From positions 28,022 through 92,021 of the forward strand of contig CAZPQK010000009.1 in the NCBI GenBank assembly GCA_964588695.1: a stretch of DNA of 64,000 nucleotides. The letters are read 5' to 3'. Position numbers and translations under genes: made by a program. This DNA is from an uncultured bacterium (lineage in GTDB: Bacteria; Krumholzibacteriota; Krumholzibacteriia; WVZY01; JAKEHA01). Below the pieces are notes generated by a model, which saw only the letters and a list, made by a program, of their open reading frames with translations, had not been told where the DNA came from and searched no databases. This document shows, piece after piece, positions 1 through 64,000 of the stretch (position 1 is its first letter; the number at the start of each line of letters is the position of its first letter).

Positions 1-180
1 ATCGCGGTGAACGTCAATAGCGAAGTTCATACCGAATGGACGCTTACGCGCGACGGCCAGCCGTTGTTGTCGTCGGCGGGGCAACGCGCTAACGGACACG
101 GAGTGTTCTTGACGCACACGCCGATCACGTTTCGCCTGGTCCAGGACGGCAACGTTGTGATCGAAAAAATCATTCCCTAA
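1..180 (+). CDS. 3' end of a hypothetical protein (partial, runs off the window)
   Basis: Frame 1 is open from base 1 (IAVNVNSEVHTEWTLTRDGQPLLS...VVIEKIIP) to TAA at 178-180, 5 nt before the next gene. Confidence 0.6.
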   Translation: MAVNVNSEVHTEWTLTRDGQPLLSSAGQRANGHGVFLTHTPITFRLVQDGNVVIEKIIP

Positions 181-185
181 GGCGT

Positions 186-911
186 GTGAGCGCCACTGGC
201 GCCATGACCATCCTTTCATTTATCGATACGCTCAAACTCGCGACCGGACTTGCTCCGGTCGTGGTGTTTCTATTGGTACTGGTGGCAGTGTTCCGTCGCC
301 GTCAACTCGCGCGCCTTGACATCGCTGCAAGCACCCTGTTGGGTGCAATTGCTGCTCTGGTTTCTTTAGCAATCAACACAGTATTCATTCGCAGTTTTGA
401 TGTTTCGGCCGAAACGATGGCGCGCTACGGTGTGCCGGTTATTGAAGAACTGGTAAAGTGCGGGATTGTGTTAGCACTCGTGACTACCGGTAAACGTCGT
501 CGCCTGTGGGATGCTGTCGTTATTGGGTTCGGTGTGGGGTGCGGATTTGCCGTTATCGAGAACGCGTTCTATGCCCACCAGCTAGCCCAGCGAGCCTGGG
601 ACATATGGTTGTTTCGGGGCTTTTCTTCGGCGGTGCTTCACGGAGGTATCGCCGCCCTGTTCGGGATCGTGACCTGGGCGTTTCTGTCGCGCGGCTTTGG
701 TTGGGCTCGTGCCGCGTACCCCGGCCTCCTGTCCGCGATGTCGGTACACGCGTTCTACAACAACTTCGTGGTGTCTCCCACAGCATTCACGGTCGCGCTC
801 TACGTATTCCTTCCACTCGTGTTGGTGCTGGTGTTTCGCAAAGCTTCTCATGATGCCAAGCAAGGCGCTAAAGGTCGGCGACCGAGCGCCGATAAAGATG
901 ATTCCTGCTAA
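186..911 (+). CDS. prsW: PrsW-family glutamic intramembrane protease (short form)
   Basis: Multi-TM protein with motifs PVIEELVK, GFGVGCGFAVIENAFY, AVLHGG and HAFYN. Start may be the ATG at 204. Confidence 0.85.
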   Translation: MSATGAMTILSFIDTLKLATGLAPVVVFLLVLVAVFRRRQLARLDIAASTLLGAIAALVSLAINTVFIRSFDVSAETMARYGVPVIEELVKCGIVLALVTTGKRRRLWDAVVIGFGVGCGFAVIENAFYAHQLAQRAWDIWLFRGFSSAVLHGGIAALFGIVTWAFLSRGFGWARAAYPGLLSAMSVHAFYNNFVVSPTAFTVALYVFLPLVLVLVFRKASHDAKQGAKGRRPSADKDDSC

Positions 912-978
912 AAATTCCTAAACTCGAGCCACGTTTGTGCCGTTAACGGAAGGTACCCAAGCAAGCACGAGGGCGGGG

Positions 979-1923
979 ATGCACGGACAAGTTATAGCTC
1001 ACTACGAGGTTCTCGACACGATTGGCCGCGGCGCTATGGGCGTCGTCTACAAGGCCCGCGACCAACGGCTCAATCGAGTTGTGGCGCTTAAGTGTCTGCC
1101 GTCGCGTGGCGGTGACGGCGTATCCGATAAGGTTCAGTTTAAGATCGAGGCGCGTGCTGCCGCATCGTTAGATCATCCCAACATTTGCCGGATCTACGAC
1201 ATTTCGGAAGCCGATGGACTTACCTATATCGCCATGGCGTTCGCCAAGGGTAAGTTGCTCACCGAGCGGATTCAGCGTGGACATCTCACTATACCCGACG
1301 CCATAAGCATCGCGATGCAGCTGGCCCAGGCGCTGGCGTCGGCGCACGAACGGGGCGTTACCCACTTTGATCTGAAACCCGACAACGTGGTTATCGAACT
1401 TGACGGAACTCCAACGTTATTGGACTTCGGGCTTGCTACTCTGGCTGGACATCACGCGGTATTTGCTGGTCAGATGACCGGGACACCGGCGTACATGGCA
1501 CCCGAACAAATGACCCTGGCCGAATGCGATCATCGTGCCGACTTGTGGGCACTAGGTGTCATCATGTACGAGATGTTAACCGGCGAGCGCCCGTTTCCTG
1601 GTGACAACGCCGATGCGCTGTTCTATGGCGTTCAGAATCTGGAAGCGCCTCCGCTGGTAGCGTTGCGGCCAAACGTTCCTTCCGGCGTTGTTGGGGTTGT
1701 CGAAAGACTCCTACAGAAAGATCCCAACCAGCGGTACCAGAGTGCTCAGCAGGTTGTAGATGTTCTCAAACCGCTATTCGCAGAATCCACGCACAATCCG
1801 TTCAACGTTGTTACGCCGGCCGAAGCGCCCGCGCCAACCCGTCGAAGCTTGGGCGCGTGGCCCTGGGCGATATCGGGCGCCGTCGTACTACTTACAATCT
1901 TCAGTCTGATCGCGTTTCGCTAG
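979..1923 (+). CDS. Hanks-type Ser/Thr protein kinase with C-terminal TM helix
   Basis: Motifs GRGAMGVVY, VALK, HFDLKPDN, DFG, GTPAYMAPEQ and DLWALG; hydrophobic C-terminus WAISGAVVLLTIFSLIAF. Alternative start at 937. Confidence 0.9.
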   Translation: MHGQVIAHYEVLDTIGRGAMGVVYKARDQRLNRVVALKCLPSRGGDGVSDKVQFKIEARAAASLDHPNICRIYDISEADGLTYIAMAFAKGKLLTERIQRGHLTIPDAISIAMQLAQALASAHERGVTHFDLKPDNVVIELDGTPTLLDFGLATLAGHHAVFAGQMTGTPAYMAPEQMTLAECDHRADLWALGVIMYEMLTGERPFPGDNADALFYGVQNLEAPPLVALRPNVPSGVVGVVERLLQKDPNQRYQSAQQVVDVLKPLFAESTHNPFNVVTPAEAPAPTRRSLGAWPWAISGAVVLLTIFSLIAFR

Positions 1924-1924
1924 C

Positions 1925-3322
1925 CTACTTTGCCAGTACAATCTTTCGCGTATCTGCCAACTCGCCATTAACTCGTAGCGCCACCAGGTAAACTCCGGTT
2001 GCAGCATCTGAACCCAGCAAGGTGCGTCCGTCCCATGCTGTGGAGTGTGTTCCTGCGGGCGCGAACGAGTCGATCAGTGTGGCTACCGTGCGACCAAGTA
2101 CATCGTGAACCGTTATTTGAACCAGTGAAGCGTCGCCTAACTGGTAGGGAATCGTGGTCGCGGGATTAAACGGGTTGGGATAGTTCAAGCCCAGGCGCGC
2201 GGCCGCAGCGACCGGATCGGTGGCGGTAATAGCGGCGGGTTGGATCGCAATGTCAACCGGGGGCAACCCGGTGTTGATCGGCCCGGTGGTTATCTCCGAA
2301 CCGGTTGAGTAGTCAAAGCAACGAATCCCGGGCGCGGTCGCGCTACGATCGGCCAGCAGGACTTCGTCGCCGATCGGCGACAGCTCGATGTCGTTTAGCA
2401 CATAGCCGCCGGGAGCAAACACGGTCCCAATTTTTGCGCCGGTCGTAGGGTTAAAACGAATCAACTCGGTAGAAAAACCCGGCGTGCTGATAATTGCGTA
2501 GGCGTTCATTGTCGATTTTATCTCTACGTCGACAACGTCGCCCCCGGCGACCGCTTCGGTTAGCACAAAGCCAGTTGATGAACTCGACACGGGGTCGATG
2601 AACTCGACGCCGCCGTCCGCGGCAACAAAGTTTCCAACGGTCGAAACAAACAAATTGTCCATGAACAGCTTTATTTCGGTGAACGGGTTGGTTCCAGTCA
2701 ACGTAATGGGCTGAACGCCAGCCGTTACCGGGTCGGTGTCGACGATTGCGTCGGTCGCGACATCGATCACAACCAGATAGCTGGTGCCTGTGGGTTGATA
2801 GAAGTTGTTGCGATCAAGGCGCTGCACGGTGACATACGCGAGCCCGTCATGAACCAGGATCTGGTCCATCTCGCAAAGCCCATCGACATCGGCATAGCTG
2901 GAAAGGTCAATGCTTCCGGTAAACGAGCCGTCACTGGGATCGACTATCCACAAGATGTTGGAGTCGTAGCGGGTGACGTAGGCCTTGCTGGCTGACACAA
3001 AACCAATGTCGTGGGGATTTGATCCGTTGCCCACAGAAAACTGAAGGGCAGTGGCGAAGTTATTGTCTGGGTCCAGCACTTGTACGTTGTCCGCGCCGAC
3101 GCGGTTGACCACGTAGAAGTACCCATTAAAATAACGGGCGGTAGCGTCGCTGAACACCGACTCTACGTTAAGGGTTGCGGACTTGCTGCTTGCTATGTCC
3201 AGTACGGTGGTAGATCCGGAGCTGAAGTCGCTGGTGACGACCAGGGCGTTGACTTGAGCTCGGGTGGGTGAGCTGGTCACGCACAGCGCGAGCATCACTA
3301 CGAAACAGGTAAAGAATTTCAT
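1925..3322 (-). CDS. Secreted YncE/BtuG-like beta-propeller protein with C-terminal FlgD-Ig (T9SS-type sorting) domain
   Basis: Signal peptide, repeated beta-blade motifs (KAYVT, LAYVT, LFVS) and C-terminal LNYPNPFNPATTI...WDG...GVYLV...RKIVLAK. Lies directly downstream of the B12-riboswitch-controlled receptor. Confidence 0.7.
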   Translation of the reverse strand: MKFFTCFVVMLALCVTSSPTRAQVNALVVTSDFSSGSTTVLDIASSKSATLNVESVFSDATARYFNGYFYVVNRVGADNVQVLDPDNNFATALQFSVGNGSNPHDIGFVSASKAYVTRYDSNILWIVDPSDGSFTGSIDLSSYADVDGLCEMDQILVHDGLAYVTVQRLDRNNFYQPTGTSYLVVIDVATDAIVDTDPVTAGVQPITLTGTNPFTEIKLFMDNLFVSTVGNFVAADGGVEFIDPVSSSSTGFVLTEAVAGGDVVDVEIKSTMNAYAIISTPGFSTELIRFNPTTGAKIGTVFAPGGYVLNDIELSPIGDEVLLADRSATAPGIRCFDYSTGSEITTGPINTGLPPVDIAIQPAAITATDPVAAAARLGLNYPNPFNPATTIPYQLGDASLVQITVHDVLGRTVATLIDSFAPAGTHSTAWDGRTLLGSDAATGVYLVALRVNGELADTRKIVLAK

Positions 3323-3330
3323 GCTATCTC

Positions 3331-5337
3331 CTATGGTGAATACCGGAGCGTTGTGTAGAAAGAGCGTCCGGGTAGCGGAAATCCGCTGACGTCGCTGATT
3401 TGGTTGTCAGATAAGTTGCGCGCCTCCACCGTCCATAACACGCCGGTGCCGCGTACGCGCCAGGACAGGCTGGCGCCATGAATGTGGCGCGCCGAAATTT
3501 CATTCAGATTTGCGCGGTCGGTGAAGTTTCTGCCGATGAAATGAAATTCGTAACCCAACTCGAAATCAGAGACCGCAACCCCGAAACCTGTAAGGATCTC
3601 GTGGTCCGGTCGAGTTGGGAGCTGGTTACCACGGTAGTAAGGGATATCGCTGGTGTCTTCGCTATCCATGCGGGTATAGCCCAGCTCAAGCCGATATCGC
3701 GACCCGACCCACGTGTGGGCGCTAGCTTCAAAGGTCCGAATTGTCGCGGCGCTCAAGTTTGTGGGTTTCACTGTGTATTGCGAATTGGGTAGAAACAAAA
3801 TCAGGTCTTCGGCTTCTGTTTCTGCGATCGATGCTTCTGCTTTAGTATCGCGCAACCATCCTAGTCGCCGCCAATTCACTTCCAGGCCGACGTCACGATT
3901 GACACCGCGTTCAGGCTGAACGCTGGCATTCCCGGTGACGCTGCCGCGTTGCCCGAACAGTTCCATAAACGTTGGCAGGCGGTGGTACTTGCCGACGTTT
4001 CCTTTGACCGCCATCCACGAAAACACCACCGCGCGGAAACCGATGCTGGGTGACCTGGTCTCGGTTCCGACTTTTCCTTGAGGGGTGGGCGGTAGCCAGG
4101 GGAGCGGCGGGTCGTCGTAGAATTCGCTTTCGTGGCGCGCCCATCTTTGCGAAGCAGTAAGCAAAAGCCGTTCGTCCCACGGAAACCAGGATACCGTCGC
4201 CCCCAACTCTGTGGTGTGGCGGAGTCGGTCGGGGCCAATTGAATTCTGGGGTTCTCTTTCTTCGGGATGGAAACGCTCTTTGCGCCCGGCAAAATCGCCG
4301 GCAACGCTCACCGGGGCCGGAGACAAAAACAATTCGACGCGCGCCGAGCCGCCGTGGCTGGTAATAGTGTTCTCATGCTCGCTGGGGTACGGCGAAATGT
4401 CGCCGTCGTGATCAACGAAGTGTTCGACAGTTTCGCCCAGAAAGCCGTTGGCTTCGGTGATTATCCGCGATGCCCACAGTCCCGGAGGAAGGACGCGCGC
4501 GTAAGTCAGGCGCCGTTGCGTATCCACCGAGGCTGACGTCGACTGATGGTTTCCGATTCCCGCTATGCCTTCGGTGCGATCGATGAACAGGTGGCTGGCG
4601 TCGAGCGTTCCTCCGTGCGAATCCAGCCGGGCTTTTGCGATCACATGAAACATCTCCGACGCGTTATTGCGCCGCACCGAGGTTTCATCGTCGGCGGAGT
4701 TGTGTGGGGTTCCGTTGTCATCGAGAAAACGAAAGTCGCCGTCGGTTTGGCTTCGGCCAAGGTGAGTGAATGTCGACAGGACGCCAAACCGACTCCACAG
4801 CGAACCCGACTGTTGGTTGAATCCGTGCGAACCAAAAGACTGCGCGGCGGCTCCGCGTACTCGCCGACCATCGGTTTTTCCCGGCGGCTGGGAAACCAGG
4901 TTGACCACGCCGCCAATTGCGCCTGCACCCCATCGCGGCGACGCGTTGCCGCGATAGAGGTCAATATGACGCACGCCGGTTGTGGGAATTAAAGCCAGAT
5001 TGGCGCCGCCGCCGTAAGGATCGTTTAGGGGGATACCGTCCCACAGAACATTCACCTGGCTTGCCGAAGACCCGCGTACCGAAACAGTTGCGTAACTTCC
5101 AAGTCCACCGTACTGCTTGATTCGAACGCCAGAAAGCTTGGTAAGCAAGCTGGCGAGGTCGCTAACGCGGTTGGGGTCGGCGGCGACGCGGGTGGCGAAG
5201 CCGGTTGGACTATCCAGCGGACGACGAGCAACCTGGCTTTTTACAATAATGGAGCGGGTAACCGTAGTGTCAGCTGGCTCGGCAAGCGATCCGGTGGGCA
5301 GCAGGGGATACAGCAGCGCTCCAATTAGCGCGACCAT
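3331..5337 (-). CDS. btuB: TonB-dependent receptor, probable cobalamin transporter (BtuB-like)
   Basis: Plug motifs GGLGSYATVSVRGSSASQVNVLWDGIPLN and GAIGGVVNLV; C-terminal NLSD...GFPLPGRSFY. The ATG at 5337 lies after the riboswitch terminator and gives a signal-like N-terminus. Confidence 0.8.
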   Translation of the reverse strand: MVALIGALLYPLLPTGSLAEPADTTVTRSIIVKSQVARRPLDSPTGFATRVAADPNRVSDLASLLTKLSGVRIKQYGGLGSYATVSVRGSSASQVNVLWDGIPLNDPYGGGANLALIPTTGVRHIDLYRGNASPRWGAGAIGGVVNLVSQPPGKTDGRRVRGAAAQSFGSHGFNQQSGSLWSRFGVLSTFTHLGRSQTDGDFRFLDDNGTPHNSADDETSVRRNNASEMFHVIAKARLDSHGGTLDASHLFIDRTEGIAGIGNHQSTSASVDTQRRLTYARVLPPGLWASRIITEANGFLGETVEHFVDHDGDISPYPSEHENTITSHGGSARVELFLSPAPVSVAGDFAGRKERFHPEEREPQNSIGPDRLRHTTELGATVSWFPWDERLLLTASQRWARHESEFYDDPPLPWLPPTPQGKVGTETRSPSIGFRAVVFSWMAVKGNVGKYHRLPTFMELFGQRGSVTGNASVQPERGVNRDVGLEVNWRRLGWLRDTKAEASIAETEAEDLILFLPNSQYTVKPTNLSAATIRTFEASAHTWVGSRYRLELGYTRMDSEDTSDIPYYRGNQLPTRPDHEILTGFGVAVSDFELGYEFHFIGRNFTDRANLNEISARHIHGASLSWRVRGTGVLWTVEARNLSDNQISDVSGFPLPGRSFYTTLRYSP

Positions 5338-5370
5338 ACGTCCAAGAATTCTCGCTCTTCCGGTGGTCAC

Positions 5371-5399
5371 AAAAAAACCTCGAAGATATCTCTTCGAGG
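5371..5399 (-). terminator. Intrinsic terminator in the riboswitch expression platform
   Basis: Minus strand reads CCTCGAAGA-GATA-TCTTCGAGG-TTTTTTT: a perfect 9-bp stem plus U7. Confidence 0.85.
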
Positions 5400-5477
5400 C
5401 ATGGCGACCACGCCCATGGGGCACCATGGGCTTTGGTTCGCGAACTCTCAATCCTCGAAGAGTCGGGAACGCGTTTG

Positions 5478-5624
5478 CCCAGGTGGGTATCCTGACTTAG
5501 GGCTCGAACATCGCGGCAGCCTTCCCGGAATAATCCAGTGGCTGATGCCGCGACTCGCCCAATCACAGTGGCGGGACCGTGCGGGAATTTCACCCGCTTC
5601 CCCTTTATGCATGTGCGCCTGGGG
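5478..5624 (-). ncRNA. Cobalamin (B12) riboswitch
   Basis: Minus strand reads AGGGGAAGCGGGTGAAATTCCCGCACGGTCCCGCCACTGTG...GCCACTGG...CCGGGAAGG...AAGTCAGGATACC (B12 box), closed by a CCCAGG/CCTGGG P1 stem. Upstream of a TonB-dependent receptor. Confidence 0.93.
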
Positions 5625-5742
5625 ACGCTTGTTTCGACAAGTATGCCCGGCACGGTTCGCTCTGTCAAGGCGCCCGGCAGGGTTGTTTGCCGACGATAGT
5701 TGCCGTATAAAGAGAGCTTCCTTAGCAGGTGGTGTCTGTAAG

Positions 5743-6627
5743 TTGCCTTACTTTGGTGAAATTCTATCGTTAAGCGTGGCCGTGCTCTGGGGCCTGGCGA
5801 TGGTGCTGTTCAAAAAGAGCGGCGAGCGGGTTCACCCGGTTGCGTTGAACACGTTCAAGAACGTACTCGCATCGGTTTTGTTCCTGGTGACGATTTACTT
5901 GTTTGGCGGAACGTTGTTCGAGCCATTCAGCGCGACCGACTACATCCTGCTGGCGATCAGCGGGATTGTGGGAATTGCGATTGGCGATACGTTGCTGTTT
6001 GCCAGCCTTAATATCGTGGGCGCAGGGCCGACCGCGCTAATCAATTGCCTCTACAGTCCGTTTATTATTGGGCTTTCCTACCTCTTTCTGGCCGAAGTGT
6101 TGAGCCCCTTGCAGTTAGTGGGCGTCGCTATGATCGTCGCCGCGGTGCTAGAAACCGGCCGCGCCAGCGGGCCTTCTGCCGCATCTGGAAAGCGACGTGC
6201 GCTAGGAATCACACTGGGTGTCTTGGGTAACCTTGCCATGGCAATTGGCGTTGTGATGGTAAAACCCATACTGAACAACGCGCCGCTTTTGTGGGCGGTG
6301 GAAATCCGGTTGCTCGCGGGCGTTGCCGTGTTGTTGATCTTTCTTCTGCTAAATCCCCGTCGTCACGAGATCCTTCGCACGCTGCGGCACCGCGACGCGT
6401 GGAGGGATACAGTGCTGGGATCTTTTCTTGGTGGTTACGTGGCGATGATGGGATGGCTCGGCGGGATTAAATTCACCAAAGCATCAATCGCGGGCGCGCT
6501 CAATCAAACCAACGTAGTTTTCATAATCATCTTTGCCGCGATTCTGTTGCGCGAAAGAATCAGTGCCAGTCGTTGGTTGGCCATTGTCGTCGCTTTGGCG
6601 GGAGCGTTCCTGGTAACTTTCGGCTAG
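5743..6627 (+). CDS. DMT/EamA family transporter
   Basis: About 10 TM helices in two EamA-like repeats (LWGLAMVLFKK...; LLRERIS...). TTG start inferred because the ORF extension to 5401 overlaps the riboswitch. Confidence 0.85.
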   Translation: MPYFGEILSLSVAVLWGLAMVLFKKSGERVHPVALNTFKNVLASVLFLVTIYLFGGTLFEPFSATDYILLAISGIVGIAIGDTLLFASLNIVGAGPTALINCLYSPFIIGLSYLFLAEVLSPLQLVGVAMIVAAVLETGRASGPSAASGKRRALGITLGVLGNLAMAIGVVMVKPILNNAPLLWAVEIRLLAGVAVLLIFLLLNPRRHEILRTLRHRDAWRDTVLGSFLGGYVAMMGWLGGIKFTKASIAGALNQTNVVFIIIFAAILLRERISASRWLAIVVALAGAFLVTFG

Positions 6628-7655
6628 TCCTGCGAAACCACGATACCGGGTTCACGCACCGTAACCACTACGTCGCTGTCGATCTCAATCGTGCATCGGT
6701 AGTCGTCCCACACCGTTAGTGTGGTGTTGTTAAGCCGCACCTGAAGACTTACGTCGTGCCCGTGAAAGTGGCGACCAACAACCCGGCCAACAACACCGTC
6801 GCCGCCCGACGTTAGTTGTACGTGCTCGGGGCGAAGTGCGATAGTGACCGGACCGTGACACGGCGACGTTACCGGTATCGCTCCGATTGCAGTCTCGGCC
6901 GTGTTGCCATTTGCCGTTCCCTCGAGGATGTTGGCTCCGCCGATAAAGGCGGCAACGAACTGGGTTTGCGGTGAGGCGTAGAGTTCTTCTGGCGTGCCGA
7001 TTTGCTCGATTCGCCCGGCACGCATTACCGCAATGCGGTCGGCAAAATCCAGAGCTTCCTGCTGATCGTGAGTTACCATGACTGCCGTCATGGTGCGGTC
7101 ATGAATCACATCGCCCACTTTCGCACGCGCGTCAGCGCGCAATTCGGGGTCGAGGCTTCCGAACGGCTCGTCCAGCAGAATAACGTCGGGTCGAGGCGCC
7201 ATTGCCCGTGCCAGCGCAACCCGTTGTTGCTGTCCTCCCGATAGTTCGCGCGGAAGCTTGTCGGCATGCTCTTCCAGTTGAGCACGCTCGATGATTTGCT
7301 GCGCAAGTTCGCGGCGTTCGCGCGACGGTCGACTCCGCAAACCAAACATTACGTTGGCCATCACGGTCAGGTGGGGGAACAGCGCGAACTCCTGGAACAC
7401 GAAACCCACGTTTCGGCGGTCAGGAGGAATGTGATTGCGAGGCGAGGCGACTTCGCGACCAGCCAGGGTAATACTCCCGGCCGAGAGCCGTTCAAAACCT
7501 GCCAGTAGCCTGAGAGTTGATGTTTTCCCCGACCCCGATGGTCCCAGGATCGCGAAGACTTCGCCTCTCGCCACGTCGAAGCTAATGCTGTTGACCGCGG
7601 GGTGCGTTTGTCCCGGGTATGACATCGCGATGTCGACTGCCTTAACCAACGACAC
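6624..7655 (-). CDS. fbpC: Fe(III)-type ABC transporter ATP-binding protein
   Basis: Walker A GPSGSGKT, signature LSGGQQQR, Walker B ILLDEP and a TOBE-like tail. Confidence 0.85.
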
Positions 7656-9211
7656 TACGAATCCTCCTCGGCACGTCGGAAGAATATTGCGAGCAGTGTT
7701 GATGCCAACAGGACGATTGCTAGAGCGTGCGGCGCGGCGCGATCAAACAGCGCTTCGCTGGCGTATCCCCAAACGTTTAGCGCCAGCGAGTCAAAATTAA
7801 GCGGCGCCAACAGGAACGTCAGAGGTAGTTCTTTGACGCATGATAAAAACACAAGCGCGCCACCCGCGATTAATCCGGGTCTTAAGATTGGGAGCGTTAT
7901 CGACCGAAAGGTTTCGATGGGGCCCAACCCCAACGAACGGGCGGCTTCTTCGACACGCGGAGTTGCCGCGTGCAGACCCGCGCGAATCGGCCCTACGGCT
8001 TGAGCCAAAAAGTGTAACGCGTAAGCGACTACCAGAAGCGCGGCGGTTTGATAAAGAATTGGTGTCGTATTCAGCGCAAAAAAGATCAGCCCAAGTCCAA
8101 ATGCCAGAGACGGCGTAGCGTACCCGAGATAGGCCGAACGTTCCGCGACCCGTGACCAAACTGATGGGTATCGGTTGGAGAGAAACGCTAGAGGCAACGC
8201 CAGGCCGAGCGCAACCAGGCACGCAGGAAGGCTTACCCGAAATGAGTCCCAGGTGGCGTTGCCCAACTCGCCCAGAGAAGCAGCCAGCGGGGCTTGTGTC
8301 ATCCAAAAGATGATTACCCAGACCGGGATGACTACCCCCATCAATGCGACCGCGGCGCAAAACAGATGGGCGACGGCGCTCCAACGTCCCAACGCTATCG
8401 GGCCTCTCTGCTTGCGGGCACCCAGCCCGCTGCGTTGCAACACCAGATCACGTAACAAGCGAAACTCAACTGCGACCAGACTTCCGGTGACGGCGAGTAG
8501 CATTAGTGCCAGCCATGCGGCGTAAATGCGATCGTACGAAGCGTTGTACTGAACAAAGATAGCGTAACTAAAAGTCTCAAACCGCATCAAGCTGACCACG
8601 CCGAAGTCGCCCATGACGTACAACGCTACCAGCATGGCACCCGACAACATCGCTGGCCACAGCTGTGGTAGGGTGACACGCACGAACGTCTCGCGGGTGC
8701 CGCACCCCAGCGAACGAGCGGCTTCGGCAAGCGATGGGTCGAGGTTTATGAACGCTGTACGCAGATTCAAGTACATCAACGGAAAGTTGTAGATAATCAA
8801 CGCGATCGTCGCGCCAACGTAGCCGGTAAGTCGTGGAAACAGTCCGCCCAGGGGACCGGTGGGCGTCCCCAGCGCCAGCAGTGCGTACCCAACGACGTAC
8901 CCGGGAATCGACAATGGAAGCACGCCGAACAGGGTGTAGATAGACCGACCAGACAAGTCGGTGCGCGTGGTCAACCACGCCATGGGTAGTGCGATGGCCA
9001 GACTACCGGTTACGACTGTGATTGCCAGCCCCATGGTATTGACCAGCAACTTAAAGTTGCGCGGGCGCAATACCAGTTCGGCAACGCTATCCCAGTCGGC
9101 GTCGGTCGCGCGGACGCACAAGTAAACGATTGGTAGCAGCACACCCACGCCAGCCGCGGCGGCGGGGAGCAATAAGTACCATGGCGGGCGAATGCCACTT
9201 GCAGGCGACAC
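7655..9211 (-). CDS. fbpB: Fe(III)-type ABC transporter permease (two fused halves)
   Basis: Two EAA motifs (EAARSLGC, EAARSLGL) and many TM helices. Confidence 0.85.
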   Translation of the reverse strand: MSPASGIRPPWYLLLPAAAAGVGVLLPIVYLCVRATDADWDSVAELVLRPRNFKLLVNTMGLAITVVTGSLAIALPMAWLTTRTDLSGRSIYTLFGVLPLSIPGYVVGYALLALGTPTGPLGGLFPRLTGYVGATIALIIYNFPLMYLNLRTAFINLDPSLAEAARSLGCGTRETFVRVTLPQLWPAMLSGAMLVALYVMGDFGVVSLMRFETFSYAIFVQYNASYDRIYAAWLALMLLAVTGSLVAVEFRLLRDLVLQRSGLGARKQRGPIALGRWSAVAHLFCAAVALMGVVIPVWVIIFWMTQAPLAASLGELGNATWDSFRVSLPACLVALGLALPLAFLSNRYPSVWSRVAERSAYLGYATPSLAFGLGLIFFALNTTPILYQTAALLVVAYALHFLAQAVGPIRAGLHAATPRVEEAARSLGLGPIETFRSITLPILRPGLIAGGALVFLSCVKELPLTFLLAPLNFDSLALNVWGYASEALFDRAAPHALAIVLLASTLLAIFFRRAEEDS

Positions 9212-10258
9212 CTAAAGCAGTCCCAACTTTCGTAACAGAGAAAGCGTGCCTTCCAGGTCGTCCAGGTCGGCCAGTCCGACGTTGGGTGCCGCGGTCTGCA
9301 GGTCGGCGGTCTTAACCAAACGCGAATTAGGAATCACAGCGTCGATGACTGGGTATTCGAACACATCGCTGGCAAAGTATTGTTGAGCGTTTGGGCCCAG
9401 CAGAAACTTGACGAATTCCAACGCCGCGTACTTGCGTTGCGAGTTGGCCAGAATGCCCGCTCCGGCCACGTTGACCAGGTTGCCGATGTCGCCTTCCGCA
9501 AAGAACGTCTGCTCCACGGGATAACCGCTGTCACTTTTCTTAAAGCGCAACAGGTAGTAGTGGTTGGGAAGTCCCAGGTCGATTTCTCCCGCGGCAATGG
9601 CTTGTACGATTGCGGTGTTCTTGGGGTACGACTTCGCACCGTTCTCCTTCATTTGGCGAAGCCAGGTTTCGGTGCGTGACTCACCCCAGGCAACCCGCAT
9701 GGCCGTTACGAATGACTGAAATGACGCGTTGGTGGGGGCCCAACCGACGCGGTCGCGCCACGCCGGAGAGAGTAGTTCGGAAACGCTGGCGGGAAGATGG
9801 TCTTCCGATACGCGAGCCGGAGAGTACGCCAATACGCGTGCCCGACCGCTGGTTGCCACCCACGCCGCGTTTGGACTCGCGAACATGCTGGTCACCAAAC
9901 CGCTAACGTCGGACGGAAGGTCGGCAAACAGCCCGGCTTTGGCCACCGCGGACAGTGCTCCCGCGTCTTGTGCCCAAAACACATCGGCGTTGGACTTGTC
10001 GCCCTCTTCCTGTAAGGCGAGCGCCAATTGCGCGCTGTTGCCGTACTTGACGTCAACTTTGATGCCGGTCGCTTCTTCGAACTGTTCGATGATTGGTGCG
10101 ACCAGGCTTTTACTGCGTCCGGCATAAAGCGTAAGCGTATTGTCCTTGTCAGATTTTGCGAACGTCGACTGCGATGCGCCGTCGCTGCCGCCGTCGTTGT
10201 TAGTGCAGCCCAACGCCGCCAATACCGTTAGCGTCGTTAGTAAAGTGCGAAGTTTCAT
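9212..10258 (-). CDS. fbpA: Fe(III) ABC transporter substrate-binding lipoprotein (FbpA/FutA-like)
   Basis: Lipobox ALGC; motifs LYAGR, EEGDKSNADVF, SGRARV and NHYY (tandem Tyr iron ligands). Confidence 0.85.
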   Translation of the reverse strand: MKLRTLLTTLTVLAALGCTNNDGGSDGASQSTFAKSDKDNTLTLYAGRSKSLVAPIIEQFEEATGIKVDVKYGNSAQLALALQEEGDKSNADVFWAQDAGALSAVAKAGLFADLPSDVSGLVTSMFASPNAAWVATSGRARVLAYSPARVSEDHLPASVSELLSPAWRDRVGWAPTNASFQSFVTAMRVAWGESRTETWLRQMKENGAKSYPKNTAIVQAIAAGEIDLGLPNHYYLLRFKKSDSGYPVEQTFFAEGDIGNLVNVAGAGILANSQRKYAALEFVKFLLGPNAQQYFASDVFEYPVIDAVIPNSRLVKTADLQTAAPNVGLADLDDLEGTLSLLRKLGLL

Positions 10259-10262
10259 TTTG

Positions 10263-10934
10263 TTACTCCAGTGTGAAGTCGATTGGGATGATAAACAACA
10301 TATCTTGATCCAAAAAACCAGCGATCGGAAACGGCGCCGAGCGCTCCACCATGTTCAGGACTTCCCGGTCCAGTAAACCATGACCAGACCCGCGATCGAT
10401 TTGCGCGGTTATTACTCCGCCCTTCGATGTTAATACGAGCCGCAGTAACACTTCGCCTTCGAGTCGTCGTGCAATTGCAGTTCTCGGGTATCGCTTGTGG
10501 CGTTCCAACCATGCGACAACCACAGTTTCGACCCCCGGGTCGGCTGCGACTGGATTGGCGCCTGGTTCGCTTCCGATCGGAAGTTCCGAGGTCACCGGTG
10601 CGGCCGGTACGTTGCGGGGAGCAATGTTCGCGTCCGGAAGTTCAAACGACTCCGCCGACTGAGCTGCCTTTTCGTCACCAGAAGTCACAGGTTCTTTCGG
10701 GGCAGCGTTTGCTGACAGCGCCTCTTGTGCGGACGTTTCGGGCGGCACCGTTTCGTTTATCGGAGGCGCAGCCACTGGCGTTGGCGCTTCCGTCGGGGCC
10801 TGAAGCCGGACACGAATAGCCTCGGGCGGGTTCGTTGTCACCGGCTCCGGCAGGCGAACTCCCGCTAGCACCGCGACGTGCAGCGCCGCCGACACAGTTA
10901 GAAGCGTCGCGAACCCCAGGCGGCGTCGGGTCAT
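10263..10934 (-). CDS. tonB: Energy transducer TonB
   Basis: N-terminal TM SAALH, Pro-rich linker and C-terminal YPRTAIARRLEGEV...GSGHGLLDREV. Confidence 0.9.
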   Translation of the reverse strand: MTRRRLGFATLLTVSAALHVAVLAGVRLPEPVTTNPPEAIRVRLQAPTEAPTPVAAPPINETVPPETSAQEALSANAAPKEPVTSGDEKAAQSAESFELPDANIAPRNVPAAPVTSELPIGSEPGANPVAADPGVETVVVAWLERHKRYPRTAIARRLEGEVLLRLVLTSKGGVITAQIDRGSGHGLLDREVLNMVERSAPFPIAGFLDQDMLFIIPIDFTLE

Positions 10935-11332
10935 GGCCGCCCCTGGGTAGCAATCGCTACGTTGGTGACATTGGCCTTTCGCAACTGATCCATCATGTCG
11001 ACAAGGCGTTGCACAGGCTGGTCGCCGTCGGTTTTGATCATTACGGTTTGCTCTTCCTGATTGACGATCAGTCGGGCAACCACTGGTCCGACCTGGTCGA
11101 ACTCAATCCGGTCGCCGTTTACGGCGACGCCACCGCCCGCCAGGAGAACCACGGTGATGTTGTCGATGTCACCGGGCGCCGAACTGCTGGATTCAGGAAG
11201 TTTCAAGTCGATCGCTTCCGCGACCAGGTAGGTGCTGGTTAGCATGAAGAAGATAAGCAGCAACAAGACCACGTCAATCAACGGAGCCATGTTCAGGTTC
11301 ATGGGCATGCGCGAGCGCCCTTCAAACTCCAT
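10931..11332 (-). CDS. exbD: Biopolymer transporter ExbD
   Basis: Motif LNMAPLIDVVLLLLIFFML. Confidence 0.92.
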   Translation of the reverse strand: MEFEGRSRMPMNLNMAPLIDVVLLLLIFFMLTSTYLVAEAIDLKLPESSSSAPGDIDNITVVLLAGGGVAVNGDRIEFDQVGPVVARLIVNQEEQTVMIKTDGDQPVQRLVDMMDQLRKANVTNVAIATQGRP

Positions 11333-12005
11333 AACTGTCGCTCCCGTCGAGCTCCTCTAAAAGCACTGGCCCTTTGGGGATTGCTCGTCCCTTGCGATAG
11401 TGAACCAGTATGCGAACGCTTGCATCTTTCATCGCGGCGCGCAGTTTGTCGACTTCGCCTTCAAAGTAGAAGTAACCCGCCATCGCGGGGATGGCCACGG
11501 CCAGGCCAAACGCGGTGGTTAGCAAGGCTTCCCAGATTCCGCCCGACAACACGGCGGGGTCAACTCGAGAGCCTGCCACTTCCAGATTCATGAACGCCTC
11601 AATCATTCCTAACACCGTGCCCAACAAGCCGCAAAACGGTGCCAGGTGTGCGATCGACGAAAGCATTCGCAACCACGATTCAATTCGACGTACCTGCTCG
11701 GAACCCACGCGACTTATTTCGGCTTCGGAGTCTGCGGTGGACATCGATCGGTCGCGACCGACAGTAATGGCCGACTCGATTACGCGCGCGACCGGCGAAC
11801 GGTCCTGCTTTAGAGCCCGAAAGGCATCGTCAACGGCGCCGTGTTGTAAGTTTCGCATGGTCGCGTCGATGACTTGAGTGTGGCGTGTACCCAGTCGCAG
11901 AAACTGAATTGCTTTGAACGCGATGATGGTCAACGCCAGGACCGACATACCCAAAAGCAGGTACATGATCGGTCCACCCTGTTGCAAAAGTGTATTTGCG
12001 TTCAC
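11322..12005 (-). CDS. exbB: MotA/TolQ/ExbB proton channel
   Basis: Motifs APFCGLLGTVLGMI and GGIWEALLTTAFGLAVAIPA. Confidence 0.92.
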   Translation of the reverse strand: MNANTLLQQGGPIMYLLLGMSVLALTIIAFKAIQFLRLGTRHTQVIDATMRNLQHGAVDDAFRALKQDRSPVARVIESAITVGRDRSMSTADSEAEISRVGSEQVRRIESWLRMLSSIAHLAPFCGLLGTVLGMIEAFMNLEVAGSRVDPAVLSGGIWEALLTTAFGLAVAIPAMAGYFYFEGEVDKLRAAMKDASVRILVHYRKGRAIPKGPVLLEELDGSDSYGV

Positions 12006-12158
12006 TCTAGTATCCCCGGTCAGCGTTCAGGACCACAGGTGGCGGTCACCGTTTCAAACAACAATTAGTCAGTATCGCCCACGGCCACTCATTCGGGAAG
12101 GGTAGATTCTTGATGGCGGGGATGTTGTGTTGTCGCCCGGGTTGATCCTTTTGGTGTG

Positions 12159-12185
12159 GTAACATATTATATACAAATATGTTAC
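12159..12185. promoter_or_regulatory. Perfect 10-7-10 inverted repeat, candidate operator
   Basis: GTAACATATT-ATATACA-AATATGTTAC forms an AT-rich island between the divergent exbB and penicillin acylase genes. Confidence 0.5.
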
Positions 12186-12214
12186 GACGGCAGCGGGCGT
12201 AGCCCAGGGGCAGG

Positions 12215-12243
12215 ATGACAGCGTCTTTCCGGACGGATATAGT
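12215..12243 (+). promoter_or_regulatory. Sigma70-type promoter, probably leaderless transcript
   Basis: ATGACA-N17-TATAGT with the ATG 6 nt after the -10 box. Confidence 0.5.
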
Positions 12244-12249
12244 GGAGGC

Positions 12250-14760
12250 ATGCGAATTTTCAGATTTCTCGTTCTGGCAATGATAACCGTCGCCGCTTTT
12301 GTGGCTTTGAACCGTCCCATCGGGTTGGTCCCGCCCCTGGGCAAGTTTCTAAGTCCGTTTTCGGGGTTCTGGCGAAATGGCTCCATCCACGACCGCATTC
12401 CCGATCAGGTGGAACTTCCGGGATTGTCCGCCAACGTTACCGTTGTGTGGGACAGTCGCATGATCCCACACATTTTTGCCGACAACGACCACGACTTGTA
12501 TTTAGCGCAAGGCTTTGTCACCGCGCGCCATCGATTGTGGCAGATGGAGTTTCAAACCCTAGCGGCAGCCGGACGTTTGTCGGAAGTCTTGGGCGAGCGG
12601 ACAGTGGAGTACGACCGGTTCCAGCGACGCATCGGCATGCTCGCTAGCGCAGAGCAAGGCGTGGACGCGATCATGTCGGAGCCGGAAACACGCGACGCGA
12701 TAAACGCATATCTCTTGGGCGTGAACCATTACATCTCTACGCTCACGCCCGCCGACCTTCCGGTCGAGTACAAGCTACTCGACTATAAACCGCAAACCGC
12801 GACGCCACTGCAGTTGGCGTTGTTGCTAAAATACTTTCAATACGATCTGACATTCAATACGCAGGACTTCGCAATTGAACGATCGTTGCAGTTGCTCGAT
12901 GCGGAAACGTTTCGTTTCTGGTATCCGACTCATCCACCCTACGATGACCCCATCGTTCCCAAAGGGACGCGGTGGAACTTTAAGCCGATTGCGCCGCGAG
13001 TCCCGCAGCCAACCCCCCATCCGCTGGGCCAGCATGCTGAACGCCGCACAAGTCTCGACCGGAAGCCTGGTGGCGTCAGCAGCCATGACGCTACGCCGCA
13101 GTTTGCCTTTCGTGCCAACGCACCCGACCCGAACGACGGTCAGGTACGGGGAAGTAACAACTGGGCGGTTGCACCCGACCGGACGCTGGCCGGTAACGCG
13201 CTTCTTGCGTTTGATCCGCATCTGACGTTGTACCTTCCCAGTTTGTGGTACGAAGTGCAGTTGCACGCGCCGGGGATCAATGTTTATGGCGTGACGCCGC
13301 CGGGGACGCCCGGAGTCGTGTTTGGTTTCAACCAGGACATCGCATGGGGCGCAACCAACGCCGAAGACGACTTGATTGATTGGTATCGACTGGATTTGCG
13401 AGATGACTATCGCGAATACCGTTACCAGGAAAACTGGCTGTCGACGTCTACGCGATTTGAAACAATCAAAGTGCGCGGGAAAAAAGCTGTTGTCGACACC
13501 GTGTACTACAGCCACCACGGCCCGGTGGTTTATCGCGATGGCGAGCCGCGCTTCTTTGAGGCGATTGCCCCCAACACTGCGCTACGTTGGACCGCTCACG
13601 AGCCCACCAACGACCTGCTTGGATTGATGCGGGTAAATCGAGCAAGTGACGTTTCCAGTTTTGCCGCTGCCCTGTCGGAACTTCGTTCGCCGCAGTTGAA
13701 TTTTGCGTTGGCGGCGCGAAGTGGCGATATCGGTATTTGGCATACGGGAATGTATCCAATCCGTCGCCAGGATGTGCGTTGGGGGGTTAAGGATGGGACT
13801 CGGCCCCAGGATGAGTGGGGAGGGTGGATTCCACGCGAACACTTGCCAACGTCGATCAACCCGCAGCGGGGTTGGGTGAGTTCGGCGAATCAAAAGGCCA
13901 CCGACGCGACGTATCCGTACTACATGATCTGGGACTTTGTGAGCGTCGATCGCGCCAGTCGAATAAACGAAGAACTCGCGCGTCTGGACAACGCGACCAC
14001 CGAAGACATGAAGCAACTACAGTTAGACGTGTTTAATCGTCACGCGCGCGAAGTGTTGCCAACTATGCTCGCGTCCGTCGATCAGTCGCAGCTAGCACCC
14101 GACGTGCGGTTGGTCTACAACGAGCTAGCGGCCTGGGACTATCAACACGTCGCCACGTCAACGGCAAGTCGAGTATTCGCATATTGGTGGGCCTACCTTT
14201 ACGATGCGATTTGGGACGACAACGTTCAACGCGAAGGCGGTAACCTGGCGTGGCCGAGTCGTGATGTCACGCGGTACCTGCTAACCAACTTCACCGAACA
14301 TCCGGTTTATGACAACGTTGCTACGGAGAAAAATGAATCTCTCGGCGACGTCGCGCTAGCGTCACTGGTAACGACTGTCGAAAAGATGACCGAGGCGTTC
14401 GGTCCGTTCGGTGCGGAATGGAATACCGGAACCTCACGCGGTACCACCATCGGCCACCTGGGGCGGATCCCCAGCTTTGGTCGCCGGGTGGCGACGGGCG
14501 GAACCAATACGACGGTTAACGCGACCAAGCGTACCAGCGGTCCGTCGTGGCGAATGGTTGCGTCGCTGGAAACGCCAATCCGGGCGTGGACGATTTATCC
14601 GGGAGGACAGTCCGGCAACCCGGGGTCGCGGTATTACGACAGTATGGTGAGTGATTGGGTTAAGGGTAAGTACCGGGAAGCGGTGTTTCTTACCGCGCCC
14701 GACCAGCGCGACGCGCGCATCATCGGTCGAACCGTTTTGACGCCGGAGGCTGGAGAATGA
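12250..14760 (+). CDS. Penicillin acylase family (Ntn hydrolase, S45) protein
   Basis: Motifs IPHIFA, AQGFVTARHRLWQM, autocleavage site GSNNWAV, DPHL and PGGQSGNPGSRYY. Confidence 0.92.
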   Translation: MRIFRFLVLAMITVAAFVALNRPIGLVPPLGKFLSPFSGFWRNGSIHDRIPDQVELPGLSANVTVVWDSRMIPHIFADNDHDLYLAQGFVTARHRLWQMEFQTLAAAGRLSEVLGERTVEYDRFQRRIGMLASAEQGVDAIMSEPETRDAINAYLLGVNHYISTLTPADLPVEYKLLDYKPQTATPLQLALLLKYFQYDLTFNTQDFAIERSLQLLDAETFRFWYPTHPPYDDPIVPKGTRWNFKPIAPRVPQPTPHPLGQHAERRTSLDRKPGGVSSHDATPQFAFRANAPDPNDGQVRGSNNWAVAPDRTLAGNALLAFDPHLTLYLPSLWYEVQLHAPGINVYGVTPPGTPGVVFGFNQDIAWGATNAEDDLIDWYRLDLRDDYREYRYQENWLSTSTRFETIKVRGKKAVVDTVYYSHHGPVVYRDGEPRFFEAIAPNTALRWTAHEPTNDLLGLMRVNRASDVSSFAAALSELRSPQLNFALAARSGDIGIWHTGMYPIRRQDVRWGVKDGTRPQDEWGGWIPREHLPTSINPQRGWVSSANQKATDATYPYYMIWDFVSVDRASRINEELARLDNATTEDMKQLQLDVFNRHAREVLPTMLASVDQSQLAPDVRLVYNELAAWDYQHVATSTASRVFAYWWAYLYDAIWDDNVQREGGNLAWPSRDVTRYLLTNFTEHPVYDNVATEKNESLGDVALASLVTTVEKMTEAFGPFGAEWNTGTSRGTTIGHLGRIPSFGRRVATGGTNTTVNATKRTSGPSWRMVASLETPIRAWTIYPGGQSGNPGSRYYDSMVSDWVKGKYREAVFLTAPDQRDARIIGRTVLTPEAGE

Positions 14761-15116
14761 AAGCTGCAATAAGTATCGTGGCTACGGCAGTGGTGTTGAT
14801 GTTGGCCCATGTTGTCTCTTCGTGGTGGGGTTGGGTGATGGTGCTTCCGTTTATGCTTGGTGTGGTGATGGGGTTCAGGGTCTGGAGAACCGCCTGGACC
14901 ATGGCCATATCGGCGGCGCTGGTATGGGGGGCGCAGTCAGTGTTCTGGACTCTGAACGGATCGGACTTGATCGTCGCGCAAATCGCGGAAACTATGAGCC
15001 TCCCCGCGGGCGCATGGTTGATTGTCGTTACCACGCTTGTTGGCGCGATCGCGGCTGGACTCGCTGGCGCCACCGGTAGTAGTCTTCGACGAATTAAACA
15101 AGCCAAAGCCCACTAA
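14757..15116 (+). CDS. Small hypothetical membrane protein
   Basis: Three to four hydrophobic segments; ATGA overlap with the acylase gene. Confidence 0.7.
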   Translation: MKAAISIVATAVVLMLAHVVSSWWGWVMVLPFMLGVVMGFRVWRTAWTMAISAALVWGAQSVFWTLNGSDLIVAQIAETMSLPAGAWLIVVTTLVGAIAAGLAGATGSSLRRIKQAKAH

Positions 15117-15131
15117 ACCGGAAACTATTAA

Positions 15132-16331
15132 ATGCCCTATCCCACACCGTTTCATCCGCGCACGTCGGAGCTTTGCACCAGTCTGCAGTGGAAAGAGTGG
15201 GCAGGCTATCACGCGGTTCGTTCGTTCGACGTTCACTTTGATGCCGAGTATTACGCGTTCCGCCATTCCTGCGGAATGATCGATGTTACCCCATTGTACA
15301 AATACGACGTGCAGGGGCCGGATGCGGCCCAGTTTCTGCGGCGGGTGATGGTTAAAGACGTTTCGCGGCTGAAGGTTGGTCAGGTGACCTACCTTTGCTG
15401 GTGCGACGACGATGGAAAAGTGATCGACGATGGAACCGTTACCCGGGTTGCCGACGACAACTTTCGGGTTACTGCCGCCGATCCGAACTACCATTGGTTG
15501 GTCCGTTGTAGTCGCGGGTACGACGTCACCGTGTCGGATGTCTCCGACCGGGTAGCCGCGCTGTCTCTGCAGGGGCCGACATCACGCGACGTTCTCAATG
15601 CGGCCTGCGACAAGTCTATTAACAAGCTTCGTTTCTTTCGATCGCGCCCAAATGTAATCGCGGGCGCCCCGGTTACGATATCGCGAACCGGCTACACCGG
15701 TGATCTTGGGTATGAGGTGTGGGTGGAAAACAAACACGCATTGACCGTGTGGGACGCGTTGATGGAGGCGGGAAGGCCCATCGGGATTTTACCGGCGGGG
15801 CTGGATGCGATGGACGTTACCCGGGTGGAAGCGGGTTTCGTTCTGGCGGGAATTGACTATTACAACGCTTTGCACACGATGACCGAACCGCGTAAGTCGT
15901 CTCCGTACGAGATCGACTTGGGATGGACCGTGCAATTGGATCGGGAACCTTTCATTGGTCAGGCCGCACTTCAGCGGGAGCACGACCGCGGGCCCTCGCG
16001 TGTGTTTGTCGGGTTAGATATCGACTGGGATGAACTGGAAGGCTTGTTTCGCGAGCACCGTCTGCCGCCGGAGATTCATCATGGCGGTTGGCGCGATCCG
16101 GTACCGATTTACGATCAGCGCAACCGCTACGTCGGACAAGCGACGAGCGGCGCGTGGTCGCCACTCCTTAAAAAGAACTTCGCTCTAGCGATGGTAACGG
16201 CGCAACACGGTGGATTGGGCACCGAGCTTCGCTTCGAAGTAACCGTAGAATACGAGCGGCGAACGGTGCCAGCCGTGGTGGTGGAAAAGCCGTTCTTTAA
16301 CCCCGAACGCAAACGATCGGTTCCTCGCTAA
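15132..16331 (+). CDS. Aminomethyltransferase (GcvT-like) folate-binding protein
   Basis: Motifs GMIDVTPL, GKVIDDGTV, LQGPTSR, ISRTGYTGDLGYE and RVEAG. No gcvH or gcvP nearby. Confidence 0.88.
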   Translation: MPYPTPFHPRTSELCTSLQWKEWAGYHAVRSFDVHFDAEYYAFRHSCGMIDVTPLYKYDVQGPDAAQFLRRVMVKDVSRLKVGQVTYLCWCDDDGKVIDDGTVTRVADDNFRVTAADPNYHWLVRCSRGYDVTVSDVSDRVAALSLQGPTSRDVLNAACDKSINKLRFFRSRPNVIAGAPVTISRTGYTGDLGYEVWVENKHALTVWDALMEAGRPIGILPAGLDAMDVTRVEAGFVLAGIDYYNALHTMTEPRKSSPYEIDLGWTVQLDREPFIGQAALQREHDRGPSRVFVGLDIDWDELEGLFREHRLPPEIHHGGWRDPVPIYDQRNRYVGQATSGAWSPLLKKNFALAMVTAQHGGLGTELRFEVTVEYERRTVPAVVVEKPFFNPERKRSVPR

Positions 16332-17923
16332 TGGCCAAGAGTAATCAATACGACGCGATTGTTGTCGGCGGCGGACACAACGGTTTGGTTGCGGCCGCGT
16401 ACCTGGCCAAAGCTGGGCGCAAGGTCGTGGTGCTGGAGAAACGCCACGTGCTGGGTGGCGCCGCGGTCAGCGAAGAGGTGTTTCCGGGCTTTACCTTCTC
16501 GGTTTGCTCGTACGTCGTGAGCCTGTTTCGTCCTCACATTATTCGCGAACTCAACCTCACTCGGCATGGCTTCCAACTAATTCCGCTCGACTGTTCGTTT
16601 ACGCCGCACGAAGACGGGCCGGGTCTGGTGCGCTGGCCGGAGGCGGCGCGTACGCGCAAGGAAATCGAGCGCTGGTCAAAGCGCGACGCAGAGATTTATC
16701 CGGAGTTCTCGTTGGCGATGAGCAAAATGGCTTTTTTCGTCAAGAACATCATCGACAACCCGGCCCCCGATGTTACGTCGCTAAACCCGCGCGAGCTTGC
16801 GCGCATTGCCGGTTTAGGAAAAGAACTAACTGCGCTTGGTCCTGATGTCGCCCACCTGCACAATCAGTTGCTGACCATGTCGGCGGTGGACTTCCTAAGC
16901 ATGTGGTTTGAGTCGGAAGCACTAATGGCACCGATGTCGGTGAGTGGGATTATCGGGACCTTCCTTGGCGTTCGTTCGCCGGGAACCGCTTACGTGTTAC
17001 TACATCATTACATGGGCGAAATCGACGGCGCGTTTCGCAGCTGGGGATTTTCGAAGGGCGGTACCGGCGGCGTGAGCATGGCTATTGCGCGCGCGGCCGA
17101 GTCGTTTGGCGCGGAGATCCGAACTTCGGCACCCGTAGCACATATTAAAGTAACGGGGAACCGTGCGACCGGTGTGGTTTTGGAAAACGGCGACGAGCTT
17201 GACGCATCGCTGGTGCTTTCCAACGCGGATCCGCGCGTAACTTTCGACCGATTGGTGGGCAACCAACATCTACCCGACGAGTTTAGCGCGCGGTTGCGAC
17301 GCTACAAGTATCGCGGAAGCTCCGGAAAAGTAAACCTCGCGCTTGACCGTTTTCCCGACTTCACTTGCCGCCCGGGAGACGGCGCGCATGTTCGCGGTGA
17401 TATCGCTATTGCTCCCAGTCTTGACTACCTGGAGCGAGCTTACGACCAGGCCAAATACGGAGAGTTTTCGCAGCGCCCGTATATGAACATCGTGGTGCCG
17501 TCCCTGGTGGATCCCTCGGTGGCGCCGCCCGGCAAACATGTCATGTCGATCTTTGTGCAGTACGCGCCCTACGACATTAAAGAGGGCGCCGACAAATGGC
17601 CGGATAAGCGGGAAGCTTTCGGCGATGCGGTGATCGACGAACTTGCACGTTACGCCCCGGGTATCAAGGACGCAATTCTTCACCGCCAAGTGCTTACGCC
17701 GTGGGATTTGGAACAGGAGATTGGTCTCAGCGAAGGAAACATTTTTCAGGGCGAACTCAGTATCGAACAGCTACTGTTTTTGCGCCCCACCGCCGGTCAC
17801 GCCCGTTACGAATCGCCCATCAAGAACCTTTGGATGTGCGGATCAGCCACGCATCCCGGCGGCGGCATTATGGGATCTCCCGGCGAACTGGCAGCAAAAC
17901 GGGCTATTGCGCTTGGGGCTTAG
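16331..17923 (+). CDS. Phytoene-dehydrogenase-like FAD-dependent oxidoreductase (copy 1)
   Basis: Rossmann motif GGGHNGLVAAAYLA, LGGAA, and C-terminal MCGSATHPGGGIMG. Confidence 0.88.
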   Translation: MAKSNQYDAIVVGGGHNGLVAAAYLAKAGRKVVVLEKRHVLGGAAVSEEVFPGFTFSVCSYVVSLFRPHIIRELNLTRHGFQLIPLDCSFTPHEDGPGLVRWPEAARTRKEIERWSKRDAEIYPEFSLAMSKMAFFVKNIIDNPAPDVTSLNPRELARIAGLGKELTALGPDVAHLHNQLLTMSAVDFLSMWFESEALMAPMSVSGIIGTFLGVRSPGTAYVLLHHYMGEIDGAFRSWGFSKGGTGGVSMAIARAAESFGAEIRTSAPVAHIKVTGNRATGVVLENGDELDASLVLSNADPRVTFDRLVGNQHLPDEFSARLRRYKYRGSSGKVNLALDRFPDFTCRPGDGAHVRGDIAIAPSLDYLERAYDQAKYGEFSQRPYMNIVVPSLVDPSVAPPGKHVMSIFVQYAPYDIKEGADKWPDKREAFGDAVIDELARYAPGIKDAILHRQVLTPWDLEQEIGLSEGNIFQGELSIEQLLFLRPTAGHARYESPIKNLWMCGSATHPGGGIMGSPGELAAKRAIALGA

Positions 17924-17961
17924 CCGCGTTCGCGCATTGTGCTAGACTCAAACCTGAGCTT

Positions 17962-18390
17962 ATGAGTCATCCCGCCGCCAAGAGTCACTTTGATCGCTCG
18001 ATCGACGCGTTAACGCAGGTCTTTGGTTTTCTGGAGTCCTGCTACCAGCAGATGGATATTGGGGAATCGGTGCAGTACGCGGTGAACCTCTCGGTTGAAG
18101 AGCTTTTTACCAACATCGTCAAATATAGTCCGGATACCGGCAACGCAGTCGAAGTTGCGCTTGTGCGCGAACCCGGTCGAGTCACGATTCGCATCGTAGA
18201 CGAAGACACCGAGAAGTTTGACGTCACCAGGCCGTCGGAGTTTGACCCCGAGATGGGCTTGGAAGATCGGCGTGAGGGTGGGGTGGGGCTGCATCTGGTG
18301 CAATCGATGATGGACGAAATCAACTACGACTACAAAAATAGAACCGCGCGCATCACGCTGGTGAAATACGTGGAGGAAAGTGATGTTTGA
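17962..18390 (+). CDS. RsbW/SpoIIAB-like anti-sigma factor Ser kinase (HATPase_c)
   Basis: N-box EELFTNIVKY, FDVT and G2 GGVGLHLVQSMMDEI. An extended -10 (TGcTAGACT) lies just upstream. Confidence 0.85.
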   Translation: MSHPAAKSHFDRSIDALTQVFGFLESCYQQMDIGESVQYAVNLSVEELFTNIVKYSPDTGNAVEVALVREPGRVTIRIVDEDTEKFDVTRPSEFDPEMGLEDRREGGVGLHLVQSMMDEINYDYKNRTARITLVKYVEESDV

Positions 18391-18664
18391 GATTCGCATC
18401 GACGGGGACACGGTCTATCTGTCTGGGCGCCTGGATGCCACCAGTGTCGATCGCGCCCGGGACACCCTCAATCTGGTGGAAAGCGACGCGCGGGTCGACT
18501 TTGACGGACTGGGTTACATTTCTAGTGCCGGGCTGGGGGTTCTCTTGGGGACCCAGAAACGCCTCAGCGCTTCCGGTCATTCCCTGACATTGACCAACCT
18601 CAACCCCCATATCCGCGAAATCTTTCGAATTGCAGGATTCGACAAGGTATTTGCAATCGAATAG
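18380..18664 (+). CDS. STAS-domain anti-anti-sigma factor (RsbV/SpoIIAA-like)
   Basis: Motifs LSGRLD, phosphoacceptor YISSAGLG and IREIFRIAGF. Overlaps the upstream kinase gene. Confidence 0.9.
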   Translation: MMFEIRIDGDTVYLSGRLDATSVDRARDTLNLVESDARVDFDGLGYISSAGLGVLLGTQKRLSASGHSLTLTNLNPHIREIFRIAGFDKVFAIE

Positions 18665-18858
18665 AAATAAATCACTTAAGTAAAAAGCGGTACCGACCGA
18701 AATTCCTACCAACTTCGCGGCTAATTCGTTTGTATTTCTTAGTTGAAAGTATGAATGACCGCGGCAACGCGATGCCTCACGGATATCGGCCGTATGATCC
18801 CGCCCCCGGGTAGCGCATCATCCGCTCGGCAAAGCGCGTCACACAAGGAGGAATCAAC

Positions 18859-20058
18859 ATGGGCAAGAACAAAGGGTTCGCAATAGCCCTCAGTGTTCTG
18901 GTGATCGCTGCCATCGGCTACTTTAGCTTTTTAAGCCCGGGTCCCGATGAGAACGAATTGACCGGCGCCATCGGCACCGTGGAAAAGTACCGCGCCGACC
19001 AGATTAACGAATCCGACGTCGTCACCGGCGAGACCATTCCCAACTTTGACGACATCGTCGGCGAATGGTTTAACGACGAAGGCGTCATCGAAAGCGTGAA
19101 CGGTTTGCTTGGCCGCGCATCGTTGCAGGAGCGTGCGAGCTTTTTCGAGCGCGCCAGCATGCAGGAAAAATCGGCCATCCTGGGTCGCGCGTCCGTTCAG
19201 GAACGCGCCAGCATGTTCGAACGCGCCAACCTGCAAGAACGTGTTGATATGTTTGGTCGCGCGAGCGCGCAAGAGCGGTCGAACTTCTTCGAGCGCGCCG
19301 GTATTCAGGAAGCTGACTTCAACCGGGCTTCCCTGCAGGGTCGTGCCAGTATGCTAGGCCGCGCCAACGCGCAAGAACGTGCTAGCTTCTTCGAGCGTGC
19401 CAATATGCAGGAGCGCGCCGCGATTCTTGGCCGGGCTTCGCTGCAGGAGCGGGCTAATTTCTTTGCTCGCGCAAATATGCAGGAAAAAGCTGCCATTCTT
19501 GGCCGGGCTTCAATGCAAGAAAAAGCGAGTCTCTTTGAGCGCGCAAGCATGCAGGAACGCGCCCGCATGCTGGACCGGGTTTCGCTGCAGGGTAAAGCTG
19601 CATTTCTGGAGCGTGCTTCGCTGCAAGAGCGCGCTGCCATGTTGGGTCGTGCCGAAGCTCAAGAGCGCGCCGCAATGCTAGGGCGTTGCTCTGCGCAGGA
19701 GAAAGCGAGCTTGTTTGAGCGCGCGAACTTGCAGGAGCGAGTCGACATGTTCGGTCGCGCCAGCGTACAAGAGCGTGCGAGTTTCTTTGAGCGCTCCGGC
19801 GTAAAGGAAGCCGACTTTAACCGGGCGTCGCTACAGGAGCGCGCAAACATGCTGGGACGTGCGTCGATGCAGGAGCGTGCTAGCTTCTTCGAGCGCGCCA
19901 ACATGCAGGAGCGCGCGAACATCCTTGAGCGTGCCAGTATGCAGGAACGCGCCGCCGTTTTTGCCCGAGCCAACATGCAGGAACGTGCTGCGATGCTGGG
20001 ACGTGCGTCGGTGAAGGAACGCGCCAGTGTGTTTCAGCGTGCGTGGATGGGTCAATAG
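18859..20058 (+). CDS. Membrane-anchored or secreted tandem-repeat protein of unknown function
   Basis: Strong RBS AAGGAGG; N-terminal TM FAIALSVLVIAAIGYFSFL; acidic linker; residues 85-392 are 26 repeats. Confidence 0.85.
   Translation: MGKNKGFAIALSVLVIAAIGYFSFLSPGPDENELTGAIGTVEKYRADQINESDVVTGETIPNFDDIVGEWFNDEGVIESVNGLLGRASLQERASFFERASMQEKSAILGRASVQERASMFERANLQERVDMFGRASAQERSNFFERAGIQEADFNRASLQGRASMLGRANAQERASFFERANMQERAAILGRASLQERANFFARANMQEKAAILGRASMQEKASLFERASMQERARMLDRVSLQGKAAFLERASLQERAAMLGRAEAQERAAMLGRCSAQEKASLFERANLQERVDMFGRASVQERASFFERSGVKEADFNRASLQERANMLGRASMQERASFFERANMQERANILERASMQERAAVFARANMQERAAMLGRASVKERASVFQRAWMGQ
19111..20055 (+). repeat. Coding tandem repeat, 36-nt (12-aa) period, consensus [GE]RA[SN][LM]QERAxx[FL]
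   Basis: 24 units of 12 aa plus two 10-aa units (ERAGIQEADF, ERSGVKEADF) 14 units apart, then a partial unit. Confidence 0.95.
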
Positions 20059-20081
20059 GAACAAGCTTTAGCCTTGATCGC

Positions 20082-20121
20082 GAGGTGCTGTGGCGATACC
20101 GTCACAGCACCTCTCTTTTTT
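20082..20121 (+). terminator. Intrinsic terminator between the repeat gene and the outer-membrane protein gene
   Basis: GAGGTGCTGTGGCG-ATAC-CGTCACAGCACCTC followed by TCTTTTTT. Confidence 0.75.
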
Positions 20122-20130
20122 GGAGTCGCC

Positions 20131-23118
20131 ATGGGTTGTCGTTTGCTTGTTTCACTTGTGGTCGCGGTAAGTGTGGCCGCCGCCGTATTTGTCGCGCCCG
20201 CCAGCGCCCAGTTTAAGTGGCAAACACTTACGACCAACAACATGCGCCTCGTTTACTACGACCCCGAGCACGCCTACGTGTTGCCGCATCTTGCGAGATG
20301 TTTCGAAAACACGATGGGGTTCTACCATGACTTCCTGGGCTACGTTCCGACCGAAGAAGTAACAATCCTGCTGCAGGACTTCGACGATCACGGCTACGCG
20401 GGAACGTCGACGATTCCCAACAACTACATTACGCTTGGTATCGAGCCGTTCGAATATGTTTACGAGACTTGTCCAACCAACGAGCGTTTTAATTGGGTGA
20501 TCAACCACGAGCTTTTTCACGTGGTTGCGTCGGAGAAAGCCGCGGGCACCGACAACCTCTATCGCCGGTTGTTCTTTGGGAAGGTTGCAGCGGTATCCAA
20601 AGATCCGGTCTCGATGTTTTACAGCTACTTGTCGAACCCTCGTCGGTATGCTCCACGGTGGTACCACGAAGGTATCGCAGTGTTCATGGAAACATGGATG
20701 GCCGGCGGTGTTGGCCGGTCGTTGGGCGGTTACGATGAGATGGTGTTCCGCAGCATGGTAGCCAATAACGATTACTTCTACGATGTCGTTGGTTTGGAGT
20801 CGGAAGGTACCACCAGTGACTTCCAGATTGGCCAGAACAGCTACCTGTACGGCACACGGTTCATGAGTCATCTCGCGGTTAAATTTGGCCCCGAGAAAGT
20901 GGTAGCGTGGGTCGATCGCGCCCCCGGCACCAGGGCTAGTTTTCGCGCGCAGTTTAGGCAAACCTTCGGCACGACCCTCGACGACGAATGGCGCGCGTGG
21001 ATTCAGGACGAAAGGATCTGGCAGCAGGGAAACCTGGCTCGGATACGCGAGTTTCCGGTGACTCCACAACGCAACGTTGGCCCGCGGGCTTTCGGTTCGG
21101 TGTCGCGCGGGTACTATGACGAAGACCTCGACCAGCTCATTGTTGCGGTCAACTATCCTGGCGAGTTCGCTCATGTTGCTTCGGTCGGTCTCACCAATGG
21201 CGAAGTCAAGAAAGTCTGCGAAGTCCAGACGCCGGCATTGTACTACGTGTGCGCAACTGCCTACGATCCGCAGCATCATCGGCTTTATTACACCACTAAC
21301 AACGGTAAGCACTGGCGAGACCTTAATGTTCTCGACGTGGTAAGCGGCGAAACGACGCGTTTGATCGACAATATACGCACCGGAGATTTGTCGTTTAATC
21401 GTGCGGACGGTTCCATCTGGGGTGTGCAGCATCACAATGGTAAAAGCGCCATCGTTCGCATTGCGCCGCCCTACACGCAGTGGGAAAACATCACCGAATT
21501 GTATACGCTCCCTTTTGGTCGCGACCTCTATGACCTGGATGTGTCGCCAGACGGCAATCACCTGGTGGGTTCGATGTTTGGTGTAACCGGCCGCGCTCAG
21601 TTGGTGCGGTTTGATACCAAAGCCCTCATGAATGGGGATGCGGGGTACAACGTTCTCTATGAGTTTGTAAACACCGCGCCGTATGGATTCAACTACTCTG
21701 CGGATGGCCGGTACGTTTATGGCAGTGCGTACCAGACGGGTGCTTCTAACGTGTTCCGCTTTGATTTCGAAACCGAAGAAATGGCGTGCCTGTCCAATGT
21801 TGAGACCGGATATTTTCGCCCGGTTCCGTTACGTGGTTTAACCCGCCCGTCGTCCGCTGCCGCTGATTCGTTGATTGTGTTTCACTACGGCTCCGAGGGT
21901 TTGCGTCCGGTACTGATATCGGAACGCAAACTGGAGGACGTTAACGCCGTGCGATACCTGGGTAACGAAATCGTAACCCGCCATCCGGTTGTTCGCGACT
22001 GGAAGCTGGGTTCGCCTTTGGATGTCGACCTGGGAGCTGTCAAGCAATCGCAGGGTGACTACAGCAAGTGGGGCAACACCGGGGTCGCGTCAATGTATCC
22101 TATCGTGGAGTCGTACAAGGAACGAGCCGCGGTGGGATTTCGGTTAAACTTTATGGATCCGGTTGGGTTGCACGGTGGCGACGTATCGCTAACGTTCTCT
22201 CCTGATAAGCTTCCCGACAACGAGCAGTGGCACAGCTCGTTGACCTATCGCAGTTATCCTTGGACGTTGGGTGCCAGTCTTAACCGTGCAGACTTCTATG
22301 ATTTCTTCGGCCCCACCAGGACCAGCCGCAAAGGCCGTTCGGTGTCGCTTGCCTACGATGGTGTTGTGATCGCGGACAAACCACGGTACCTGAATTACAC
22401 GCTGTCGAGCGCGTATTACGGAGGCCTTGAAACCGACCCCGACTTTCAAAACGTGGACGCAACTTACACCGAGTTTGCTACCGCAAGCGCACGGCTGGAC
22501 TACAAGCGCGAGCGCCGATCGATTGGCGCCGTCGATGTCGAGAAAGGGCTGTTATGGGGTACGGGTGTGCATGGCAATCTGGTCAACGAGGAAGTTTATC
22601 TTAACGCCGATGGTCATTGGGATGTTGGAGTAACGACGCCGTGGGATCATTCGTCGCTGTGGTTGCGCACCGCGGCCGGGTACTCGTTCGGCGACCGCGA
22701 AGACTCGTTCGCCAACTTCTTTTTTGGCGGCTTTGGCAACAACTACGTCGATCATCGCGAAGTAAAGCGCTACCGCGACGCGGTAAGCTTTCCGGGATTG
22801 GAACTTAACGAAGTTGGCGGAACCAACTACGCCAAAGCGATGTTGGAGTGGACGCTGCCCGCGATGCGCTTCCGGCGTTTTGGGCTGCCGGTACTCTACT
22901 GCACCTGGGCGCGGACAGCGCTTTTTTCCAGCGGCCTGTTTACCAATGTTTCCAGCGAATCGACACAACGAGAACTCCTGAACGTGGGCGGTCAGGTTGA
23001 CTTTCGTCTGGTGTTCTTCTCTGGGCTTTCGTCAACACTATCGGTAGGCTACGCGGTCGCTTTCGAAGACGGAAGGTCTCCACAAACCGAACTCATGATC
23101 AGCCTTCGCATTCTATGA
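20131..23118 (+). CDS. Large outer-membrane protein: gluzincin peptidase domain, TolB/PD40-like propeller and probable Omp85-type beta-barrel
   Basis: Signal peptide ending APASA; HELFH and PRWYHEGIA zinc motifs; propeller-like DVSPDG and YSADG; aromatic-rich amphipathic C-terminal strands. ATG at 20131 has a GGAG RBS. The barrel family is inferred. Confidence 0.7.
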   Translation: MGCRLLVSLVVAVSVAAAVFVAPASAQFKWQTLTTNNMRLVYYDPEHAYVLPHLARCFENTMGFYHDFLGYVPTEEVTILLQDFDDHGYAGTSTIPNNYITLGIEPFEYVYETCPTNERFNWVINHELFHVVASEKAAGTDNLYRRLFFGKVAAVSKDPVSMFYSYLSNPRRYAPRWYHEGIAVFMETWMAGGVGRSLGGYDEMVFRSMVANNDYFYDVVGLESEGTTSDFQIGQNSYLYGTRFMSHLAVKFGPEKVVAWVDRAPGTRASFRAQFRQTFGTTLDDEWRAWIQDERIWQQGNLARIREFPVTPQRNVGPRAFGSVSRGYYDEDLDQLIVAVNYPGEFAHVASVGLTNGEVKKVCEVQTPALYYVCATAYDPQHHRLYYTTNNGKHWRDLNVLDVVSGETTRLIDNIRTGDLSFNRADGSIWGVQHHNGKSAIVRIAPPYTQWENITELYTLPFGRDLYDLDVSPDGNHLVGSMFGVTGRAQLVRFDTKALMNGDAGYNVLYEFVNTAPYGFNYSADGRYVYGSAYQTGASNVFRFDFETEEMACLSNVETGYFRPVPLRGLTRPSSAAADSLIVFHYGSEGLRPVLISERKLEDVNAVRYLGNEIVTRHPVVRDWKLGSPLDVDLGAVKQSQGDYSKWGNTGVASMYPIVESYKERAAVGFRLNFMDPVGLHGGDVSLTFSPDKLPDNEQWHSSLTYRSYPWTLGASLNRADFYDFFGPTRTSRKGRSVSLAYDGVVIADKPRYLNYTLSSAYYGGLETDPDFQNVDATYTEFATASARLDYKRERRSIGAVDVEKGLLWGTGVHGNLVNEEVYLNADGHWDVGVTTPWDHSSLWLRTAAGYSFGDREDSFANFFFGGFGNNYVDHREVKRYRDAVSFPGLELNEVGGTNYAKAMLEWTLPAMRFRRFGLPVLYCTWARTALFSSGLFTNVSSESTQRELLNVGGQVDFRLVFFSGLSSTLSVGYAVAFEDGRSPQTELMISLRIL

Positions 23119-24131
23119 TCACCGATCTTGTTGCCATCGTTGCGAGCCTGCTCCCGGTTCTTGTCTTTCTTGCGGTGTTGGTCTATCTCGATAGCTATAA
23201 GTTGGTGCCCGTTCGCGTGGTCTTAATAACGATCGGGGTTGGCGTCGTAGTTGCGGCGGTCGCGATGGGGATTAACAAGGGGCTGCTTGAGGCGACCGGA
23301 ATGGGGGGGAAGATGTACGCGCGTTCACTAGCGCCCGCGGTGGAAGAACTGCTTAAAAGTGTTTATGTGGTCTATTTGTTGCGCAGCCGTCGCGTCGGTT
23401 TTGTGGTCGATGCGGCCATCCACGGCTTCGCTATTGGCGCGGGGTTCGCCATTATCGAAAACCTCTACTACCTGCAAGCAATTGGCGATGCGCCGGTGGT
23501 AACCTGGTTTATTCGTGGGTTCGGAACCGCCGTGTTGCATGGCGGTGCAACGTCGTTATTTGCGATGATCGCGAAGGGACTATTGGACCGCGATCATCCC
23601 GTGCCGCAGTCGATAACGCTGGCGCTGTTGCTGGCAATTGCCCTGCACACCCTGTACAACAACTTCGTGTTGCCTCCGTTGGTATCGGTGTTGGTGTTGT
23701 ACTCGGTCTTTCCACTGTTGATTACGGTCGTGTTTTACCACAGCGAGCGCGCCACCAATCGCTGGTTGGGCAACCAGTTCGACACCGACCAGGAGTTGCT
23801 CGACATTATCAATTCCGGGGCTGTGGCCGAGTCTCGGATCGGCGAGTTCTTTGAATCGGCTCGCGAGCAGTTCCCGCCCGAAATGCTGGTAGACATGTTG
23901 TGCTACCTTCGCATTCATGTCGAACTGGCGATCAGCGCCAAAGGAATGCTGCTGCTGCGTGAAGCTGGTTTCGAACCGCCGGTCGATGAATCGGTTCGGT
24001 CGCGGTTTGCCGAATTGGTTCACCTGAAGAAATCGTTGGGACGCACGGGGCTGCTCGCGATTCAGCCGTTTCTTCACACCAACGATCGTGACCTCTGGCA
24101 ACTCCACATGCTGGACCAGCAATCCCGCTAG
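23115..24131 (+). CDS. prsW: PrsW-family intramembrane protease with ~125-aa C-terminal soluble extension
   Basis: Motifs APAVEELLK, GFAIGAGFAIIENLYY, AVLHGG and HTLYN. ATGA overlap with the outer-membrane protein gene. Confidence 0.87.
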   Translation: MITDLVAIVASLLPVLVFLAVLVYLDSYKLVPVRVVLITIGVGVVVAAVAMGINKGLLEATGMGGKMYARSLAPAVEELLKSVYVVYLLRSRRVGFVVDAAIHGFAIGAGFAIIENLYYLQAIGDAPVVTWFIRGFGTAVLHGGATSLFAMIAKGLLDRDHPVPQSITLALLLAIALHTLYNNFVLPPLVSVLVLYSVFPLLITVVFYHSERATNRWLGNQFDTDQELLDIINSGAVAESRIGEFFESAREQFPPEMLVDMLCYLRIHVELAISAKGMLLLREAGFEPPVDESVRSRFAELVHLKKSLGRTGLLAIQPFLHTNDRDLWQLHMLDQQSR

Positions 24132-24177
24132 CAGTACTCAACTTGATTTTTGCGCCGCTTAATGCGAGTCTCCCGGG

Positions 24178-25752
24178 ATGAAATCCTTCGATGTTGTGGT
24201 TATTGGCGGGGGACATAACGGACTGACCGCGGCTTGTTACCTGGCGCAGCGCGGGAAGACGGTCGGGCTGTTCGAAGCCCGATCCAGCCTGGGCGGTTTG
24301 TGTGCGGGCGCGGAGTTTCACCCGGGATACCGCCATGCCGGAGTCTTACAGGACACCACCGGCGTTCGCCCCTGGGTTGCCCAGCAACTGCACTTGCCAC
24401 GCTACGGCCTGGAATTTACCGCGGGTGTGCCCGACGTTCTGGTGCCGATGGGTTCTGCAGCAACTTCGCGAGCGGTTCCGCGAATCGCCAGCGATCACGG
24501 TTTGCTGCTTTCTCACGACCCGGCGCGATCCCGAGCTGAGTTCGAAACCCACCACGCCGGTGACGGCGACGGGTGGGAGCGTTATCGATCATTTGTCGAA
24601 TCCAGCCGTGAAATTGTCCAGCCGCTTCTGAACGCGACGCCTCCCGACGCAATGAACCCATCGCCCCGCGAAGCGCTGTCATTGGGGAAACAGGCGCTGT
24701 CGTTACGTCGACGCGGCGGGGAATTCATGACAGAGTTTCTGCGTGTCCCGCCTATGTGTGTCGCCGATTTTGTCAGCGAGTACTTTGGCGCCGAGATAGC
24801 GCGAGCCGGAATCGCGGGGCCGTCGATTTATAGCACATGGTGCGGACCGTGGTCGCCTGGAACCGCGGGGCTGTTGCTTCGCTACGAAGCATTGAAAGGG
24901 CGCGCTGTTCGCGGCGGTGCCGCCGAGTTAGCGACCGCGTTGGAGAGAGCGGCGCGGGAACTTGGCGTGGAGATTGTCACCGACAGATCCGTTACGCAAA
25001 TAGCTGTCGAAGCCAACCAGGCGGTCGGTGTGGAGTTGGACGGCGGCGAATCCGTCGGTGCGCGCTGCGTGTTCTCTTCGATTGACCCGAAGAAGACGTT
25101 CTTGGAACTCCTCGCTCCTCATGTGTTGGCATTGCGCTTTCAGGAGCAAATTGCAAACTACCGCACCCGCGGAACGACGGCGGTTGTCCACATTGCGCTC
25201 AACCGACCGCTCCGATTCGACGGGCGCGAAAATGACGCAATCAGCTACGCACGGACCGGGCTTTCATTGGACGACCAGGAGCGTGCGTTTGATCCGATCA
25301 AGTACGGCGACTGGTCGCGGCGTCCAATTATAGAGGTCTTTCAGCCGACGATTGACCGTCCCGAGCTTGCCCCCGACGGACACGCGGTTGTGTCGGTGTT
25401 GGCGCACTTTGTTGCCCACGCGCCGAGAGATCCGTGGACCGAACAAAGCCGCGCCGAGCTTTTGTCGGCGGTCATGCGGCAACTTGATGAGGTTGCGCCG
25501 GGTACAGCGGACGCCGTGGTTGCTTCCGAACTGCTAACTCCGGACGATCTAGAGCGCGAGTTCGGAGTGACCGGTGGGCACGTCCACCACGGCGAGCACG
25601 CGTTGGATCAATTGTTGGCGCGCCCGGCTCCGGCCGCCGCGAGGTTCGCGACACCGGTCGCGGGGTTGTTTTTGTGCGGATCCGGGTCACACCCGGGAGG
25701 CGGGGTGACCTGCGCCCCGGGAGCTTTGGCCGCCGCTAGCTGCGACGTCTAA
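24178..25752 (+). CDS. Phytoene-dehydrogenase-like FAD-dependent oxidoreductase (copy 2)
   Basis: Motifs GGGHNGLTAACYLA and FLCGSGSHPGGGVTCAPG. Confidence 0.88.
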   Translation: MKSFDVVVIGGGHNGLTAACYLAQRGKTVGLFEARSSLGGLCAGAEFHPGYRHAGVLQDTTGVRPWVAQQLHLPRYGLEFTAGVPDVLVPMGSAATSRAVPRIASDHGLLLSHDPARSRAEFETHHAGDGDGWERYRSFVESSREIVQPLLNATPPDAMNPSPREALSLGKQALSLRRRGGEFMTEFLRVPPMCVADFVSEYFGAEIARAGIAGPSIYSTWCGPWSPGTAGLLLRYEALKGRAVRGGAAELATALERAARELGVEIVTDRSVTQIAVEANQAVGVELDGGESVGARCVFSSIDPKKTFLELLAPHVLALRFQEQIANYRTRGTTAVVHIALNRPLRFDGRENDAISYARTGLSLDDQERAFDPIKYGDWSRRPIIEVFQPTIDRPELAPDGHAVVSVLAHFVAHAPRDPWTEQSRAELLSAVMRQLDEVAPGTADAVVASELLTPDDLEREFGVTGGHVHHGEHALDQLLARPAPAAARFATPVAGLFLCGSGSHPGGGVTCAPGALAAASCDV

Positions 25753-25872
25753 AAAAAAAACCTAAACGCCTGCGCCACGTTCCCTTTGGCATGTTTTGTG
25801 GTAAACTTCGTAGCCACAAGGCCGATACTTATCAATGATCAATCTTTTTAAGCCTATTGTTTGGAGGCTCTT

Positions 25873-26823
25873 ATGGAGACGCTAACCCACATGGCGCGCA
25901 GCAGCGAGACGGTCGATGCGATCCTCGCCAATTACGCTTCGGAAAACCCGGGCGTTCGCGCCAATCTCTACCGTTTGCTGATGTCGGGGAAACTCGCCGG
26001 CACCGGCAAGCTGGTGATTCTTCCCGTCGACCAGGGTTTTGAGCACGGCCCGGCGCGTAGCTTCGCAGTTAACCCAGCCGGCTACGACCCGGAGTACCAC
26101 GCCAAGCTTGCGATTGCCGCGGGCTGCAACGGTTACGCCGCGCCGCTCGGTTTTATTTCGCAAATTGCACACGACTACGCGGGGCGCATCCCCCTGATTC
26201 TGAAAGTCAATAACCACGACTCTGCCGTGTCCGAGCGCGACCCGATTCCGGCGCAAACATCGAGTGTTCAGGACGCCGTCCGACTGGGGTGTGCGGCGAT
26301 TGGTTTTACGATTTATCCGGGGTCGAGTGAATGGCGCGCTATGTATCAGCAGTTCCGCAAGCTATCCGAAGAAGCACGCAACGCCGGACTTGCAGTTGTG
26401 CTGTGGGCCTACCCGCGCGGCACCAACATTTCCAAAGATGGCGAAACCGGAATGGACATTGTTGCTTACGCCGCACAAATCGCGGCTCAGCTTGGGGCGC
26501 ACATTATAAAGGTTAAGCTTCCCAGCGATCATCTCGAGCAAGATCCCGCGCGAAAAGTTTACGAGTCAGAAGGCGTCCAGATTGCGACCCTGGCCGATCG
26601 CGTCAAGCACGTGGTGCAGAGCGCGTTTGACGGTAAGCGAATCGTGATCTTTTCGGGTGGTGGAAAGGCTTCGGACGATAAAGTGTTCGACGAAGTTCGC
26701 GCCATTCGCGACGGTGGTGGTTTTGGATCCATTATCGGTCGCAATAGTTTTCAGCGGCCGTGGGATGATGCGGTCAAATTCCTGGGAACGATCATGGACA
26801 TCTACGGCGGTAACGCTTCCTGA
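25873..26823 (+). CDS. fbaB: Class I fructose-bisphosphate aldolase (DhnA/FbaB type)
   Basis: Motifs ILPVDQGFEHGP, WAYPRG, GAHIIKVK and IIGRNSFQR. GGAGG RBS before the ATG at 25873. Confidence 0.92.
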   Translation: METLTHMARSSETVDAILANYASENPGVRANLYRLLMSGKLAGTGKLVILPVDQGFEHGPARSFAVNPAGYDPEYHAKLAIAAGCNGYAAPLGFISQIAHDYAGRIPLILKVNNHDSAVSERDPIPAQTSSVQDAVRLGCAAIGFTIYPGSSEWRAMYQQFRKLSEEARNAGLAVVLWAYPRGTNISKDGETGMDIVAYAAQIAAQLGAHIIKVKLPSDHLEQDPARKVYESEGVQIATLADRVKHVVQSAFDGKRIVIFSGGGKASDDKVFDEVRAIRDGGGFGSIIGRNSFQRPWDDAVKFLGTIMDIYGGNAS

Positions 26824-26842
26824 CGTTAGCGTTTGGTTCCAA

Positions 26843-26879
26843 CAAAAAGGGTCGGTGCTTGCACCGGCCCTTTTTTTGT
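26843..26879. terminator. Bidirectional intrinsic terminator
   Basis: AAAAA-GGGTCGGTGC-TT-GCACCGGCCC-TTTTTTT between convergent genes. Confidence 0.85.
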
Positions 26880-26900
26880 CAGCTATAGTGGCCGACCCGT

Positions 26901-27260
26901 TTATATCCAGTCGGGGTTGTCGACCGTGCGGGCGGTGGTGACATTTCCAGTGTTAAGCGTGCCCGCGGGCTCAAATAACAAACAGTGCACTTCTTCCAGC
27001 GCCACCGGACGATGTTCCACTCCGCGGGGGACGACAATCATCTCGCCGGGAGAGAGAATTATATCGCGATCGCGAAATTGCAGTTCGAGAACTCCTTTGA
27101 CCACGTAAAACAATTCGTCTTCGTTGTCGTGTTTGTGCCAATCAAACTCGCCGAGGTATTTAACCACCTTGACGTGCTGGCCGTTAAGTTCCGCGACAAT
27201 CTTTGGCGACCAATGGTCGTTGAATCTGGTCAGCTTATCGCCGACGTCAATCTTTTCCAC
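26901..27260 (-). CDS. Cupin-domain protein
   Basis: Motifs WSPKIVAELNG, WHKHDNEDELF and VPRGVEHRP. Confidence 0.88.
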   Translation of the reverse strand: MEKIDVGDKLTRFNDHWSPKIVAELNGQHVKVVKYLGEFDWHKHDNEDELFYVVKGVLELQFRDRDIILSPGEMIVVPRGVEHRPVALEEVHCLLFEPAGTLNTGNVTTARTVDNPDWI

Positions 27261-27310
27261 GGTGACCTCCCAGTCAAGACGCCAGTATAGCCCATGTAGG
27301 AGACAGCCGA

Positions 27311-28027
27311 CTAGCGAGACGGGCGCTGGGAGTTAATACAAGCTGCCAGCGACAGGCGCTGCTGGCCGTTTTCGTCAAAATTGCCGGGGCCAAGCCACGC
27401 CTCGGTGCCTGCCCGAATTACGGGCCATTCACTCTTGATGATTGAAAACCAGGCGGTATCGCGCAGCCGGTTTCGGTATATGACGGCCTCGCGGTGCACA
27501 CCTTCCGGCCGAAACCCAAGTCGCCGCGCGGCGGATTGCGACGGCGCGTTAAGGGCGTCGCATTTCCACTCGTACCGCCGATAGCCCAGGTCAAACGCGT
27601 GCTGCATGAGTAGATACATCGCTTCGGTGGCAGCCGGGGTTCGCGCCAGTTGTGGACCATACTTGATGTGTCCCACCTCGATACTGCCCATTTCCGGGTT
27701 GATTCGCAGATAGCTGCATTGTCCCACCGCGCTCCCACTTGCAAGGTCGATAATCGCGAAAAACAGCATGTCGCCGTTAAAGCAGAATTCGTGGACCCAA
27801 TCGCGGTACCCGTCAAGCGTGGCGAACGGTCCGTACGGAAGGTAGGTCCATCCGTCGTCTCCACCGCGCTGATGGGCGGCAAAGAGGTCGGCGCTATGCC
27901 GCTCGACGCTGAGAGGCTCGATCCGGCAGAAACGGCCGGTCAGCGTTACCGGCTGGGGAAATGGTGGGGTCACCCAGTCGGGAATGTCGGGGCCGACCGG
28001 TTGCCCGAAGGAATTGAATTGCGACAT
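27311..28027 (-). CDS. GNAT (RimJ/RimL-type) N-acetyltransferase
   Basis: Motifs WTYLPYGPF, IEVGHI, LGYRRYEWKCDALN and RDTAWFSI. Confidence 0.9.
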   Translation of the reverse strand: MSQFNSFGQPVGPDIPDWVTPPFPQPVTLTGRFCRIEPLSVERHSADLFAAHQRGGDDGWTYLPYGPFATLDGYRDWVHEFCFNGDMLFFAIIDLASGSAVGQCSYLRINPEMGSIEVGHIKYGPQLARTPAATEAMYLLMQHAFDLGYRRYEWKCDALNAPSQSAARRLGFRPEGVHREAVIYRNRLRDTAWFSIIKSEWPVIRAGTEAWLGPGNFDENGQQRLSLAACINSQRPSR

Positions 28028-28121
28028 CGCTGACTCCCGGCGTGGTGGGGCTTGAGGTAATTGCTGCGAGTGTGTTTAGATCGCGGAAAGCCGCATCCTT
28101 TCACTATACTAATATTCTGCC

Positions 28122-29384
28122 ATGACCGAAGAAAAGCGATACGTTGTTGTCACCGTAAACGGCAAGGATCGGCCGGGAATCACCGCGGCCTTTACCCGGC
28201 TCATCCAACTGCACGGCGTTGGTATTATTGACATCGATCAAGCCACCGTGCACAACGTGCTGGTGCTGTCGTTCTTGTTGGACCTGGGAGACAACGGCGG
28301 TAGTCGGAAGGATAGCGTCCTTAAAGACCTTCTCTTTGCTGCCAACCAGAAGGATGTAAGTCTCAACTTTCAGCTGCTTTCGGAGCGGGAGCGGCGGGAA
28401 CAACGTGCGCCACAACTTTCGGTGGTGACCGTTTTTGGAGGAACCGACGCACTCGCCGACGTGTCGGGTTTGCTCGCCGAAGCCGACGCCAACATTGTCA
28501 GTATCAGCAACATCTCGCGGCCGGGGCGCGCTATGAGCGGCGCGGGAAGTTTGCTGGCCGGAGAAAGTAGCGGCGCTCGTTGCGTGGAGCTGCTGGTCAA
28601 CACTGCGGCATCTCCGCGGCAGCACAACCTCCACGAACGGCTCTTGCAAACCGACCACGACGTCGCGTTACAAAGCCTGGCGGCGTATCGCAAGGGAAAG
28701 CGGCTGGTGTTTTTTGATGTCGATCAGACGCTGGTCGACATGGAAATTATTGATGAACTGGCCCGAGTCGCTGGCGTGTATGACGAGGTCTCCCGTGTTA
28801 CCGAAAAAGCGATGCGCGGCGAGATCGATTTTGCCGACGCGCTCGGCCAGCGAGTGGCGTTGTTGCGCGGGCTTCCGGTAGAGCGCTTGACCAACGTTCG
28901 CGACGCGATGCGTATGTCGGAGCGCGCCGCCGATGTAGTGGCGACGCTCAAGCGACTGGGCTACGTGGTCGGGGTGGCCAGCGGTGGGTTTACTTTTTTT
29001 ACCGACCACCTTCGCGATCAACTGGGCCTGGACTTTGCCCACGCCAACCAGTTGGAGGTTCGCGACGGCGTGCTAACCGGCAAGGTCATGCCGCCGGTTG
29101 TTGATGACACCGCCAAGGCACGTTTGATTCATCAGGAAGCGGGCTTGCGGGGAATACTGCTGGACCAGACCGTCGCGATTGGCGATGGTTCCAACGATCG
29201 ATTGATGCTGGGCCAGGCCGGGCTGGGAATTGCCTACAACGCGAAACGCGGAGTTTCGCGAGCGGCCGGCGCTACTCTGGGTAGAACCAAGCTAATCCAC
29301 CTGCTGTATCTCTTGGGTATCGCAGAAGAAGACATAGCGGCCGATGCCGCCGGACCGGCAACCTCCAACGGCCCCGGCGCGTAG
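28122..29384 (+). CDS. serB: Phosphoserine phosphatase with ACT domains
   Basis: N-terminal GKDRPGI ACT motif; HAD motifs DVDQTL, SGGF and GDGSND. Confidence 0.88.
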   Translation: MTEEKRYVVVTVNGKDRPGITAAFTRLIQLHGVGIIDIDQATVHNVLVLSFLLDLGDNGGSRKDSVLKDLLFAANQKDVSLNFQLLSERERREQRAPQLSVVTVFGGTDALADVSGLLAEADANIVSISNISRPGRAMSGAGSLLAGESSGARCVELLVNTAASPRQHNLHERLLQTDHDVALQSLAAYRKGKRLVFFDVDQTLVDMEIIDELARVAGVYDEVSRVTEKAMRGEIDFADALGQRVALLRGLPVERLTNVRDAMRMSERAADVVATLKRLGYVVGVASGGFTFFTDHLRDQLGLDFAHANQLEVRDGVLTGKVMPPVVDDTAKARLIHQEAGLRGILLDQTVAIGDGSNDRLMLGQAGLGIAYNAKRGVSRAAGATLGRTKLIHLLYLLGIAEEDIAADAAGPATSNGPGA

Positions 29385-29415
29385 TACGGGCAATCGCTAT
29401 GACTAAGGAGCCCCT

Positions 29416-31167
29416 ATGAATTTCTTTAAGACGTTCATGGCCGTTATCGTGGCCAATATCGTGATGATTGCACTCGCTGTCGGCGTGCTCATGATTATTG
29501 GGTTGGCGGCCACCATTAGCGGAAGCGACGACGTCGAAGTCGCCGACAACTCGTACCTGGTCATCGACCTTTATGGCGCGATACTGCCCTACGACCCTCC
29601 GCAAAGTCTGGGCGCGCGGCTGTTTGAAGACGACCCACTCACTTTTCATGACATTCAGGACAACCTGGAAAAAGCTCTCGCGGATACCCGAATCAACGGC
29701 GTGATTCTAAATATCTCGTCGGCGAACGACATGGGCAACGCGATGCGCTTTGAGTTACGGCAGCGCATCAAAGACCTGCGTGGCGCCGGAAAAACGGTCA
29801 TCGCGTATAGCGACCGGCTCAGTCGTTCGGCGTACTACGTTGCCACTGCGTGCGACAAAATCTATATGCCGCCTCCGGCCGACGTTATTTTTACCGGCAT
29901 GGGCGGGAAGTATCTCTTTATGCGTGGGATGCTGGACAAAATAGATGTCGAACCAAACATTCACAAGATTAAGGACTACAAGTCAGCAGCGGAGACGACA
30001 AACCGCAAGAACTTCTCCGAACCGGCGCGCGAGAACCGCAAGTGGATTCTCGACGAATTGTGGGACATGCAGATTTCCGCAATGAAAGAGGACCGCGGTC
30101 TTAGCGACGAGCAAATTGATTCATTCGCCGAGTACGTCATGTACACCGCAGAAGAAGCACTGGCCGCGGGCATCATTGATGGCGTTATGTATTGGGACGA
30201 AATGGAAGATATGCTCGCTGGTGACGACGAGGAATTGTCGACCGTAACGCACTGGAGTTACAACGACATTTCGCGCGAAAGCGTTGGTCTGAAGGGCAAA
30301 CACCGTATCGCAATCGTGCACGCGCACGGTGCGTTGGCGGGCCGCAGTAGTCGTGTCGACCCCATGATGGGCTTTATTATTGGCCACCGCACGGCGTCGC
30401 GTGCGATTCGTGCCGCTGCCGACAACGATAAGGTCGACGCAATTGTTCTTCGAGTCGACAGTCCCGGTGGGGAAACGCTCACCAGCGACCTGATTAGTCG
30501 CGCCGTAGAATACGCGGTCGAGCGGAAACCGGTTGTAGTGTCGATGCTTGATGTTGCCGCTTCCGGCGGTTACTACATCTCCTACAAAGCCAATAAAATG
30601 GTAGCCAATCCCAACACCGTAACGGGCTCGATTGGCTCGATCCTGGGAAAGATGAACATCGCCGGCGCCTACGAAAAACTGGGTTTTAGCTTCGATGGTG
30701 TCGACAAGGGCGCCAACGCCAACTTCTGGTCTCCGGTTGACAGCTTCTCTCCGGAGCAGTGGGAGCGTTTGAAGGACTACCACTACAAGAGTTTTAACGC
30801 CTGGTTGCAGGACGTTGCAGATCGGCGGGGAATGACCTTCGAAGAAGCGGAGAAGCTCGCCCACGGACGCGTGTGGACGGGGCGTCAGGCCAAAGACAAC
30901 GGGTTGATCGATGAACTGGGCGGGCTGCCCACCGCGATTCGTCTGGCCAAAGAAGAGGCTGGCCTTGACCCGGAAGAAGAGGTCACGCTGGTTAATTATC
31001 CTCGCGAAAAAAGTCTGATGGAGTTGCTTACGTCGCGTTCCAGTTGGGCCTCGTTAGGCAGTTGGGCGGCGTACCGATTTGTTCAGGAAGATCTCAAGCA
31101 ATCTTATGAGCTAATCACTAGCGGTCAATTGGAATACCAGCGCTTGGAAGCGTTGTCGCAGGAGTAG
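29416..31167 (+). CDS. sppA: Signal peptide peptidase SppA (S49)
   Basis: Motifs YKSAAE, LRVDSPGG, AASGGYY, TGSIG and GRVWTG. Confidence 0.92.
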   Translation: MNFFKTFMAVIVANIVMIALAVGVLMIIGLAATISGSDDVEVADNSYLVIDLYGAILPYDPPQSLGARLFEDDPLTFHDIQDNLEKALADTRINGVILNISSANDMGNAMRFELRQRIKDLRGAGKTVIAYSDRLSRSAYYVATACDKIYMPPPADVIFTGMGGKYLFMRGMLDKIDVEPNIHKIKDYKSAAETTNRKNFSEPARENRKWILDELWDMQISAMKEDRGLSDEQIDSFAEYVMYTAEEALAAGIIDGVMYWDEMEDMLAGDDEELSTVTHWSYNDISRESVGLKGKHRIAIVHAHGALAGRSSRVDPMMGFIIGHRTASRAIRAAADNDKVDAIVLRVDSPGGETLTSDLISRAVEYAVERKPVVVSMLDVAASGGYYISYKANKMVANPNTVTGSIGSILGKMNIAGAYEKLGFSFDGVDKGANANFWSPVDSFSPEQWERLKDYHYKSFNAWLQDVADRRGMTFEEAEKLAHGRVWTGRQAKDNGLIDELGGLPTAIRLAKEEAGLDPEEEVTLVNYPREKSLMELLTSRSSWASLGSWAAYRFVQEDLKQSYELITSGQLEYQRLEALSQE

Positions 31168-31172
31168 CCCAG

Positions 31173-32063
31173 GTGCCTCGCCGTATTTCTATCGGCCATC
31201 GCGATTGCAACGCTCGCGCATTACTTGCCGTTATTGTTCTTTTCGCCGTTTTCGCGGCGGTTGACGTCGGCGCGGTAACCAACGGCGACTTCGAGCAAGG
31301 TGGAAACGGCTGGTTTCGCGGAGTTGCCGGGCCTGATCCGTGCAGCCCGCCGGTTGTGGTACGGGGGCTGAACCTTCCAAATCCGCCAGGCGCCAAACCC
31401 GGCGCAAACAGCCTCGCGTGGTTGGGAAACTTCCAATTGGGCGCGCTGGGATGCAACCCGTCAACGCTGTTTCAGAACTTTTGGTGCGCGCTGGACACTA
31501 CCGATCAGAATTGGTGCACCGTTACCTTCGACGCTTCGCTATGGCTGGCGCCCGGCGAACAGGCGGTAGTAATTCAGAAATCGTATTTTGCGACCCGGGC
31601 GGGACTGATCCCCGGCGGGGGAGCGCCTGCCAGCGGTCGTTATTCGATATCGGTAAAAGGTTGTAACGAGAACCTGATCCTGTTCGCCGTTGTGAACCCC
31701 CTCCGTGGGCAGGGTGTAAAGTCCATTTTGCAGATCGACAATGTTCAATCCACTTGCTCTAGTGGCGATAGTACATCGGCCAATCTTCCGATGATCCCGC
31801 TGCCGAGCGCTGGGCTGGGAATCGAGTTGCTGGATCGCGACGGGGTTCCGGTAACGATGAGTACCCCACCTCTGGACTGCGACGTTAACGGACTGTTCGA
31901 CCACTACGAAATTGACAACGCGCTCGCGTCGGACGACAACGGCAATGGCACCATCGACGCGTGCGATCCCAAACCGCGCGAGATTAACTGGGTGCTGATG
32001 GGCGTGGGGCTGTTAATGATCTTCGTCACCGTTCGCCGCATGATTCGTAACCGGCCCCGCTAG
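31173..32063 (+). CDS. Hypothetical exported Cys-rich protein with Ca-binding-like repeats and C-terminal TM anchor
   Basis: Signal peptide, NGDFE motif, DCDVNGLFD and DDNGNGTIDACD repeats, then a TM helix and basic tail. Confidence 0.65.
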   Translation: MPRRISIGHRDCNARALLAVIVLFAVFAAVDVGAVTNGDFEQGGNGWFRGVAGPDPCSPPVVVRGLNLPNPPGAKPGANSLAWLGNFQLGALGCNPSTLFQNFWCALDTTDQNWCTVTFDASLWLAPGEQAVVIQKSYFATRAGLIPGGGAPASGRYSISVKGCNENLILFAVVNPLRGQGVKSILQIDNVQSTCSSGDSTSANLPMIPLPSAGLGIELLDRDGVPVTMSTPPLDCDVNGLFDHYEIDNALASDDNGNGTIDACDPKPREINWVLMGVGLLMIFVTVRRMIRNRPR

Positions 32064-32118
32064 TATCGCCCGCGCGTTGTCAGGCGTACCCCGCGTCGCT
32101 ATGCGCTATAATTGAGTT

Positions 32119-33213
32119 ATGGACGAATCCCCGCATCATCCTGGACGCTACTTTACAATGTTGTCCGACGGACGCATTCAATGTGATGTGTGCCCGCGAT
32201 TCTGTCGGCTACGCGATGGACAACGCGGGTTGTGCTTTGTCCGCAAACGCGAGGGCGACGAAATTGTACTTACCACCTATGGGCGATCTAGCGGATTTTG
32301 TATCGACCCGGTGGAAAAGAAACCTCTCAACCATTTCTACCCGGGCAGCGCCGTGCTCTCTTTCGGAACCGCGGGCTGCAATCTCACCTGCAAGTTCTGC
32401 CAGAACTGGGACATTTCCAAGTCGCGCGAAATGGATCGACTTACCGACGTGGCGTCACCCGCGGCGATAGCGCGTGCGGCGCAAGCGACTGGTTGCGATA
32501 GCGTGGCCTTTACCTACAACGATCCGGTGATCTTTCTTGAGTATGCCGTTGATGTCGCCGCCGCTTGCCATGATCTCGGGATCAAGACGATTGCCGTGAC
32601 CGCCGGCGAGATCTGTCCCGAGCCCGCCAAGGAGTTCTTTGCTGCCATGGACGCGACCAATGTCGACCTTAAAGCGTTTACCGAGTCGTTCTATCGTAAC
32701 GTGTGTAGCTCCGAACTTAAGCCGGTTCTCGATACGCTCGTTTACGTCACGCACCATACCGACACGTGGCTGGAAATCACGACTCTGTTGATTCCCGGCG
32801 AGAACGATTCCGACCAGGAACTCCGCAGTATGACCAGTTGGATCGTGCGTGAACTGGGTGACCAGGTTCCGTTGCACTTTTCTGCGTTTCACCCCGACTG
32901 GAAGATGCGCGACAAACCCGCGACGCCAGCGAGCACGCTGACCCGCGCGCAGCAAATCGCGCGCGACGCCGGATTGCAGTACGTCTTCACCGGCAACGTT
33001 CATGACGAAGCCGGTCAAAGTACTTACTGCGCGGGATGTGGCAGCGTTGTGATCGGTCGTGATTGGTACCAGTTGACCCAGTGGAATGTCGCGGGCGCCG
33101 GCGACGCAGCTCGCTGCGGCGATTGCGGTCATCCGGTTGCGGGCCGGTTTTCCTCGCGGCCAGGAAGCTGGGGAGCGCGGAGGGCGGCGGTGGACATCTC
33201 GCAGTTCGCCTGA
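32119..33213 (+). CDS. amrS: AmmeMemoRadiSam system radical SAM enzyme
   Basis: Motifs CDVCPRFC, DPVEKKPLNHFYPG, GCNLTCKFCQNWDIS and AFTYNDP. Confidence 0.9.
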   Translation: MDESPHHPGRYFTMLSDGRIQCDVCPRFCRLRDGQRGLCFVRKREGDEIVLTTYGRSSGFCIDPVEKKPLNHFYPGSAVLSFGTAGCNLTCKFCQNWDISKSREMDRLTDVASPAAIARAAQATGCDSVAFTYNDPVIFLEYAVDVAAACHDLGIKTIAVTAGEICPEPAKEFFAAMDATNVDLKAFTESFYRNVCSSELKPVLDTLVYVTHHTDTWLEITTLLIPGENDSDQELRSMTSWIVRELGDQVPLHFSAFHPDWKMRDKPATPASTLTRAQQIARDAGLQYVFTGNVHDEAGQSTYCAGCGSVVIGRDWYQLTQWNVAGAGDAARCGDCGHPVAGRFSSRPGSWGARRAAVDISQFA

Positions 33214-33390
33214 AAGACACCGTCGAAGCGATCCCGGCAAAGCTAACCAGTTTTATCGCAAAGCCTTGCCGCTAAACAAGAAAGCGCCGCGCTGTCCTTG
33301 CTTTTGCCGCGCCTTGTTGGGTATGATGGACCCATGCCGCTAAGGCCGATTCTTCTTTAATCACACCAAATCAAGGAGGGGCGGAACGCT

Positions 33391-34482
33391 ATGGAGCGAC
33401 CGTTCAAGCTATTCGGATTCGATCACGTGACCTTCACCGTTGGCAACGCCAAGCAGGCTGCCGCATTCTATCAGACGGTTTACGGTTTTGACCTCAAGGG
33501 ATATCGCGGCCTCGAACAGGGCGCGCGCGATAAAGCCAGCTACGTTCTGAAACAGAACTTCGTTACCTTCGTCATGAACTCGCCATACAAGGCCGACTCG
33601 CCGCTGAACGATTTTATCGTCAAGCATGGCGATGGCGTGTCCGACATTGCGTTTGCTGTCGACGACGCTGCGCTGGCATACGAATACACCACGGGTAAGG
33701 GTGCCACCGGTACGATGGAACCCAAGTGGCTGGAAGATGAAAACGGCAAGGTGCGAGTGGCGCAAATTCAATCGTACGGCGACGTCACCCACACCTTTGT
33801 CGAGCGCAACGGCTACGAAGGTGTTTTTCTTCCGGGTTACGTGGAAGCAAGTTCGCCGATCAAAGGAAAGCCGACCGGTCTGCTGGCTGTCGATCACATT
33901 GTCGGCAATCAGCCCGACAGCGAGATGGAAGACGTGGTTCAGTTTTACGAGAACATTTTTGGATTCCATCGGTTGTGGACAGTCGACGACGACGATATTT
34001 CGACCGAGTTCACGTCGCTTCGCTCGGTAGTTGTGGCCAGCGAGGACGAAGCTGTAAAGATGCCGATCAACGAGCCGGCCGAAGGTATGAAGAAGTCGCA
34101 GATCGAAGAATACGTCGAGTTCAACTCGGGCCCCGGTGTTCAACACGTGGCTATGACCACCAACGACATTGTTGATACGATTCAAGCTCTTGTCGATAAC
34201 GGCGTTGACTTTCTTTATGTGCCGGACGCCTACTACGATACTCTGAAAGAGCGCGTGGGCGACATCGACGAAGAAATTGAAACTCTGCGCAAGATGGGAA
34301 TCCTGGTGGACCGCGACGACCAGGGCTACCTGTTGCAGCTGTTTACTAAGCCGGTGCAAGACCGGCCGACTCTGTTCTTCGAAATCATTCAACGCAAGAA
34401 GGCCCGTAGTTTTGGTAAGGGCAACTTCAAAGCGTTGTTCGAATCGATTGAGCGCGAGCAAGAGCGTCGCGGAACGCTATAA
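33391..34482 (+). CDS. hppD: 4-hydroxyphenylpyruvate dioxygenase
   Basis: Motifs DHIVGN, KSQIEEY, GVQHVA, LLQLFTKP and FGKGNFKALFESIE. Confidence 0.96.
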   Translation: MERPFKLFGFDHVTFTVGNAKQAAAFYQTVYGFDLKGYRGLEQGARDKASYVLKQNFVTFVMNSPYKADSPLNDFIVKHGDGVSDIAFAVDDAALAYEYTTGKGATGTMEPKWLEDENGKVRVAQIQSYGDVTHTFVERNGYEGVFLPGYVEASSPIKGKPTGLLAVDHIVGNQPDSEMEDVVQFYENIFGFHRLWTVDDDDISTEFTSLRSVVVASEDEAVKMPINEPAEGMKKSQIEEYVEFNSGPGVQHVAMTTNDIVDTIQALVDNGVDFLYVPDAYYDTLKERVGDIDEEIETLRKMGILVDRDDQGYLLQLFTKPVQDRPTLFFEIIQRKKARSFGKGNFKALFESIEREQERRGTL

Positions 34483-34613
34483 GCCCGTCGCCGAGCGTCA
34501 ACGCCGCGCGTCGGAGCTTGCTCTTGCGTGCGGCGTTCGCATTTAAACTATGGGTGTCACTGGACCACGGCGGCGTCGGTCCGCATGGGGCTTAAAGCCC
34601 ACAGGAGTTGGAA

Positions 34614-35768
34614 ATGCCGTATTACATCAAGCAAGGTAGAAACCCCAAGTATCGTCACATGGTTTTTCAAGACGACAAGGGAAACCATTACTACGAAGAG
34701 CACATGAGCCGGTTGGGGTTTTCGGACATATACTCGAACGTTTATCACATTCACATGCCGACGGAAGTCGCCGGCGTGGGTAACTTTCACCCTATAAACC
34801 TTCAGCCCAAGGACGACGACAAGCATCGTCACCATCATTTTCAAACTTTCAAGTTTGGTCCTCGTGGCGATTTTGTGAACGGTCGTCGTTACTTGATGTA
34901 CAACAACGATGTCGTATTGTCCACGTGCAGCCCGACCGACAACGCGGACTATTTTTTTAAGAACGCAATTTGTGACGAGATCATGTTTATTCACCGTGGC
35001 GAAGGTCGGGTCGACAGCATGTTCGGCCAGCTTGAGTTTCATCAGGGTGACTACGTTGTCATCCCGCGGGGCGTTATTTATCAACTCACGTTTCACACCG
35101 ACGACAACCGCATGTTTATCGTCGAGTCGCACGGACCGGTCGACACGCCCAAGCATTTTCGGAATCAGTACGGGCAGTTACTGGAAGACGCGCCCTATTG
35201 CGAACGCGACATCCGGATTCCGGACTTTCAAGAACCAATCGACAAGAAGGGGAAGTTTCCCGTGCATATCCGGTTGAAGGATGGAATCCAGGAGTATCAG
35301 CTGGGTCACCATCCATTCGATTTGATTGGGTATGACGGTTTTTACTATCCCTGGATCTTTAACATCAACGACTACATGCCCAAGGTTGGTCGGGTGCATC
35401 TGCCGCCGCCGTCGCACCTGACGTTTACCGGTCGGGGCTACGTGCTGTGTTCGTTTTGTCCACGTCCGTTTGACTTTGGCGAAAACACCGTTCCCATTCC
35501 TTACGCCCACAGCAACCTGGATAGCGACGAGGTAATCTACTACGCCGAAGGCAACTTCATGAGTCGCAAAGGAATCGAGCTAGGTTCGGTAACTTTGCAC
35601 CCGTACGGTATTCCGCACGGTCCGCAGCCCGGATTGTTGGAAAAGTCAATTGGTGCCAAGGAAACCAAAGAACTGGCGGTGATGGTAGATACGTTCGCGC
35701 CACTTCATGTGGTCAAAGAGTCGCTGGAAGTCGACGATCCAACGTATCCTTTTAGCTGGCAAACGTAA
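34614..35768 (+). CDS. hmgA: Homogentisate 1,2-dioxygenase
   Basis: Motifs HPFDLIGYDG, HLPPPSH, PYAHSNLDSDE and PHGPQPG; AGGAG RBS. Confidence 0.92.
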   Translation: MPYYIKQGRNPKYRHMVFQDDKGNHYYEEHMSRLGFSDIYSNVYHIHMPTEVAGVGNFHPINLQPKDDDKHRHHHFQTFKFGPRGDFVNGRRYLMYNNDVVLSTCSPTDNADYFFKNAICDEIMFIHRGEGRVDSMFGQLEFHQGDYVVIPRGVIYQLTFHTDDNRMFIVESHGPVDTPKHFRNQYGQLLEDAPYCERDIRIPDFQEPIDKKGKFPVHIRLKDGIQEYQLGHHPFDLIGYDGFYYPWIFNINDYMPKVGRVHLPPPSHLTFTGRGYVLCSFCPRPFDFGENTVPIPYAHSNLDSDEVIYYAEGNFMSRKGIELGSVTLHPYGIPHGPQPGLLEKSIGAKETKELAVMVDTFAPLHVVKESLEVDDPTYPFSWQT

Positions 35769-35770
35769 TC

Positions 35771-36397
35771 GTGCAGCTCGACCCGCAAGCGGCGAGCAAC
35801 GCGGACATCTATCGCCTGATGATCCGCACCATTCTACCGAGGCCGATCGCTTGGGTTTCCACAGTGTCGGCCTCGGGCGCGTTTAACGCCGCACCATTTT
35901 CGTTTTTTACCGGGGTGTCAACCCGACCCCCGACGATCTGCTTTGCCCCGTCGCGACGCCCCGACACCGCAGTGAAGAAAGATACGCTGGCCAACATCGA
36001 AGCGACCCGGGAGTTTGTTGTCAACATCGCGACCGAGCCACTGGCAGAGGCGATGAACGAAACTGCCACCGCTTTTCCTTCCGACGCCGACGAATTCAAA
36101 ATGGCCGGCATTACGCCCCAGCCGGCGGAGTGCGTCCGCGCACCGCGCATCAAAGAGTCCCCGGTCCATTTCGAGTGTCGCGTGTATGATATCCTTGAGA
36201 TTGGACAGGCGGACAATGGAGGGGCCTCGCTAGTTATCGGCGAAATCCTGCTCATCGATGTCGACGATCGGGTACTTACCGAGGGTAAAGTTGATCCCGC
36301 CAAGCTGCAGCCGATCGGCCGCCTGGGCGGAATGGAATATGCCCGCACCACCGACCGATTTGTGATGCCGCGAAAGCCTTATCCGCCCAAGTCCTAA
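35771..36397 (+). CDS. Flavin reductase-like (FMN-binding split barrel) protein
   Basis: Motifs PRPIAWVST, NAAPFSFF, KDTLANI and IGRLGG. Confidence 0.88.
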   Translation: MQLDPQAASNADIYRLMIRTILPRPIAWVSTVSASGAFNAAPFSFFTGVSTRPPTICFAPSRRPDTAVKKDTLANIEATREFVVNIATEPLAEAMNETATAFPSDADEFKMAGITPQPAECVRAPRIKESPVHFECRVYDILEIGQADNGGASLVIGEILLIDVDDRVLTEGKVDPAKLQPIGRLGGMEYARTTDRFVMPRKPYPPKS

Positions 36398-36403
36398 CGT
36401 GTT

Positions 36404-38299
36404 ATGAGAAAACTGACTAGGGAACTCCGGCGATCACTCGTATCGCTCGCCTTGCTGTGCCTGGCGGCTAACGGTTGCGACGATGCCAATGGGCCGACCG
36501 TTTCGGGCGGCGCGCTGTCTGGAAGTGGTTGCACGAACTACCGGCTGTACCTGCACACGACGGGTGTGCTGAGTCCGGGCGAGCGTGTGACCAGTGTGTT
36601 CGCCACTCCTCGTCAGATTATTTGTGGACTTGGGACCGACGGTGTCGCGCTGGTCAGTTGGTCCGACTCCTATCGCCCCGAAGTCGTTGGCACGCTGTCA
36701 TTGCCGGGTGAAGTTACCGATATCGGTCTGGTTTCCGGCGTGGTCGTAGCGACGCTAGGCAACCGCGGGCTAGCTGCAATCGACGTCACCAACCCGTCGA
36801 CGCCGCAACTGCTCACGGTTGTGTCGTCGGTCGGAGAAATGACAGCTCTGGCCGCGTCGGGTCGTGTGGTCTGGGTGGTTGATGACGGTGTCGGGATTCG
36901 CGGCTTTTCGTGGGTCGACGGCGATTTTGTTGCGTTGGGATCGGACAATACGCCCGGAAGCCCCGTGGACATTGCGCGGTGGCGCGACCGCCTTTACGTT
37001 GCCGACGCCAATCACGGTTTGCGTACGCTTTCGGTTTCCGACCCCTGGCAGCCGTTTGAACTGTCGCGCGTGCAAATGCCAATGTCGCCCACCGCGGTAA
37101 GCGTGTGGGGACCCACAGCGTACGTCGCGATGGGTGTTGGCGGCGTGCAGGTTGTCGATGTTTCGTCGGTCGGCAATGAATCGCTTGCCGCGACGCTAGC
37201 GACCGATGGAAGTTCGCTAGCGCTTACTGCATCGGCTGATCGCCTGGTAGTGGCCGATCGCACTCGCGGTGTCACCATCTACGACCGCCGGTCACGCCTC
37301 CATCCGGCTCGGTTATCGCGCATGGATACCGCCGACGAAGCCGTCGCGGTGGTTGTGTCTCGGGGACACGTGGTCGTTGCCGACGATGACGCTGGAGTAC
37401 GGCTGATCGACGCGCGCAACGCACAGCCGATACCAGTAACCGCGAGTGCGGAGCTGGGTGGAAACACCGTCGACGTGAGTGGGTACAATGGCCGCTGGTT
37501 TGCGGCTGATGCCAGCGGGGGAGTGTCGCTGATGACCATCACCGACAACGGTATTACTACGCTGCAAACCGTTAACGTTCCCGGCAGCGAACGCAGTCTG
37601 CATCGATTCGACAACGGCGTCCTGGTACGAACATCTGGTGGGGTCTATCCGGTAACTTTGTCGGGCGACACGCTTCGTGTGGAAGACGGCGTGCCGCAGT
37701 CGACACCCGCCTTGGGCGTCGCTGCTGACGGCGACATAGTTTACGCTGCCCTGGGTTCGGCCGGTTTTCTTACGCACGACGTATCATCCCAGGACGACCC
37801 CTACTTGCTGACATCGCCCGGAACCATTTTCTCGGCGGTCGCGTTAAGCGCAACACACGCGTTCGTCGCCAGCCGTAGTTCGCGAATTACCATCTACAGC
37901 CGCTTCGATCCGCGTCGGCCGGTCGCATTGAACGCAATTACCAATGGCGGGGCTGCTAACGATGCCGTCGTGCACGATGGCTATTTGCTGGTGGGTTTGC
38001 GTTCGGGGAATAGCGGGCTTGGGGTTGAGATTTTTGACATCGCCAATCCACTCATACCGGTGTTGGCGGGACGGATTCGAACCGCCGGACGAGTGGTTCG
38101 CCTGGCCGTGGATGGAGAGATGCTTTTTATTGCCGGGGATACCGGCGGGCTGGAGATCTTCGATTTGACCAATCCGCTGTTGCCGGTTGCGGTGGGCGCA
38201 CGTCCCAGTGAGAGTGTACAGGGGGTCGCGGTCGTCGGCGACGGAGTCGTGGTGGCAGAGCCGGCCGGCGTGCTGCTGCTACGCCCGCCATGCCGTTAG
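36404..38299 (+). CDS. LVIVD-repeat beta-propeller lipoprotein
   Basis: Lipobox ANGC; repeated units LAAIDVTNPSTP, LYVAD, VEIFDIANP and LEIFDLTNP. Confidence 0.8.
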   Translation: MRKLTRELRRSLVSLALLCLAANGCDDANGPTVSGGALSGSGCTNYRLYLHTTGVLSPGERVTSVFATPRQIICGLGTDGVALVSWSDSYRPEVVGTLSLPGEVTDIGLVSGVVVATLGNRGLAAIDVTNPSTPQLLTVVSSVGEMTALAASGRVVWVVDDGVGIRGFSWVDGDFVALGSDNTPGSPVDIARWRDRLYVADANHGLRTLSVSDPWQPFELSRVQMPMSPTAVSVWGPTAYVAMGVGGVQVVDVSSVGNESLAATLATDGSSLALTASADRLVVADRTRGVTIYDRRSRLHPARLSRMDTADEAVAVVVSRGHVVVADDDAGVRLIDARNAQPIPVTASAELGGNTVDVSGYNGRWFAADASGGVSLMTITDNGITTLQTVNVPGSERSLHRFDNGVLVRTSGGVYPVTLSGDTLRVEDGVPQSTPALGVAADGDIVYAALGSAGFLTHDVSSQDDPYLLTSPGTIFSAVALSATHAFVASRSSRITIYSRFDPRRPVALNAITNGGAANDAVVHDGYLLVGLRSGNSGLGVEIFDIANPLIPVLAGRIRTAGRVVRLAVDGEMLFIAGDTGGLEIFDLTNPLLPVAVGARPSESVQGVAVVGDGVVVAEPAGVLLLRPPCR

Positions 38300-38310
38300 C
38301 CGTTCGGGGC

Positions 38311-38781
38311 TCAAGCCGTGTCGGATACGATTGGCGCTTCGCGACGGCCCAGCTTGCGACACAATTGGTAGAGCGTTTCCAACTCGGCGTCGTCAAGATG
38401 ATCGGTGCCGGCAACCAGTTCGCGGAGAACTTCGGGGAATGCTTTTTTGATTACCCTGCGACCGGCCGCAGTTAGACTGACCGTGATGCAACGGCGATCG
38501 CTGGACGATCGTTTGCGCGTTACCAGTCCGCGTCGTTCGAGGTTGTCGACCACCATCGTCATGTTGCCGTTGGTTTTTAGTAACTTGGTACCCAACTCTC
38601 GTTGATTCATCGGGCCCAGGTGAAACAGCGTTTCCAGCGCACCAAACTGGCTCGGCGAGAGTTTCGGAGCCGCCAACGCCCGATTTACGTCGGCGAAGAT
38701 GGTATTGCTGGCGCGCGCGAGGGTGATAAACATGTTGAGCACTTGCATCTCGCGCAGCGTACCCGTGTATTTAGTCGGCAT
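38311..38781 (-). CDS. MarR family transcriptional regulator
   Basis: Motifs LSPSQFGALETL, GNMTMVVDNLERRGLV and DRR...LTAAG. Confidence 0.92.
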   Translation of the reverse strand: MPTKYTGTLREMQVLNMFITLARASNTIFADVNRALAAPKLSPSQFGALETLFHLGPMNQRELGTKLLKTNGNMTMVVDNLERRGLVTRKRSSSDRRCITVSLTAAGRRVIKKAFPEVLRELVAGTDHLDDAELETLYQLCRKLGRREAPIVSDTA

Positions 38782-38798
38782 GCTGCCCTCCTTATTCG

Positions 38799-38836
38799 TT
38801 CAATATTAAAATAATTCGAACTTAGAGGAGTGTCAA
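38799..38836 (-). promoter_or_regulatory. Sigma70 promoter of marR with overlapping palindrome (candidate auto-operator)
   Basis: TTGACA-N17-TATTTT on the minus strand; near-palindrome TTCAATATTAAA at 38799-38810. Confidence 0.55.
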
Positions 38837-38928
38837 AGCTCGCGCGACGGTTGGGCAGGCTTTTCCGCGCCAGCCAATCATGCTAAAGTAGAACAGGTGA
38901 CGGGTGCTCCCCGCGATCAGTTAACATT

Positions 38929-39429
38929 ATGTCACTTAAGATCTTAGCGATTTCGGTGCTGCTCCTAATGCACGCCGCGGGTACCGGCGGAGACCGGGAC
39001 CACCGCCTGGCCGGCGAAGAACTGGTCTATGGGTTCGAATTAGACGGTCAAGCCTACGCGATCAGGGCCGATGCCATACGAGGCGGTCTCGCCATCGGGA
39101 GGTTTTTCTTCTACCGTGCGCCAGGCACCGCTGCGGACGTGTCGGAAGGCTACTACGCCGTCATGGCGCCGCGGGAAAGCGAGGGAGCCTGGATCGTCCG
39201 GGAGAAGGACGCGTGGTTTCACCGCACCACGGGACAAACGTTCTCCCCCGGCGTAGGCTTTAGCGAGTTCACGCCGCCGGAAAACGTTCGCATTGGTAAC
39301 GTCGTACCGCGGCCCTTAACAGGAGCCGACAGGTTGTGGTCGCAGTGGTCGCAACAACACGAGAACATAATTCTATTGGACGAAAGTACGCCGTCGGATG
39401 ACGGCAAAGACAAGTTGGAGGAAGATTGA
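38929..39429 (+). CDS. Hypothetical exported protein (weak DUF3179-like motifs)
   Basis: Signal-like N-terminus; segments [13 protein letters not shown] and [10 protein letters not shown]; stop overlaps the acnA start. Confidence 0.55.
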
Positions 39430-42083
39430 AATACGACCCCGCAAACTATCGGCGCGAACTGGGTTCCGCTGCTTTGTACCACCTGCCGTCGGTAGGTGAC
39501 ACCCAGAAATTACCGTACTCGATTCGGGTTCTGCTGGAGAGCGCCGTGCGCAACAACGACGGTTTTCGGGTGACCGACGACGACGTGGACAAGCTACTCA
39601 AGTGGAGCCCAAAGTCAGCCGGCACAACCGAAATTGCGTTCAAGCCAGCGCGGGTCATCCTTCAGGATTTTACCGGTGTGCCCGCCATTGTTGATCTGGC
39701 GGCAATGCGCGCCGCAATGCACCGGATGGGGAAAGATCACAACAAGATTAACCCGCAAGTACCTTGCGATTTGGTGGTGGACCATTCCGTGCAAGTTGAC
39801 GCGTTTGGTTCTGCCAACGCGCTTAAGGTTAACGTTGATCGTGAGTTCGAACGTAACCGCGAACGCTACGAGTTTTTAAAGTGGGGTCAGACGGCCTTTG
39901 ATAACTTTCGGGTGGTGCCACCCGCGACTGGGATCGTTCATCAGGTTAACCTCGAGTACCTGGCGCGGGGCGTGTTCGAAACCAACGGGGTGCTTTATCC
40001 CGACAGTCTGGTCGGCACTGACAGTCACACGACCATGATCAACGGTCTGGGAGTCGTCGGGTGGGGCGTTGGCGGCATCGAAGCCGAAGCGGTGATGTTG
40101 GGCGAGCCCATTTATATGGTTATGCCGCATGTTGTCGGCTTTAAGTTTCACGGCAAGCTTCGTGAGGGGATTACTGCAACCGACCTGGTGTTGACGGTGA
40201 CGGAGATCCTTCGGGCGAAAGGCGTCGTCGGCAAGTTTGTGGAGTACTTTGGTCAGGGCCTGGCGTCGATGAGCCTTCCCGATCGAGCGACGTTGGCCAA
40301 CATGTCGCCGGAGTACGGCGCGACCATGGGATTCTTTCCGGTCGATGCAGAGACGCTTCGCTACTATCGGTTGACCGGTCGCGACGACCAGCTTGTCGAT
40401 ACAGTTGAAGCCTACATGAAGGAACAGGACATGTTCTTTAGCCCGGACGCGCCGGAGCCGACGTATTCCGATGTGGTGGAACTGAATCTTGGCGATGTCG
40501 AACCCAGCCTGGCAGGGCCGCGTCGCCCCCAGGACCGTATTGCCATGCGCGACATGAAGCGTTCGTTCCAGGAACACATGAGCAAGCCTGTTGGCGACGG
40601 CGGCTTTGGAGTCGCGGCGGCAAAAGGCGACACGGCAGTGGCGTTGGCCGACACCGAACTCACCCATGGCGATATCGTAATTGCCGCAATTACCAGTTGC
40701 ACCAACACGTCGAATCCGTCGGTGATGGTTGCTGCCGGCCTGGTTGCCAAGAAGGCCGTCGAACGCGGGTTGCAGGTGAAGCCGTTCGTAAAGACCAGCC
40801 TGGCGCCGGGGTCGCCGGTGGTGACCGAGTATCTGGATGAATCCGGTCTGCAGACCTACCTCGACCAGCTCGGCTTTCAAACTGTCGGTTACGGATGCAC
40901 AACGTGTATCGGTAACAGTGGACCGCTGCCGGAAGAAGTTGCGGCGGCGATTCAAGAGGGCGAGCTAGTCGCCACCAGCGTACTTAGCGGTAACCGTAAC
41001 TTCGAAGGCCGAGTGCATCCTCTAACCCGCGGTAACTACCTGGCCAGCCCCCCGCTTGTTGTCGCCTACGCGCTTGCGGGCACGATGAACATCGACCTGG
41101 CCAACGACGCCATCGGTACCGACTCCAATGGAAACGATGTTTTTCTAAAAGACATTTGGCCCAGTAACCGCGAGGTTGCTGACGTGGTCGCGCAGGTGAT
41201 TAAGGCATCTGCGTTTACCAAGCGTTACGCCGATGTGTTTAAAGGCAACGACCGCTGGAACGAAATCGACGCAGGCGGGTCGGAACTCTATCAGTGGCAC
41301 GACGACAGTACCTACGTGCGCGAACCATCGTTCTTTGCCGGAACCGAAGGGGATCCTGCCCCCATCGAGCCGTTCGGCGGCGCACGTTGTCTGGCACTTT
41401 TGGGTAAGTCGGTAACCACCGATCACATCTCGCCCGCGGGTGCGATCGCGCAGAATAGCGATGCGGGCGAATACCTAAAACTGCATGGAGTAGAACCGCG
41501 CGATTTCAACAGTTACGGCTCGCGGCGTGGAAATCACGAAGTCATGATGCGCGGTACCTTTGGAAATATCCGGTTGCGCAACCAACTGGTTCCGGGTTCG
41601 GAAGGTTCGTGGACGATGTACTTTCCTGACAGCAAGGAGATGACCATCTATCAGGCGAGTCTCAAGTATCAGGCCAGCAACACTCCGTTGATCGTTCTGG
41701 CGGGGGCCGAGTACGGTACCGGGTCGAGCCGCGACTGGGCTGCCAAGGGAACCAAGCTGCTGGGAATTCGCGCGGTTATCGCCGAAAGTTACGAACGTAT
41801 CCACCGCAGCAACCTGGTGGGTATGGGTGTGTTGCCGCTTCAGTTTAAGGAAGGCGACACGGCCGAAAGCTTAGGCTTGACCGGCGAAGAGACCTTCGAC
41901 TTTTCCGGATACGGCGATGATCTGTCGCCCGGGCAGGACATCGATGTGACCGCAACCTCTGTCGATGGGAAAGTTAAGTCGTTTAAGGTTCGGGTTCGAA
42001 TCGACACGCCGGTCGAGGTTGAGTACTACCGCCAGGGCGGAATCCTCAACGCGGTGCTCCGGCGACTGGCTTCCGAACAATAA
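39426..42083 (+). CDS. acnA: Aconitate hydratase A
   Basis: Motifs [53 protein letters not shown] and [10 protein letters not shown]. Confidence 0.97.
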
Positions 42084-42115
42084 CGCGTCTCACTGGCCAG
42101 TGCGTGTATGAGGCT

Positions 42116-42145
42116 AAGGCCCTACCCAAGCGGGTAGGGCCTTTT
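42116..42145. terminator. Intrinsic terminator after acnA (possibly bidirectional)
   Basis: AAGGCCCTACCC-AAGC-GGGTAGGGCCTT-TT. Confidence 0.8.
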
Positions 42146-42181
42146 CACTTTTCTCGCGGGCCTCACGGTTGCGGAATCTGG

Positions 42182-42823
42182 CTAGTCTTGCCTGAGTACT
42201 TTGGGTGAGAACGCCTGATACAGACATTGGTAAAGAATACCGGGCAGGCGAGGCACCACGCAGGGCAACACACACCAGAACACCTGCGACGAATAGCACG
42301 TCTGCGCGCAATCAATGAACGTCTCGCCGAGGTTGTCGTAAACACAGGTAAAGAACACATCCCACTGCGTTTCGCTAAACCTTGCCGACTGCGACAGCAA
42401 GTGGCTGGCAGGTTCAACAATTACCGGTGTCCCGACCACTCCCGCGATGTCGCGGGAGATCCGGTATGCCGCCATTTGGCGACGACGGCTCTGTTGGTGC
42501 AATACCAACACCATGTCGTCGACGCCGACAAAGGTTTGAAGCGTTAGGTCACCGTGGTTCAGTGGCGCGACGAGCGAGTGCTCGGGCGCTAGCACGTACC
42601 CCTGGTCGGCCAGTGCTGCCGCAACGCCAGCTGCTTCGGCCGTCGACGCTGTGGTACGTCGAACCCATTCATGCTCACCTGTAAAGACCTTGGGCAATCC
42701 CCCCAGGCTAAGCGTATCGACCGTAGCCGGAGGCGGGCCGGTGGAGATTTCCGGCAACTGCTCCTGGCCACACCCAACCAACATGACAACTGCCGCGACG
42801 GCGGCCCATTTGAACTTCCTCAT
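42182..42823 (-). CDS. Hypothetical lipoprotein with C-terminal six-Cys domain
   Basis: Lipobox LVGC; C-terminal C-x11-C-x3-C-x7-C-x3-C-x11-C; GGAGGA RBS. Confidence 0.7.
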   Translation of the reverse strand: MRKFKWAAVAAVVMLVGCGQEQLPEISTGPPPATVDTLSLGGLPKVFTGEHEWVRRTTASTAEAAGVAAALADQGYVLAPEHSLVAPLNHGDLTLQTFVGVDDMVLVLHQQSRRRQMAAYRISRDIAGVVGTPVIVEPASHLLSQSARFSETQWDVFFTCVYDNLGETFIDCAQTCYSSQVFWCVLPCVVPRLPGILYQCLYQAFSPKVLRQD

Positions 42824-43035
42824 CTTCTTCCTCCCATCTGGCGCAGCAGCGAAGGGACAAGTCGGGGGAGCAAACCGCGAACCACGTTCGGTGTGGCGTA
42901 AGCCGTTTAGAGAGCGTGGGTTTTGCTAGTCGCTGGATCGGCGCTGCGACGGAATTTTTTTGCCGCGGTGGTTGAGCAGCTTCCAGGTACGAAACTGGTA
43001 GGCGTTGGGTGAAAGGGCAGGTCAGATGTGAGGTG

Positions 43036-43470
43036 TCAGGATTTCAACACGCGTGGGATCGCGTCCATGGCCAGAAGGTAGCCATCGGCTCCGAATCCGC
43101 AAACAAGGCCGCGCGCCGCAGTCGCAGTGACCGAACGGGCGCGCTCGCGACCGCGGGCGTGAATGTTACTCAAGTGGACTTCGATGACCGGGGCCGAGAT
43201 GGCGCGGATAGCATCTGCAATGGCAAGACTGGTATGGGTGTACGCGCCGGGGTTGATGACGATCGCGGCGCAGTCGCGGTCGGCCTGTTGCAGCTCATTG
43301 ACGATCTCGCCTTCGACGTTAGACTGTGCGAAAGACGGGTCGATGCCTAGTTGCTTGGCATGGTCGGCGACCCGTCGGTTGATTTCATCGAGGGTTTCGT
43401 GGCCGTAGATTTCTGGTTCCCGGGTACCCAAGAGGTTCAAGTTCGGACCGTTGATGACGTGCACTTTCAT
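43036..43470 (-). CDS. aroQ: Type II 3-dehydroquinate dehydratase
   Basis: Motifs INGPNLNLLGTREPEIYG, NPGAYTHTS and EVHLSNIHAR. Confidence 0.96.
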   Translation of the reverse strand: MKVHVINGPNLNLLGTREPEIYGHETLDEINRRVADHAKQLGIDPSFAQSNVEGEIVNELQQADRDCAAIVINPGAYTHTSLAIADAIRAISAPVIEVHLSNIHARGRERARSVTATAARGLVCGFGADGYLLAMDAIPRVLKS

Positions 43471-45146
43471 TGGGTCGTTCCTCCTTCGATCACGGCAACG
43501 ACATCGTCGATAGTGATGTCGTCCACAACGATGACCTTTCCCACATCACGCGGGATAATGTAGCGAAGCCGCCCGTTTTGATGCTTTTTGTCGAGTCGCA
43601 TGGCCGCGCGAACCGCTTCGGTGTCTACGCCCTGGACGCTTGTTGGCAAGCCGCACCAGCGCAGCACGCGATCCACGCGGTGCGCGAGGAAAGGGTCGGC
43701 CTGGCCTTTGGCTGCGGCAATCTGCGCCGCCGCCACCAGTCCGATCGATACGGCCGCGCCATGCGGCATGTGCCGATGCCCTGCGGCAATTTCCAAAGCG
43801 TGTCCCAACGTGTGCCCCAGGTTGAGCAAACGTCGCGGGCCGGTCTCGTACGGGTCGGCCTGTACAATGCCGGCCTTTACCCGAGCACATTCAAAAACAC
43901 AACGCTCCAGCACGTCGGCGCGTCGAAGCACAGAAACGTCTTCACTTTCGGCCAACGCTTCCAACATTACAAAAAGGTCAGGCGCGTCGATAACGGCCGT
44001 TTTAATGACTTCGGCCATACCGTTGGCCAGTTCGCGGTCGGGCAGTGTATCCAGAAACTCGACATCCGCGATGGTCACCAGGGGCTGGTAAATCGCGCCA
44101 ATAAGATTCTTGGCTTCGCGGTGGTTTACGCCAGTCTTGCCGCCAATGCTGGCGTCGACCTGGGCCAGGAGCGTGGTGGGAATTTGTACCAGCGGCATGC
44201 CTCGCATGTAGCTGGCTGCTGCGAAGCCGGCGAGGTCGCCGGTGACGCCGCCGCCGACGGCCAGCAGCGCGGTTCCGCGGTCGGCGCGAAGACGAACGAG
44301 TTCATCCAGAAGGCCGGAGTACGCTTGTAGTTTCTTGTTTTCGTCGCCATCGCGGATTGGAATAACGTCATGACCGATGCCGGATTCCTCCAACACGGTC
44401 GTCACTCGTTTTCCAACGACATCGGTGAGTTGTTCGGGAACCACGGCGATGCAGCGCCCGGTTAGACCGACTTCGCGAAGGAGTTGCGCCAGATTCTTGA
44501 TAATGCCGCTGCCAACGTGGATGAAAGAGCCGCCGCCGTTAACTTCCACGCGCGGACGCGAGTGCGGCAACGCGAAGTGACGCATGTCGACCTTCAGCGG
44601 TAGCGTGTGCGCGTCCAGGGTTAGCCACTCCAGGATCGTGTCGGCAACTTCTTGCGGAGTATGCCGACTGGTGTCGATACTAAGTCGAATCGGCTTGTAG
44701 CCCGGCGCGCGCGATGCCATGAGGTCGCCAATGCGCCGCGCGGTCGCGTTAGGATCGGCGGGGTCGATATCGCTAAGGAGCGGCCGGTCGGGGTCGCCCG
44801 CCACTCGCGCCGCAATCTCTTCGGCGTTGGCGGTAAGCAGGAAGACGCGTTGGTGGTAAACCAACTCGGCCGTCTCTGGATTCATTAGCGCGCCGCCGCC
44901 AAGCGCAACCACCGACGGACTACTTACATAATCGGCAATCGCGGCGCGTTCATGGGCTCGAAACGCAATCTCGCCTTCGGTCGCAAAAATTTCGGCAACC
45001 GACATTCCGACGCGTGCTTCAATTATTTCGTCGGTGTCAAAGAAAGGTCGGCCCAATCGCTCGGCGACCAGGCGTCCCACTTCGGTTTTTCCGGTACCCA
45101 TGAACCCGGCCAGTAGAATGGGTTGCTGCGAATTGAGTCGTTTCAC
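43467..45146 (-). CDS. aroKB: Bifunctional shikimate kinase / 3-dehydroquinate synthase (AroK-AroB fusion)
   Basis: N-terminal GFMGTGKT and ALGGG; C-terminal GGGVTGDLAGF, PTTLLAQVDASIGGKT and LNLGHTLGHALE. Confidence 0.93.
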   Translation of the reverse strand: MKRLNSQQPILLAGFMGTGKTEVGRLVAERLGRPFFDTDEIIEARVGMSVAEIFATEGEIAFRAHERAAIADYVSSPSVVALGGGALMNPETAELVYHQRVFLLTANAEEIAARVAGDPDRPLLSDIDPADPNATARRIGDLMASRAPGYKPIRLSIDTSRHTPQEVADTILEWLTLDAHTLPLKVDMRHFALPHSRPRVEVNGGGSFIHVGSGIIKNLAQLLREVGLTGRCIAVVPEQLTDVVGKRVTTVLEESGIGHDVIPIRDGDENKKLQAYSGLLDELVRLRADRGTALLAVGGGVTGDLAGFAAASYMRGMPLVQIPTTLLAQVDASIGGKTGVNHREAKNLIGAIYQPLVTIADVEFLDTLPDRELANGMAEVIKTAVIDAPDLFVMLEALAESEDVSVLRRADVLERCVFECARVKAGIVQADPYETGPRRLLNLGHTLGHALEIAAGHRHMPHGAAVSIGLVAAAQIAAAKGQADPFLAHRVDRVLRWCGLPTSVQGVDTEAVRAAMRLDKKHQNGRLRYIIPRDVGKVIVVDDITIDDVVAVIEGGTTQ

Positions 45147-46285
45147 TTTGCGAACCTCTGGTCGATACGACTGCGGTAGTGTGTCAACGCGGCTTTGGTG
45201 TCATCAATGTGGTCGCCGCCAAACTTCTCAAACAGGGCGCGACAAAGTTCCCACGCGACAACGTTCTCGGCGATTACCGAGAGCGCTGGAATCACACACA
45301 CGTCGGAGCGGACGTAAGGGCTGTCGGTAGCCCGCAAGTTGCGTAGATTGAATGTACGCGCCCTTCGCTGTGCGGTTGGGATTGGTTTGGCAAATGCCCG
45401 GACCACAACGGGTTCGCCGTTCGTCATACTGCCTTCGAATCCGCCCGCATGGTTGCTCATCCGAACCACGTGACCGTCGCGAACTTCCATGGCGTCGTGT
45501 GCATCGACACCTTTGGCGCGCGCCGATTCAATACCGTCTCCAATTTCAACCGCCTTGACACTTTGAATGCTCATCATTGCCGCCGCGAGTTGCGCGTCCA
45601 ACTTGCGGTCCCATTCGACGTGCGATCCGAGGCCCGGTGGTACACCGGTTGCGATGACCTCTACGGCTCCGCCGATCGAATCGCCCGCTTCTTTGGCGGC
45701 TTTGATCGCGTCGATCATCGCGGCGGCGGCACTTTTGTCGGCGCAAAACACCGGCGACGTCTGAACCCGTTTACGCAACGTGTTGAGGTTACCCGGCTGG
45801 CGTGGCGCGTCGACGTCACCGATCGCCAGCACCCGTCCAATGGAATCGATTCCGAATTCTTTCAGCGCCAGCTTAGCTACTGCACCAATAGCAACTCGCA
45901 TTGTTGTGCTGCGCGCACTGGCTCGCTCGGAGACCGGAGGGATGTTCTTAAGCCCGTACTTGAGGACACCGGGGAGGTCGGCATGACCGGGACGAGGAAT
46001 AGTTCCCATAGCGCCGCCAGGCTTTCCTTGAACCACCCGTCCGCGGTTGGGGATTAGAATAGCGAGCGGCGCGCCAGTGGTACGATTATCCCACAGTCCG
46101 CTAATGACACTTACTTCGTCCTGCTCAATCATTTGGCGGCTGCTTCGCCCATAAGACTTGCGGCGTCGTTTGAGTTCGTGTTGTAGCGCGGCAATGGAAA
46201 CCCGCACGCCAGCGGGCATGCCTTCGATGATGCCGACCAGTGCTTCGCCGTGAGAATCACCCGCAGAGAGAAAACGCAAACCCAT
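45143..46285 (-). CDS. aroC: Chorismate synthase
   Basis: Motifs AGDSHG, PRPGHAD, ERASARST, KPIPT and RSDVC. Confidence 0.95.
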   Translation of the reverse strand: MGLRFLSAGDSHGEALVGIIEGMPAGVRVSIAALQHELKRRRKSYGRSSRQMIEQDEVSVISGLWDNRTTGAPLAILIPNRGRVVQGKPGGAMGTIPRPGHADLPGVLKYGLKNIPPVSERASARSTTMRVAIGAVAKLALKEFGIDSIGRVLAIGDVDAPRQPGNLNTLRKRVQTSPVFCADKSAAAAMIDAIKAAKEAGDSIGGAVEVIATGVPPGLGSHVEWDRKLDAQLAAAMMSIQSVKAVEIGDGIESARAKGVDAHDAMEVRDGHVVRMSNHAGGFEGSMTNGEPVVVRAFAKPIPTAQRRARTFNLRNLRATDSPYVRSDVCVIPALSVIAENVVAWELCRALFEKFGGDHIDDTKAALTHYRSRIDQRFAK

Positions 46286-47193
46286 TAGTTTACCTCTCTG
46301 CGCGATTGAACACCCGGTTGCGAAAACGATTCAACCGCCGCTGCCATGTCCTGTACGTCGAACACGCTTCCGGTCCACAACCGAAAGCTCTCCGAAGCCT
46401 GGGCGACCAGTAATGCAACACCGCCCAACGGTTGTGCGCCGTACTCGCGTGCGGTTTCCAAAAATCGGGTCTGCCGCGGGTAGTACACAAAGTCAAAATA
46501 CACCTGACCGGTTCGTATCCATGAAGGATCTTCCAGCAAAACGTCATGGTTGCCCGCCATGCCGACGGGCGTGGCGTTAATGACGACCTGCGAGTCGCGA
46601 ATGGCACTGCGCCGACGCGCCACGTCGAGTTCTGCGCGGGCGGATAACGAGATAGCCTCGACTGACTGCTCCGGAAACGTATAGGCCAGGCGGTCGATCA
46701 AGTCGCCGGCGTTTTTCATGTCGCGAATGCCAAATGTAACCCGCCGGGCGCCAGCGGCGAGCAGGCCGTAGCCTGCGGCGCGCGCGGCTCCGCCGCCGCC
46801 GAAGATAAACACTTCGTCGCCGCCATCGCGAATGCCGGTGAAAGTCTCAAGCGCGATCGCGGTTCCGGTGCAATCGGTGTTGTGGCCGATAATCTGGTCT
46901 TCGTCGACGACGACTGTGTTAACTGCACCAATGATCTCCGCTTCGGTGGAGACTTCTTCAACATGAAACAGGACTTCTTCTTTGTACGGAAACGTAACGT
47001 TGAATCCTTCGATACCTTGAGCGATAAGTCCACCAACCGAAGCGAAGAAAAGTTCCGGGCGAATGCCGAACGCGACGTAGGTTGCGTCGATATTGAATTC
47101 GGCGAATCCGCGGTTCATGATAAACGGCGACATGCTGTGCGACACCGGGTCGCCCACCAGGCCGTAAAGGCTAGTCTGTTCTGAAGGTGTCAT
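46285..47193 (-). CDS. aroE: Shikimate dehydrogenase
   Basis: Motifs GDPVSHSMSP, NVTFPYK, GAVNT, GHNTD, GGGGAARA and INATPVGM. Confidence 0.93.
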   Translation of the reverse strand: MTPSEQTSLYGLVGDPVSHSMSPFIMNRGFAEFNIDATYVAFGIRPELFFASVGGLIAQGIEGFNVTFPYKEEVLFHVEEVSTEAEIIGAVNTVVVDEDQIIGHNTDCTGTAIALETFTGIRDGGDEVFIFGGGGAARAAGYGLLAAGARRVTFGIRDMKNAGDLIDRLAYTFPEQSVEAISLSARAELDVARRRSAIRDSQVVINATPVGMAGNHDVLLEDPSWIRTGQVYFDFVYYPRQTRFLETAREYGAQPLGGVALLVAQASESFRLWTGSVFDVQDMAAAVESFSQPGVQSRREVN

Positions 47194-48458
47194 TATTGTC
47201 TAAGTCTTTCCAGGTCGGCAAAAAATCCAGCGTACGATACAGATGCAACTTCTGCCCCGATGATTCTTGTAGGGCTGTCGGCGGCCAGCGCCGCGATCGC
47301 CGCAGCCATGGCGATGCGATGATCGCCCGCGGCATCGATAGTAGCGCCACCGTCAAAACGATCCCGGCCGTGAACGGTCATGCTGTCGTTGTCCGCTTCC
47401 ACTTTTACACCGAACGCGCGTAGCAATGCCGTGATGCTTGCGATTCGGTCAGACTCTTTGACTCGTAGTTCGCCAATCCCGGCGAACCGCGTGATTCCGT
47501 TGGCCCGCGCCGCCGCCACCGCCACGATCGGAAACTCATCAATCATTCCCGCCACCGTGTGCGGGTCGGTGATATCGGTCGCGCGCAACTCGCTCGTCTC
47601 CGCTTGTAAGGTGCCGAGGGGCTCTTCTTCGATACCGACGTTGCTTTGCTGCAAGTGCATCCCCATCTGTTCCAGCACGCGGAGGGCGGTGGTTCGACGC
47701 GGGTTCAATCCCACGCGATCGATTGTGATCTGTGAGTCGCGCGTGATCGCCGCCGCGACCAGCCAGAACATCGCCGAAGAAAAATCCCCGGGAATAGTTT
47801 GTTCAATCCCGCGCGGGCCGATTCCTCCGGCGACTTCGACGCTTCCGTTACCGATGACGACATCCACCCCCATCCGCCGCAGCATAATCTCGGTATGGTC
47901 GCGCGTGGGAATCGTCTCAATGACCCGCGTTGTCCCTAGCGCCCCCAGGCCCGCCAGTAAAACCGCCGACTTAACCTGCGCGCTGGCGACTGGTGGCGTG
48001 TACTCGATGGCACGCAGCTGTTGGCGTGCAATTCGTAGCGGCAGTTTTCCGTCGTTCAGGTCAATATCCGCGCCCATCTGCGTCAATGGGTCGACGATTC
48101 GTTGCATTGGTCTCCGCCGCAGCGACGCGTCGCCGTCGATGGTTGCGGCGACCCCCTGGCCGCACAGTAGCCCGGCGAGCAGCCGCGCGGTAGTCCCGGA
48201 ATTACCAGCGTCCAGCTCGACCCGTTCCGGAAGTTGGCCCGGCCGGATAGTGGTTGTATTACCGCCGACGTTGACCGCCGCACCCAGTTGGCTAACGCAG
48301 TCCAGCGCCGAAGCCACGTCCTGCGAAGCGGGAAGATTGTGAATCACCTGATCGCCGCGACAGATGCCGCCCAGTAGCACGGCGCGTTGTGCGATCGACT
48401 TGTCGCCGGGAACGGTTAAGTCGCCGGCCAGTCCACGGGTTGCCGGCAAGACTCGCAT
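47193..48458 (-). CDS. aroA: EPSP synthase
   Basis: Motifs PGDKSIAQR, GNSGTTAR, SAQVKSA, RDHTE, LRVKESDRI and DHRIAM. Confidence 0.96.
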   Translation of the reverse strand: MRVLPATRGLAGDLTVPGDKSIAQRAVLLGGICRGDQVIHNLPASQDVASALDCVSQLGAAVNVGGNTTTIRPGQLPERVELDAGNSGTTARLLAGLLCGQGVAATIDGDASLRRRPMQRIVDPLTQMGADIDLNDGKLPLRIARQQLRAIEYTPPVASAQVKSAVLLAGLGALGTTRVIETIPTRDHTEIMLRRMGVDVVIGNGSVEVAGGIGPRGIEQTIPGDFSSAMFWLVAAAITRDSQITIDRVGLNPRRTTALRVLEQMGMHLQQSNVGIEEEPLGTLQAETSELRATDITDPHTVAGMIDEFPIVAVAAARANGITRFAGIGELRVKESDRIASITALLRAFGVKVEADNDSMTVHGRDRFDGGATIDAAGDHRIAMAAAIAALAADSPTRIIGAEVASVSYAGFFADLERLRQ

Positions 48459-48466
48459 GTGCCGGC

Positions 48467-49492
48467 TTAGGAGGGCATCGGGAGCGGATGATCCAACGCT
48501 TCAGCGACGACCCGAACGCGTTCCATCATGTCGGCGAATGCGTCAAAGTCGAGGCTTTGCGTGCCGTCGCACCACGCAGTTTTAGGCGAAGGATGAACTT
48601 CGACCAGTAGTCCATCGGCACCGGCGGCGACCGCCGCTAGCGACAACGCGGGAATGATGTCGGTGTAGCCAGCGGCGTGACTTGGGTCGACGATAACAGG
48701 TAAATGGCTGTTACGCTTGATAACCGGGATCGCCGAGATATCCAACGTCGCGCGCGTGGCACGTTCGAAGGTGCGAATACCGCGTTCGCATAGAATAACC
48801 TGCGAGTTGCCATTGGACACGATGTACTCGGCGGCCATCAACAGTTCTTCAACCGTGCTCATCATGCCGCGTTTAAGGACCACCGGTTTGCGGATTTTAC
48901 CCACCGCTTCGAGCAGCGCGTAGTTCTGCATATTGCGCGTTCCTACCTGCAGAACGTCGGCGTATTCGCTGCACAAAGGAACCAGATCGGGTGCAATGAC
49001 TTCGGTTACCACCGGAAGTCCGGTTTCGCGTTTTGCCGCCAAAAGTATTTTCAGGCCTTCTTCGCCTAGACCCTGAAAGCTATACGGCGATGTGCGCGGC
49101 TTGAACGCGCCGCCGCGAAGAATTGAAGCCCCCGCCGCTTTTACTGCGCGAGCGGTTTGCATTACCTGGTCGGACTGTTCCACGGCACAGGGACCGGCTA
49201 TCACCACAAACTGCCCGGCGCCTACGGAAACGTTCCCGACGTTAACCACTGTGTCTTCGGGATGAAACTCGCGGCTTACCATTTTGTAAGCCTTGCTGAT
49301 TGGAACGACCTGCTCCACGCCGGGTTCGTTGGTTAGGTTGGTCAGGTCGACTTCGCGTTCGCCGTCGACGACACCAATAATGGTGCGGTCGGCCCCGCGA
49401 GTCGGATGCGGCTTAAGCCCCATCGACTCGATCGCCTTAATCACGTTACTGATCTCGGCCATGGTGGCGGTGTCTGACATCACTACAATCAT
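48467..49492 (-). CDS. aroF: DAHP synthase, class I-beta, with N-terminal regulatory domain
   Basis: Motifs IAGPCAVE, GGAFKPRTSPYSFQG, CERGIRTF and DPSHAAG. ATG at 49492 (MIVVM). Confidence 0.93.
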   Translation of the reverse strand: MIVVMSDTATMAEISNVIKAIESMGLKPHPTRGADRTIIGVVDGEREVDLTNLTNEPGVEQVVPISKAYKMVSREFHPEDTVVNVGNVSVGAGQFVVIAGPCAVEQSDQVMQTARAVKAAGASILRGGAFKPRTSPYSFQGLGEEGLKILLAAKRETGLPVVTEVIAPDLVPLCSEYADVLQVGTRNMQNYALLEAVGKIRKPVVLKRGMMSTVEELLMAAEYIVSNGNSQVILCERGIRTFERATRATLDISAIPVIKRNSHLPVIVDPSHAAGYTDIIPALSLAAVAAGADGLLVEVHPSPKTAWCDGTQSLDFDAFADMMERVRVVAEALDHPLPMPS

Positions 49493-49553
49493 GAATGCTC
49501 CGTTTGCTAGCGGGTCGCTTTTGCCCGATGTTACCACGAACGCTACCCGGGGA

Positions 49554-50354
49554 CTACTTTACCTGAGTCCCCAACGCCTCGCGAACTTCTGCCAGAAACT
49601 CAGTCACGGCCCGGACCGGCGAAGTGCCGGCCGCTTGCGCCTGCGTGACCAGGTCGACGAGTCTGCTCCCGATGATGACGCCGTCAGCCAACGCGGCCAC
49701 GTCGCGAGCAATTGCGGGTGAGGAAATACCAAAGCCCACATAAAGCGGGGTTTTCGTGTGCTTCCGGGCGGCCGATATGAACGGCTCGAGCGACACCGGC
49801 GCGGTATTGCGTGCGCCGGTAACGCCTCTAACAGCAACAAGATACACAAAACCGGTGGTGCCCGTGGCGATCGCGGCAACCCGCTCGGGGCCGCTGGTGG
49901 GGGCGAGCAGGTCAATATACTCAAGCCCTCCGCTTGCCAGGTCGCCACGGAACGGGTCGCTCTCTTCAAAGGAGACGTCGGGCAAGATAACGCCGCGAAC
50001 GCCAGCGTCCCGCGCGTGCTGGGCGAAAGCGCTAACCCCCATTGCCAGCACCGGATTCACGTAGGTCATCGCCACCACCGGCACCGTAAGATTGCACGAC
50101 GCGGTAAGCGTTAGCGCGCGCTCCATCGTCATTCCGTTGTCGAGAGCGGTCTGTGATGACTGTTGAATGGTTGGGCCGTCGGCAATGGGATCCGAAAAGG
50201 GTACGCCTACTTCGATGACATCGCATCCCGCGCTTTCGCAAGCGCGCATCAACTCAACAAAGGTTGTCTCGTCGGGAAACCCCGCGGTGAGAAATGCAAC
50301 CAGTGCTTTGCGCCCAGACTGCATGATGCTATGGGTGTGGTCGCTTAAAATCAC
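49554..50354 (-). CDS. trpA: Tryptophan synthase alpha chain
   Basis: Motifs [24 protein letters not shown] and VGFGIS. GTG start overlaps the trpB stop. Confidence 0.95.
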
Positions 50355-51514
50355 GCCGAATCCAACACCGTGCCTAAGTCTTTGTCGCCCCGGCCGGAGA
50401 AGTTCACGACGACAACGCGCTCGTTGGGGGCGAGATCGCGACAACGTTGGTAGGCAAAAGCCAGCGCGTGCGACGTTTCCAGCGCGGGAATGATCCCTTC
50501 CAGTTGGCAGGTTCGACGAAAAGCGGAGAGCGCGGCGCTGTCGTCGACGGCGACATAGGTTGCGCGGCCGGTGTCTTTTAACATGCTGTGCTCAGGGCCG
50601 ACCCCGGGATAGTCAAGGCCGGCCGACACCGAGTGAGCCAACTCCACCTGACCGTCGTGGTTTTGCAGCAGGTAACTGTACGCGCCGTGTAATACGCCCG
50701 GACTGCCTTTGCCGAGCGCCGCAGCGTGTCCGTGGTCGGACCCACCGGCTTCAACTCCATACAGGGCGACATCAAGATCGTCGCGGAACGCGTCGAAGAT
50801 GCCGATCGCGTTGGAACCACCACCAACGCACGCGACAACTTCGTCGGGCAAGCGGCCTTCGAGTTGTAACAACTGTTCGCGTGTTTCGCGGCCAATAATG
50901 GCCTGGAAGTCTCGTACCATCGTGGGATAGGGGTGCGGGCCGACGGTTGAGCCGATAATATAATGTGTGGTATCGACGTTGGTAACCCAGTCGCGAATGG
51001 TTTCGTTGGTTGCGTCTTTTAGCGTGCGACTCCCGGAAACGACCGGTTTGACCGTCGCCCCCAGAAGTTCCATGCGTTGCACGTTGGGTTGCTGGCGTGC
51101 CATGTCTAACTCGCCCATGTAAACGGTGCACTCCAGTCCGAACAGCGCGCACACGGTTGCGGTTGCGACTCCATGTTGTCCCGCACCGGTTTCCGCAACG
51201 ATGCGCTGCTTATCCATTCGCCTGGCCAACAGAGCTTGCCCTAACGCGTTGTTTATCTTGTGCGCCCCGGTGTGGTTGAGGTCCTCGCGCTTAAAGTAAA
51301 TCCGAGCGCCGTTGCCAAACTCACGCGATACCCGTTCCGCCAGATAAAGCGGCGTTGGTCGCCCCGAGTACTGGGTGAGCAGTTGGGTAAGTGCGTTCTG
51401 AAACGCTTCGTCCTGTTGCGCCTCGCGGTAGGCCGTTTCCAGCTCATTCAGGCACGGCATTAGCGTTTCGGGAACAAACTGGCCGCCGTATGCGCCAAAA
51501 CGGCCCTTGCTCAT
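50351..51514 (-). CDS. trpB: Tryptophan synthase beta chain
   Basis: Motifs [32 protein letters not shown] and SGRGDKD. Confidence 0.97.
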
Positions 51515-52143
51515 CGCGGGACCTCGCCAAAGAAGTGTGCCATTTCGGCGGCATCCTTCAGGCCAGGTTCGGCTTCAACTCCACGACACACGTCGACACA
51601 AAAGGGGCGGGTTCTTTCTACCGCCTCGCGAACGTTGTGTTGGTCGAGGGCGCCGGCAAGGAACACGCGAAAACCGCGACGCCGGTGCTGCGACACGTCA
51701 CTCCACATTCGCGACAATGTTTCGGTGAGCTCGGGGTCGTCCAGCTTGGACTTGTCCAGGTCGAACAGGAAAAAACTCACTCGCTCGTAGGCTGCCAATT
51801 GCGCAACGTCCGGCATGTTGGTGGTGTTGAATGCCTTAATAATCGGCAAGCCAGTTCCGGTGCTGACTTCGTTACAAAACGAAGGGTCTTCGTCGCCATG
51901 AAGCTGAACGATGTCGACGCCAACGTGGTTTGCCGTGTCGATGACTTCGGCGGCGGTTTGGTTGCGAAACACGCCAACCAAAAACGCTTCCGGTAACGCC
52001 TTGCGAATTTCGGTCGCGCGATCGGCATCGATACGCCTGGGGCTGTCGGCAAAAATAAGTCCGATGTAATCGGCACCAAGTTTGTCGGCCAGAGTGGCGT
52101 CTTCGACTCGAGTCACGCCGCAAATCTTCACTCGTGTTCTCAC
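51511..52143 (-). CDS. trpF: Phosphoribosylanthranilate isomerase
   Basis: Motifs VKICGVT, VQLHGDE, LAGAL and VEAEPGLKD. Confidence 0.93.
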
Positions 52144-52145
52144 GG

Positions 52146-52916
52146 TTACCTCTTTGTAAGTTCGCGCAGTTTTGCACCCGGGTCGTCGGCAGAAAGAAGG
52201 CTGCCGCCTATCAGGAATGCGTCGACTCCCAGCGGGGTCAGTTTGTCAATCTGGTCCCGGTTGTCGATGCCGCTTTCGGATACCAGTAGTCGGTCCTGCG
52301 GAACCAGGGGAGCCAGTTTTTGTGTGGTTGCCACATCGACAACCATGCGATCCAGGTCGCGATTATTGATCCCGACTACGCGGGCGTTGGCCTCCAACGC
52401 TTTCACGATGTCGCTTTCGGTATGGGTTTCTACCAATGCGGTCATGTCCAGGTCGCCGATTATTCCCAGGTAATCGACTAGTTGCGACGGTTCCAACAGC
52501 CGGACGATCAGCAATAGCGCATCGGCACCAGCAGAACGCGCCTCGAAGATCTGGTACTCGTCAATCACGAACTCTTTGGCGACGGCCGGAAGCGAGACCG
52601 CTCGTCGCGCTGCCGTCAACGTGTTCAGCGATGTCCCAAAATTGCGCTCGTCGGTGACCACCGACAGTGCAGCCGCGCCGTTGTCCTGATACATTCGCGC
52701 GACATCCAACAGCGATTCGGAGTGACGGAAGCCGGGAACGCTGGGTGTCCGAGCTTTTAGTTCGGCGATGATCGCTCCACCGTCCAGCGCGGCCGCGAAG
52801 TCGCGAGGCGATTCGGTATCCTCCGCGCGGCGTCGTTGGTCGGCGAGCGTCATGTCTCGCCGTTTTCCGGAAAGCTCGTCGCGCTTTTCTTGTCGTATCC
52901 GCTCAAGAAACTTCAC
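52146..52916 (-). CDS. trpC: Indole-3-glycerol phosphate synthase
   Basis: Motifs IIAELK..TPS, LSVVTD, GINNRDL and VSESGI. GTG start at 52916 inferred. Confidence 0.93.
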   Translation of the reverse strand: MKFLERIRQEKRDELSGKRRDMTLADQRRRAEDTESPRDFAAALDGGAIIAELKARTPSVPGFRHSESLLDVARMYQDNGAAALSVVTDERNFGTSLNTLTAARRAVSLPAVAKEFVIDEYQIFEARSAGADALLLIVRLLEPSQLVDYLGIIGDLDMTALVETHTESDIVKALEANARVVGINNRDLDRMVVDVATTQKLAPLVPQDRLLVSESGIDNRDQIDKLTPLGVDAFLIGGSLLSADDPGAKLRELTKR

Positions 52917-53924
52917 GTGCCAACTCCTGCGATCTTTGCCGCAATCGGTCAAGCCGTGCTGCGGCCGCGCCCGAGTCAATAGCCGTTTGCGCCGCGACGA
53001 TTCCGTCGGAGACAGCATCGACACTACCGGCGACCCGGGCAACAAACGCGGCGTTTAACACTACCACGTCGCGCGGCCCACCAGGTTGTCCGTCCAGAAT
53101 GTTGCGGATAACCCCGGCGTTATAGCTCGTGTCGCCTCCCGCCAGGCTTTCGGGAGGTACGGTTGGCATTCCCACCGATTCCGGCACGAATCGCTCGGTT
53201 GTGATTATCCCGTCGAGCAGCCACGTGGCCGTAGTAGGCGCGGTTGCGCTTACTTCGTCGGCGCCATCGTCACCGTGAACCACCACGGCTCGCTCCGATC
53301 CTGTCGCCCGCAGGACTTCCGTGACTTTCGGGGCCAGGGCACCGTCAAAGACGCCAACCAATTGACGCTTTACGTCGGCCGGGTTGAGCAGCGGACCAAG
53401 AATATTAAACACCGTGCGCACGCCGAGAGATCGGCGGGCCGGGCCGACGAACCGCATAGCGGGATGAAACCGAGGTGCAAACAGAAACGCGATCCCGACA
53501 TCGTCGAGCAGTGCGGCGGTTGCCGCTACCGGTAGATCGATCTTCACCCCAAGAGCCTCGAGCACGTCGGCACTGCCACACTTGGACGACACCGCGCGGT
53601 TGCCGTGTTTGGCCACCGGAATCCCCATGCCCGCCACCACCAACGCCGTGGCGGTTGAAATGTTGAACGTCTTTGCGCCATCGCCGCCGGTGCCGCAGGT
53701 GTCCACGAGTCCCGTGGTGGTTGGAGACAAGGGAACCGCCTGGGAACGCATTGCATCGACAAATCCGGCCACCTCGTCGACGCTTTCTCCTTTGGTGCGG
53801 AGTGCGGTCAACAGTCCAGCAATCTGAATATCGTCGTAGGTTCCTTGCGCAACCGCGGTCATCAGTTCGAACGCCTCTGTTCGGCCGAGGTCGACGCCGG
53901 CGATGATTTTATCCAGAGCGGCTT

Positions 53925-53928
<4 letters not shown>
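52903..53928 (-). CDS. trpD: Anthranilate phosphoribosyltransferase
   Basis: Motifs DTCGTGGDG, FNIST, KHGNRAVSSKCGSAD and RTVFNILGPL. Confidence 0.96.
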
Positions 53929-54502
<574 letters not shown>

Positions 54503-54503
<1 letters not shown>

Positions 54504-55975
54504 TACAGACCTTCCTCCGCGTTGGCGATGGCCCGCGTTAACGCCCTGATCTTGTTGAGTGTTTCGTGAAACTCGCTTTCGGGGTCGGAGTCGGCAACAA
54601 TACCGGCTCCGCCTTGCACGTGGTATCGCTCGCCCTGCATTAGAATAGTGCGGATGGTGATGCACATGTCCATATCTCCATTACGACCAAAGTAACCCAC
54701 AGAACCGGCGTACGGCCCGCGCCGATCCTGTTCGAACTGGGTGATCAGCTGCATCGCGCGAATCTTGGGCGCGCCACTGACCGTTCCCGCGGGGAAGGCC
54801 GCGCGCAAAAGGTCGAACGCATCCAACTCATCGCGTAGCGTACCGGTTACAGTTGAAACAATGTGCATGACGTGCGAGTAGCGTTCGATGTGCATTAACG
54901 AGTCAACCTGAACCGAACCGACCTTGCAAACCCGGCCGAGGTCGTTGCGACCGAGGTCCACCAACATCACGTGCTCTGCCCGTTCTTTTTCGTCCGCCAG
55001 GAGTTCTTCGGCGAGTGTGTCGTCGGCGTGGCGGGTGTTGCCGCGTGGCCGCGTTCCGGCAATCGGGGCAACGGTAGCGCGGCGCTTGTCGAGCTTCACC
55101 AGGACTTCCGGTGACGAGCCGATCAACTGAAAGGTGGGAAACGACAGAAAGAACATGTATGGCGACGGATTCAGAATGCGAAGCGCGCGATACACCTGAA
55201 ACGGGTCAACCTTGGTTTCTCCGGTGAGACGTTGCGAAAGGACAATCTGAAAAATCTCGCCGGCCAGGATTTGCTCTTTGGCTTCACGCACCATCGCCTC
55301 GAAGCGATCCTGGGAAAAGTTCGACGTCGGGGGTGCGCCGTGCGCGACGGCCCCGCGACGTACTTCCAAAGGAGCGCTTAATGCATCCAATAACCTTTCG
55401 ATTTCGCCTACTGCGCTGTGATAGTCGTCGTCGGTGTTGCCGCTTGGCTGGCAAATGATCTCGATCTCCGAACGCACATGGTCAAACGCGACCACCGTCC
55501 TCGGAATGTAGAACGCAAAATCCGGCAACCCCAGAGCGTCGCGCTGCGCGATCGGTAACTTTTCAAAGTATCGACCAATCTCGTAGGAAAGAAACCCGAC
55601 CGCGCCGCCGATCGGACCTGGAACTTCCGCGTTGCTCGCGGGTCCGCGGTCGATTTCTTCGCGCAACAGGTTCAGCGGGTCGCTGCCGTCAAGGCGGATC
55701 GACTCGGTGCCGTCGGCGCGTTGGATGTTCACGGTGTCGTCGCGCAGGGTGAGGGTAGCGCGCGGATGCACACCAATGAATGAATAGCGTCCCACCTGGA
55801 TGCCGCGCTCGACACTCTCCAGCAAGAAAGTTGGCTGAGTGTCGCTGCGCTGCCGCAGCTTCATAAACACCGACACCGGTGTTTCCAGGTCAGCCGGAAT
55901 TCTGCGGCGGACAACCGTCGGGCCGTCGCCGGAATCGCGAAACTCCGCGAGAGTAGGTATGACTTTGGAAACCAT
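54503..55975 (-). CDS. trpE: Anthranilate synthase component I
   Basis: Motifs FLLESVE, NPSPYMF, PIAGTRPRG, KERAEHVMLVDLGRND and GTVSGAPKIRAM. Confidence 0.96.
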
Positions 55976-55984
55976 GATTCCCCT

Positions 55985-56020
55985 AAAAAAAAATCCCACC
56001 ATCCATTGGATCGTGGGTTT
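55985..56020 (-). terminator. Attenuator terminator upstream of trpE
   Basis: Minus strand reads CCCAC-G-ATCC-AAT-GGAT-G-GTGGG-A-TTTTTTTTT. Confidence 0.85.
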
Positions 56021-56061
56021 GCTAAAAGCTAGAACCGATATTTGCGCCTACAATACGCCCA

Positions 56062-56130
56062 CTACCCCGATATGAAGGTGCCCCACCACCAGGAGTTGAT
56101 TTGGAACGAATTATTGCGGACGATATTCAT
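56062..56130 (-). CDS. trpL: trp operon leader peptide MNIVRNNSFQINSWWWGTFISG (22 aa, absent from the ORF track)
   Basis: Three tandem TGG codons. The stop is followed by GTGGG, which can pair with CCCAC of the terminator's 5' arm. Confidence 0.88.
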   Translation of the reverse strand: MNIVRNNSFQINSWWWGTFISG

Positions 56131-56136
56131 AGTATG

Positions 56137-56165
56137 AGAGTACGGAATACACTGCGCAAAGTCAA
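56137..56165 (-). promoter_or_regulatory. Sigma70 promoter of the trp-aro operon
   Basis: TTGACT-N17-TACTCT, ending 6 nt before the leader ATG. Confidence 0.65.
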
Positions 56166-56288
56166 GCCGATTGACCAGCGGGGCCGCTCCAAAAAGGCGT
56201 TGAAGCCTGCGCGCGGGTCCGATACCTTCTGGGGAGTGTTAACGCGCTAGCGGAGCTTCTCCGCATCTCCACCAAAGGAAACATTCTA

Positions 56289-57482
56289 ATGAGCACGGAA
56301 CTCGAACGCGCCAGCGCGCACTTCGCGAAGCTGGTGAAAGGTCAAATGGAGCGCGTCGAAGCGATGCGCGCGCAGCAGGATTGGATCGACTATTCGTCGC
56401 TCAAGCCCATCAAGGTTGGGGTTCTGGGCGGCGACGGGATCGGCCCTTTTATCGCCGAATCGGCGCGCAAAGTGCTGGAAGAGGTGTTAACGGACGAAGT
56501 GGCGGCGGGGAAGATTGCCTTCAATAACATCGAAGGTCTCACCATCGAAAACCGCGCAGAACACAACCAGGCGATTCCAGACGATGTGCTGGCCGAGATC
56601 AAAGAGCATCACGTCACATTGAAAGGTCCAACCACGACACCGCGCAAAGGTGACCCCTGGCCGAACATCGAGAGTTGCAACGTCGCCATGCGCCGTTATC
56701 TCGATTTGTTTGCCAACGTGCGTCCGGTCAAAGTGCCGGCGGAGGGAATTGATTGGGTTTTCTTTCGCGAGAATACCGAAGGCGCCTATGTGTTGGGTAG
56801 TCACGGGATTAATGTGACACCCGAGATCGCGTTCGACTTTAAAGTAATTACCACGCCGGGCGCGGAACGGATTTGTCGTTTGGCGTTTGAGTACGCCAAG
56901 AACAACGGCATCAACAAAGTAACAGCGGTCACCAAGGCAAACGTGGTGAAAACGACAGACGGAAAGTTCTTGGACATCGCGCAAACGATGTCGAAGGAGT
57001 ATCCCGGTATCGAATTTGACGACTGGTACATCGACATTATGACCGCTAAGCTGATCGACCCCAAGCGTCGTACTCAGTTTCGAGTCATGGTCATGCCCAA
57101 CTTGTATGGCGACATACTTACTGACGAAGCTGCTGAGTTTCAGGGCGGCGTGGGTACGGCAGGCAGTGCCAACATCGGAAAGCGCTACGCCATGTTCGAA
57201 GCGATCCATGGTTCCGCGCCGCGGATGGTTAAGGAAGGCCGAGCGCAGTACGCTGATCCCTCCAGTATGGTTCGCGCGGGCGCGATGATGACGCGGCACA
57301 TTGGCTTTCCGGAGCGCGCCGCACGAATCGAGATGGCGTTGGACGTGTGTGGTACCTACGAGCGCAAACTCACCATGACCGGCCGTGACACGGGGGCAAC
57401 TGCAGACGCGTACACCGACTATCTGTTGGAAACGATCGCCGACGCCGGGCTGGAAGAAAAGTGGAAGTCGTATCAGCCGTAG
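56289..57482 (+). CDS. Isocitrate/isopropylmalate dehydrogenase family protein
   Basis: Motifs GDGIGP, LKGPTTTP, LDLFANVRP, RENTEG, PNLYGDILTD and FEAIHGSAP. Substrate not determinable. Confidence 0.9.
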   Translation: MSTELERASAHFAKLVKGQMERVEAMRAQQDWIDYSSLKPIKVGVLGGDGIGPFIAESARKVLEEVLTDEVAAGKIAFNNIEGLTIENRAEHNQAIPDDVLAEIKEHHVTLKGPTTTPRKGDPWPNIESCNVAMRRYLDLFANVRPVKVPAEGIDWVFFRENTEGAYVLGSHGINVTPEIAFDFKVITTPGAERICRLAFEYAKNNGINKVTAVTKANVVKTTDGKFLDIAQTMSKEYPGIEFDDWYIDIMTAKLIDPKRRTQFRVMVMPNLYGDILTDEAAEFQGGVGTAGSANIGKRYAMFEAIHGSAPRMVKEGRAQYADPSSMVRAGAMMTRHIGFPERAARIEMALDVCGTYERKLTMTGRDTGATADAYTDYLLETIADAGLEEKWKSYQP

Positions 57483-57486
57483 GCAA

Positions 57487-59802
57487 CTAATGCGCCGTGG
57501 GCTGTGGCGGGTTGAAGACTCGAATCGGGAATTCGTCTTTTAACCTGTGTAGCGACGCGCCAACCCCTTCGATTACATAGATGCTGCGCACGCCGTCCTT
57601 GTTGGATGCAACGGCGATGCGTGTGCCGTCGGGCGACCAGGCGGGGAATCCGTCGAACCATTCCTGGCTTTGATTGATCATTGCGTTACGGGTTAACAGG
57701 AGATGTCGTTTGCCGTCGGCACGTGCAATATAGACGTCGACGCTACCCCAATCGCGGCCGGTGATTGCGATGTAGTTCCCGTCCGGGCTGAATGTCGGCG
57801 AAAAGTTGCTGGAGCGCGGTCGCGATACGCGCGTGATCTGACCGCTCCTGGCGTCGAGCCAGCGCATCTCGCCGTCGTTTTCCACCCACGCCAGTTTTGT
57901 GCCGTCCGGCGAAATCGCCGGATAGCTTTTGTCGTTGCCGTCGGTGATTCGCCTAAGGCCCCGCCCGTTCACCCCAACTTCCCATAGCTGCGTCGTCCCC
58001 TCGCGATCGGACGCGAAGATCACGCGTTCGCTGTCGCGAGTGAACACCGGGGCAAAGTCGTGCGCCGGGTTGTTTGTAATCGGAAAGATCTCACCCGAAT
58101 CAAACTCCAGCAGAAAGATTTCCCAGTTTTCGTTCTGCACGCCGCTGAACACCAAGTACTTTCCGTCGGGCGAAAACTCGGGCTCGTCTTCGTGGCTGTC
58201 GCCGCCCACCAGCAGTTGAGCGGGTCCAGTTGTGTCGGCCGACGCGACGTAGATGTCGAGGTTGCCAGATCGGGTCGAAGTGAACGCCAACGACTTGCCG
58301 TCGGGGGACCAGGCCGGTGTGCTATCGAGGCCGCGCTCGGGAAACGTGACGCGGCGCCACGTGATCGGGTTTCGGTCGACTACGCGCTGGTACACTAGCA
58401 GGCCGGTGTCGTAGCCAAAAACTTGCTCGTAACGCAACTCGCCGGCCACCATAGCCGAGTCCACCATTAGCGGCATCATCATCGGTCGTAGGGCTTGCAC
58501 CGACGCTTGCCGCAGCGATAAAAATCGCGCGTTGTTTTCCAGCAGGTAGTCCATTGTGGCTTCGTAGGAATCCGCAGGGTAAGAGATTCGTTCCGCCCCC
58601 GCGTAGAAAGCCAGGAATGGTTTACGGTCGGCGATTCTGTCTCCGGAATTCACATAATCGCGCAAGTAAAGACCAGCATCCTTCACGTCCAGCGGTCGCT
58701 CGTTAACCGGTCGTTTGATTTCGGAGCCCGAAACGACAAAGTTAATACCGATACCGGCAAGCAAGGCCCAAAGCCCGTACTCGCGACGTTGTGCGGGGAG
58801 TGCTTCCAGTCCGATCGCCGCATAAACAAATACAAATGGCAAATATGGTAGTAGGAACCGTGTTGTTGTCACCACGGTAAACAGTGGTGCAACAACGAAC
58901 GGCACCATCGCCACGATTAACACCGTCCTTCGCCGGAACATTCCGTAGACCGCGAGTACTAGCGCGATAAAACCAACCAGTCGTCCCAGAGTGAATACCT
59001 CGAACGGAAGCTTTTGGGCGTACCATGTCGCGACTTTGAGCGGGTCGGGTGACCAATCTGCCATCGACCCTTCGGCCGCAAGTCCTAACTCCTCGGCGCG
59101 CTCGGCGGTAAGCTCGCGGTCTTGCCACAACTGCGTGCCGCGGGCAAACGACTCTTTCTTGGGTAGTAGCACGACGTTTCCGGTACGCACGTAGAACACG
59201 GTCGAGTTGATTGCGAAAATCGCAACGAAAGGAATCAAAAAAGCAAGGAGGCGACCGGGCCGACGAAATCGAAAGACGCTAACGAACGCGACAATTGCCA
59301 GTACTTCCGGGCGGGTGATGGCGGCGACGCCAGCGGCCGCCCCTGCCCATGTATCCCGGCGAGCAGTCAGCAGCAGCAACGAGAGGACGACAAAACAGGC
59401 GTAGGTAATTTCCGAGAAAGTCGAAAACGATGTCCGTACAAACAAAGGCGCGAGTGCTAGCCCCGCCGCTGCCAAGAACGCGTACTGACGGGAAACAAAG
59501 CGTAACGCCAGTTGAAAGGTCAGCGCCAGGAGCGCCGCGCCGAACACAAAAGATACCAGTTGCGCGGCCAGTACGTCGTCGGGCACCAGCGGTACGAGTA
59601 GGGAAACAAAAAACGGATACCCAATTGGAAACGCCCCGTGCATCGGCCCGGTGCTCCAAAAGTGGCGCGCCTGATTAATGTAGGATACGCCGTCGTAGGA
59701 AACAAAGTCGTAGACGTTCCAAAACGGCGCGCGGGCGACGCACGAAAGCAACAGAAGCAGCGCGTAAATTAACCAGTTATTCTTGGGTAACCAGCGAAAC
59801 AT
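57487..59802 (-). CDS. GT-C (ArnT/PMT-like) membrane glycosyltransferase-like domain fused to a TolB/PD40 beta-propeller
   Basis: N-terminal multi-TM region with YDGVSY, PIGYP, TRPE and RFLLP; C-terminal repeats PAWSPDG, PEFSPDG and PTFSPDG. Confidence 0.72.
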   Translation of the reverse strand: MFRWLPKNNWLIYALLLLLSCVARAPFWNVYDFVSYDGVSYINQARHFWSTGPMHGAFPIGYPFFVSLLVPLVPDDVLAAQLVSFVFGAALLALTFQLALRFVSRQYAFLAAAGLALAPLFVRTSFSTFSEITYACFVVLSLLLLTARRDTWAGAAAGVAAITRPEVLAIVAFVSVFRFRRPGRLLAFLIPFVAIFAINSTVFYVRTGNVVLLPKKESFARGTQLWQDRELTAERAEELGLAAEGSMADWSPDPLKVATWYAQKLPFEVFTLGRLVGFIALVLAVYGMFRRRTVLIVAMVPFVVAPLFTVVTTTRFLLPYLPFVFVYAAIGLEALPAQRREYGLWALLAGIGINFVVSGSEIKRPVNERPLDVKDAGLYLRDYVNSGDRIADRKPFLAFYAGAERISYPADSYEATMDYLLENNARFLSLRQASVQALRPMMMPLMVDSAMVAGELRYEQVFGYDTGLLVYQRVVDRNPITWRRVTFPERGLDSTPAWSPDGKSLAFTSTRSGNLDIYVASADTTGPAQLLVGGDSHEDEPEFSPDGKYLVFSGVQNENWEIFLLEFDSGEIFPITNNPAHDFAPVFTRDSERVIFASDREGTTQLWEVGVNGRGLRRITDGNDKSYPAISPDGTKLAWVENDGEMRWLDARSGQITRVSRPRSSNFSPTFSPDGNYIAITGRDWGSVDVYIARADGKRHLLLTRNAMINQSQEWFDGFPAWSPDGTRIAVASNKDGVRSIYVIEGVGASLHRLKDEFPIRVFNPPQPTAH

Positions 59803-59812
59803 GCTGCAGTCT

Positions 59813-60616
59813 TTAAGGCGTTGGTTTGTGCGCCCGCAGCGAATACATCAGAGGCATGTCGACGTTTCCGACGCGCGCACGGTGGTCGTCGGGGCCGACC
59901 GGCTGGGTGTAATCAAAACAATCGTAGGCGCTAAACGGAAACTCGTGAAGAAACTCCACCCGCAGACCTGCATTGCACACCGCCGAAACCACGTCGCCGA
60001 GGGTGTGGTTCCATTCGAACGCGGTGTTGTCCACGTCGGCGTCCCGGTCTGCGTAAGTCCCGGTGTCTTCGAACTTGTCCGGTGCAGCTTTGTGAAAGTA
60101 GTCGTACCCGAACGGAGTGCCGTCGTCGGCCATTGCGTGGGCAATGGGGTGAAATTCAACCAGGTATAGAATGCCGCCGGGTCGCAAGTGTTCGGCGGCG
60201 ATGCGTGCCCAACGATCTATGTCGTCCAGCCAGCACAACGCACCGTAGGACGTAAACACGATGTCAAAGGTTTCGCTGATACATTCCGGCACTGCGAATA
60301 CTTCGCAACACTCAAAGCGTGCAGGAATTTTTAGTTCCGCGGCGAGTTCTTTCGCTGTGGAGATGGCGACCGGCGAGATATCAATGCCAGTTACCGAGGC
60401 TCCCGCTCGCGCCCACGATAGCGTGTCGAGTCCAAAGTGACACTGCAAATGCAGCAGCGACTTTCCGCCGACGTTCCCTAGTTCCGCAAGTTCGATCGGC
60501 TTTAGCGAAGTTTTTCCCTCGCGGAAACCGGGAACGTCATAGAAGTCGGAATCGCGATGGACGGCCGCCAGCCGATCCCACAAATCACGGTTACTATCGC
60601 GGAATTGGGCATCCAT
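59813..60616 (-). CDS. Class I SAM-dependent methyltransferase
   Basis: Motifs LLHLQCHFGLDT, FDIVFTSYGALCWL and LRPGG. Confidence 0.88.
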   Translation of the reverse strand: MDAQFRDSNRDLWDRLAAVHRDSDFYDVPGFREGKTSLKPIELAELGNVGGKSLLHLQCHFGLDTLSWARAGASVTGIDISPVAISTAKELAAELKIPARFECCEVFAVPECISETFDIVFTSYGALCWLDDIDRWARIAAEHLRPGGILYLVEFHPIAHAMADDGTPFGYDYFHKAAPDKFEDTGTYADRDADVDNTAFEWNHTLGDVVSAVCNAGLRVEFLHEFPFSAYDCFDYTQPVGPDDHRARVGNVDMPLMYSLRAHKPTP

Positions 60617-60619
60617 GCG

Positions 60620-62674
60620 CTACGGAACCAGCTTCTCGTCTTCTAAATACTTGTCCAACCACTCGTGCACATTGCGCCACCAAATGCCGCGATTCTGCGG
60701 TTTTAGAATCCAATGACCCTCGTCGGGAAACACGACGAGTTTGGCGTCGATACCTTGACGGCGATGTGCGGTGAAAGCCTGACGGCCCTCCGCCAGGGGC
60801 ACGCGAAAGTCCATCGCGCCGTGAAGAATCAGCATTGGTGTTTTGAAGTTAGCGGCGTATTTGTGGGGCGACCACTTGCTGTAGTCTTCGGTGCCCTTCC
60901 AATACGGGCCGCCAAACTCCCACTCAGGAAACCACAGTTCTTCGGTGGTGCCGTAAAAGCTTTCCAGGTTGAATACCCCGGCGTGGTTGACCAGCGTCTT
61001 GAAACGATCGGTGTGTCCGGCAAACCAACCCATCATATAGCCACCGTACGATCCACCCGCCGACGCGACGTTGTCGGCGTCAATAAAGTCATACTCGTCG
61101 AGAACAAAGTCGAGCCCTGCCATCAGGTCTTCGTAAACTTTGCCGCCCCAGTCGCGGGTGATCTCGTCGGTAAACTGCTGCCCGTACCCGGAACTGCCAC
61201 GCGGATTAACCATCGCCACCACGTAGCCCGGTGCTGCCCACATTTGAAAGTTCCAGCGCGGGTGAAAGGTGTCGCGCCACGCGCCCTGCGGACCGCCATG
61301 AACCAGGTAAACCATCGGGTACTTCTTGCCCGGCTGAAATCCGGGAGGTTTGAGCAGAAATCCGTGCACCGGATCGCCTTCGGCGCCGGTAAACGTAAAC
61401 GATTCGAGCGGATTCATCTCCAGATCGGTCAGTTTGTCGGTGTTGACGAACGACACCTGGCGGATGCCCTTGCCGGAGCGGTCGGCGGTATACACCTCAG
61501 AAGGAGAAACTGCGCTTTGTTGCAGAAACGCGAGTCGCTTGCCGTCGGGCGATACGCGCAATGAAGAAACAAACTGGCGGTTGGTCAGCCTGGAGGCGCT
61601 ACCGTCGCTCGCGTCTACTCTGAACAGCGAGTTATAGCCCGCGTCGTTGCAAGTGACAAATAAGGACTTGCTGTCGGTTGACCAGGCAATGCTTCCGATC
61701 GACCGATCGAACTTGTCCGCAATGTCGCCGCCAACATCGACATGCTTTTTACCGCGGCGGTCGTAGAGTTTAAGCCGATATTCGTCAGCTTCGAACCCCG
61801 CGCGAGTCATGGCGCGGTAAGCAATGTAGCGACCGTCCGGCGAATATACCGGGTGGTTGTCGTTGGCCGGGTTGTCGGTGATGCGCGTCCACCGCCCGCC
61901 GGAAATTGGCAAAGTGTACAGGTCGTTGTTGATGCTTACCGCCATGTCATCATCGACATTCACGGTGACGCAAATTTCCTTGCCGTCTGGGGAAACAGCG
62001 ACGTCGTGCGCGCTGCCCAATGCGACGGTCGGAACCTCATAAGTGTAGGGCGTTAAGTCGCGAGCGGTTCCGCCATTCACGCCAACGATCATTAGATGCG
62101 AACGGCGTTCGTCGCGCCAGTGGTCCCAATGCTGATAAAAAAGATCGGCGTACTCCCGGACACCGGTCTTGGTGTCTTTGAGTTCTTTTAGACGCTGTTC
62201 GTTACACTCGTCGTCGCTACAATCGGGATACACTCGAGAACGGAACACAATGTTGCCTCCGTCGGGCGTCCACATGGGCGACGATGCGCCGGTCGACAGT
62301 TCGGTTAGCTGTTTGGCTTCTCCTCCGGAGGTCGACAAGAGCCAGATTTGTGACTTTCCCGAGCGGGAAGACGTAAACGCTATCCACTGCCCGTCGGGCG
62401 AGAACCGCGGCTGGTTGTCGCGCCCTTCGCGTCGGGTCAGGCGGCGGGCTTCGCCACCGCCGGCGGGGACCAGATAAATGTCGCTGTTGCTGGTGTTATC
62501 TTTGTGGTCGGCCCAGGTGACGACGTATGCCAGCCACTTTCCATCGGGAGAGAACTGCGGGTCCGAAACCTGGCCAAGGTTGACAAGGTCGTCGAACGAA
62601 ATTGGCCGGGCGCTAGCACTCTGCCAACCGGCGAACGTGACGGCCATTGCGATAACAAATGCTAAGCGGCGCAT
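60620..62674 (-). CDS. S9 family peptidase (dipeptidyl-peptidase 5-like)
   Basis: Signal peptide, PD40 propeller, HGGPQG, GGSYGG nucleophile, DFRVP and DEGH. Confidence 0.93.
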   Translation of the reverse strand: MRRLAFVIAMAVTFAGWQSASARPISFDDLVNLGQVSDPQFSPDGKWLAYVVTWADHKDNTSNSDIYLVPAGGGEARRLTRREGRDNQPRFSPDGQWIAFTSSRSGKSQIWLLSTSGGEAKQLTELSTGASSPMWTPDGGNIVFRSRVYPDCSDDECNEQRLKELKDTKTGVREYADLFYQHWDHWRDERRSHLMIVGVNGGTARDLTPYTYEVPTVALGSAHDVAVSPDGKEICVTVNVDDDMAVSINNDLYTLPISGGRWTRITDNPANDNHPVYSPDGRYIAYRAMTRAGFEADEYRLKLYDRRGKKHVDVGGDIADKFDRSIGSIAWSTDSKSLFVTCNDAGYNSLFRVDASDGSASRLTNRQFVSSLRVSPDGKRLAFLQQSAVSPSEVYTADRSGKGIRQVSFVNTDKLTDLEMNPLESFTFTGAEGDPVHGFLLKPPGFQPGKKYPMVYLVHGGPQGAWRDTFHPRWNFQMWAAPGYVVAMVNPRGSSGYGQQFTDEITRDWGGKVYEDLMAGLDFVLDEYDFIDADNVASAGGSYGGYMMGWFAGHTDRFKTLVNHAGVFNLESFYGTTEELWFPEWEFGGPYWKGTEDYSKWSPHKYAANFKTPMLILHGAMDFRVPLAEGRQAFTAHRRQGIDAKLVVFPDEGHWILKPQNRGIWWRNVHEWLDKYLEDEKLVP

Positions 62675-62688
62675 CGATAACCTCCGGG

Positions 62689-63201
62689 TTACTTGCCGTC
62701 TTCTTCGGGTTCGGGGACTCTTTGTCCAAGTTCGCGGTCCAGAATCAACATGGCGCTTGGTTCATCGCCGGCCATTTTTACTTTATCGACCAGGTCCATG
62801 GCGGAGGCTTCCTCTTCGACTTGCTCTTCGACAAACCACTGCAGAATCACCCGGGTCGCGTGATCGTTCTCTTTGATGGCGAGATCCATAATGTGATTGA
62901 TCTGCTTGGTGTTGTCGACTTCGGCTTTATACGCTGCCTGAACCGCTGCCGAAGCATTCTTAAAGGTAGCCGGGGGAGCGTCGATGCTTCCCAGTGTCGG
63001 GCGCGAACCCCGATCAAGCACATAGTCGAACAAGCGGCGGGCGTGCAGAAGTTCTTCGCGTCGTTGCAACGACATCCAATGAGAAAATCCGTTTAGTGCG
63101 GAGTCGGAAAAGTAGCCAGCCATAGACATATACAGGTGCGCCGAATACAGTTCTTTATTGATCTGATCGTTCAGCGCCTTCAGCATGGGTTTGCTTAGCA
63201 T
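62689..63201 (-). CDS. ftnA: Non-heme ferritin
   Basis: Motifs LNDQINKELYSAHLY, EELLHA and LQWFVEEQVEEE. Confidence 0.93.
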   Translation of the reverse strand: MLSKPMLKALNDQINKELYSAHLYMSMAGYFSDSALNGFSHWMSLQRREELLHARRLFDYVLDRGSRPTLGSIDAPPATFKNASAAVQAAYKAEVDNTKQINHIMDLAIKENDHATRVILQWFVEEQVEEEASAMDLVDKVKMAGDEPSAMLILDRELGQRVPEPEEDGK

Positions 63202-63290
63202 TGGGTCCTCCTGATGCGTGACGGCAGTTTCACTAATCTGGCTATATTAGCCACAAAAAGGCCTAGGGTCCAGTCCCCGGAGAAGAACGT

Positions 63291-64000
63291 TTGCCCTCCC
63301 AACAACGCCTGCTTGCCGTTTTCGCTCACCCCGACGACGAATGCTACGGTCCGGGCGGCACAATCGCGTCTCTCGCGTTGCGCGGGGTGGACATTTACAT
63401 TTTGATGTTCACTTGTGGCGACGCGGGGTCGTTGGGTGTGTCCAAGACCCTACCCGGGGATGAACTATGTCGGCGCCGGACCATCGAAATGCAGCGAGCC
63501 TGTGACGCACTGGGCGTTCGGTCGCACCGGATGCTTGGCGTTCCCGACAAGGGAGTCGGCGATGTTGATCGCGAATGGGCGATCGGCGAGATCCTGGCCG
63601 ACATCGCGCGGTTCACTCCCCAGGTGGTGCTAACGTTTCACCACCGCGGCGTGTCCAGCCATCCCGACCACATCGCCGTTGCTTCGTACCTTGACGAAGC
63701 CTTCGCGCGATCGGGAGCTGGCGGCCCGCAAAAATACTACGAGTGGGCGATCCCGGAGAAACTCTCGATGCTTTACCAGCGCCCCAACCTGGCTGCAGTT
63801 GCCGACGATGAGATTACCGCGGTTGTTCCCGTTGACGACGAAGCGATGGATGCGAAGCTGGCGGCAATTCGTAGTCACGAAACCCAGATAGAGTTCTTTA
63901 ATTCGTTGAACGCGGCGTTCGACTACCGTACGGTTGCCAGGCCGGAGTATTTTGTTTTGCGCCGAACTCGGCTTGCGCGACCCGACCGCGTAGAGGACGA
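63291..64000 (+). CDS. PIG-L family deacetylase (MshB/BshB-like), partial
   Basis: TTG start after a GGAG RBS; motifs LLAVFAHPDDE, HPDH and AIRSHETQ. Open to the window end, so absent from the ORF track. Confidence 0.88.
   Translation, partial: MPSQQRLLAVFAHPDDECYGPGGTIASLALRGVDIYILMFTCGDAGSLGVSKTLPGDELCRRRTIEMQRACDALGVRSHRMLGVPDKGVGDVDREWAIGEILADIARFTPQVVLTFHHRGVSSHPDHIAVASYLDEAFARSGAGGPQKYYEWAIPEKLSMLYQRPNLAAVADDEITAVVPVDDEAMDAKLAAIRSHETQIEFFNSLNAAFDYRTVARPEYFVLRRTRLARPDRVED

What the first reader, a model, noticed from the sequence alone, without database searches (positions are those of the whole stretch)
17962..24131. Candidate undescribed system: RsbW/STAS, repeat protein, peptidase-propeller-barrel outer-membrane protein and extended PrsW
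Seen: five co-oriented genes. They encode a partner-switch pair, a bitopic protein with only about 6 cytoplasmic residues and a 26-unit repeat region, a 995-aa outer-membrane protein with an intact HExxH...E zinc site, and a translationally coupled PrsW with a soluble tail. Established: PrsW cleaves the extracytoplasmic part of bitopic proteins (B. subtilis RsiW), and Omp85/TpsB barrels export dedicated partners. Inference: the repeat protein is too short inside the cell to be an anti-sigma factor, so it may be cargo. In one model PrsW releases it from the membrane and the barrel trims and exports it, like two-partner secretion of a surface fibre or of multiple peptides. In the other it spans the periplasm and relays a signal to the RsbW/STAS switch. 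I know of no characterised system with this composition.
Basis: partly seen in the sequence, partly recalled or inferred. Interest (0 to 1): 0.85.

Follow-up and report, generated by a model that had tools for sequence, protein, structure and literature searches.

The report
Split envelope-stress sigma factor signalling cassette
The five genes are real and form most of a widely conserved but unstudied gene set that probably lets bacteria of several little-known phyla sense trouble at their outer membrane and switch on a stress sigma factor, whose own gene lies 19 kb upstream in this genome.

Summary
All five genes, the 26 repeats, the invariant HExxH…E, the ATGA overlap and the PrsW tail are present.

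The unit is incomplete, however. In relatives the conserved cassette has seven genes: RsbW, STAS, an ECF sigma, an anti-sigma, the repeat protein (REP), the outer-membrane protein (OMP) and PrsW. Of 49 loci with enough flank, REP was present in 49, PrsW in 47, the sigma in 44 and all six partners in 36. The loci come from Krumholzibacteriota, Ignavibacteriota, Bacteroidota, Calditrichota, Zixibacteria, Acidobacteriota and others.

In this genome the sigma/anti-sigma pair lies about 19 kb upstream, beside a diverged second STAS and a tail-less second PrsW. The sigma profile groups with AlgU/SigW/RpoE, and the anti-sigma profile matches RsiW, the known PrsW substrate. One promoter motif (CAACTT-N13-16-TGTA) precedes both the sigma gene and REP.

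REP shares a membrane-proximal GTIG motif with the anti-sigma. In five loci REP is fused to the anti-sigma's sigma-binding domain. The OMP models as Zn-peptidase, then TolB-like propeller, then BamA-like barrel, with no POTRA domain.

Best reading: a SigW/RpoE-like regulated-proteolysis pathway with an outer-membrane sensor-protease and an anti-sigma-like co-sensor. The secretion model is not supported. I found no published characterisation.

The parts
1..180 (+). 3' end of the RsiW-like anti-sigma factor gene. The gene starts 473 nt before the window, at G000:C9:27548. The ECF sigma gene lies just upstream of it at C9:26982-27551.
   Evidence: The anti-sigma profile A8 matches the B. subtilis RsiW chain 5wuq_C at E 3.2e-12. 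The sigma profile A7 matches AlgU-type, SigW and RpoE chains at 1e-43 to 4e-38.
186..911 (+). Second, tail-less PrsW (PrsW', 241 aa), directly after the anti-sigma gene.
   Evidence: PrsW-protease scores 75.3 bits. Its best matches are the long cassette PrsWs of relatives at about 36% identity, so it is a diverged duplicate.
17962..18390 (+). RsbW-like HATPase_c_2 protein (partner-switch kinase / anti-sigma type).
   Evidence: E47, N51, D87, G106 and G109 are invariant in 35 sequences. The DxG of the G1 box is not conserved.
18380..18664 (+). STAS anti-sigma antagonist, the orthologue of the cassette STAS.
   Evidence: It is 64-66% identical to relatives' cassette STAS, whereas the upstream STAS' is at most 50% identical.
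18710..18734 (+). ECF-type promoter motif CAACTT-N14-TGTA, 125 nt upstream of the REP start.
   Evidence: The same motif precedes the sigma gene at C9:26975. Across 80 loci there are 45 matches in 30.3 kb upstream of sigma or REP, against 11 in 2.26 Mb elsewhere.
18859..19023 (+). REP N-module: a 6-residue cytoplasmic stub, the TM helix (residues 7-25) and the conserved juxtamembrane motif (residues 26-55; G36, I38, G39, Q48, D53, V54).
   Evidence: The module was found in 64 of 80 loci. hhalign against the anti-sigma profile gives probability 82% and E 1.1e-5 over the TM end plus GTIG.
19114..20037 (+). REP repeat region: 26 helical units of consensus RASxQERAxxF[GE].
   Evidence: A MgtE_N-like helical-repeat hit scores 53.3 bits. 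Other phyla carry different repeat types, such as STI1/HOP DP-like.
20131..21045 (+). OMP signal peptide plus Zn-metallopeptidase-like domain (residues 30-305; the HExxH is at 20506-20520).
   Evidence: Peptidase_MA_2 is sub-threshold in 14 of 44 orthologues and above its cut-off in the genome's paralogue.
21052..21930 (+). OMP TolB-like six-bladed beta-propeller (residues 308-600).
   Evidence: Foldseek's top hit is TolB 4jml_A at E 1.4e-8. VIA-align gives 1c5k_A Z 22.6, rmsd 2.8, 240 residues aligned.
22048..23118 (+). OMP Omp85/BamA-like beta-barrel (residues 640-995).
   Evidence: VIA-align to D. radiodurans BamA 8xnb_B gives Z 19.8, rmsd 4.1, 289 aligned, chain residues 478-843. Omp85_2 scores 18 bits, below its cut-off of 23.1.
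23115..23744 (+). PrsW seven-TM protease domain.
   Evidence: E77, E78, K81, F111, E115, N116, H142, H178 and N182 are invariant in 48 of 48. VIA-align to APH-1 8oqz_C gives Z 15.2 over residues 1-210.
23745..24131 (+). PrsW helical tail (residues 211-337). I infer it is cytoplasmic.
   Evidence: A tail-only profile finds 663 representatives at E <= 1e-3. Nearly all of the best 150 are 330-345 aa proteins with the tail at about 205-335, or shorter fragments. No fold match exceeds Z 7.4.

Best explanation
The five genes are the larger half of a seven-gene envelope-signalling cassette: RsbW, STAS, ECF sigma, anti-sigma, REP, OMP and PrsW. The cassette is conserved from Krumholzibacteriota to Bacteroidota, Ignavibacteriota, Calditrichota, Zixibacteria and Acidobacteriota.

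In this genome the cassette has been split. The half STAS'-sigma-anti-sigma-PrsW' sits at the ancestral site. The half RsbW-STAS-REP-OMP-PrsW sits about 17-19 kb downstream. It keeps the sigma factor's own promoter in front of REP.

Proposed mechanism (inferred):
1. The RpoE/SigW-type sigma is held at the membrane by an RsiW-like single-pass anti-sigma.
2. A PrsW-family protease makes the first cut just outside the membrane, at or near a conserved GT(I/M/L)(G/A) motif.
3. A site-2 protease encoded elsewhere finishes the job and the sigma is released.
4. REP is an anti-sigma-like protein without the sigma-binding domain. It presents the same TM-plus-GTIG module to PrsW, as a competing substrate or gate. 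It extends a helical repeat stalk across the periplasm.
5. The OMP hangs a Zn-peptidase and a TolB-like propeller into the periplasm from a BamA-like barrel. It acts as the outer-membrane sensor/protease that engages or trims the REP stalk, coupling outer-membrane state to PrsW activity.
6. RsbW/STAS add a cytoplasmic input. In other phyla a GAF-PP2C phosphatase joins them.

Shown here: gene content, synteny, co-inheritance, the shared promoter, the shared motif, the fusions and the predicted folds. Inferred: every proteolytic and binding step. The confidence of 0.5 is for the whole mechanism. The cassette membership and the sigma-regulon link alone I would put near 0.85.
For: **Synteny**
- 10 of 10 relatives' loci with upstream flank have a sigma plus anti-sigma between STAS and REP.
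- In HMM scans of 49 loci with at least 5 kb upstream and 1.1 kb downstream, counts were REP 49, PrsW 47, sigma 44, anti-sigma 43, STAS 43, RsbW 40, and all six 36.
- Relatives of the OMP were found in at least 584 species genomes at 44-60% identity.

**Co-inheritance in 41 related genomes**
- 31 have the OMP orthologue, the PrsW tail and the REP module.
- 6 have none of them. These are 65-100% complete, and four are at least 96% complete.
- 4 are mixed.

**The split in this genome**
- The sigma (65% identity to L020's), the anti-sigma, STAS' and PrsW' lie at C9:26.6-28.9 kb.
- The upstream flank (an 804-aa T9SS protein plus an ArfB-like gene) matches L020.

**Family assignments**
- The anti-sigma profile matches RsiW at E 3.2e-12.
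- The sigma profile matches an AlgU-type chain at 1.2e-43, SigW at 1.5e-41 and RpoE at 4.1e-38.
- PrsW/RsiW/RasP/SigW is an established regulated-proteolysis pathway (PMC10202637, passages).
- A site-2 protease is present in this genome (Peptidase_M50, 218.7 bits).

**Promoter**
- CAACTT-N13-16-TGTA lies upstream of the sigma gene in 23 of 52 loci and upstream of REP in 21 of 62.
- Its density there is about 300-fold the rest of the loci. It occurs at window 18710-18734.

**The shared motif**
- G[TS][IMLV][GAST] lies within 40 aa after the TM in 32 of 49 non-fused anti-sigmas, and 30 of those sit at offsets 11-20.
- The controls gave 5 of 202 other windows and 5.6% of shuffles.
- hhalign of REP against the anti-sigma profile gives 82% probability and E 1.1e-5.
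- Anti-sigma domain (ASD)-REP fusions occur in L047, L050, L078, L080 and L101.

**Structure**
- OMP model: pLDDT 87, pTM 0.86. The propeller and BamA-like barrel are matched.
- PrsW model: pLDDT 90.6, with an APH-1-like 7-TM fold.

**Predicted complex, PrsW with REP residues 1-80**
- Verdict: weak support. The score is 0.53 (runs 0.00, 0.55, 0.53) and the best of 3 controls is 0.01.
- Partner pLDDT is at least 44, and contacts agree in at least 64%.
- In the tool's calibration the mark was reached by 58 of 80 solved complexes and 2 of 110 mismatches.
- Scores of 0.60 or less came from only 7 of those 80 solved complexes and from both mismatches.
Against: - There is no experimental or expression evidence.
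- The PrsW-REP complex score is weak, and one of three runs gave 0.00.
- 17 of 49 anti-sigmas lack the motif under my pattern.
- The REP repeats are not conserved between lineages. That is odd for a surface that must contact a 45-60% conserved OMP, unless only length or helicity matters.
- Membership of the sigma's regulon is equally expected for pure output genes.
- In this genome the anti-sigma has its own PrsW'. The long PrsW may therefore no longer act on the anti-sigma here.
- What RsbW binds is unknown. Its G1 box is degenerate, and the PrsW tail shows no likeness to a sigma factor (hhalign probability 0.07%).
- Genome-wide the promoter pattern is only about 2-fold over expectation: 29 matches against about 13.5.
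- The HMMs used for the synteny counts were built from the same loci they were then run on.
Confidence: 0.5

Rival explanations
1. Output model. REP, OMP and PrsW are not sensors. They are effectors induced by the sigma factor: an inducible outer-membrane quality-control machine. In this view a BamA-like barrel is fused to a BamB/TolB-like propeller and a BepA-like protease, and REP is a periplasmic tether or holdase. PrsW alone acts on the anti-sigma.
For: - The ECF promoter sits in front of REP-OMP-PrsW.
- Heinz & Lithgow 2014 (PMC4104836, passages) describe a 'WD40-Omp85' subfamily as reminiscent of a BamA-BamB fusion.
- A paralogous peptidase-propeller protein in this genome has no sigma context.
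- REP repeats in other phyla score as STI1/HOP DP-like. From recall, that is a client-binding helical motif.
Against: - REP shares the anti-sigma's TM-proximal motif and is fused to the anti-sigma domain in five loci. That ties it to the sensing side.
- REP, OMP and the PrsW tail are gained and lost together.
- Regulators of ECF sigmas are commonly in their own regulon (general knowledge), so the promoter does not discriminate between the models.
Confidence: 0.25
2. Partner-switch receiver model. This includes the first reader's second model. The output of RsbW/STAS in this five-gene block is the cytoplasmic tail of PrsW, or the signal from REP ends at RsbW/STAS. Phosphorylation state would then gate the protease, rather than RsbW acting on a sigma factor.
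For: - After the split, RsbW and STAS stayed with the tailed PrsW, while the sigma/anti-sigma kept a tail-less PrsW'.
- In the five-gene block the only cytoplasmic parts are RsbW, STAS and the tail.
- The tail is conserved (mean column identity 60%) and is confined to this PrsW subfamily.
- GAF-PP2C genes precede RsbW in 4 loci.
Against: - The tail is kept in loci where no RsbW or STAS was found nearby, such as L083, L089 and L099.
- RsbW and STAS are the least constant members, at 40 and 43 of 49.
- STAS' stayed with the sigma, which suggests STAS acts on sigma control.
- REP has only 6 cytoplasmic residues with which to signal.
- I ran no binding test.
Confidence: 0.15
3. Secretion model. 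PrsW frees REP from the inner membrane. The OMP then trims it and exports it as a surface fibre or as peptides, like two-partner or type Vd secretion.
For: - The barrel is Omp85-like.
- In type Vd, PlpD carries an N-terminal enzyme on an Omp85 barrel (PMC4104836, passages).
- REP is repetitive, and the REP and OMP genes are adjacent in 49 of 49 loci.
Against: - No POTRA domain appears in the model or in Pfam scans of 44 orthologues.
- No TPS domain was found in REP.
- The conserved part of REP is its membrane anchor and juxtamembrane motif, not the would-be cargo.
- ASD-REP fusions would tether a sigma factor to an exported protein.
Confidence: 0.05

Closest known systems
Bacillus subtilis SigW-RsiW-PrsW-RasP regulated intramembrane proteolysis
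   Same: - An ECF sigma of the same broad clade (SigW chain E 1.5e-41).
- An anti-sigma whose sigma-binding domain matches RsiW (E 3.2e-12).
- A PrsW-family protease with all catalytic-type residues conserved.
- A site-2 protease in the genome.
   Different: - This is a diderm system with an outer-membrane partner.
- PrsW carries a roughly 125-aa cytoplasmic tail not covered by the Pfam PrsW-protease model. From recall, B. subtilis PrsW has no such tail. PrsW also fails the NCBIfam PrsW equivalog cut-off (35.9 against 225 bits).
- There is an extra anti-sigma-like REP protein.
- There is an RsbW/STAS pair in the cassette.
Cell-surface signalling of the FecA-FecR-FecI type (recalled; FecR cleavage by RseP seen only in a search listing)
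   Same: The logic is alike: an outer-membrane protein, then a bitopic periplasm-spanning protein, then an ECF sigma. The ASD-REP fusions have FecR-like topology: a sigma-binding domain, one TM and a long periplasmic part next to an OM protein gene.
   Different: - The OM partner is an Omp85-type barrel with a peptidase and a propeller. It is not a TonB-dependent transducer.
- In most genomes the periplasm-spanning protein and the anti-sigma are separate proteins.
- A PrsW protease is part of the cassette.
E. coli RpoE-RseA-RseB-DegS-RseP envelope stress response (recalled)
   Same: The sigma is RpoE-like (1or7_A, E 4.1e-38). The promoter -35 element AACTT resembles the RpoE consensus (recalled). 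A periplasmic accessory protein that gates the first cut would parallel RseB.
   Different: There is no DegS- or RseB-like gene in the cassette. Site 1 is presumably cut by PrsW. The sensor is built into an outer-membrane protein.
'WD40-Omp85' subfamily of the Omp85/TpsB superfamily (Heinz & Lithgow 2014, PMC4104836, passages read)
   Same: A TolB-like propeller N-terminal to an Omp85 barrel, with no POTRA domain. It is uncharacterised.
   Different: The passages I read mention neither the N-terminal HExxH peptidase domain nor any link to an ECF sigma, PrsW or a repeat protein. I could not check membership, because their tables are supplements and those were closed.
RsbU/RsbV/RsbW partner switch of SigB (recalled)
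   Same: - An HATPase_c_2 protein plus a STAS protein with the conserved serine.
- A PP2C-type (Pfam SpoIIE-family) phosphatase with a GAF domain upstream in some phyla.
   Different: - It sits beside an ECF sigma that already has a membrane anti-sigma.
- RsbW fails the RsbW equivalog cut-offs (36.6 against 145 bits) and lacks a conserved DxG G1 box.
- Its target is unknown.

Membership tests
PrsW family (Pfam PF13367) | Score above the Pfam gathering cut-off | tested here: met
   66.8 bits against 23.5, residues 32-202.
PrsW family (Pfam PF13367) | Conserved EExxK, FxxxE and HxxxN-type residues (motif names recalled) | tested here: met
   E77, E78, K81, F111, E115, N116, H142, H178 and N182 are invariant in 48 of 48 sequences.
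PrsW equivalog (NCBIfam NF033739, B. subtilis-type PrsW) | Score above the curated equivalog cut-off | tested here: not met
   35.9 bits against 225. It is a distinct tailed subfamily.
Omp85 superfamily | BamA-type C-terminal beta-barrel | tested here: met
   VIA-align to BamA 8xnb_B gives Z 19.8, rmsd 4.1, 289 aligned, on a model of pLDDT 87. By sequence, Omp85_2 reaches only 18 bits against 23.1, and it was seen in 15 of 44 orthologues, all sub-threshold.
BamA / TamA / TpsB transporters | One or more POTRA domains N-terminal to the barrel | tested here: not met
   Residues 30-600 of the model are peptidase-like plus propeller. No POTRA family appears in Pfam scans of 44 orthologues at E <= 0.01.
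Two-partner secretion | A partner protein with an N-terminal TPS domain | tested here: not met
   The Pfam scan of REP gives only repeat-driven hits (MgtE_N, LED_rpt).
Peptidase clan MA (Peptidase_MA_2-like) | An HExxH plus a downstream Glu, and a family-level sequence match | tested here: inconclusive
   HExxH and E180/E187 are invariant in 44 of 44. Peptidase_MA_2 is only sub-threshold, in 14 of 44 (best 3.6e-5). The genome's paralogue passes at 33.3 against 32.4 bits. The domain was not folded or searched on its own.
RsbW/SpoIIAB-type kinases | HATPase_c_2 domain with N-box and G-boxes | tested here: inconclusive
   The domain is met at 69.6 bits. E47, N51, G106 and G109 are invariant, but the G1 DxG is not conserved. 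The RsbW equivalogs score 36.6 and 34.2 bits against cut-offs of 145 and 155.
STAS anti-sigma antagonists (TIGR00377) | Score above the cut-off and a phosphorylatable Ser | tested here: met
   54.9 against 53.45 bits. S48 and S49 are invariant in 39 of 39.
SigW/RsiW-type ECF pair (the pair lies upstream of the finding) | Sigma regions 2 and 4, plus an adjacent anti-sigma whose N-domain matches RsiW | tested here: met
   Sigma70_r2 scores 56.5 bits and r4_2 53.6 bits. The two genes overlap by 4 nt. RsiW matches at E 3.2e-12 and SigW at E 1.5e-41. Assignment to a numbered ECF group was not tested.
FecR-type cell-surface signalling | A TonB-dependent transducer with a signalling domain, and a FecR-family anti-sigma | tested here: not met
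   The OM partner has an Omp85-type barrel. No FecR family appears in Pfam scans of 43 anti-sigmas at E <= 1.

The most novel reading that the evidence does not exclude
This is a new kind of trans-envelope signalling pathway shared by the FCB-group phyla, Acidobacteriota and their neighbours.

- An Omp85-family outer-membrane protein carries its own periplasmic Zn-protease and TolB-like propeller. It reports outer-membrane state to the inner membrane through a periplasm-spanning 'pseudo-anti-sigma' (REP).
- REP gates a tailed PrsW protease by presenting the same cleavage module as the true anti-sigma.
- A partner switch adds a cytoplasmic veto.

The pathway would be the functional counterpart of the RpoE stress response in phyla where I know of no described envelope-stress pathway (recalled, not searched). 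The split cassette in this genome would be a natural dissection of its two halves.
Probability: 0.3. Interest if true: 0.8.

Novelty: new variant of a known kind. Interest (0 to 1): 0.68.

Why it matters
As far as I recall (not searched), envelope-stress signalling has been worked out mainly in Proteobacteria and Firmicutes. This cassette is present at about one copy per genome in at least 584 species-level genomes of mostly uncultured phyla. Its OMP family has more than 4,400 sequence clusters, and every named one among the best 120 listed is called 'hypothetical protein'.

The cassette joins three well-known modules in an arrangement not described in the papers I could search. The modules are an ECF sigma with regulated proteolysis, an Omp85 barrel and a partner switch.

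It gives concrete, testable handles:
- a defined promoter;
- a candidate cleavage motif shared by two proteins;
- natural fusions;
- a natural split.

It would also assign a first functional context to the orphan 'WD40-Omp85' branch of the Omp85 superfamily and to a tailed PrsW subfamily.

Tried and rejected
**Sigma-mimic idea for the PrsW tail.** hhalign of the tail profile against the ECF sigma profile gave probability 0.07%. I rejected the idea.

**Fold and family of the tail.**
- No VIA-align match above Z 7.4.
- The best PDB profile hit was E 0.36.
- The best ESM Atlas feature score was 0.81, which is chance level.
- The tail was not folded alone, so a known fold is not excluded.

**OMP by sequence against the PDB.** Nothing scored better than E 0.0033, and that hit was a propeller. 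NCBIfam gave 0 families.

**Regulon prediction in the own genome.**
- The pattern matched 29 times against about 13.5 expected.
- Three intergenic matches precede T9SS-sorted proteins.
- This is too weak to claim a regulon.

**Expression.** No RNA holder was listed for window 18300-21300.

**Early tblastn counts.** Synteny counts and my first motif regex under-detected the anti-sigma and REP. HMM counts replaced them. The 'no REP' call for L018 was wrong, because the REP module is there (G037:C37:75619-75843).

**Literature.**
- Seven searches found no description of this cassette.
- The main text of Casas-Pastor 2021 (PMC7826278, searched by terms) has no mention of PrsW, STAS, RsbW or HATPase.
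- Its per-group descriptions, and the tables of Heinz & Lithgow 2014, are supplements. Those were closed, and they may already list this ECF group or this Omp85 subfamily.


Full report
**1. Observation**

Pfam results:
- The first gene scores HATPase_c_2 at 69.6 bits.
- The second scores STAS_2 at 55.5 bits.
- The fifth scores PrsW-protease at 66.8 bits, covering residues 32-202 of 338.
- The 995-aa protein gets only a sub-threshold Omp85_2 hit of 18 bits against a cut-off of 23.1. NCBIfam finds nothing for it.

The repeat protein (REP, 399 aa) starts MGKNKG and then has one hydrophobic helix. It carries 26 units of consensus RASxQERAxxF[GE] over residues 86-393 (DNA periods 18, 36 and 72 nt).

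The OMP starts at the ATG at 20131, which has GGAG upstream. Its stop overlaps the PrsW start as ATGA.

**2. The block is part of a larger, widely conserved cassette**

The OMP has orthologue-level matches in 33 of 41 related genomes. It has relatives at 44-60% identity in at least 584 species genomes. The best 80 are labelled Krumholzibacteriota/Latescibacterota, Eisenbacteria, Fibrobacteraceae, Ignavibacteriota, Bacteroidota, KSB1, Calditrichota, Zixibacteria, Acidobacteriota, Marinimicrobia, Cloacimonadota and Armatimonadota.

In the word-index search, 4,488 clusters reached E <= 1e-10 among 8,000 scored. Every name given among the best 120 is 'hypothetical protein'.

In relative L020 an ECF sigma gene and an overlapping single-pass anti-sigma gene lie between STAS and REP. 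All 10 relatives' loci with upstream flank have this pair, and the window has none.

I built HMMs from the loci and ran them on 49 loci with at least 5 kb upstream and 1.1 kb downstream of the OMP:

| Partner | Loci with it (of 49) |
|---|---|
| REP N-module | 49 |
| PrsW | 47 |
| ECF sigma | 44 |
| Anti-sigma | 43 |
| STAS | 43 |
| RsbW | 40 |
| All six | 36 |

The HMMs were built from these same loci, so the seed sequences match by construction.

Variants:
- PrsW is moved upstream in L081, L082, L093, L101 and L103.
- RsbW-STAS are inverted in L087, L091 and L105.
- A GAF-PP2C phosphatase gene lies upstream of RsbW in L062, L097, L098 and L105.

At genome level, 31 of 41 genomes have the OMP orthologue, the PrsW tail and the REP module together. 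Six have none: G010, G023, G025, G034, G039 and G040, which are 65-100% complete. Four are mixed: G019, G029, G033 and G036. These genomes are kin and not independent samples.

**3. This genome carries a split cassette**

tblastn on the laid genome finds four genes on the same contig:
- the orthologous sigma at C9:27006-27548, 65% identical to L020's;
- the anti-sigma;
- a second STAS (49% identical to the window STAS);
- a second PrsW (34% identical to the window PrsW).

They sit just before and across the window start. Their order is STAS', sigma, anti-sigma, PrsW' (241 aa, no tail), then a Hanks-type kinase. The anti-sigma ends at window 180, and PrsW' is window 186-911.

The upstream flank is an 804-aa T9SS-sorted protein plus an ArfB-like gene. 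It matches the flank of the intact cassette in L020. The split is therefore derived.

The window STAS is the orthologue, at 64-66% identity to relatives. STAS' reaches at most 50%. The best matches of PrsW' are the long cassette PrsWs at about 36%. Both extras are therefore diverged duplicates.

**4. What kind of sigma system it is**

- The anti-sigma profile matches B. subtilis RsiW (5wuq_C) at E 3.2e-12 over its sigma-binding domain. Individually, 6 of 43 anti-sigmas give weak zf-HC2 hits.
- The sigma profile matches 6in7_B and 8z6g_B at about 1e-43, SigW at 1.5e-41 and RpoE at 4.1e-38.
- PrsW is the site-1 protease of RsiW, and RasP is the site-2 protease (PMC10202637, passages).
- This genome has an RseP-like Peptidase_M50 gene scoring 218.7 bits.

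**5. A shared promoter**

The motif CAACTT-N13-16-TGTA lies in the STAS-to-sigma spacer and in the anti-sigma-to-REP spacer of L020 and L021. It also lies before this genome's sigma gene and at window 18710-18734, before REP.

Across 80 loci it occurs upstream of the sigma gene in 23 of 52 and upstream of REP in 21 of 62. That is 45 matches in 30.3 kb, against 11 in 2.26 Mb elsewhere. At least 7 of those 11 are also just upstream of a sigma gene.

The REP-OMP-PrsW operon of the window is therefore very probably still read by the sigma factor encoded about 19 kb upstream. This is an inference.

**6. What REP is**

The conserved part of REP is not the repeats. It is the N-module: a K/R-rich stub, one TM helix, YPPP, then D..GTIG..KYR..Q(I/M)...DV.L. 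I found it in 64 of 80 loci.

The repeats differ in type and length between lineages. Examples are STI1/HOP DP-like, DANQKA and SSELQSALA repeats.

The cassette's true anti-sigmas carry G[TS][IMLV][GAST] within 40 aa after their TM in 32 of 49 cases, and 30 of these sit at offsets 11-20. Controls gave 5 of 202 other windows and 5.6% of shuffles.

hhalign aligns the TM end plus GTIG of REP with the same region of the anti-sigma profile, at probability 82% and E 1.1e-5 over 30 columns.

In L047, L050, L078, L080 (5' cut) and L101, one ORF joins the anti-sigma's sigma-binding domain to REP's TM, motif and repeats.

I read REP as an anti-sigma-like protein that lacks the sigma-binding domain.

**7. 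The proteins**

*OMP.* The model has pLDDT 87 and pTM 0.86, built on 44 sequences. Its parts are:
- a signal peptide;
- an alpha/beta domain at residues 30-305 with the invariant HExxH…E;
- a TolB-like propeller at 308-600 (1c5k_A Z 22.6; Foldseek TolB E 1.4e-8);
- a barrel at 640-995 that aligns to the BamA barrel (8xnb_B: Z 19.8, rmsd 4.1, 289 aligned).

Pfam scans of the 44 orthologues give only sub-threshold hits: Omp85_2 in 15, Peptidase_MA_2 in 14 and PD40 in 13. No POTRA domain appears.

Heinz & Lithgow 2014 named an uncharacterised 'WD40-Omp85' subfamily with this propeller-barrel layout (passages). Only one other paper holds that term.

*PrsW.* The model has pLDDT 90.6. It has seven TM helices that align to APH-1 (Z 15.2), a TMEM147-like chain (identity recalled, Z 12.0) and Rce1 (Z 6.2). 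The EE motif sits on the N-terminal side.

With seven TM helices and more K/R on the loops of the C-terminal side, I infer N-out, C-in. That makes the tail cytoplasmic.

A tail-only profile finds 663 representatives in 1.84 billion proteins. The best 150 are tailed PrsWs or fragments of them.

**8. Complex prediction**

I tested PrsW with REP residues 1-80. The verdict was weak support:
- score 0.53 (runs 0.00, 0.55, 0.53), with the best of 3 controls at 0.01;
- partner pLDDT at least 44, and contacts agreeing in at least 64%;
- in the tool's calibration, the mark was reached by 58 of 80 solved complexes and 2 of 110 mismatches;
- scores of 0.60 or less came from only 7 of those 80 solved complexes and from both mismatches.

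This adds little by itself.

**9. Mechanism and rivals**

My best reading is in Best explanation. It is a SigW/RpoE-like regulated-proteolysis pathway. PrsW makes the first cut. REP is a co-sensor or decoy that links PrsW to an outer-membrane sensor-protease. RsbW/STAS provide a cytoplasmic input.

The rivals are:
- an output (quality-control) role for REP-OMP-PrsW;
- a partner switch that acts on the PrsW tail;

**10. Novelty**

The parts belong to known kinds. The combination was not found in print by my searches. The same holds for the tailed PrsW, the peptidase-propeller-Omp85 protein in a sigma cassette, the pseudo-anti-sigma and the natural split. The closed supplements may bear on the ECF group and on the Omp85 subfamily.

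Noticed in passing
G000:C2:361859-365023 (L115 3860-7024, minus strand): A 1054-aa paralogue of the OMP N-half. Peptidase_MA_2 scores 33.3 bits (above its cut-off) and PD40 86.5 bits. It is 23-28% identical to the OMP. Its neighbours are SbcC/SbcD-like, GDSL lipase and LysR genes, with no sigma context. Similar paralogue-level hits occur in several relatives.
   Followed up: partly
window 937-1923: A Hanks-type Ser/Thr kinase-like ORF (328 aa, hydrophobic C-terminus). The kinase call rests on my reading of its sequence and was not scanned. It directly follows the tail-less PrsW'. No equivalent was seen after PrsW in L020.
   Followed up: no
G000:C3:238344, C3:270185, C6:253950 and others: Genome-wide matches to the promoter pattern that lie in intergenic DNA. 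They sit upstream of T9SS-sorted proteins: an M43/reprolysin-like protease with a PKD domain, an FG-GAP protein and a small FlgD_ig protein. This is a possible regulon hint, but the genome-wide count is only 29 against about 13.5 expected.
   Followed up: partly
window 47246-47271: A second match to CAACTT-N13-16-TGTA in the window. It lies inside a long ORF (longest covering ORF 435 aa), so it is probably chance.
   Followed up: partly
window 18859-20058: The REP repeats score above the Pfam cut-off for MgtE_N (53.3 against 25.9 bits). I read this as likeness of helical repeats, not as an MgtE relationship. The repeat region has no P, T, H or Y, and is about 6% Met and 7% Phe.
   Followed up: partly
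window 9212-12005: Between the two cassette halves lies a minus-strand block. Read from the translations only, it holds an iron-type ABC substrate-binding protein plus TonB-, ExbD- and ExbB-like ORFs. A penicillin-acylase-like ORF lies at 12250-14760.
   Followed up: no
L062 3426-4730, L097 2990-4447, L098 1883-3220, L105 3910-5196: GAF plus SpoIIE (PP2C) phosphatase genes lie directly upstream of RsbW in Ignavibacteriota, Rhodothermales and Marinimicrobia loci. That completes a partner-switch trio there. This genome has 9 SpoIIE-family matches, and none is near the window cluster.
   Followed up: partly
L047 6267-7744: In the ASD-REP fusion of L047 the repeat region continues in a second ORF that overlaps by 4 nt (7196-7744). 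This is either a frameshift or an assembly error inside the repeats.
   Followed up: no

Follow-up and report, generated by a model that had tools for sequence, protein, structure and literature searches.

What is the function of a bacterial protein most of whose length is made of 12-residue repeats? The question is raised by REP, a repeat protein gene carried by an uncultured bacterium of the phylum Krumholzibacteriota, within a stretch of 64,000 nucleotides that was analysed as a whole (hereafter the window). A preliminary description of the locus had suggested a rod or fibre, with a multi-core peptide precursor or a nitrogen-rich store as alternatives. Our analysis points elsewhere, to signalling across the envelope. 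We estimate at about one half the probability that REP is a sigma-induced paralogue of anti-sigma factors that lacks the sigma-binding domain and modulates PrsW-type regulated proteolysis. Few bacterial signalling devices are as common as ECF sigma factors. To our knowledge it has been worked out in few cases only how an anti-sigma factor senses a signal with its outer part and how that part is cut at site 1. Coordinates of all features are collected in Table 1.

Table 1. Features of the REP locus, in positions of the window.
Feature	Position	Strand	Evidence or remark
Second PrsW-family protease (241 aa)	186..911	+	directly 3' of orthologous ECF sigma/anti-sigma genes
RsbW-like kinase (HATPase_c_2)	17956..18390	+	domain match; same module position in metagenome loci
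STAS-domain antagonist	18380..18664	+	domain match; same module position in metagenome loci
ECF-type promoter motif CCAACTT-N15-TGTA	18709..18734 (G000:C9:46730-46755)	+	upstream of REP; putative function
Shine-Dalgarno AAGGAGG	18845..18851	+	ATG 7 nt downstream; direct sequence reading
REP (repeat protein gene, 399 aa)	18859..20058	+	open ORF, translated
Single transmembrane helix, residues 7-25	18877..18933	+	Kyte-Doolittle peak 2.4; predicted N-in/C-out
Conserved membrane-proximal motif LTGAIGTVEKYRADQINESDVV, residues 34-55	18958..19023	+	family alignment
Helical repeat region, residues 85-399 (315 aa), periods 6, 12, 24 and 166 aa	19111..20055	+	self-identity, regex, Pfam, AlphaFold2
First kink unit ERAGIQEADFNRASLQ, residues 145-160	19291..19338	+	regex spacing
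Second kink unit ERSGVKEADFNRASLQ, residues 311-326	19789..19836	+	166 aa beyond first kink unit
Intrinsic-terminator-like hairpin, 14-bp stem with 9 G-C pairs, then TCTTTTTTGG	20082..20123	+	stop codon 24 nt upstream
BIG (~1000-aa secreted partner)	20131..23118	+	signal peptide, HExxH domain, TolB-like beta-propeller, beta-rich C-terminal third
PrsW-family intramembrane protease (338 aa)	23115..24131	+	Pfam PF13367, 66.8 bits

The repeats are old and maintained at the protein level

A regular expression for x-R-[AVCS] marked 44 hexamer starts in the repeat region, spaced by 6 or 12 residues save for two spacings of 16, which are the two kink units. Amino-acid self-identity was 0.36, 0.47, 0.52 and 0.74 at lags of 6, 12, 24 and 166 residues, against 0.02-0.03 at the off-phase lags 164 and 168 and ~0.10 expected by chance from composition. 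Both analyses agree with the 12-residue units of two xRAxxx hexamers, and with the kinks 166 residues apart, that had been described previously; the 24-residue period is a further level. Composition counts (A 60, R 47, E 35, S 28, Q 26 and no Pro) likewise match the earlier picture of a proline-free region rich in Ala, Arg, Glu and Gln.

The synonymous differences that had first suggested an old origin are real: the units at 19219-19254 and 19717-19752 encode the same peptide (ERANLQERVDMF) and differ in 9 of 12 codons. Extending the comparison to the two halves of the region (residues 85-233 vs 251-399), we found 110 identical residues out of 149 (74%) and a nucleotide identity of 67%. Codons differed at 66 of these 110 residues, when draws from the gene's own codon usage (2000 shuffles) gave 64.7 +/- 4.5, and synonymous sites are therefore saturated. 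Nei-Gojobori estimates were pS 0.82 versus pN 0.18 (dN 0.21), and the longest exact direct nucleotide repeat within the gene is 20 nt. Among relatives at 35-45% identity the kink spacing recurs in seven, being exactly 166 in five (P0006, L004, L006, L007 and L008) and 167 in two (L011 and L012), with the ADF-x-R-x-S motif of the first kink unit kept at the same position. Because the spacing persists at 35-45% identity, the 166-aa super-repeat is taken to be older than these genera. Saturation at synonymous sites, the dN value and the spacing in relatives all argue for repeats that are selected as protein and did not arise by slippage, as had been proposed.

A short-helix solenoid related to MgtE_N at the sequence level

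AlphaFold2 modelled REP as a solenoid of helices of 8-10 residues, one per 12, with pLDDT above 90 over most repeats. Pfam MgtE_N (PF03448) matched in four stretches with 53.3 bits (E 4.3e-14; gathering cutoff 25.9 bits) and was the only domain above cutoff, without any match to a CBS or MgtE domain. Ten of 13 relatives scanned gave MgtE_N scores of 31-98 bits, one fell just under the cutoff and two had no match. A profile of the REP family reached, weakly in both cases, MgtE chains (E 0.002-0.02) and FliG (E 0.05-0.1), bearing out at the sequence level the resemblance to MgtE-N/FliG-type solenoids noted earlier. Judged from the Pfam match and the predicted solenoid, REP is not an orphan. The LED repeat (PF20854), with 37.4 bits against a cutoff of 59, was discarded as a candidate family.

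Structural comparisons of the model returned little and speak against no family: Foldseek against the PDB gave no match at E <= 0.001, and a second alignment pass over Foldseek's list peaked at Z 2.2. Against 48,161 chains, VIA-align gave a best Z of 4.8, with CARD/death-domain bundles on top (~75 aligned residues) and no MgtE among the best 50. A phmmer search of PDB sequences with REP had no match below E 0.17, and its top score in the protein Atlas, 0.75, lies under any useful level.

How much does the MgtE_N relation say about REP? The armadillo-like repeats of the MgtE N-domain and FliG have in common with REP the MgtE_N match and the short-helix period of ~12 residues. The MgtE N-domain has roughly ten helices, and REP about 26 in strict register; MgtE carries CBS and channel parts with a cytoplasmic N-domain, whereas REP has neither and its repeats are predicted to be periplasmic. 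The preliminary description had named a confident match to a family such as MgtE_N as evidence against its own reading. Formally such a match exists, yet it explains little of REP because there is no CBS or channel part and the repeats are predicted to face the periplasm. An identity as MgtE magnesium transporter was rejected for the same lack of CBS and channel parts and for the single N-terminal helix with N-in/C-out charges. The name 'Mg/Co/Ni transporter MgtE', given to the relative P0003 by one source, is likely a mis-annotation by domain-level carry-over. A further system to compare is MotE of Sinorhizobium, a periplasmic MgtE_N-domain protein described as a chaperone of MotC; MotE and REP are both stand-alone extracytoplasmic proteins of MgtE_N-like repeats, but MotE belongs to a flagellar context and REP to an ECF sigma/PrsW context.

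Conservation peaks in a membrane-proximal motif

Only six residues precede the membrane helix of REP, leaving no N-terminal sigma-binding anti-sigma domain, and the net charge is +2 ahead of the helix and -3 behind it. Since the window encodes TonB, ExbB/ExbD and a TonB-dependent receptor, the host was read as diderm, and the repeat region is predicted to face the periplasm, anchored in the inner membrane. Between helix and repeats lies a conserved disordered motif (LTGAIGTVEKYRADQI; pLDDT below 50 across residues 29-59). Residues 34-55 contain the only three columns that never vary in the family alignment (I38, Q48 and D53), together with four of the five nearly invariant ones (G36, G39, I49 and V54). 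Conservation across the family is highest in this motif and lowest in the repeats, whose Arg-rich SMQER units are swapped in relatives for TPEER units or for quite different repeats (in L130, 9-aa ALASPxFQx units occupy the REP position).

REP belongs to an ECF sigma/anti-sigma/PrsW module

Homologues of REP are widespread: 291 representative proteins matched at E <= 0.001 among 1.84 billion searched, and matches occurred in 33 of 41 genomes (own genome counted), including 21 of 22 of the same family. REP has its place in a module of fixed order that recurs in many genomes and on many metagenome contigs: RsbW-like kinase, STAS protein, SigW-like ECF sigma, RsiW-like anti-sigma, REP, BIG and PrsW. 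The same order was found in ten loci from three other families of the phylum and in four further loci. Our reading of metagenome contigs covered 21 loci, each at least 7 kb long. Separate anti-sigma and REP genes were present in 12, a fused gene occupied the anti-sigma position in seven, where no separate anti-sigma was detected, and in two loci one of the two genes went undetected by BLAST. BIG (44-53% identity) and then PrsW (43-51%) followed wherever the contig extended far enough. For the module's ECF sigma, SigW models scored highest, below their cutoffs. Our literature search, which took in the text of PMC7826278 and PMC7406223, found no account of the module, although the ECF-group context supplements of PMC7826278 may describe the sigma group.

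In the genome of the window the arrangement is looser. Its ECF sigma gene (G000:C9:26991-27542) and an anti-sigma match (from 27560) lie just before the window start, on the same strand as REP and ~19 kb away; with this distance, the link between REP and the sigma factor in this genome depends on the promoter motif and on the relatives. No RNA runs, and three DNA runs, were listed for positions 18600-21000 of the window; the DNA runs may be those from which this DNA itself was assembled.

PrsW is well conserved in 14 orthologues (mean column identity 59%), with E77, E78, K81, H142 and H178 invariant. BIG, which looks metallopeptidase-like, has no match in Pfam or NCBIfam; across 21 orthologues H145, E146, H149 and E199 are invariant. 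AlphaFold2 modelled it with pLDDT 78.9 and pTM 0.78, and the C-terminal third may form a barrel. Proteins that resemble BIG in the protein Atlas bear PD40, Tricorn_N, Omp85 and Peptidase_MA_2, which we take as leads only. The automatic ORF of BIG starts at a TTG (20074), an extension within which the terminator-like hairpin sits.

A promoter motif common to REP and the sigma gene

The motif CCAACTT-N14-15-TGTA precedes REP in all nine family loci read, namely that of the window and eight of eight loci of relatives, and it recurs upstream of the ECF sigma gene in the own genome and in relatives. In metagenome loci it preceded the sigma gene in 13 of 17 cases and REP in five of 11 unfused loci, with no such motif found ahead of REP in the other six. 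By this common motif REP is a putative regulon member of the module's ECF sigma. A genome-wide scan for CCAACTT-N15-18-TGTA returned nine sites, against one for a reversed control, and no wider regulon: all sites other than that of REP lie within long ORFs, two of them also ~90 nt upstream of a 331-aa ORF and ~290 nt upstream of a 279-aa ORF.

Homology of REP to the membrane-spanning and outer half of RsiW-like anti-sigmas

In other lineages the helix, motif and repeats of REP are fused behind an RsiW-like sigma-binding domain, and the fusion is the only anti-sigma factor. Eight REP matches of this kind carry ~100-130 extra N-terminal residues, one membrane helix, a GTIGxVKKYRxxQI motif and 12-aa repeats; the sigma-binding domain is cytoplasmic, ahead of the same single helix, and the membrane-proximal motif is retained. 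The NCBIfam 'anti-sigma factor' model NF052375 matched the N-terminus of seven of the eight long forms, always below its cutoff. A profile of the fused forms had a single significant solved chain, 5wuq_C, the anti-sigma domain of Bacillus subtilis RsiW (E 5e-7), which was also the sole one for the stand-alone neighbouring anti-sigma (E 8e-9). Residues 1-84 of REP are 33-48% identical to the post-domain part of the fused forms (E 1e-7 to 1e-10). REP thus resembles true RsiW-type class I anti-sigmas in its single-pass helix and homologous extracytoplasmic C-terminal part, and in relatives in its placement beside the sigma and anti-sigma genes, with PrsW within the module. By homology, REP equals the membrane-spanning and outer half of an RsiW-like anti-sigma, encoded as a gene of its own.

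The fused genes hold a second signal. All 27 fused ORFs have an in-frame internal start (26 ATG, one TTG) before the membrane helix, 32-44 codons ahead of the motif, with a Shine-Dalgarno sequence of GGAGG type; at other internal ATG codons of the same ORFs such a sequence precedes only six of 287. The codon ahead of GAG varies (CAG, TCG, TTG, AAG, CTG or GAG; one case out of frame) while G-GAG-G is kept. Strong Shine-Dalgarno sequences also mark the equivalent start in 29 of 29 unfused REP homologues from metagenome loci. As read from these signals, the internal ribosome-binding site and start would yield the same short protein from fused genes, although the internal sequence might have its role in translational pausing instead, or be left over from a gene fusion. 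In phage endolysins and Vibrio Fha, in-frame internal starts give short isoforms that work with the full-length protein, according to PMC12203907 and PMC13389060; those of the fused REP-type genes are, by comparison, predicted from the conserved Shine-Dalgarno sequence and ATG alone. A literature search for internal-translation isoforms of anti-sigma factors found no description.

Proposed role of REP and alternatives

Homology to the fused half, module membership, the promoter copy and the internal ribosome-binding site and start come from sequence and computation, and they make the tuning of an envelope-stress switch the most likely role of REP. Site-1 cleavage of RsiW, in its extracytoplasmic part, is the work of PrsW, as set out in portions of PMC3498285 and PMC8767453. 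In the scheme that we propose, the sigma factor would turn REP on, and REP would sit beside the anti-sigma factor, where PrsW, and perhaps BIG as well, would encounter on it the same membrane-proximal motif. Acting as a competing substrate or a shield, it could set the ease with which the anti-sigma is cleaved; the repeats may provide a large, stable cap or a surface for sensing, with binding or cutting taking place at the disordered motif. Such feedback would be akin to that exerted on RseA by RseB, a co-anti-sigma that attaches to the periplasmic domain of the anti-sigma and prevents its site-1 cleavage. The analogy is one of gene order only (sigma, anti-sigma, third gene), for RseB is a soluble protein, and REP is anchored in the membrane and a paralogue of anti-sigma factors. 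Complex prediction for PrsW with residues 1-90 of REP scored 0.00 in two runs whose controls were not folded, and it therefore speaks neither for nor against the scheme. More tentatively, and with clearly less confidence, the RsiW-like anti-sigmas of the module may always work as two, a full-length protein that holds the sigma factor and a short form (helix, motif and solenoid) supplied by the internal start or by a separate sigma-dependent gene such as REP. The two would assemble via their periplasmic solenoids and jointly gate PrsW cleavage.

REP could as well be a product of the regulon that takes no part in its control. One such reading, a periplasmic tethered chaperone, or a tether, that holds or delivers BIG much as MotE is described to serve MotC, strikes us as rather unlikely, yet several observations suit it. 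In almost every locus read, REP has BIG as its neighbour; among 201 genomes of the phylum, 60 have the N-terminal part of REP, 59 of them with BIG, and of the 12 with BIG only, all four inspected carry, at the corresponding position, a gene that resembles REP but is divergent. This co-occurrence fits our own scheme as well. The BIG propeller superposes on TolB (Foldseek rmsd 3.1-3.3 A over about 250 columns), the matched entries including TolB-colicin peptide complexes, and REP offers a conserved disordered motif and the promoter motif expected of a regulon member. The chaperone idea does not, however, account for the REP-type outer half in the sole anti-sigma factor of fused loci, nor for the internal start that fused genes keep. 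It also has to contend with the terminator-like hairpin between REP and BIG, seen in the window and in at least three fused loci; since this hairpin parts them, the two proteins need not be made in a fixed ratio.

A different emphasis would make the solenoid itself the sensor: the stability of its Arg/Glu salt-bridged stack would vary with pH and ionic strength, or with divalent cations or cationic peptides, and on loosening the stack would open the membrane-proximal site to PrsW. The 47 Arg and 35 Glu per 315 residues, in strict register, would suit such a stack, and the repeats are related by their Pfam match to the MgtE N-domain, which moves with Mg2+. Alkaline shock, salt shock and antibiotics that act on the envelope, moreover, all elicit a response of the SigW regulon, as stated in part of PMC3498285. 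We nonetheless hold this idea to be quite unlikely: with the Arg-rich SMQER units replaced in relatives by TPEER or quite different repeats, a common chemical trigger is not evident. The same replacement leaves a gap in our preferred reading of REP as a modulating anti-sigma paralogue, which does not account for the specific 12-aa Arg-rich sequence, as some lineages carry different repeats there.

The rod or fibre first envisaged, or a periplasmic spacer with no signalling role, draws on the long regular solenoid predicted with high confidence and on the strong sequence conservation within the protein. Across the family, however, it is the repeats that are least conserved and the membrane-proximal motif that is most, and genes in the REP position range from 368 to 811 aa, an about twofold variation that argues against a ruler. 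A gene fixed in a sigma/anti-sigma/protease module and homologous to the outer half of anti-sigma factors makes a purely structural role very unlikely. Regularly spaced Arg and two proteases encoded downstream are all that suit a peptide precursor cut at Arg or a nitrogen-rich store, which is barely credible for a protein with a retained membrane anchor, a confident fold in place of a disordered precursor, non-identical units that differ freely among lineages, no modification or export genes in its module, and the anti-sigma homology, module membership, promoter motif and motif conservation described above.

Implications for regulated proteolysis in diderm bacteria

The B. subtilis SigW-RsiW-PrsW system and the REP module both have a SigW-like sigma, an RsiW-like single-pass anti-sigma with an outer domain, and a PrsW-family protease. 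They differ in the diderm host, the MgtE_N-like solenoid as outer domain, the HExxH/TolB-propeller protein, the RsbW/STAS pair and the copy without a sigma-binding domain, be it a separate gene or, elsewhere, a predicted internal-start isoform; the portions available of PMC3498285 and PMC8767453 report no such copy for RsiW. If REP acts as we propose, the module would carry the SigW/RsiW/PrsW scheme of Bacillus into diderm bacteria and would extend it in three ways: the outer domain is a repeat solenoid, a large protease/propeller protein joins as a partner, and there is a dedicated short form that lacks the sigma-binding domain.

Should the two-protein reading be true, anti-sigma signalling would have its first example of gene-in-gene coding, with an isoform that has turned into a gene of its own. 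The short form, if real, would let feedback or stoichiometry fix in a simple way the threshold at which regulated proteolysis is triggered. For structural work, REP is besides of use as a naturally occurring protein whose 12-residue helical repeats keep an unusually strict register.

Anatomy and predicted fold of the repeat protein

The gene of REP, the repeat protein under study, has an AAGGAGG Shine-Dalgarno sequence 7 nt upstream of its ATG. The computed anatomy comprises a sole hydrophobic helix (residues 7-25), flanked by positive charge on its N-terminal side and by negative charge on its C-terminal side, and xRAxxx hexamers from residue 85 on. The 44 x-R-(A/V/C/S) starts lie 6 or 12 residues apart, except at two kink units with 16-residue spacing (145-160 and 311-326). 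Self-identity of the repeats is 0.36, 0.47, 0.52 and 0.74 at lags of 6, 12, 24 and 166, and 0.02-0.03 off phase; the repeat region lacks proline and consists to 53% of Ala, Arg, Glu and Gln. Between the two 166-aa halves, 110 of 149 residues are identical, with differing codons at 66 of these 110, just the number expected for random codon choice (64.7 ± 4.5). The hexamers, 166-aa kinks and synonymous codon differences of the preliminary description were all recovered on recomputation, including its pair of identical 12-mers that differ at 9 of 12 codons. The 166-aa kink spacing is seen again in relatives at only 35-45% identity, so the duplication is ancient, and selection maintains the protein sequence. 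Several 73-113-aa ORFs overlie the repeats in other frames and on the minus strand (19109-20064; examples in the table); we read them as Arg/Ala/Ser-rich shadows cast by the codon repeats rather than as distinct genes.

Pfam MgtE_N matches REP at 53.3 bits (cutoff 25.9), and LED_rpt scores under its cutoff. The single REP sequence found no match in the PDB, and a 26-member family profile matched MgtE N-domains (E 0.002-0.02) and FliG (E 0.05-0.1). From the 26-member alignment, AlphaFold2 (mean pLDDT 85, pTM 0.62) predicted 29 helices and disorder at residues 29-59; helices within the repeats mostly span 8-10 residues and recur with a period of 12. No solved structure superposed well on this model: Foldseek returned nothing at E <= 0.001, and the best VIA-align Z among 48,161 chains was 4.8. 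The MgtE_N-like resemblance first suggested from the repeat period holds at the level of sequence, and REP may share the MgtE_N fold as well. The three invariant columns of the family alignment (I38, Q48 and D53) all fall within the disordered membrane-proximal motif (residues 34-55), none in the repeats.

Features and their coordinates (window coordinates unless a locus, L, of another genome, G, is given)
Feature	Position	Strand	Remark
REP ORF	18859-20058	+	open, 399 residues encoded
Second, shorter PrsW-family protease (241 aa)	186-911		directly 3' of orthologous sigma and anti-sigma genes
Ser/Thr protein kinase	937-1923		after the 241-aa PrsW
~16-kb block dividing the module halves	1925-17923		separation in this genome only
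CCAACTT-N14-15-TGTA, candidate promoter	18709-18734		upstream of REP
Hairpin, 14 bp, and T run	20082-20123		3' of REP
Overlapping ORF in REP repeats	19305-19640	-	example
Overlapping ORF in REP repeats	19659-19976	-	example
Overlapping ORF in REP repeats	19379-19681	+	example
Divergent REP-like gene at REP's position	L130:5023-6786 (G069)
Divergent REP-like gene at REP's position	L129:5572-7008 (G037)
Divergent REP-like gene at REP's position	L132:4727-6913 (G185)

Homology to anti-sigma factors

Eight REP-matching representatives carry ~100-130 additional N-terminal residues, followed by helix, motif and repeats as in REP; the NCBIfam 'anti-sigma factor' model matches seven of these eight, under cutoff. 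A profile of five such fused forms gave one significant solved chain, 5wuq_C (E 5e-7), the anti-sigma domain of RsiW in complex with SigW, and the stand-alone anti-sigma genes beside REP gave the same chain (E 8e-9). The neighbouring sigma factor scores best with SigW models, under their cutoffs. In metagenome loci of at least 7 kb, the fused gene is the sole anti-sigma gene between sigma and BIG, the downstream partner gene, in 7 of 21; anti-sigma and REP are two genes in 12, and one of the pair went undetected in 2. PrsW acts in Bacillus as the site-1 protease of RsiW, whose outer part it cleaves (PMC3498285, PMC8767453). REP is therefore a homologue of the membrane-spanning and outer half of RsiW-like anti-sigma factors, and has no sigma-binding domain.

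The stand-alone anti-sigma factors encoded next to REP (alignment A2; rows L039, L040 and L047 are probably wrong-frame ORFs) carry a short G-T/A-M/I/L motif ~20-25 residues past the membrane helix. That of this genome (L016:2058-2708) reads NGLTATIGG, which resembles ELTGAIGTV, located about equally far from the membrane in REP; the likeness may reflect a common protease recognition site, or chance.

A conserved internal start in fused genes

The 68 motif-bearing ORFs from 80 metagenome loci divide into 27 fused, 29 unfused and 12 ambiguous, the last mostly cut at contig ends. An in-frame internal start (26 ATG, 1 TTG) is present in 27/27 fused ORFs. It lies 32-44 codons upstream of the motif, just before the membrane helix, and a GGAGG-type Shine-Dalgarno sequence precedes it; among the remaining 287 internal ATG codons of these ORFs, only 6 have such a sequence. 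The codon preceding GAG varies (Q, S, L, K, E; one case out of frame) while G-GAG-G is constant, which points to selection on the RNA. A strong Shine-Dalgarno sequence stands at the equivalent place in 29/29 unfused genes, and the predicted short product of the fused genes is a stand-alone REP.

Organisation and transcription of the module

As computed, the module is fixed: the order in relatives is ECF sigma, anti-sigma, REP, BIG (~1000 aa) and PrsW, preceded in the metagenome loci (21 of at least 7 kb) by an RsbW-like kinase and a STAS protein. In the window's genome it lies in two halves, one at the left window edge (STAS, sigma, anti-sigma, 241-aa PrsW, Ser/Thr kinase; the orthologous sigma and anti-sigma genes are just outside, before the window's start) and one beyond ~16 kb of genes for transport and catabolism (RsbW, STAS, REP, BIG, PrsW). 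Since the 241-aa PrsW sits beside the left-edge sigma and anti-sigma genes, the genome has two PrsW paralogues, one per half. The dividing block (TonB-dependent receptor, ABC importer, ExbB/ExbD/TonB, penicillin amidase, GcvT-like protein, amine oxidase) looks like an insertion or rearrangement. STAS genes occur in both halves, paired with RsbW before REP and also before the sigma gene.

The candidate promoter motif, common to REP and sigma, precedes REP in 8/8 relatives' loci and is found upstream of the sigma gene too; in metagenome loci it precedes sigma in 13/17 and unfused REP in 5/11. A promoter-like copy, CCAACTTTTCCCGATCGTGCCTTGTA, lies elsewhere in this genome at L027:1501-1526 (G000:C3:297337-297362), some 90 nt ahead of a 331-aa ORF, and may mark another regulon member, or be chance. 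Terminator-like G+C-rich hairpins with T runs, read by eye, separate the fused gene from BIG in three fused loci (L054, L066, L073), in agreement with the window's own terminator behind REP; transcription of BIG and PrsW may be separate or at a lower level.

The mechanical ORF call for BIG begins at TTG 20074, an extension that contains the hairpin (20082-20113). A GGAG lies 5 nt before ATG 20131, where a signal-peptide-like sequence begins. Because a terminator hairpin follows REP and this ATG opens the signal-peptide-like sequence, BIG probably starts there. BIG has no match in Pfam or NCBIfam; HExxH and a later Glu are invariant, its propeller is TolB-like (rmsd 3.1-3.3 Å, ~250 columns) and its C-terminal third has long beta strands. 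Its look-alikes in the Atlas, leads only, bear PD40, Tricorn_N, Omp85 and Peptidase_MA_2.

Distribution of REP and its partner

A word-based search found 2 REP relatives and an exhaustive one 291 at E <= 0.001 (52 at E <= 1e-10). REP matches, of varying length, occur in 21/22 genomes of the same family and 10/13 of a second family of the order. Across the phylum, REP's N-terminal part by itself has a match in 60/201 genomes and BIG in 71/201, including 59 of the 60. Four BIG-positive genomes without a REP match each have a divergent REP-like gene in REP's usual position, with membrane helix and motif as in REP and different repeats. The three proteins in the table keep the helix and a G-T/A-I/V-G...Q-I/V...D-V/I motif; their C-terminal regions differ, that of L130 being tandem 9-aa ALASPxFQx units. 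In this family the motif stays constant, and one type of repeat can be replaced by another.

Three giant proteins, P0005 (5016 aa), P0007 (3620 aa) and P0009 (6952 aa), match the REP repeats (E 1e-39 to 5e-54) at only 18-22% identity in 4-11 stretches, and may represent this repeat type at very large scale or a match of period and composition alone. P0003, a 365-aa relative, is called 'Mg/Co/Ni transporter MgtE' by one source; beyond a single membrane helix it contains nothing but MgtE_N-like repeats, and its name therefore seems to have been taken over from the domain match.

Possible role of REP

We propose that the sigma factor would induce REP, which, as a competitor or shield, would modulate the action of PrsW/BIG on the anti-sigma factor. 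A chaperone or tether for BIG is a possible but clearly less favoured role, and a salt- or pH-labile sensor stack is an unlikely one. A structural rod is more doubtful still: the fibre reading of the preliminary description finds no support, given the homology to anti-sigma outer halves and the fixed sigma/PrsW module. The same holds for a peptide precursor or nitrogen store, which we consider very improbable.

Literature searches on this module and on anti-sigma isoforms found no paper. The REP module belongs to the known SigW/RsiW/PrsW type of regulated proteolysis, as a new form, and offers the lead that its anti-sigma factors may work with a dedicated short form without the sigma-binding domain.
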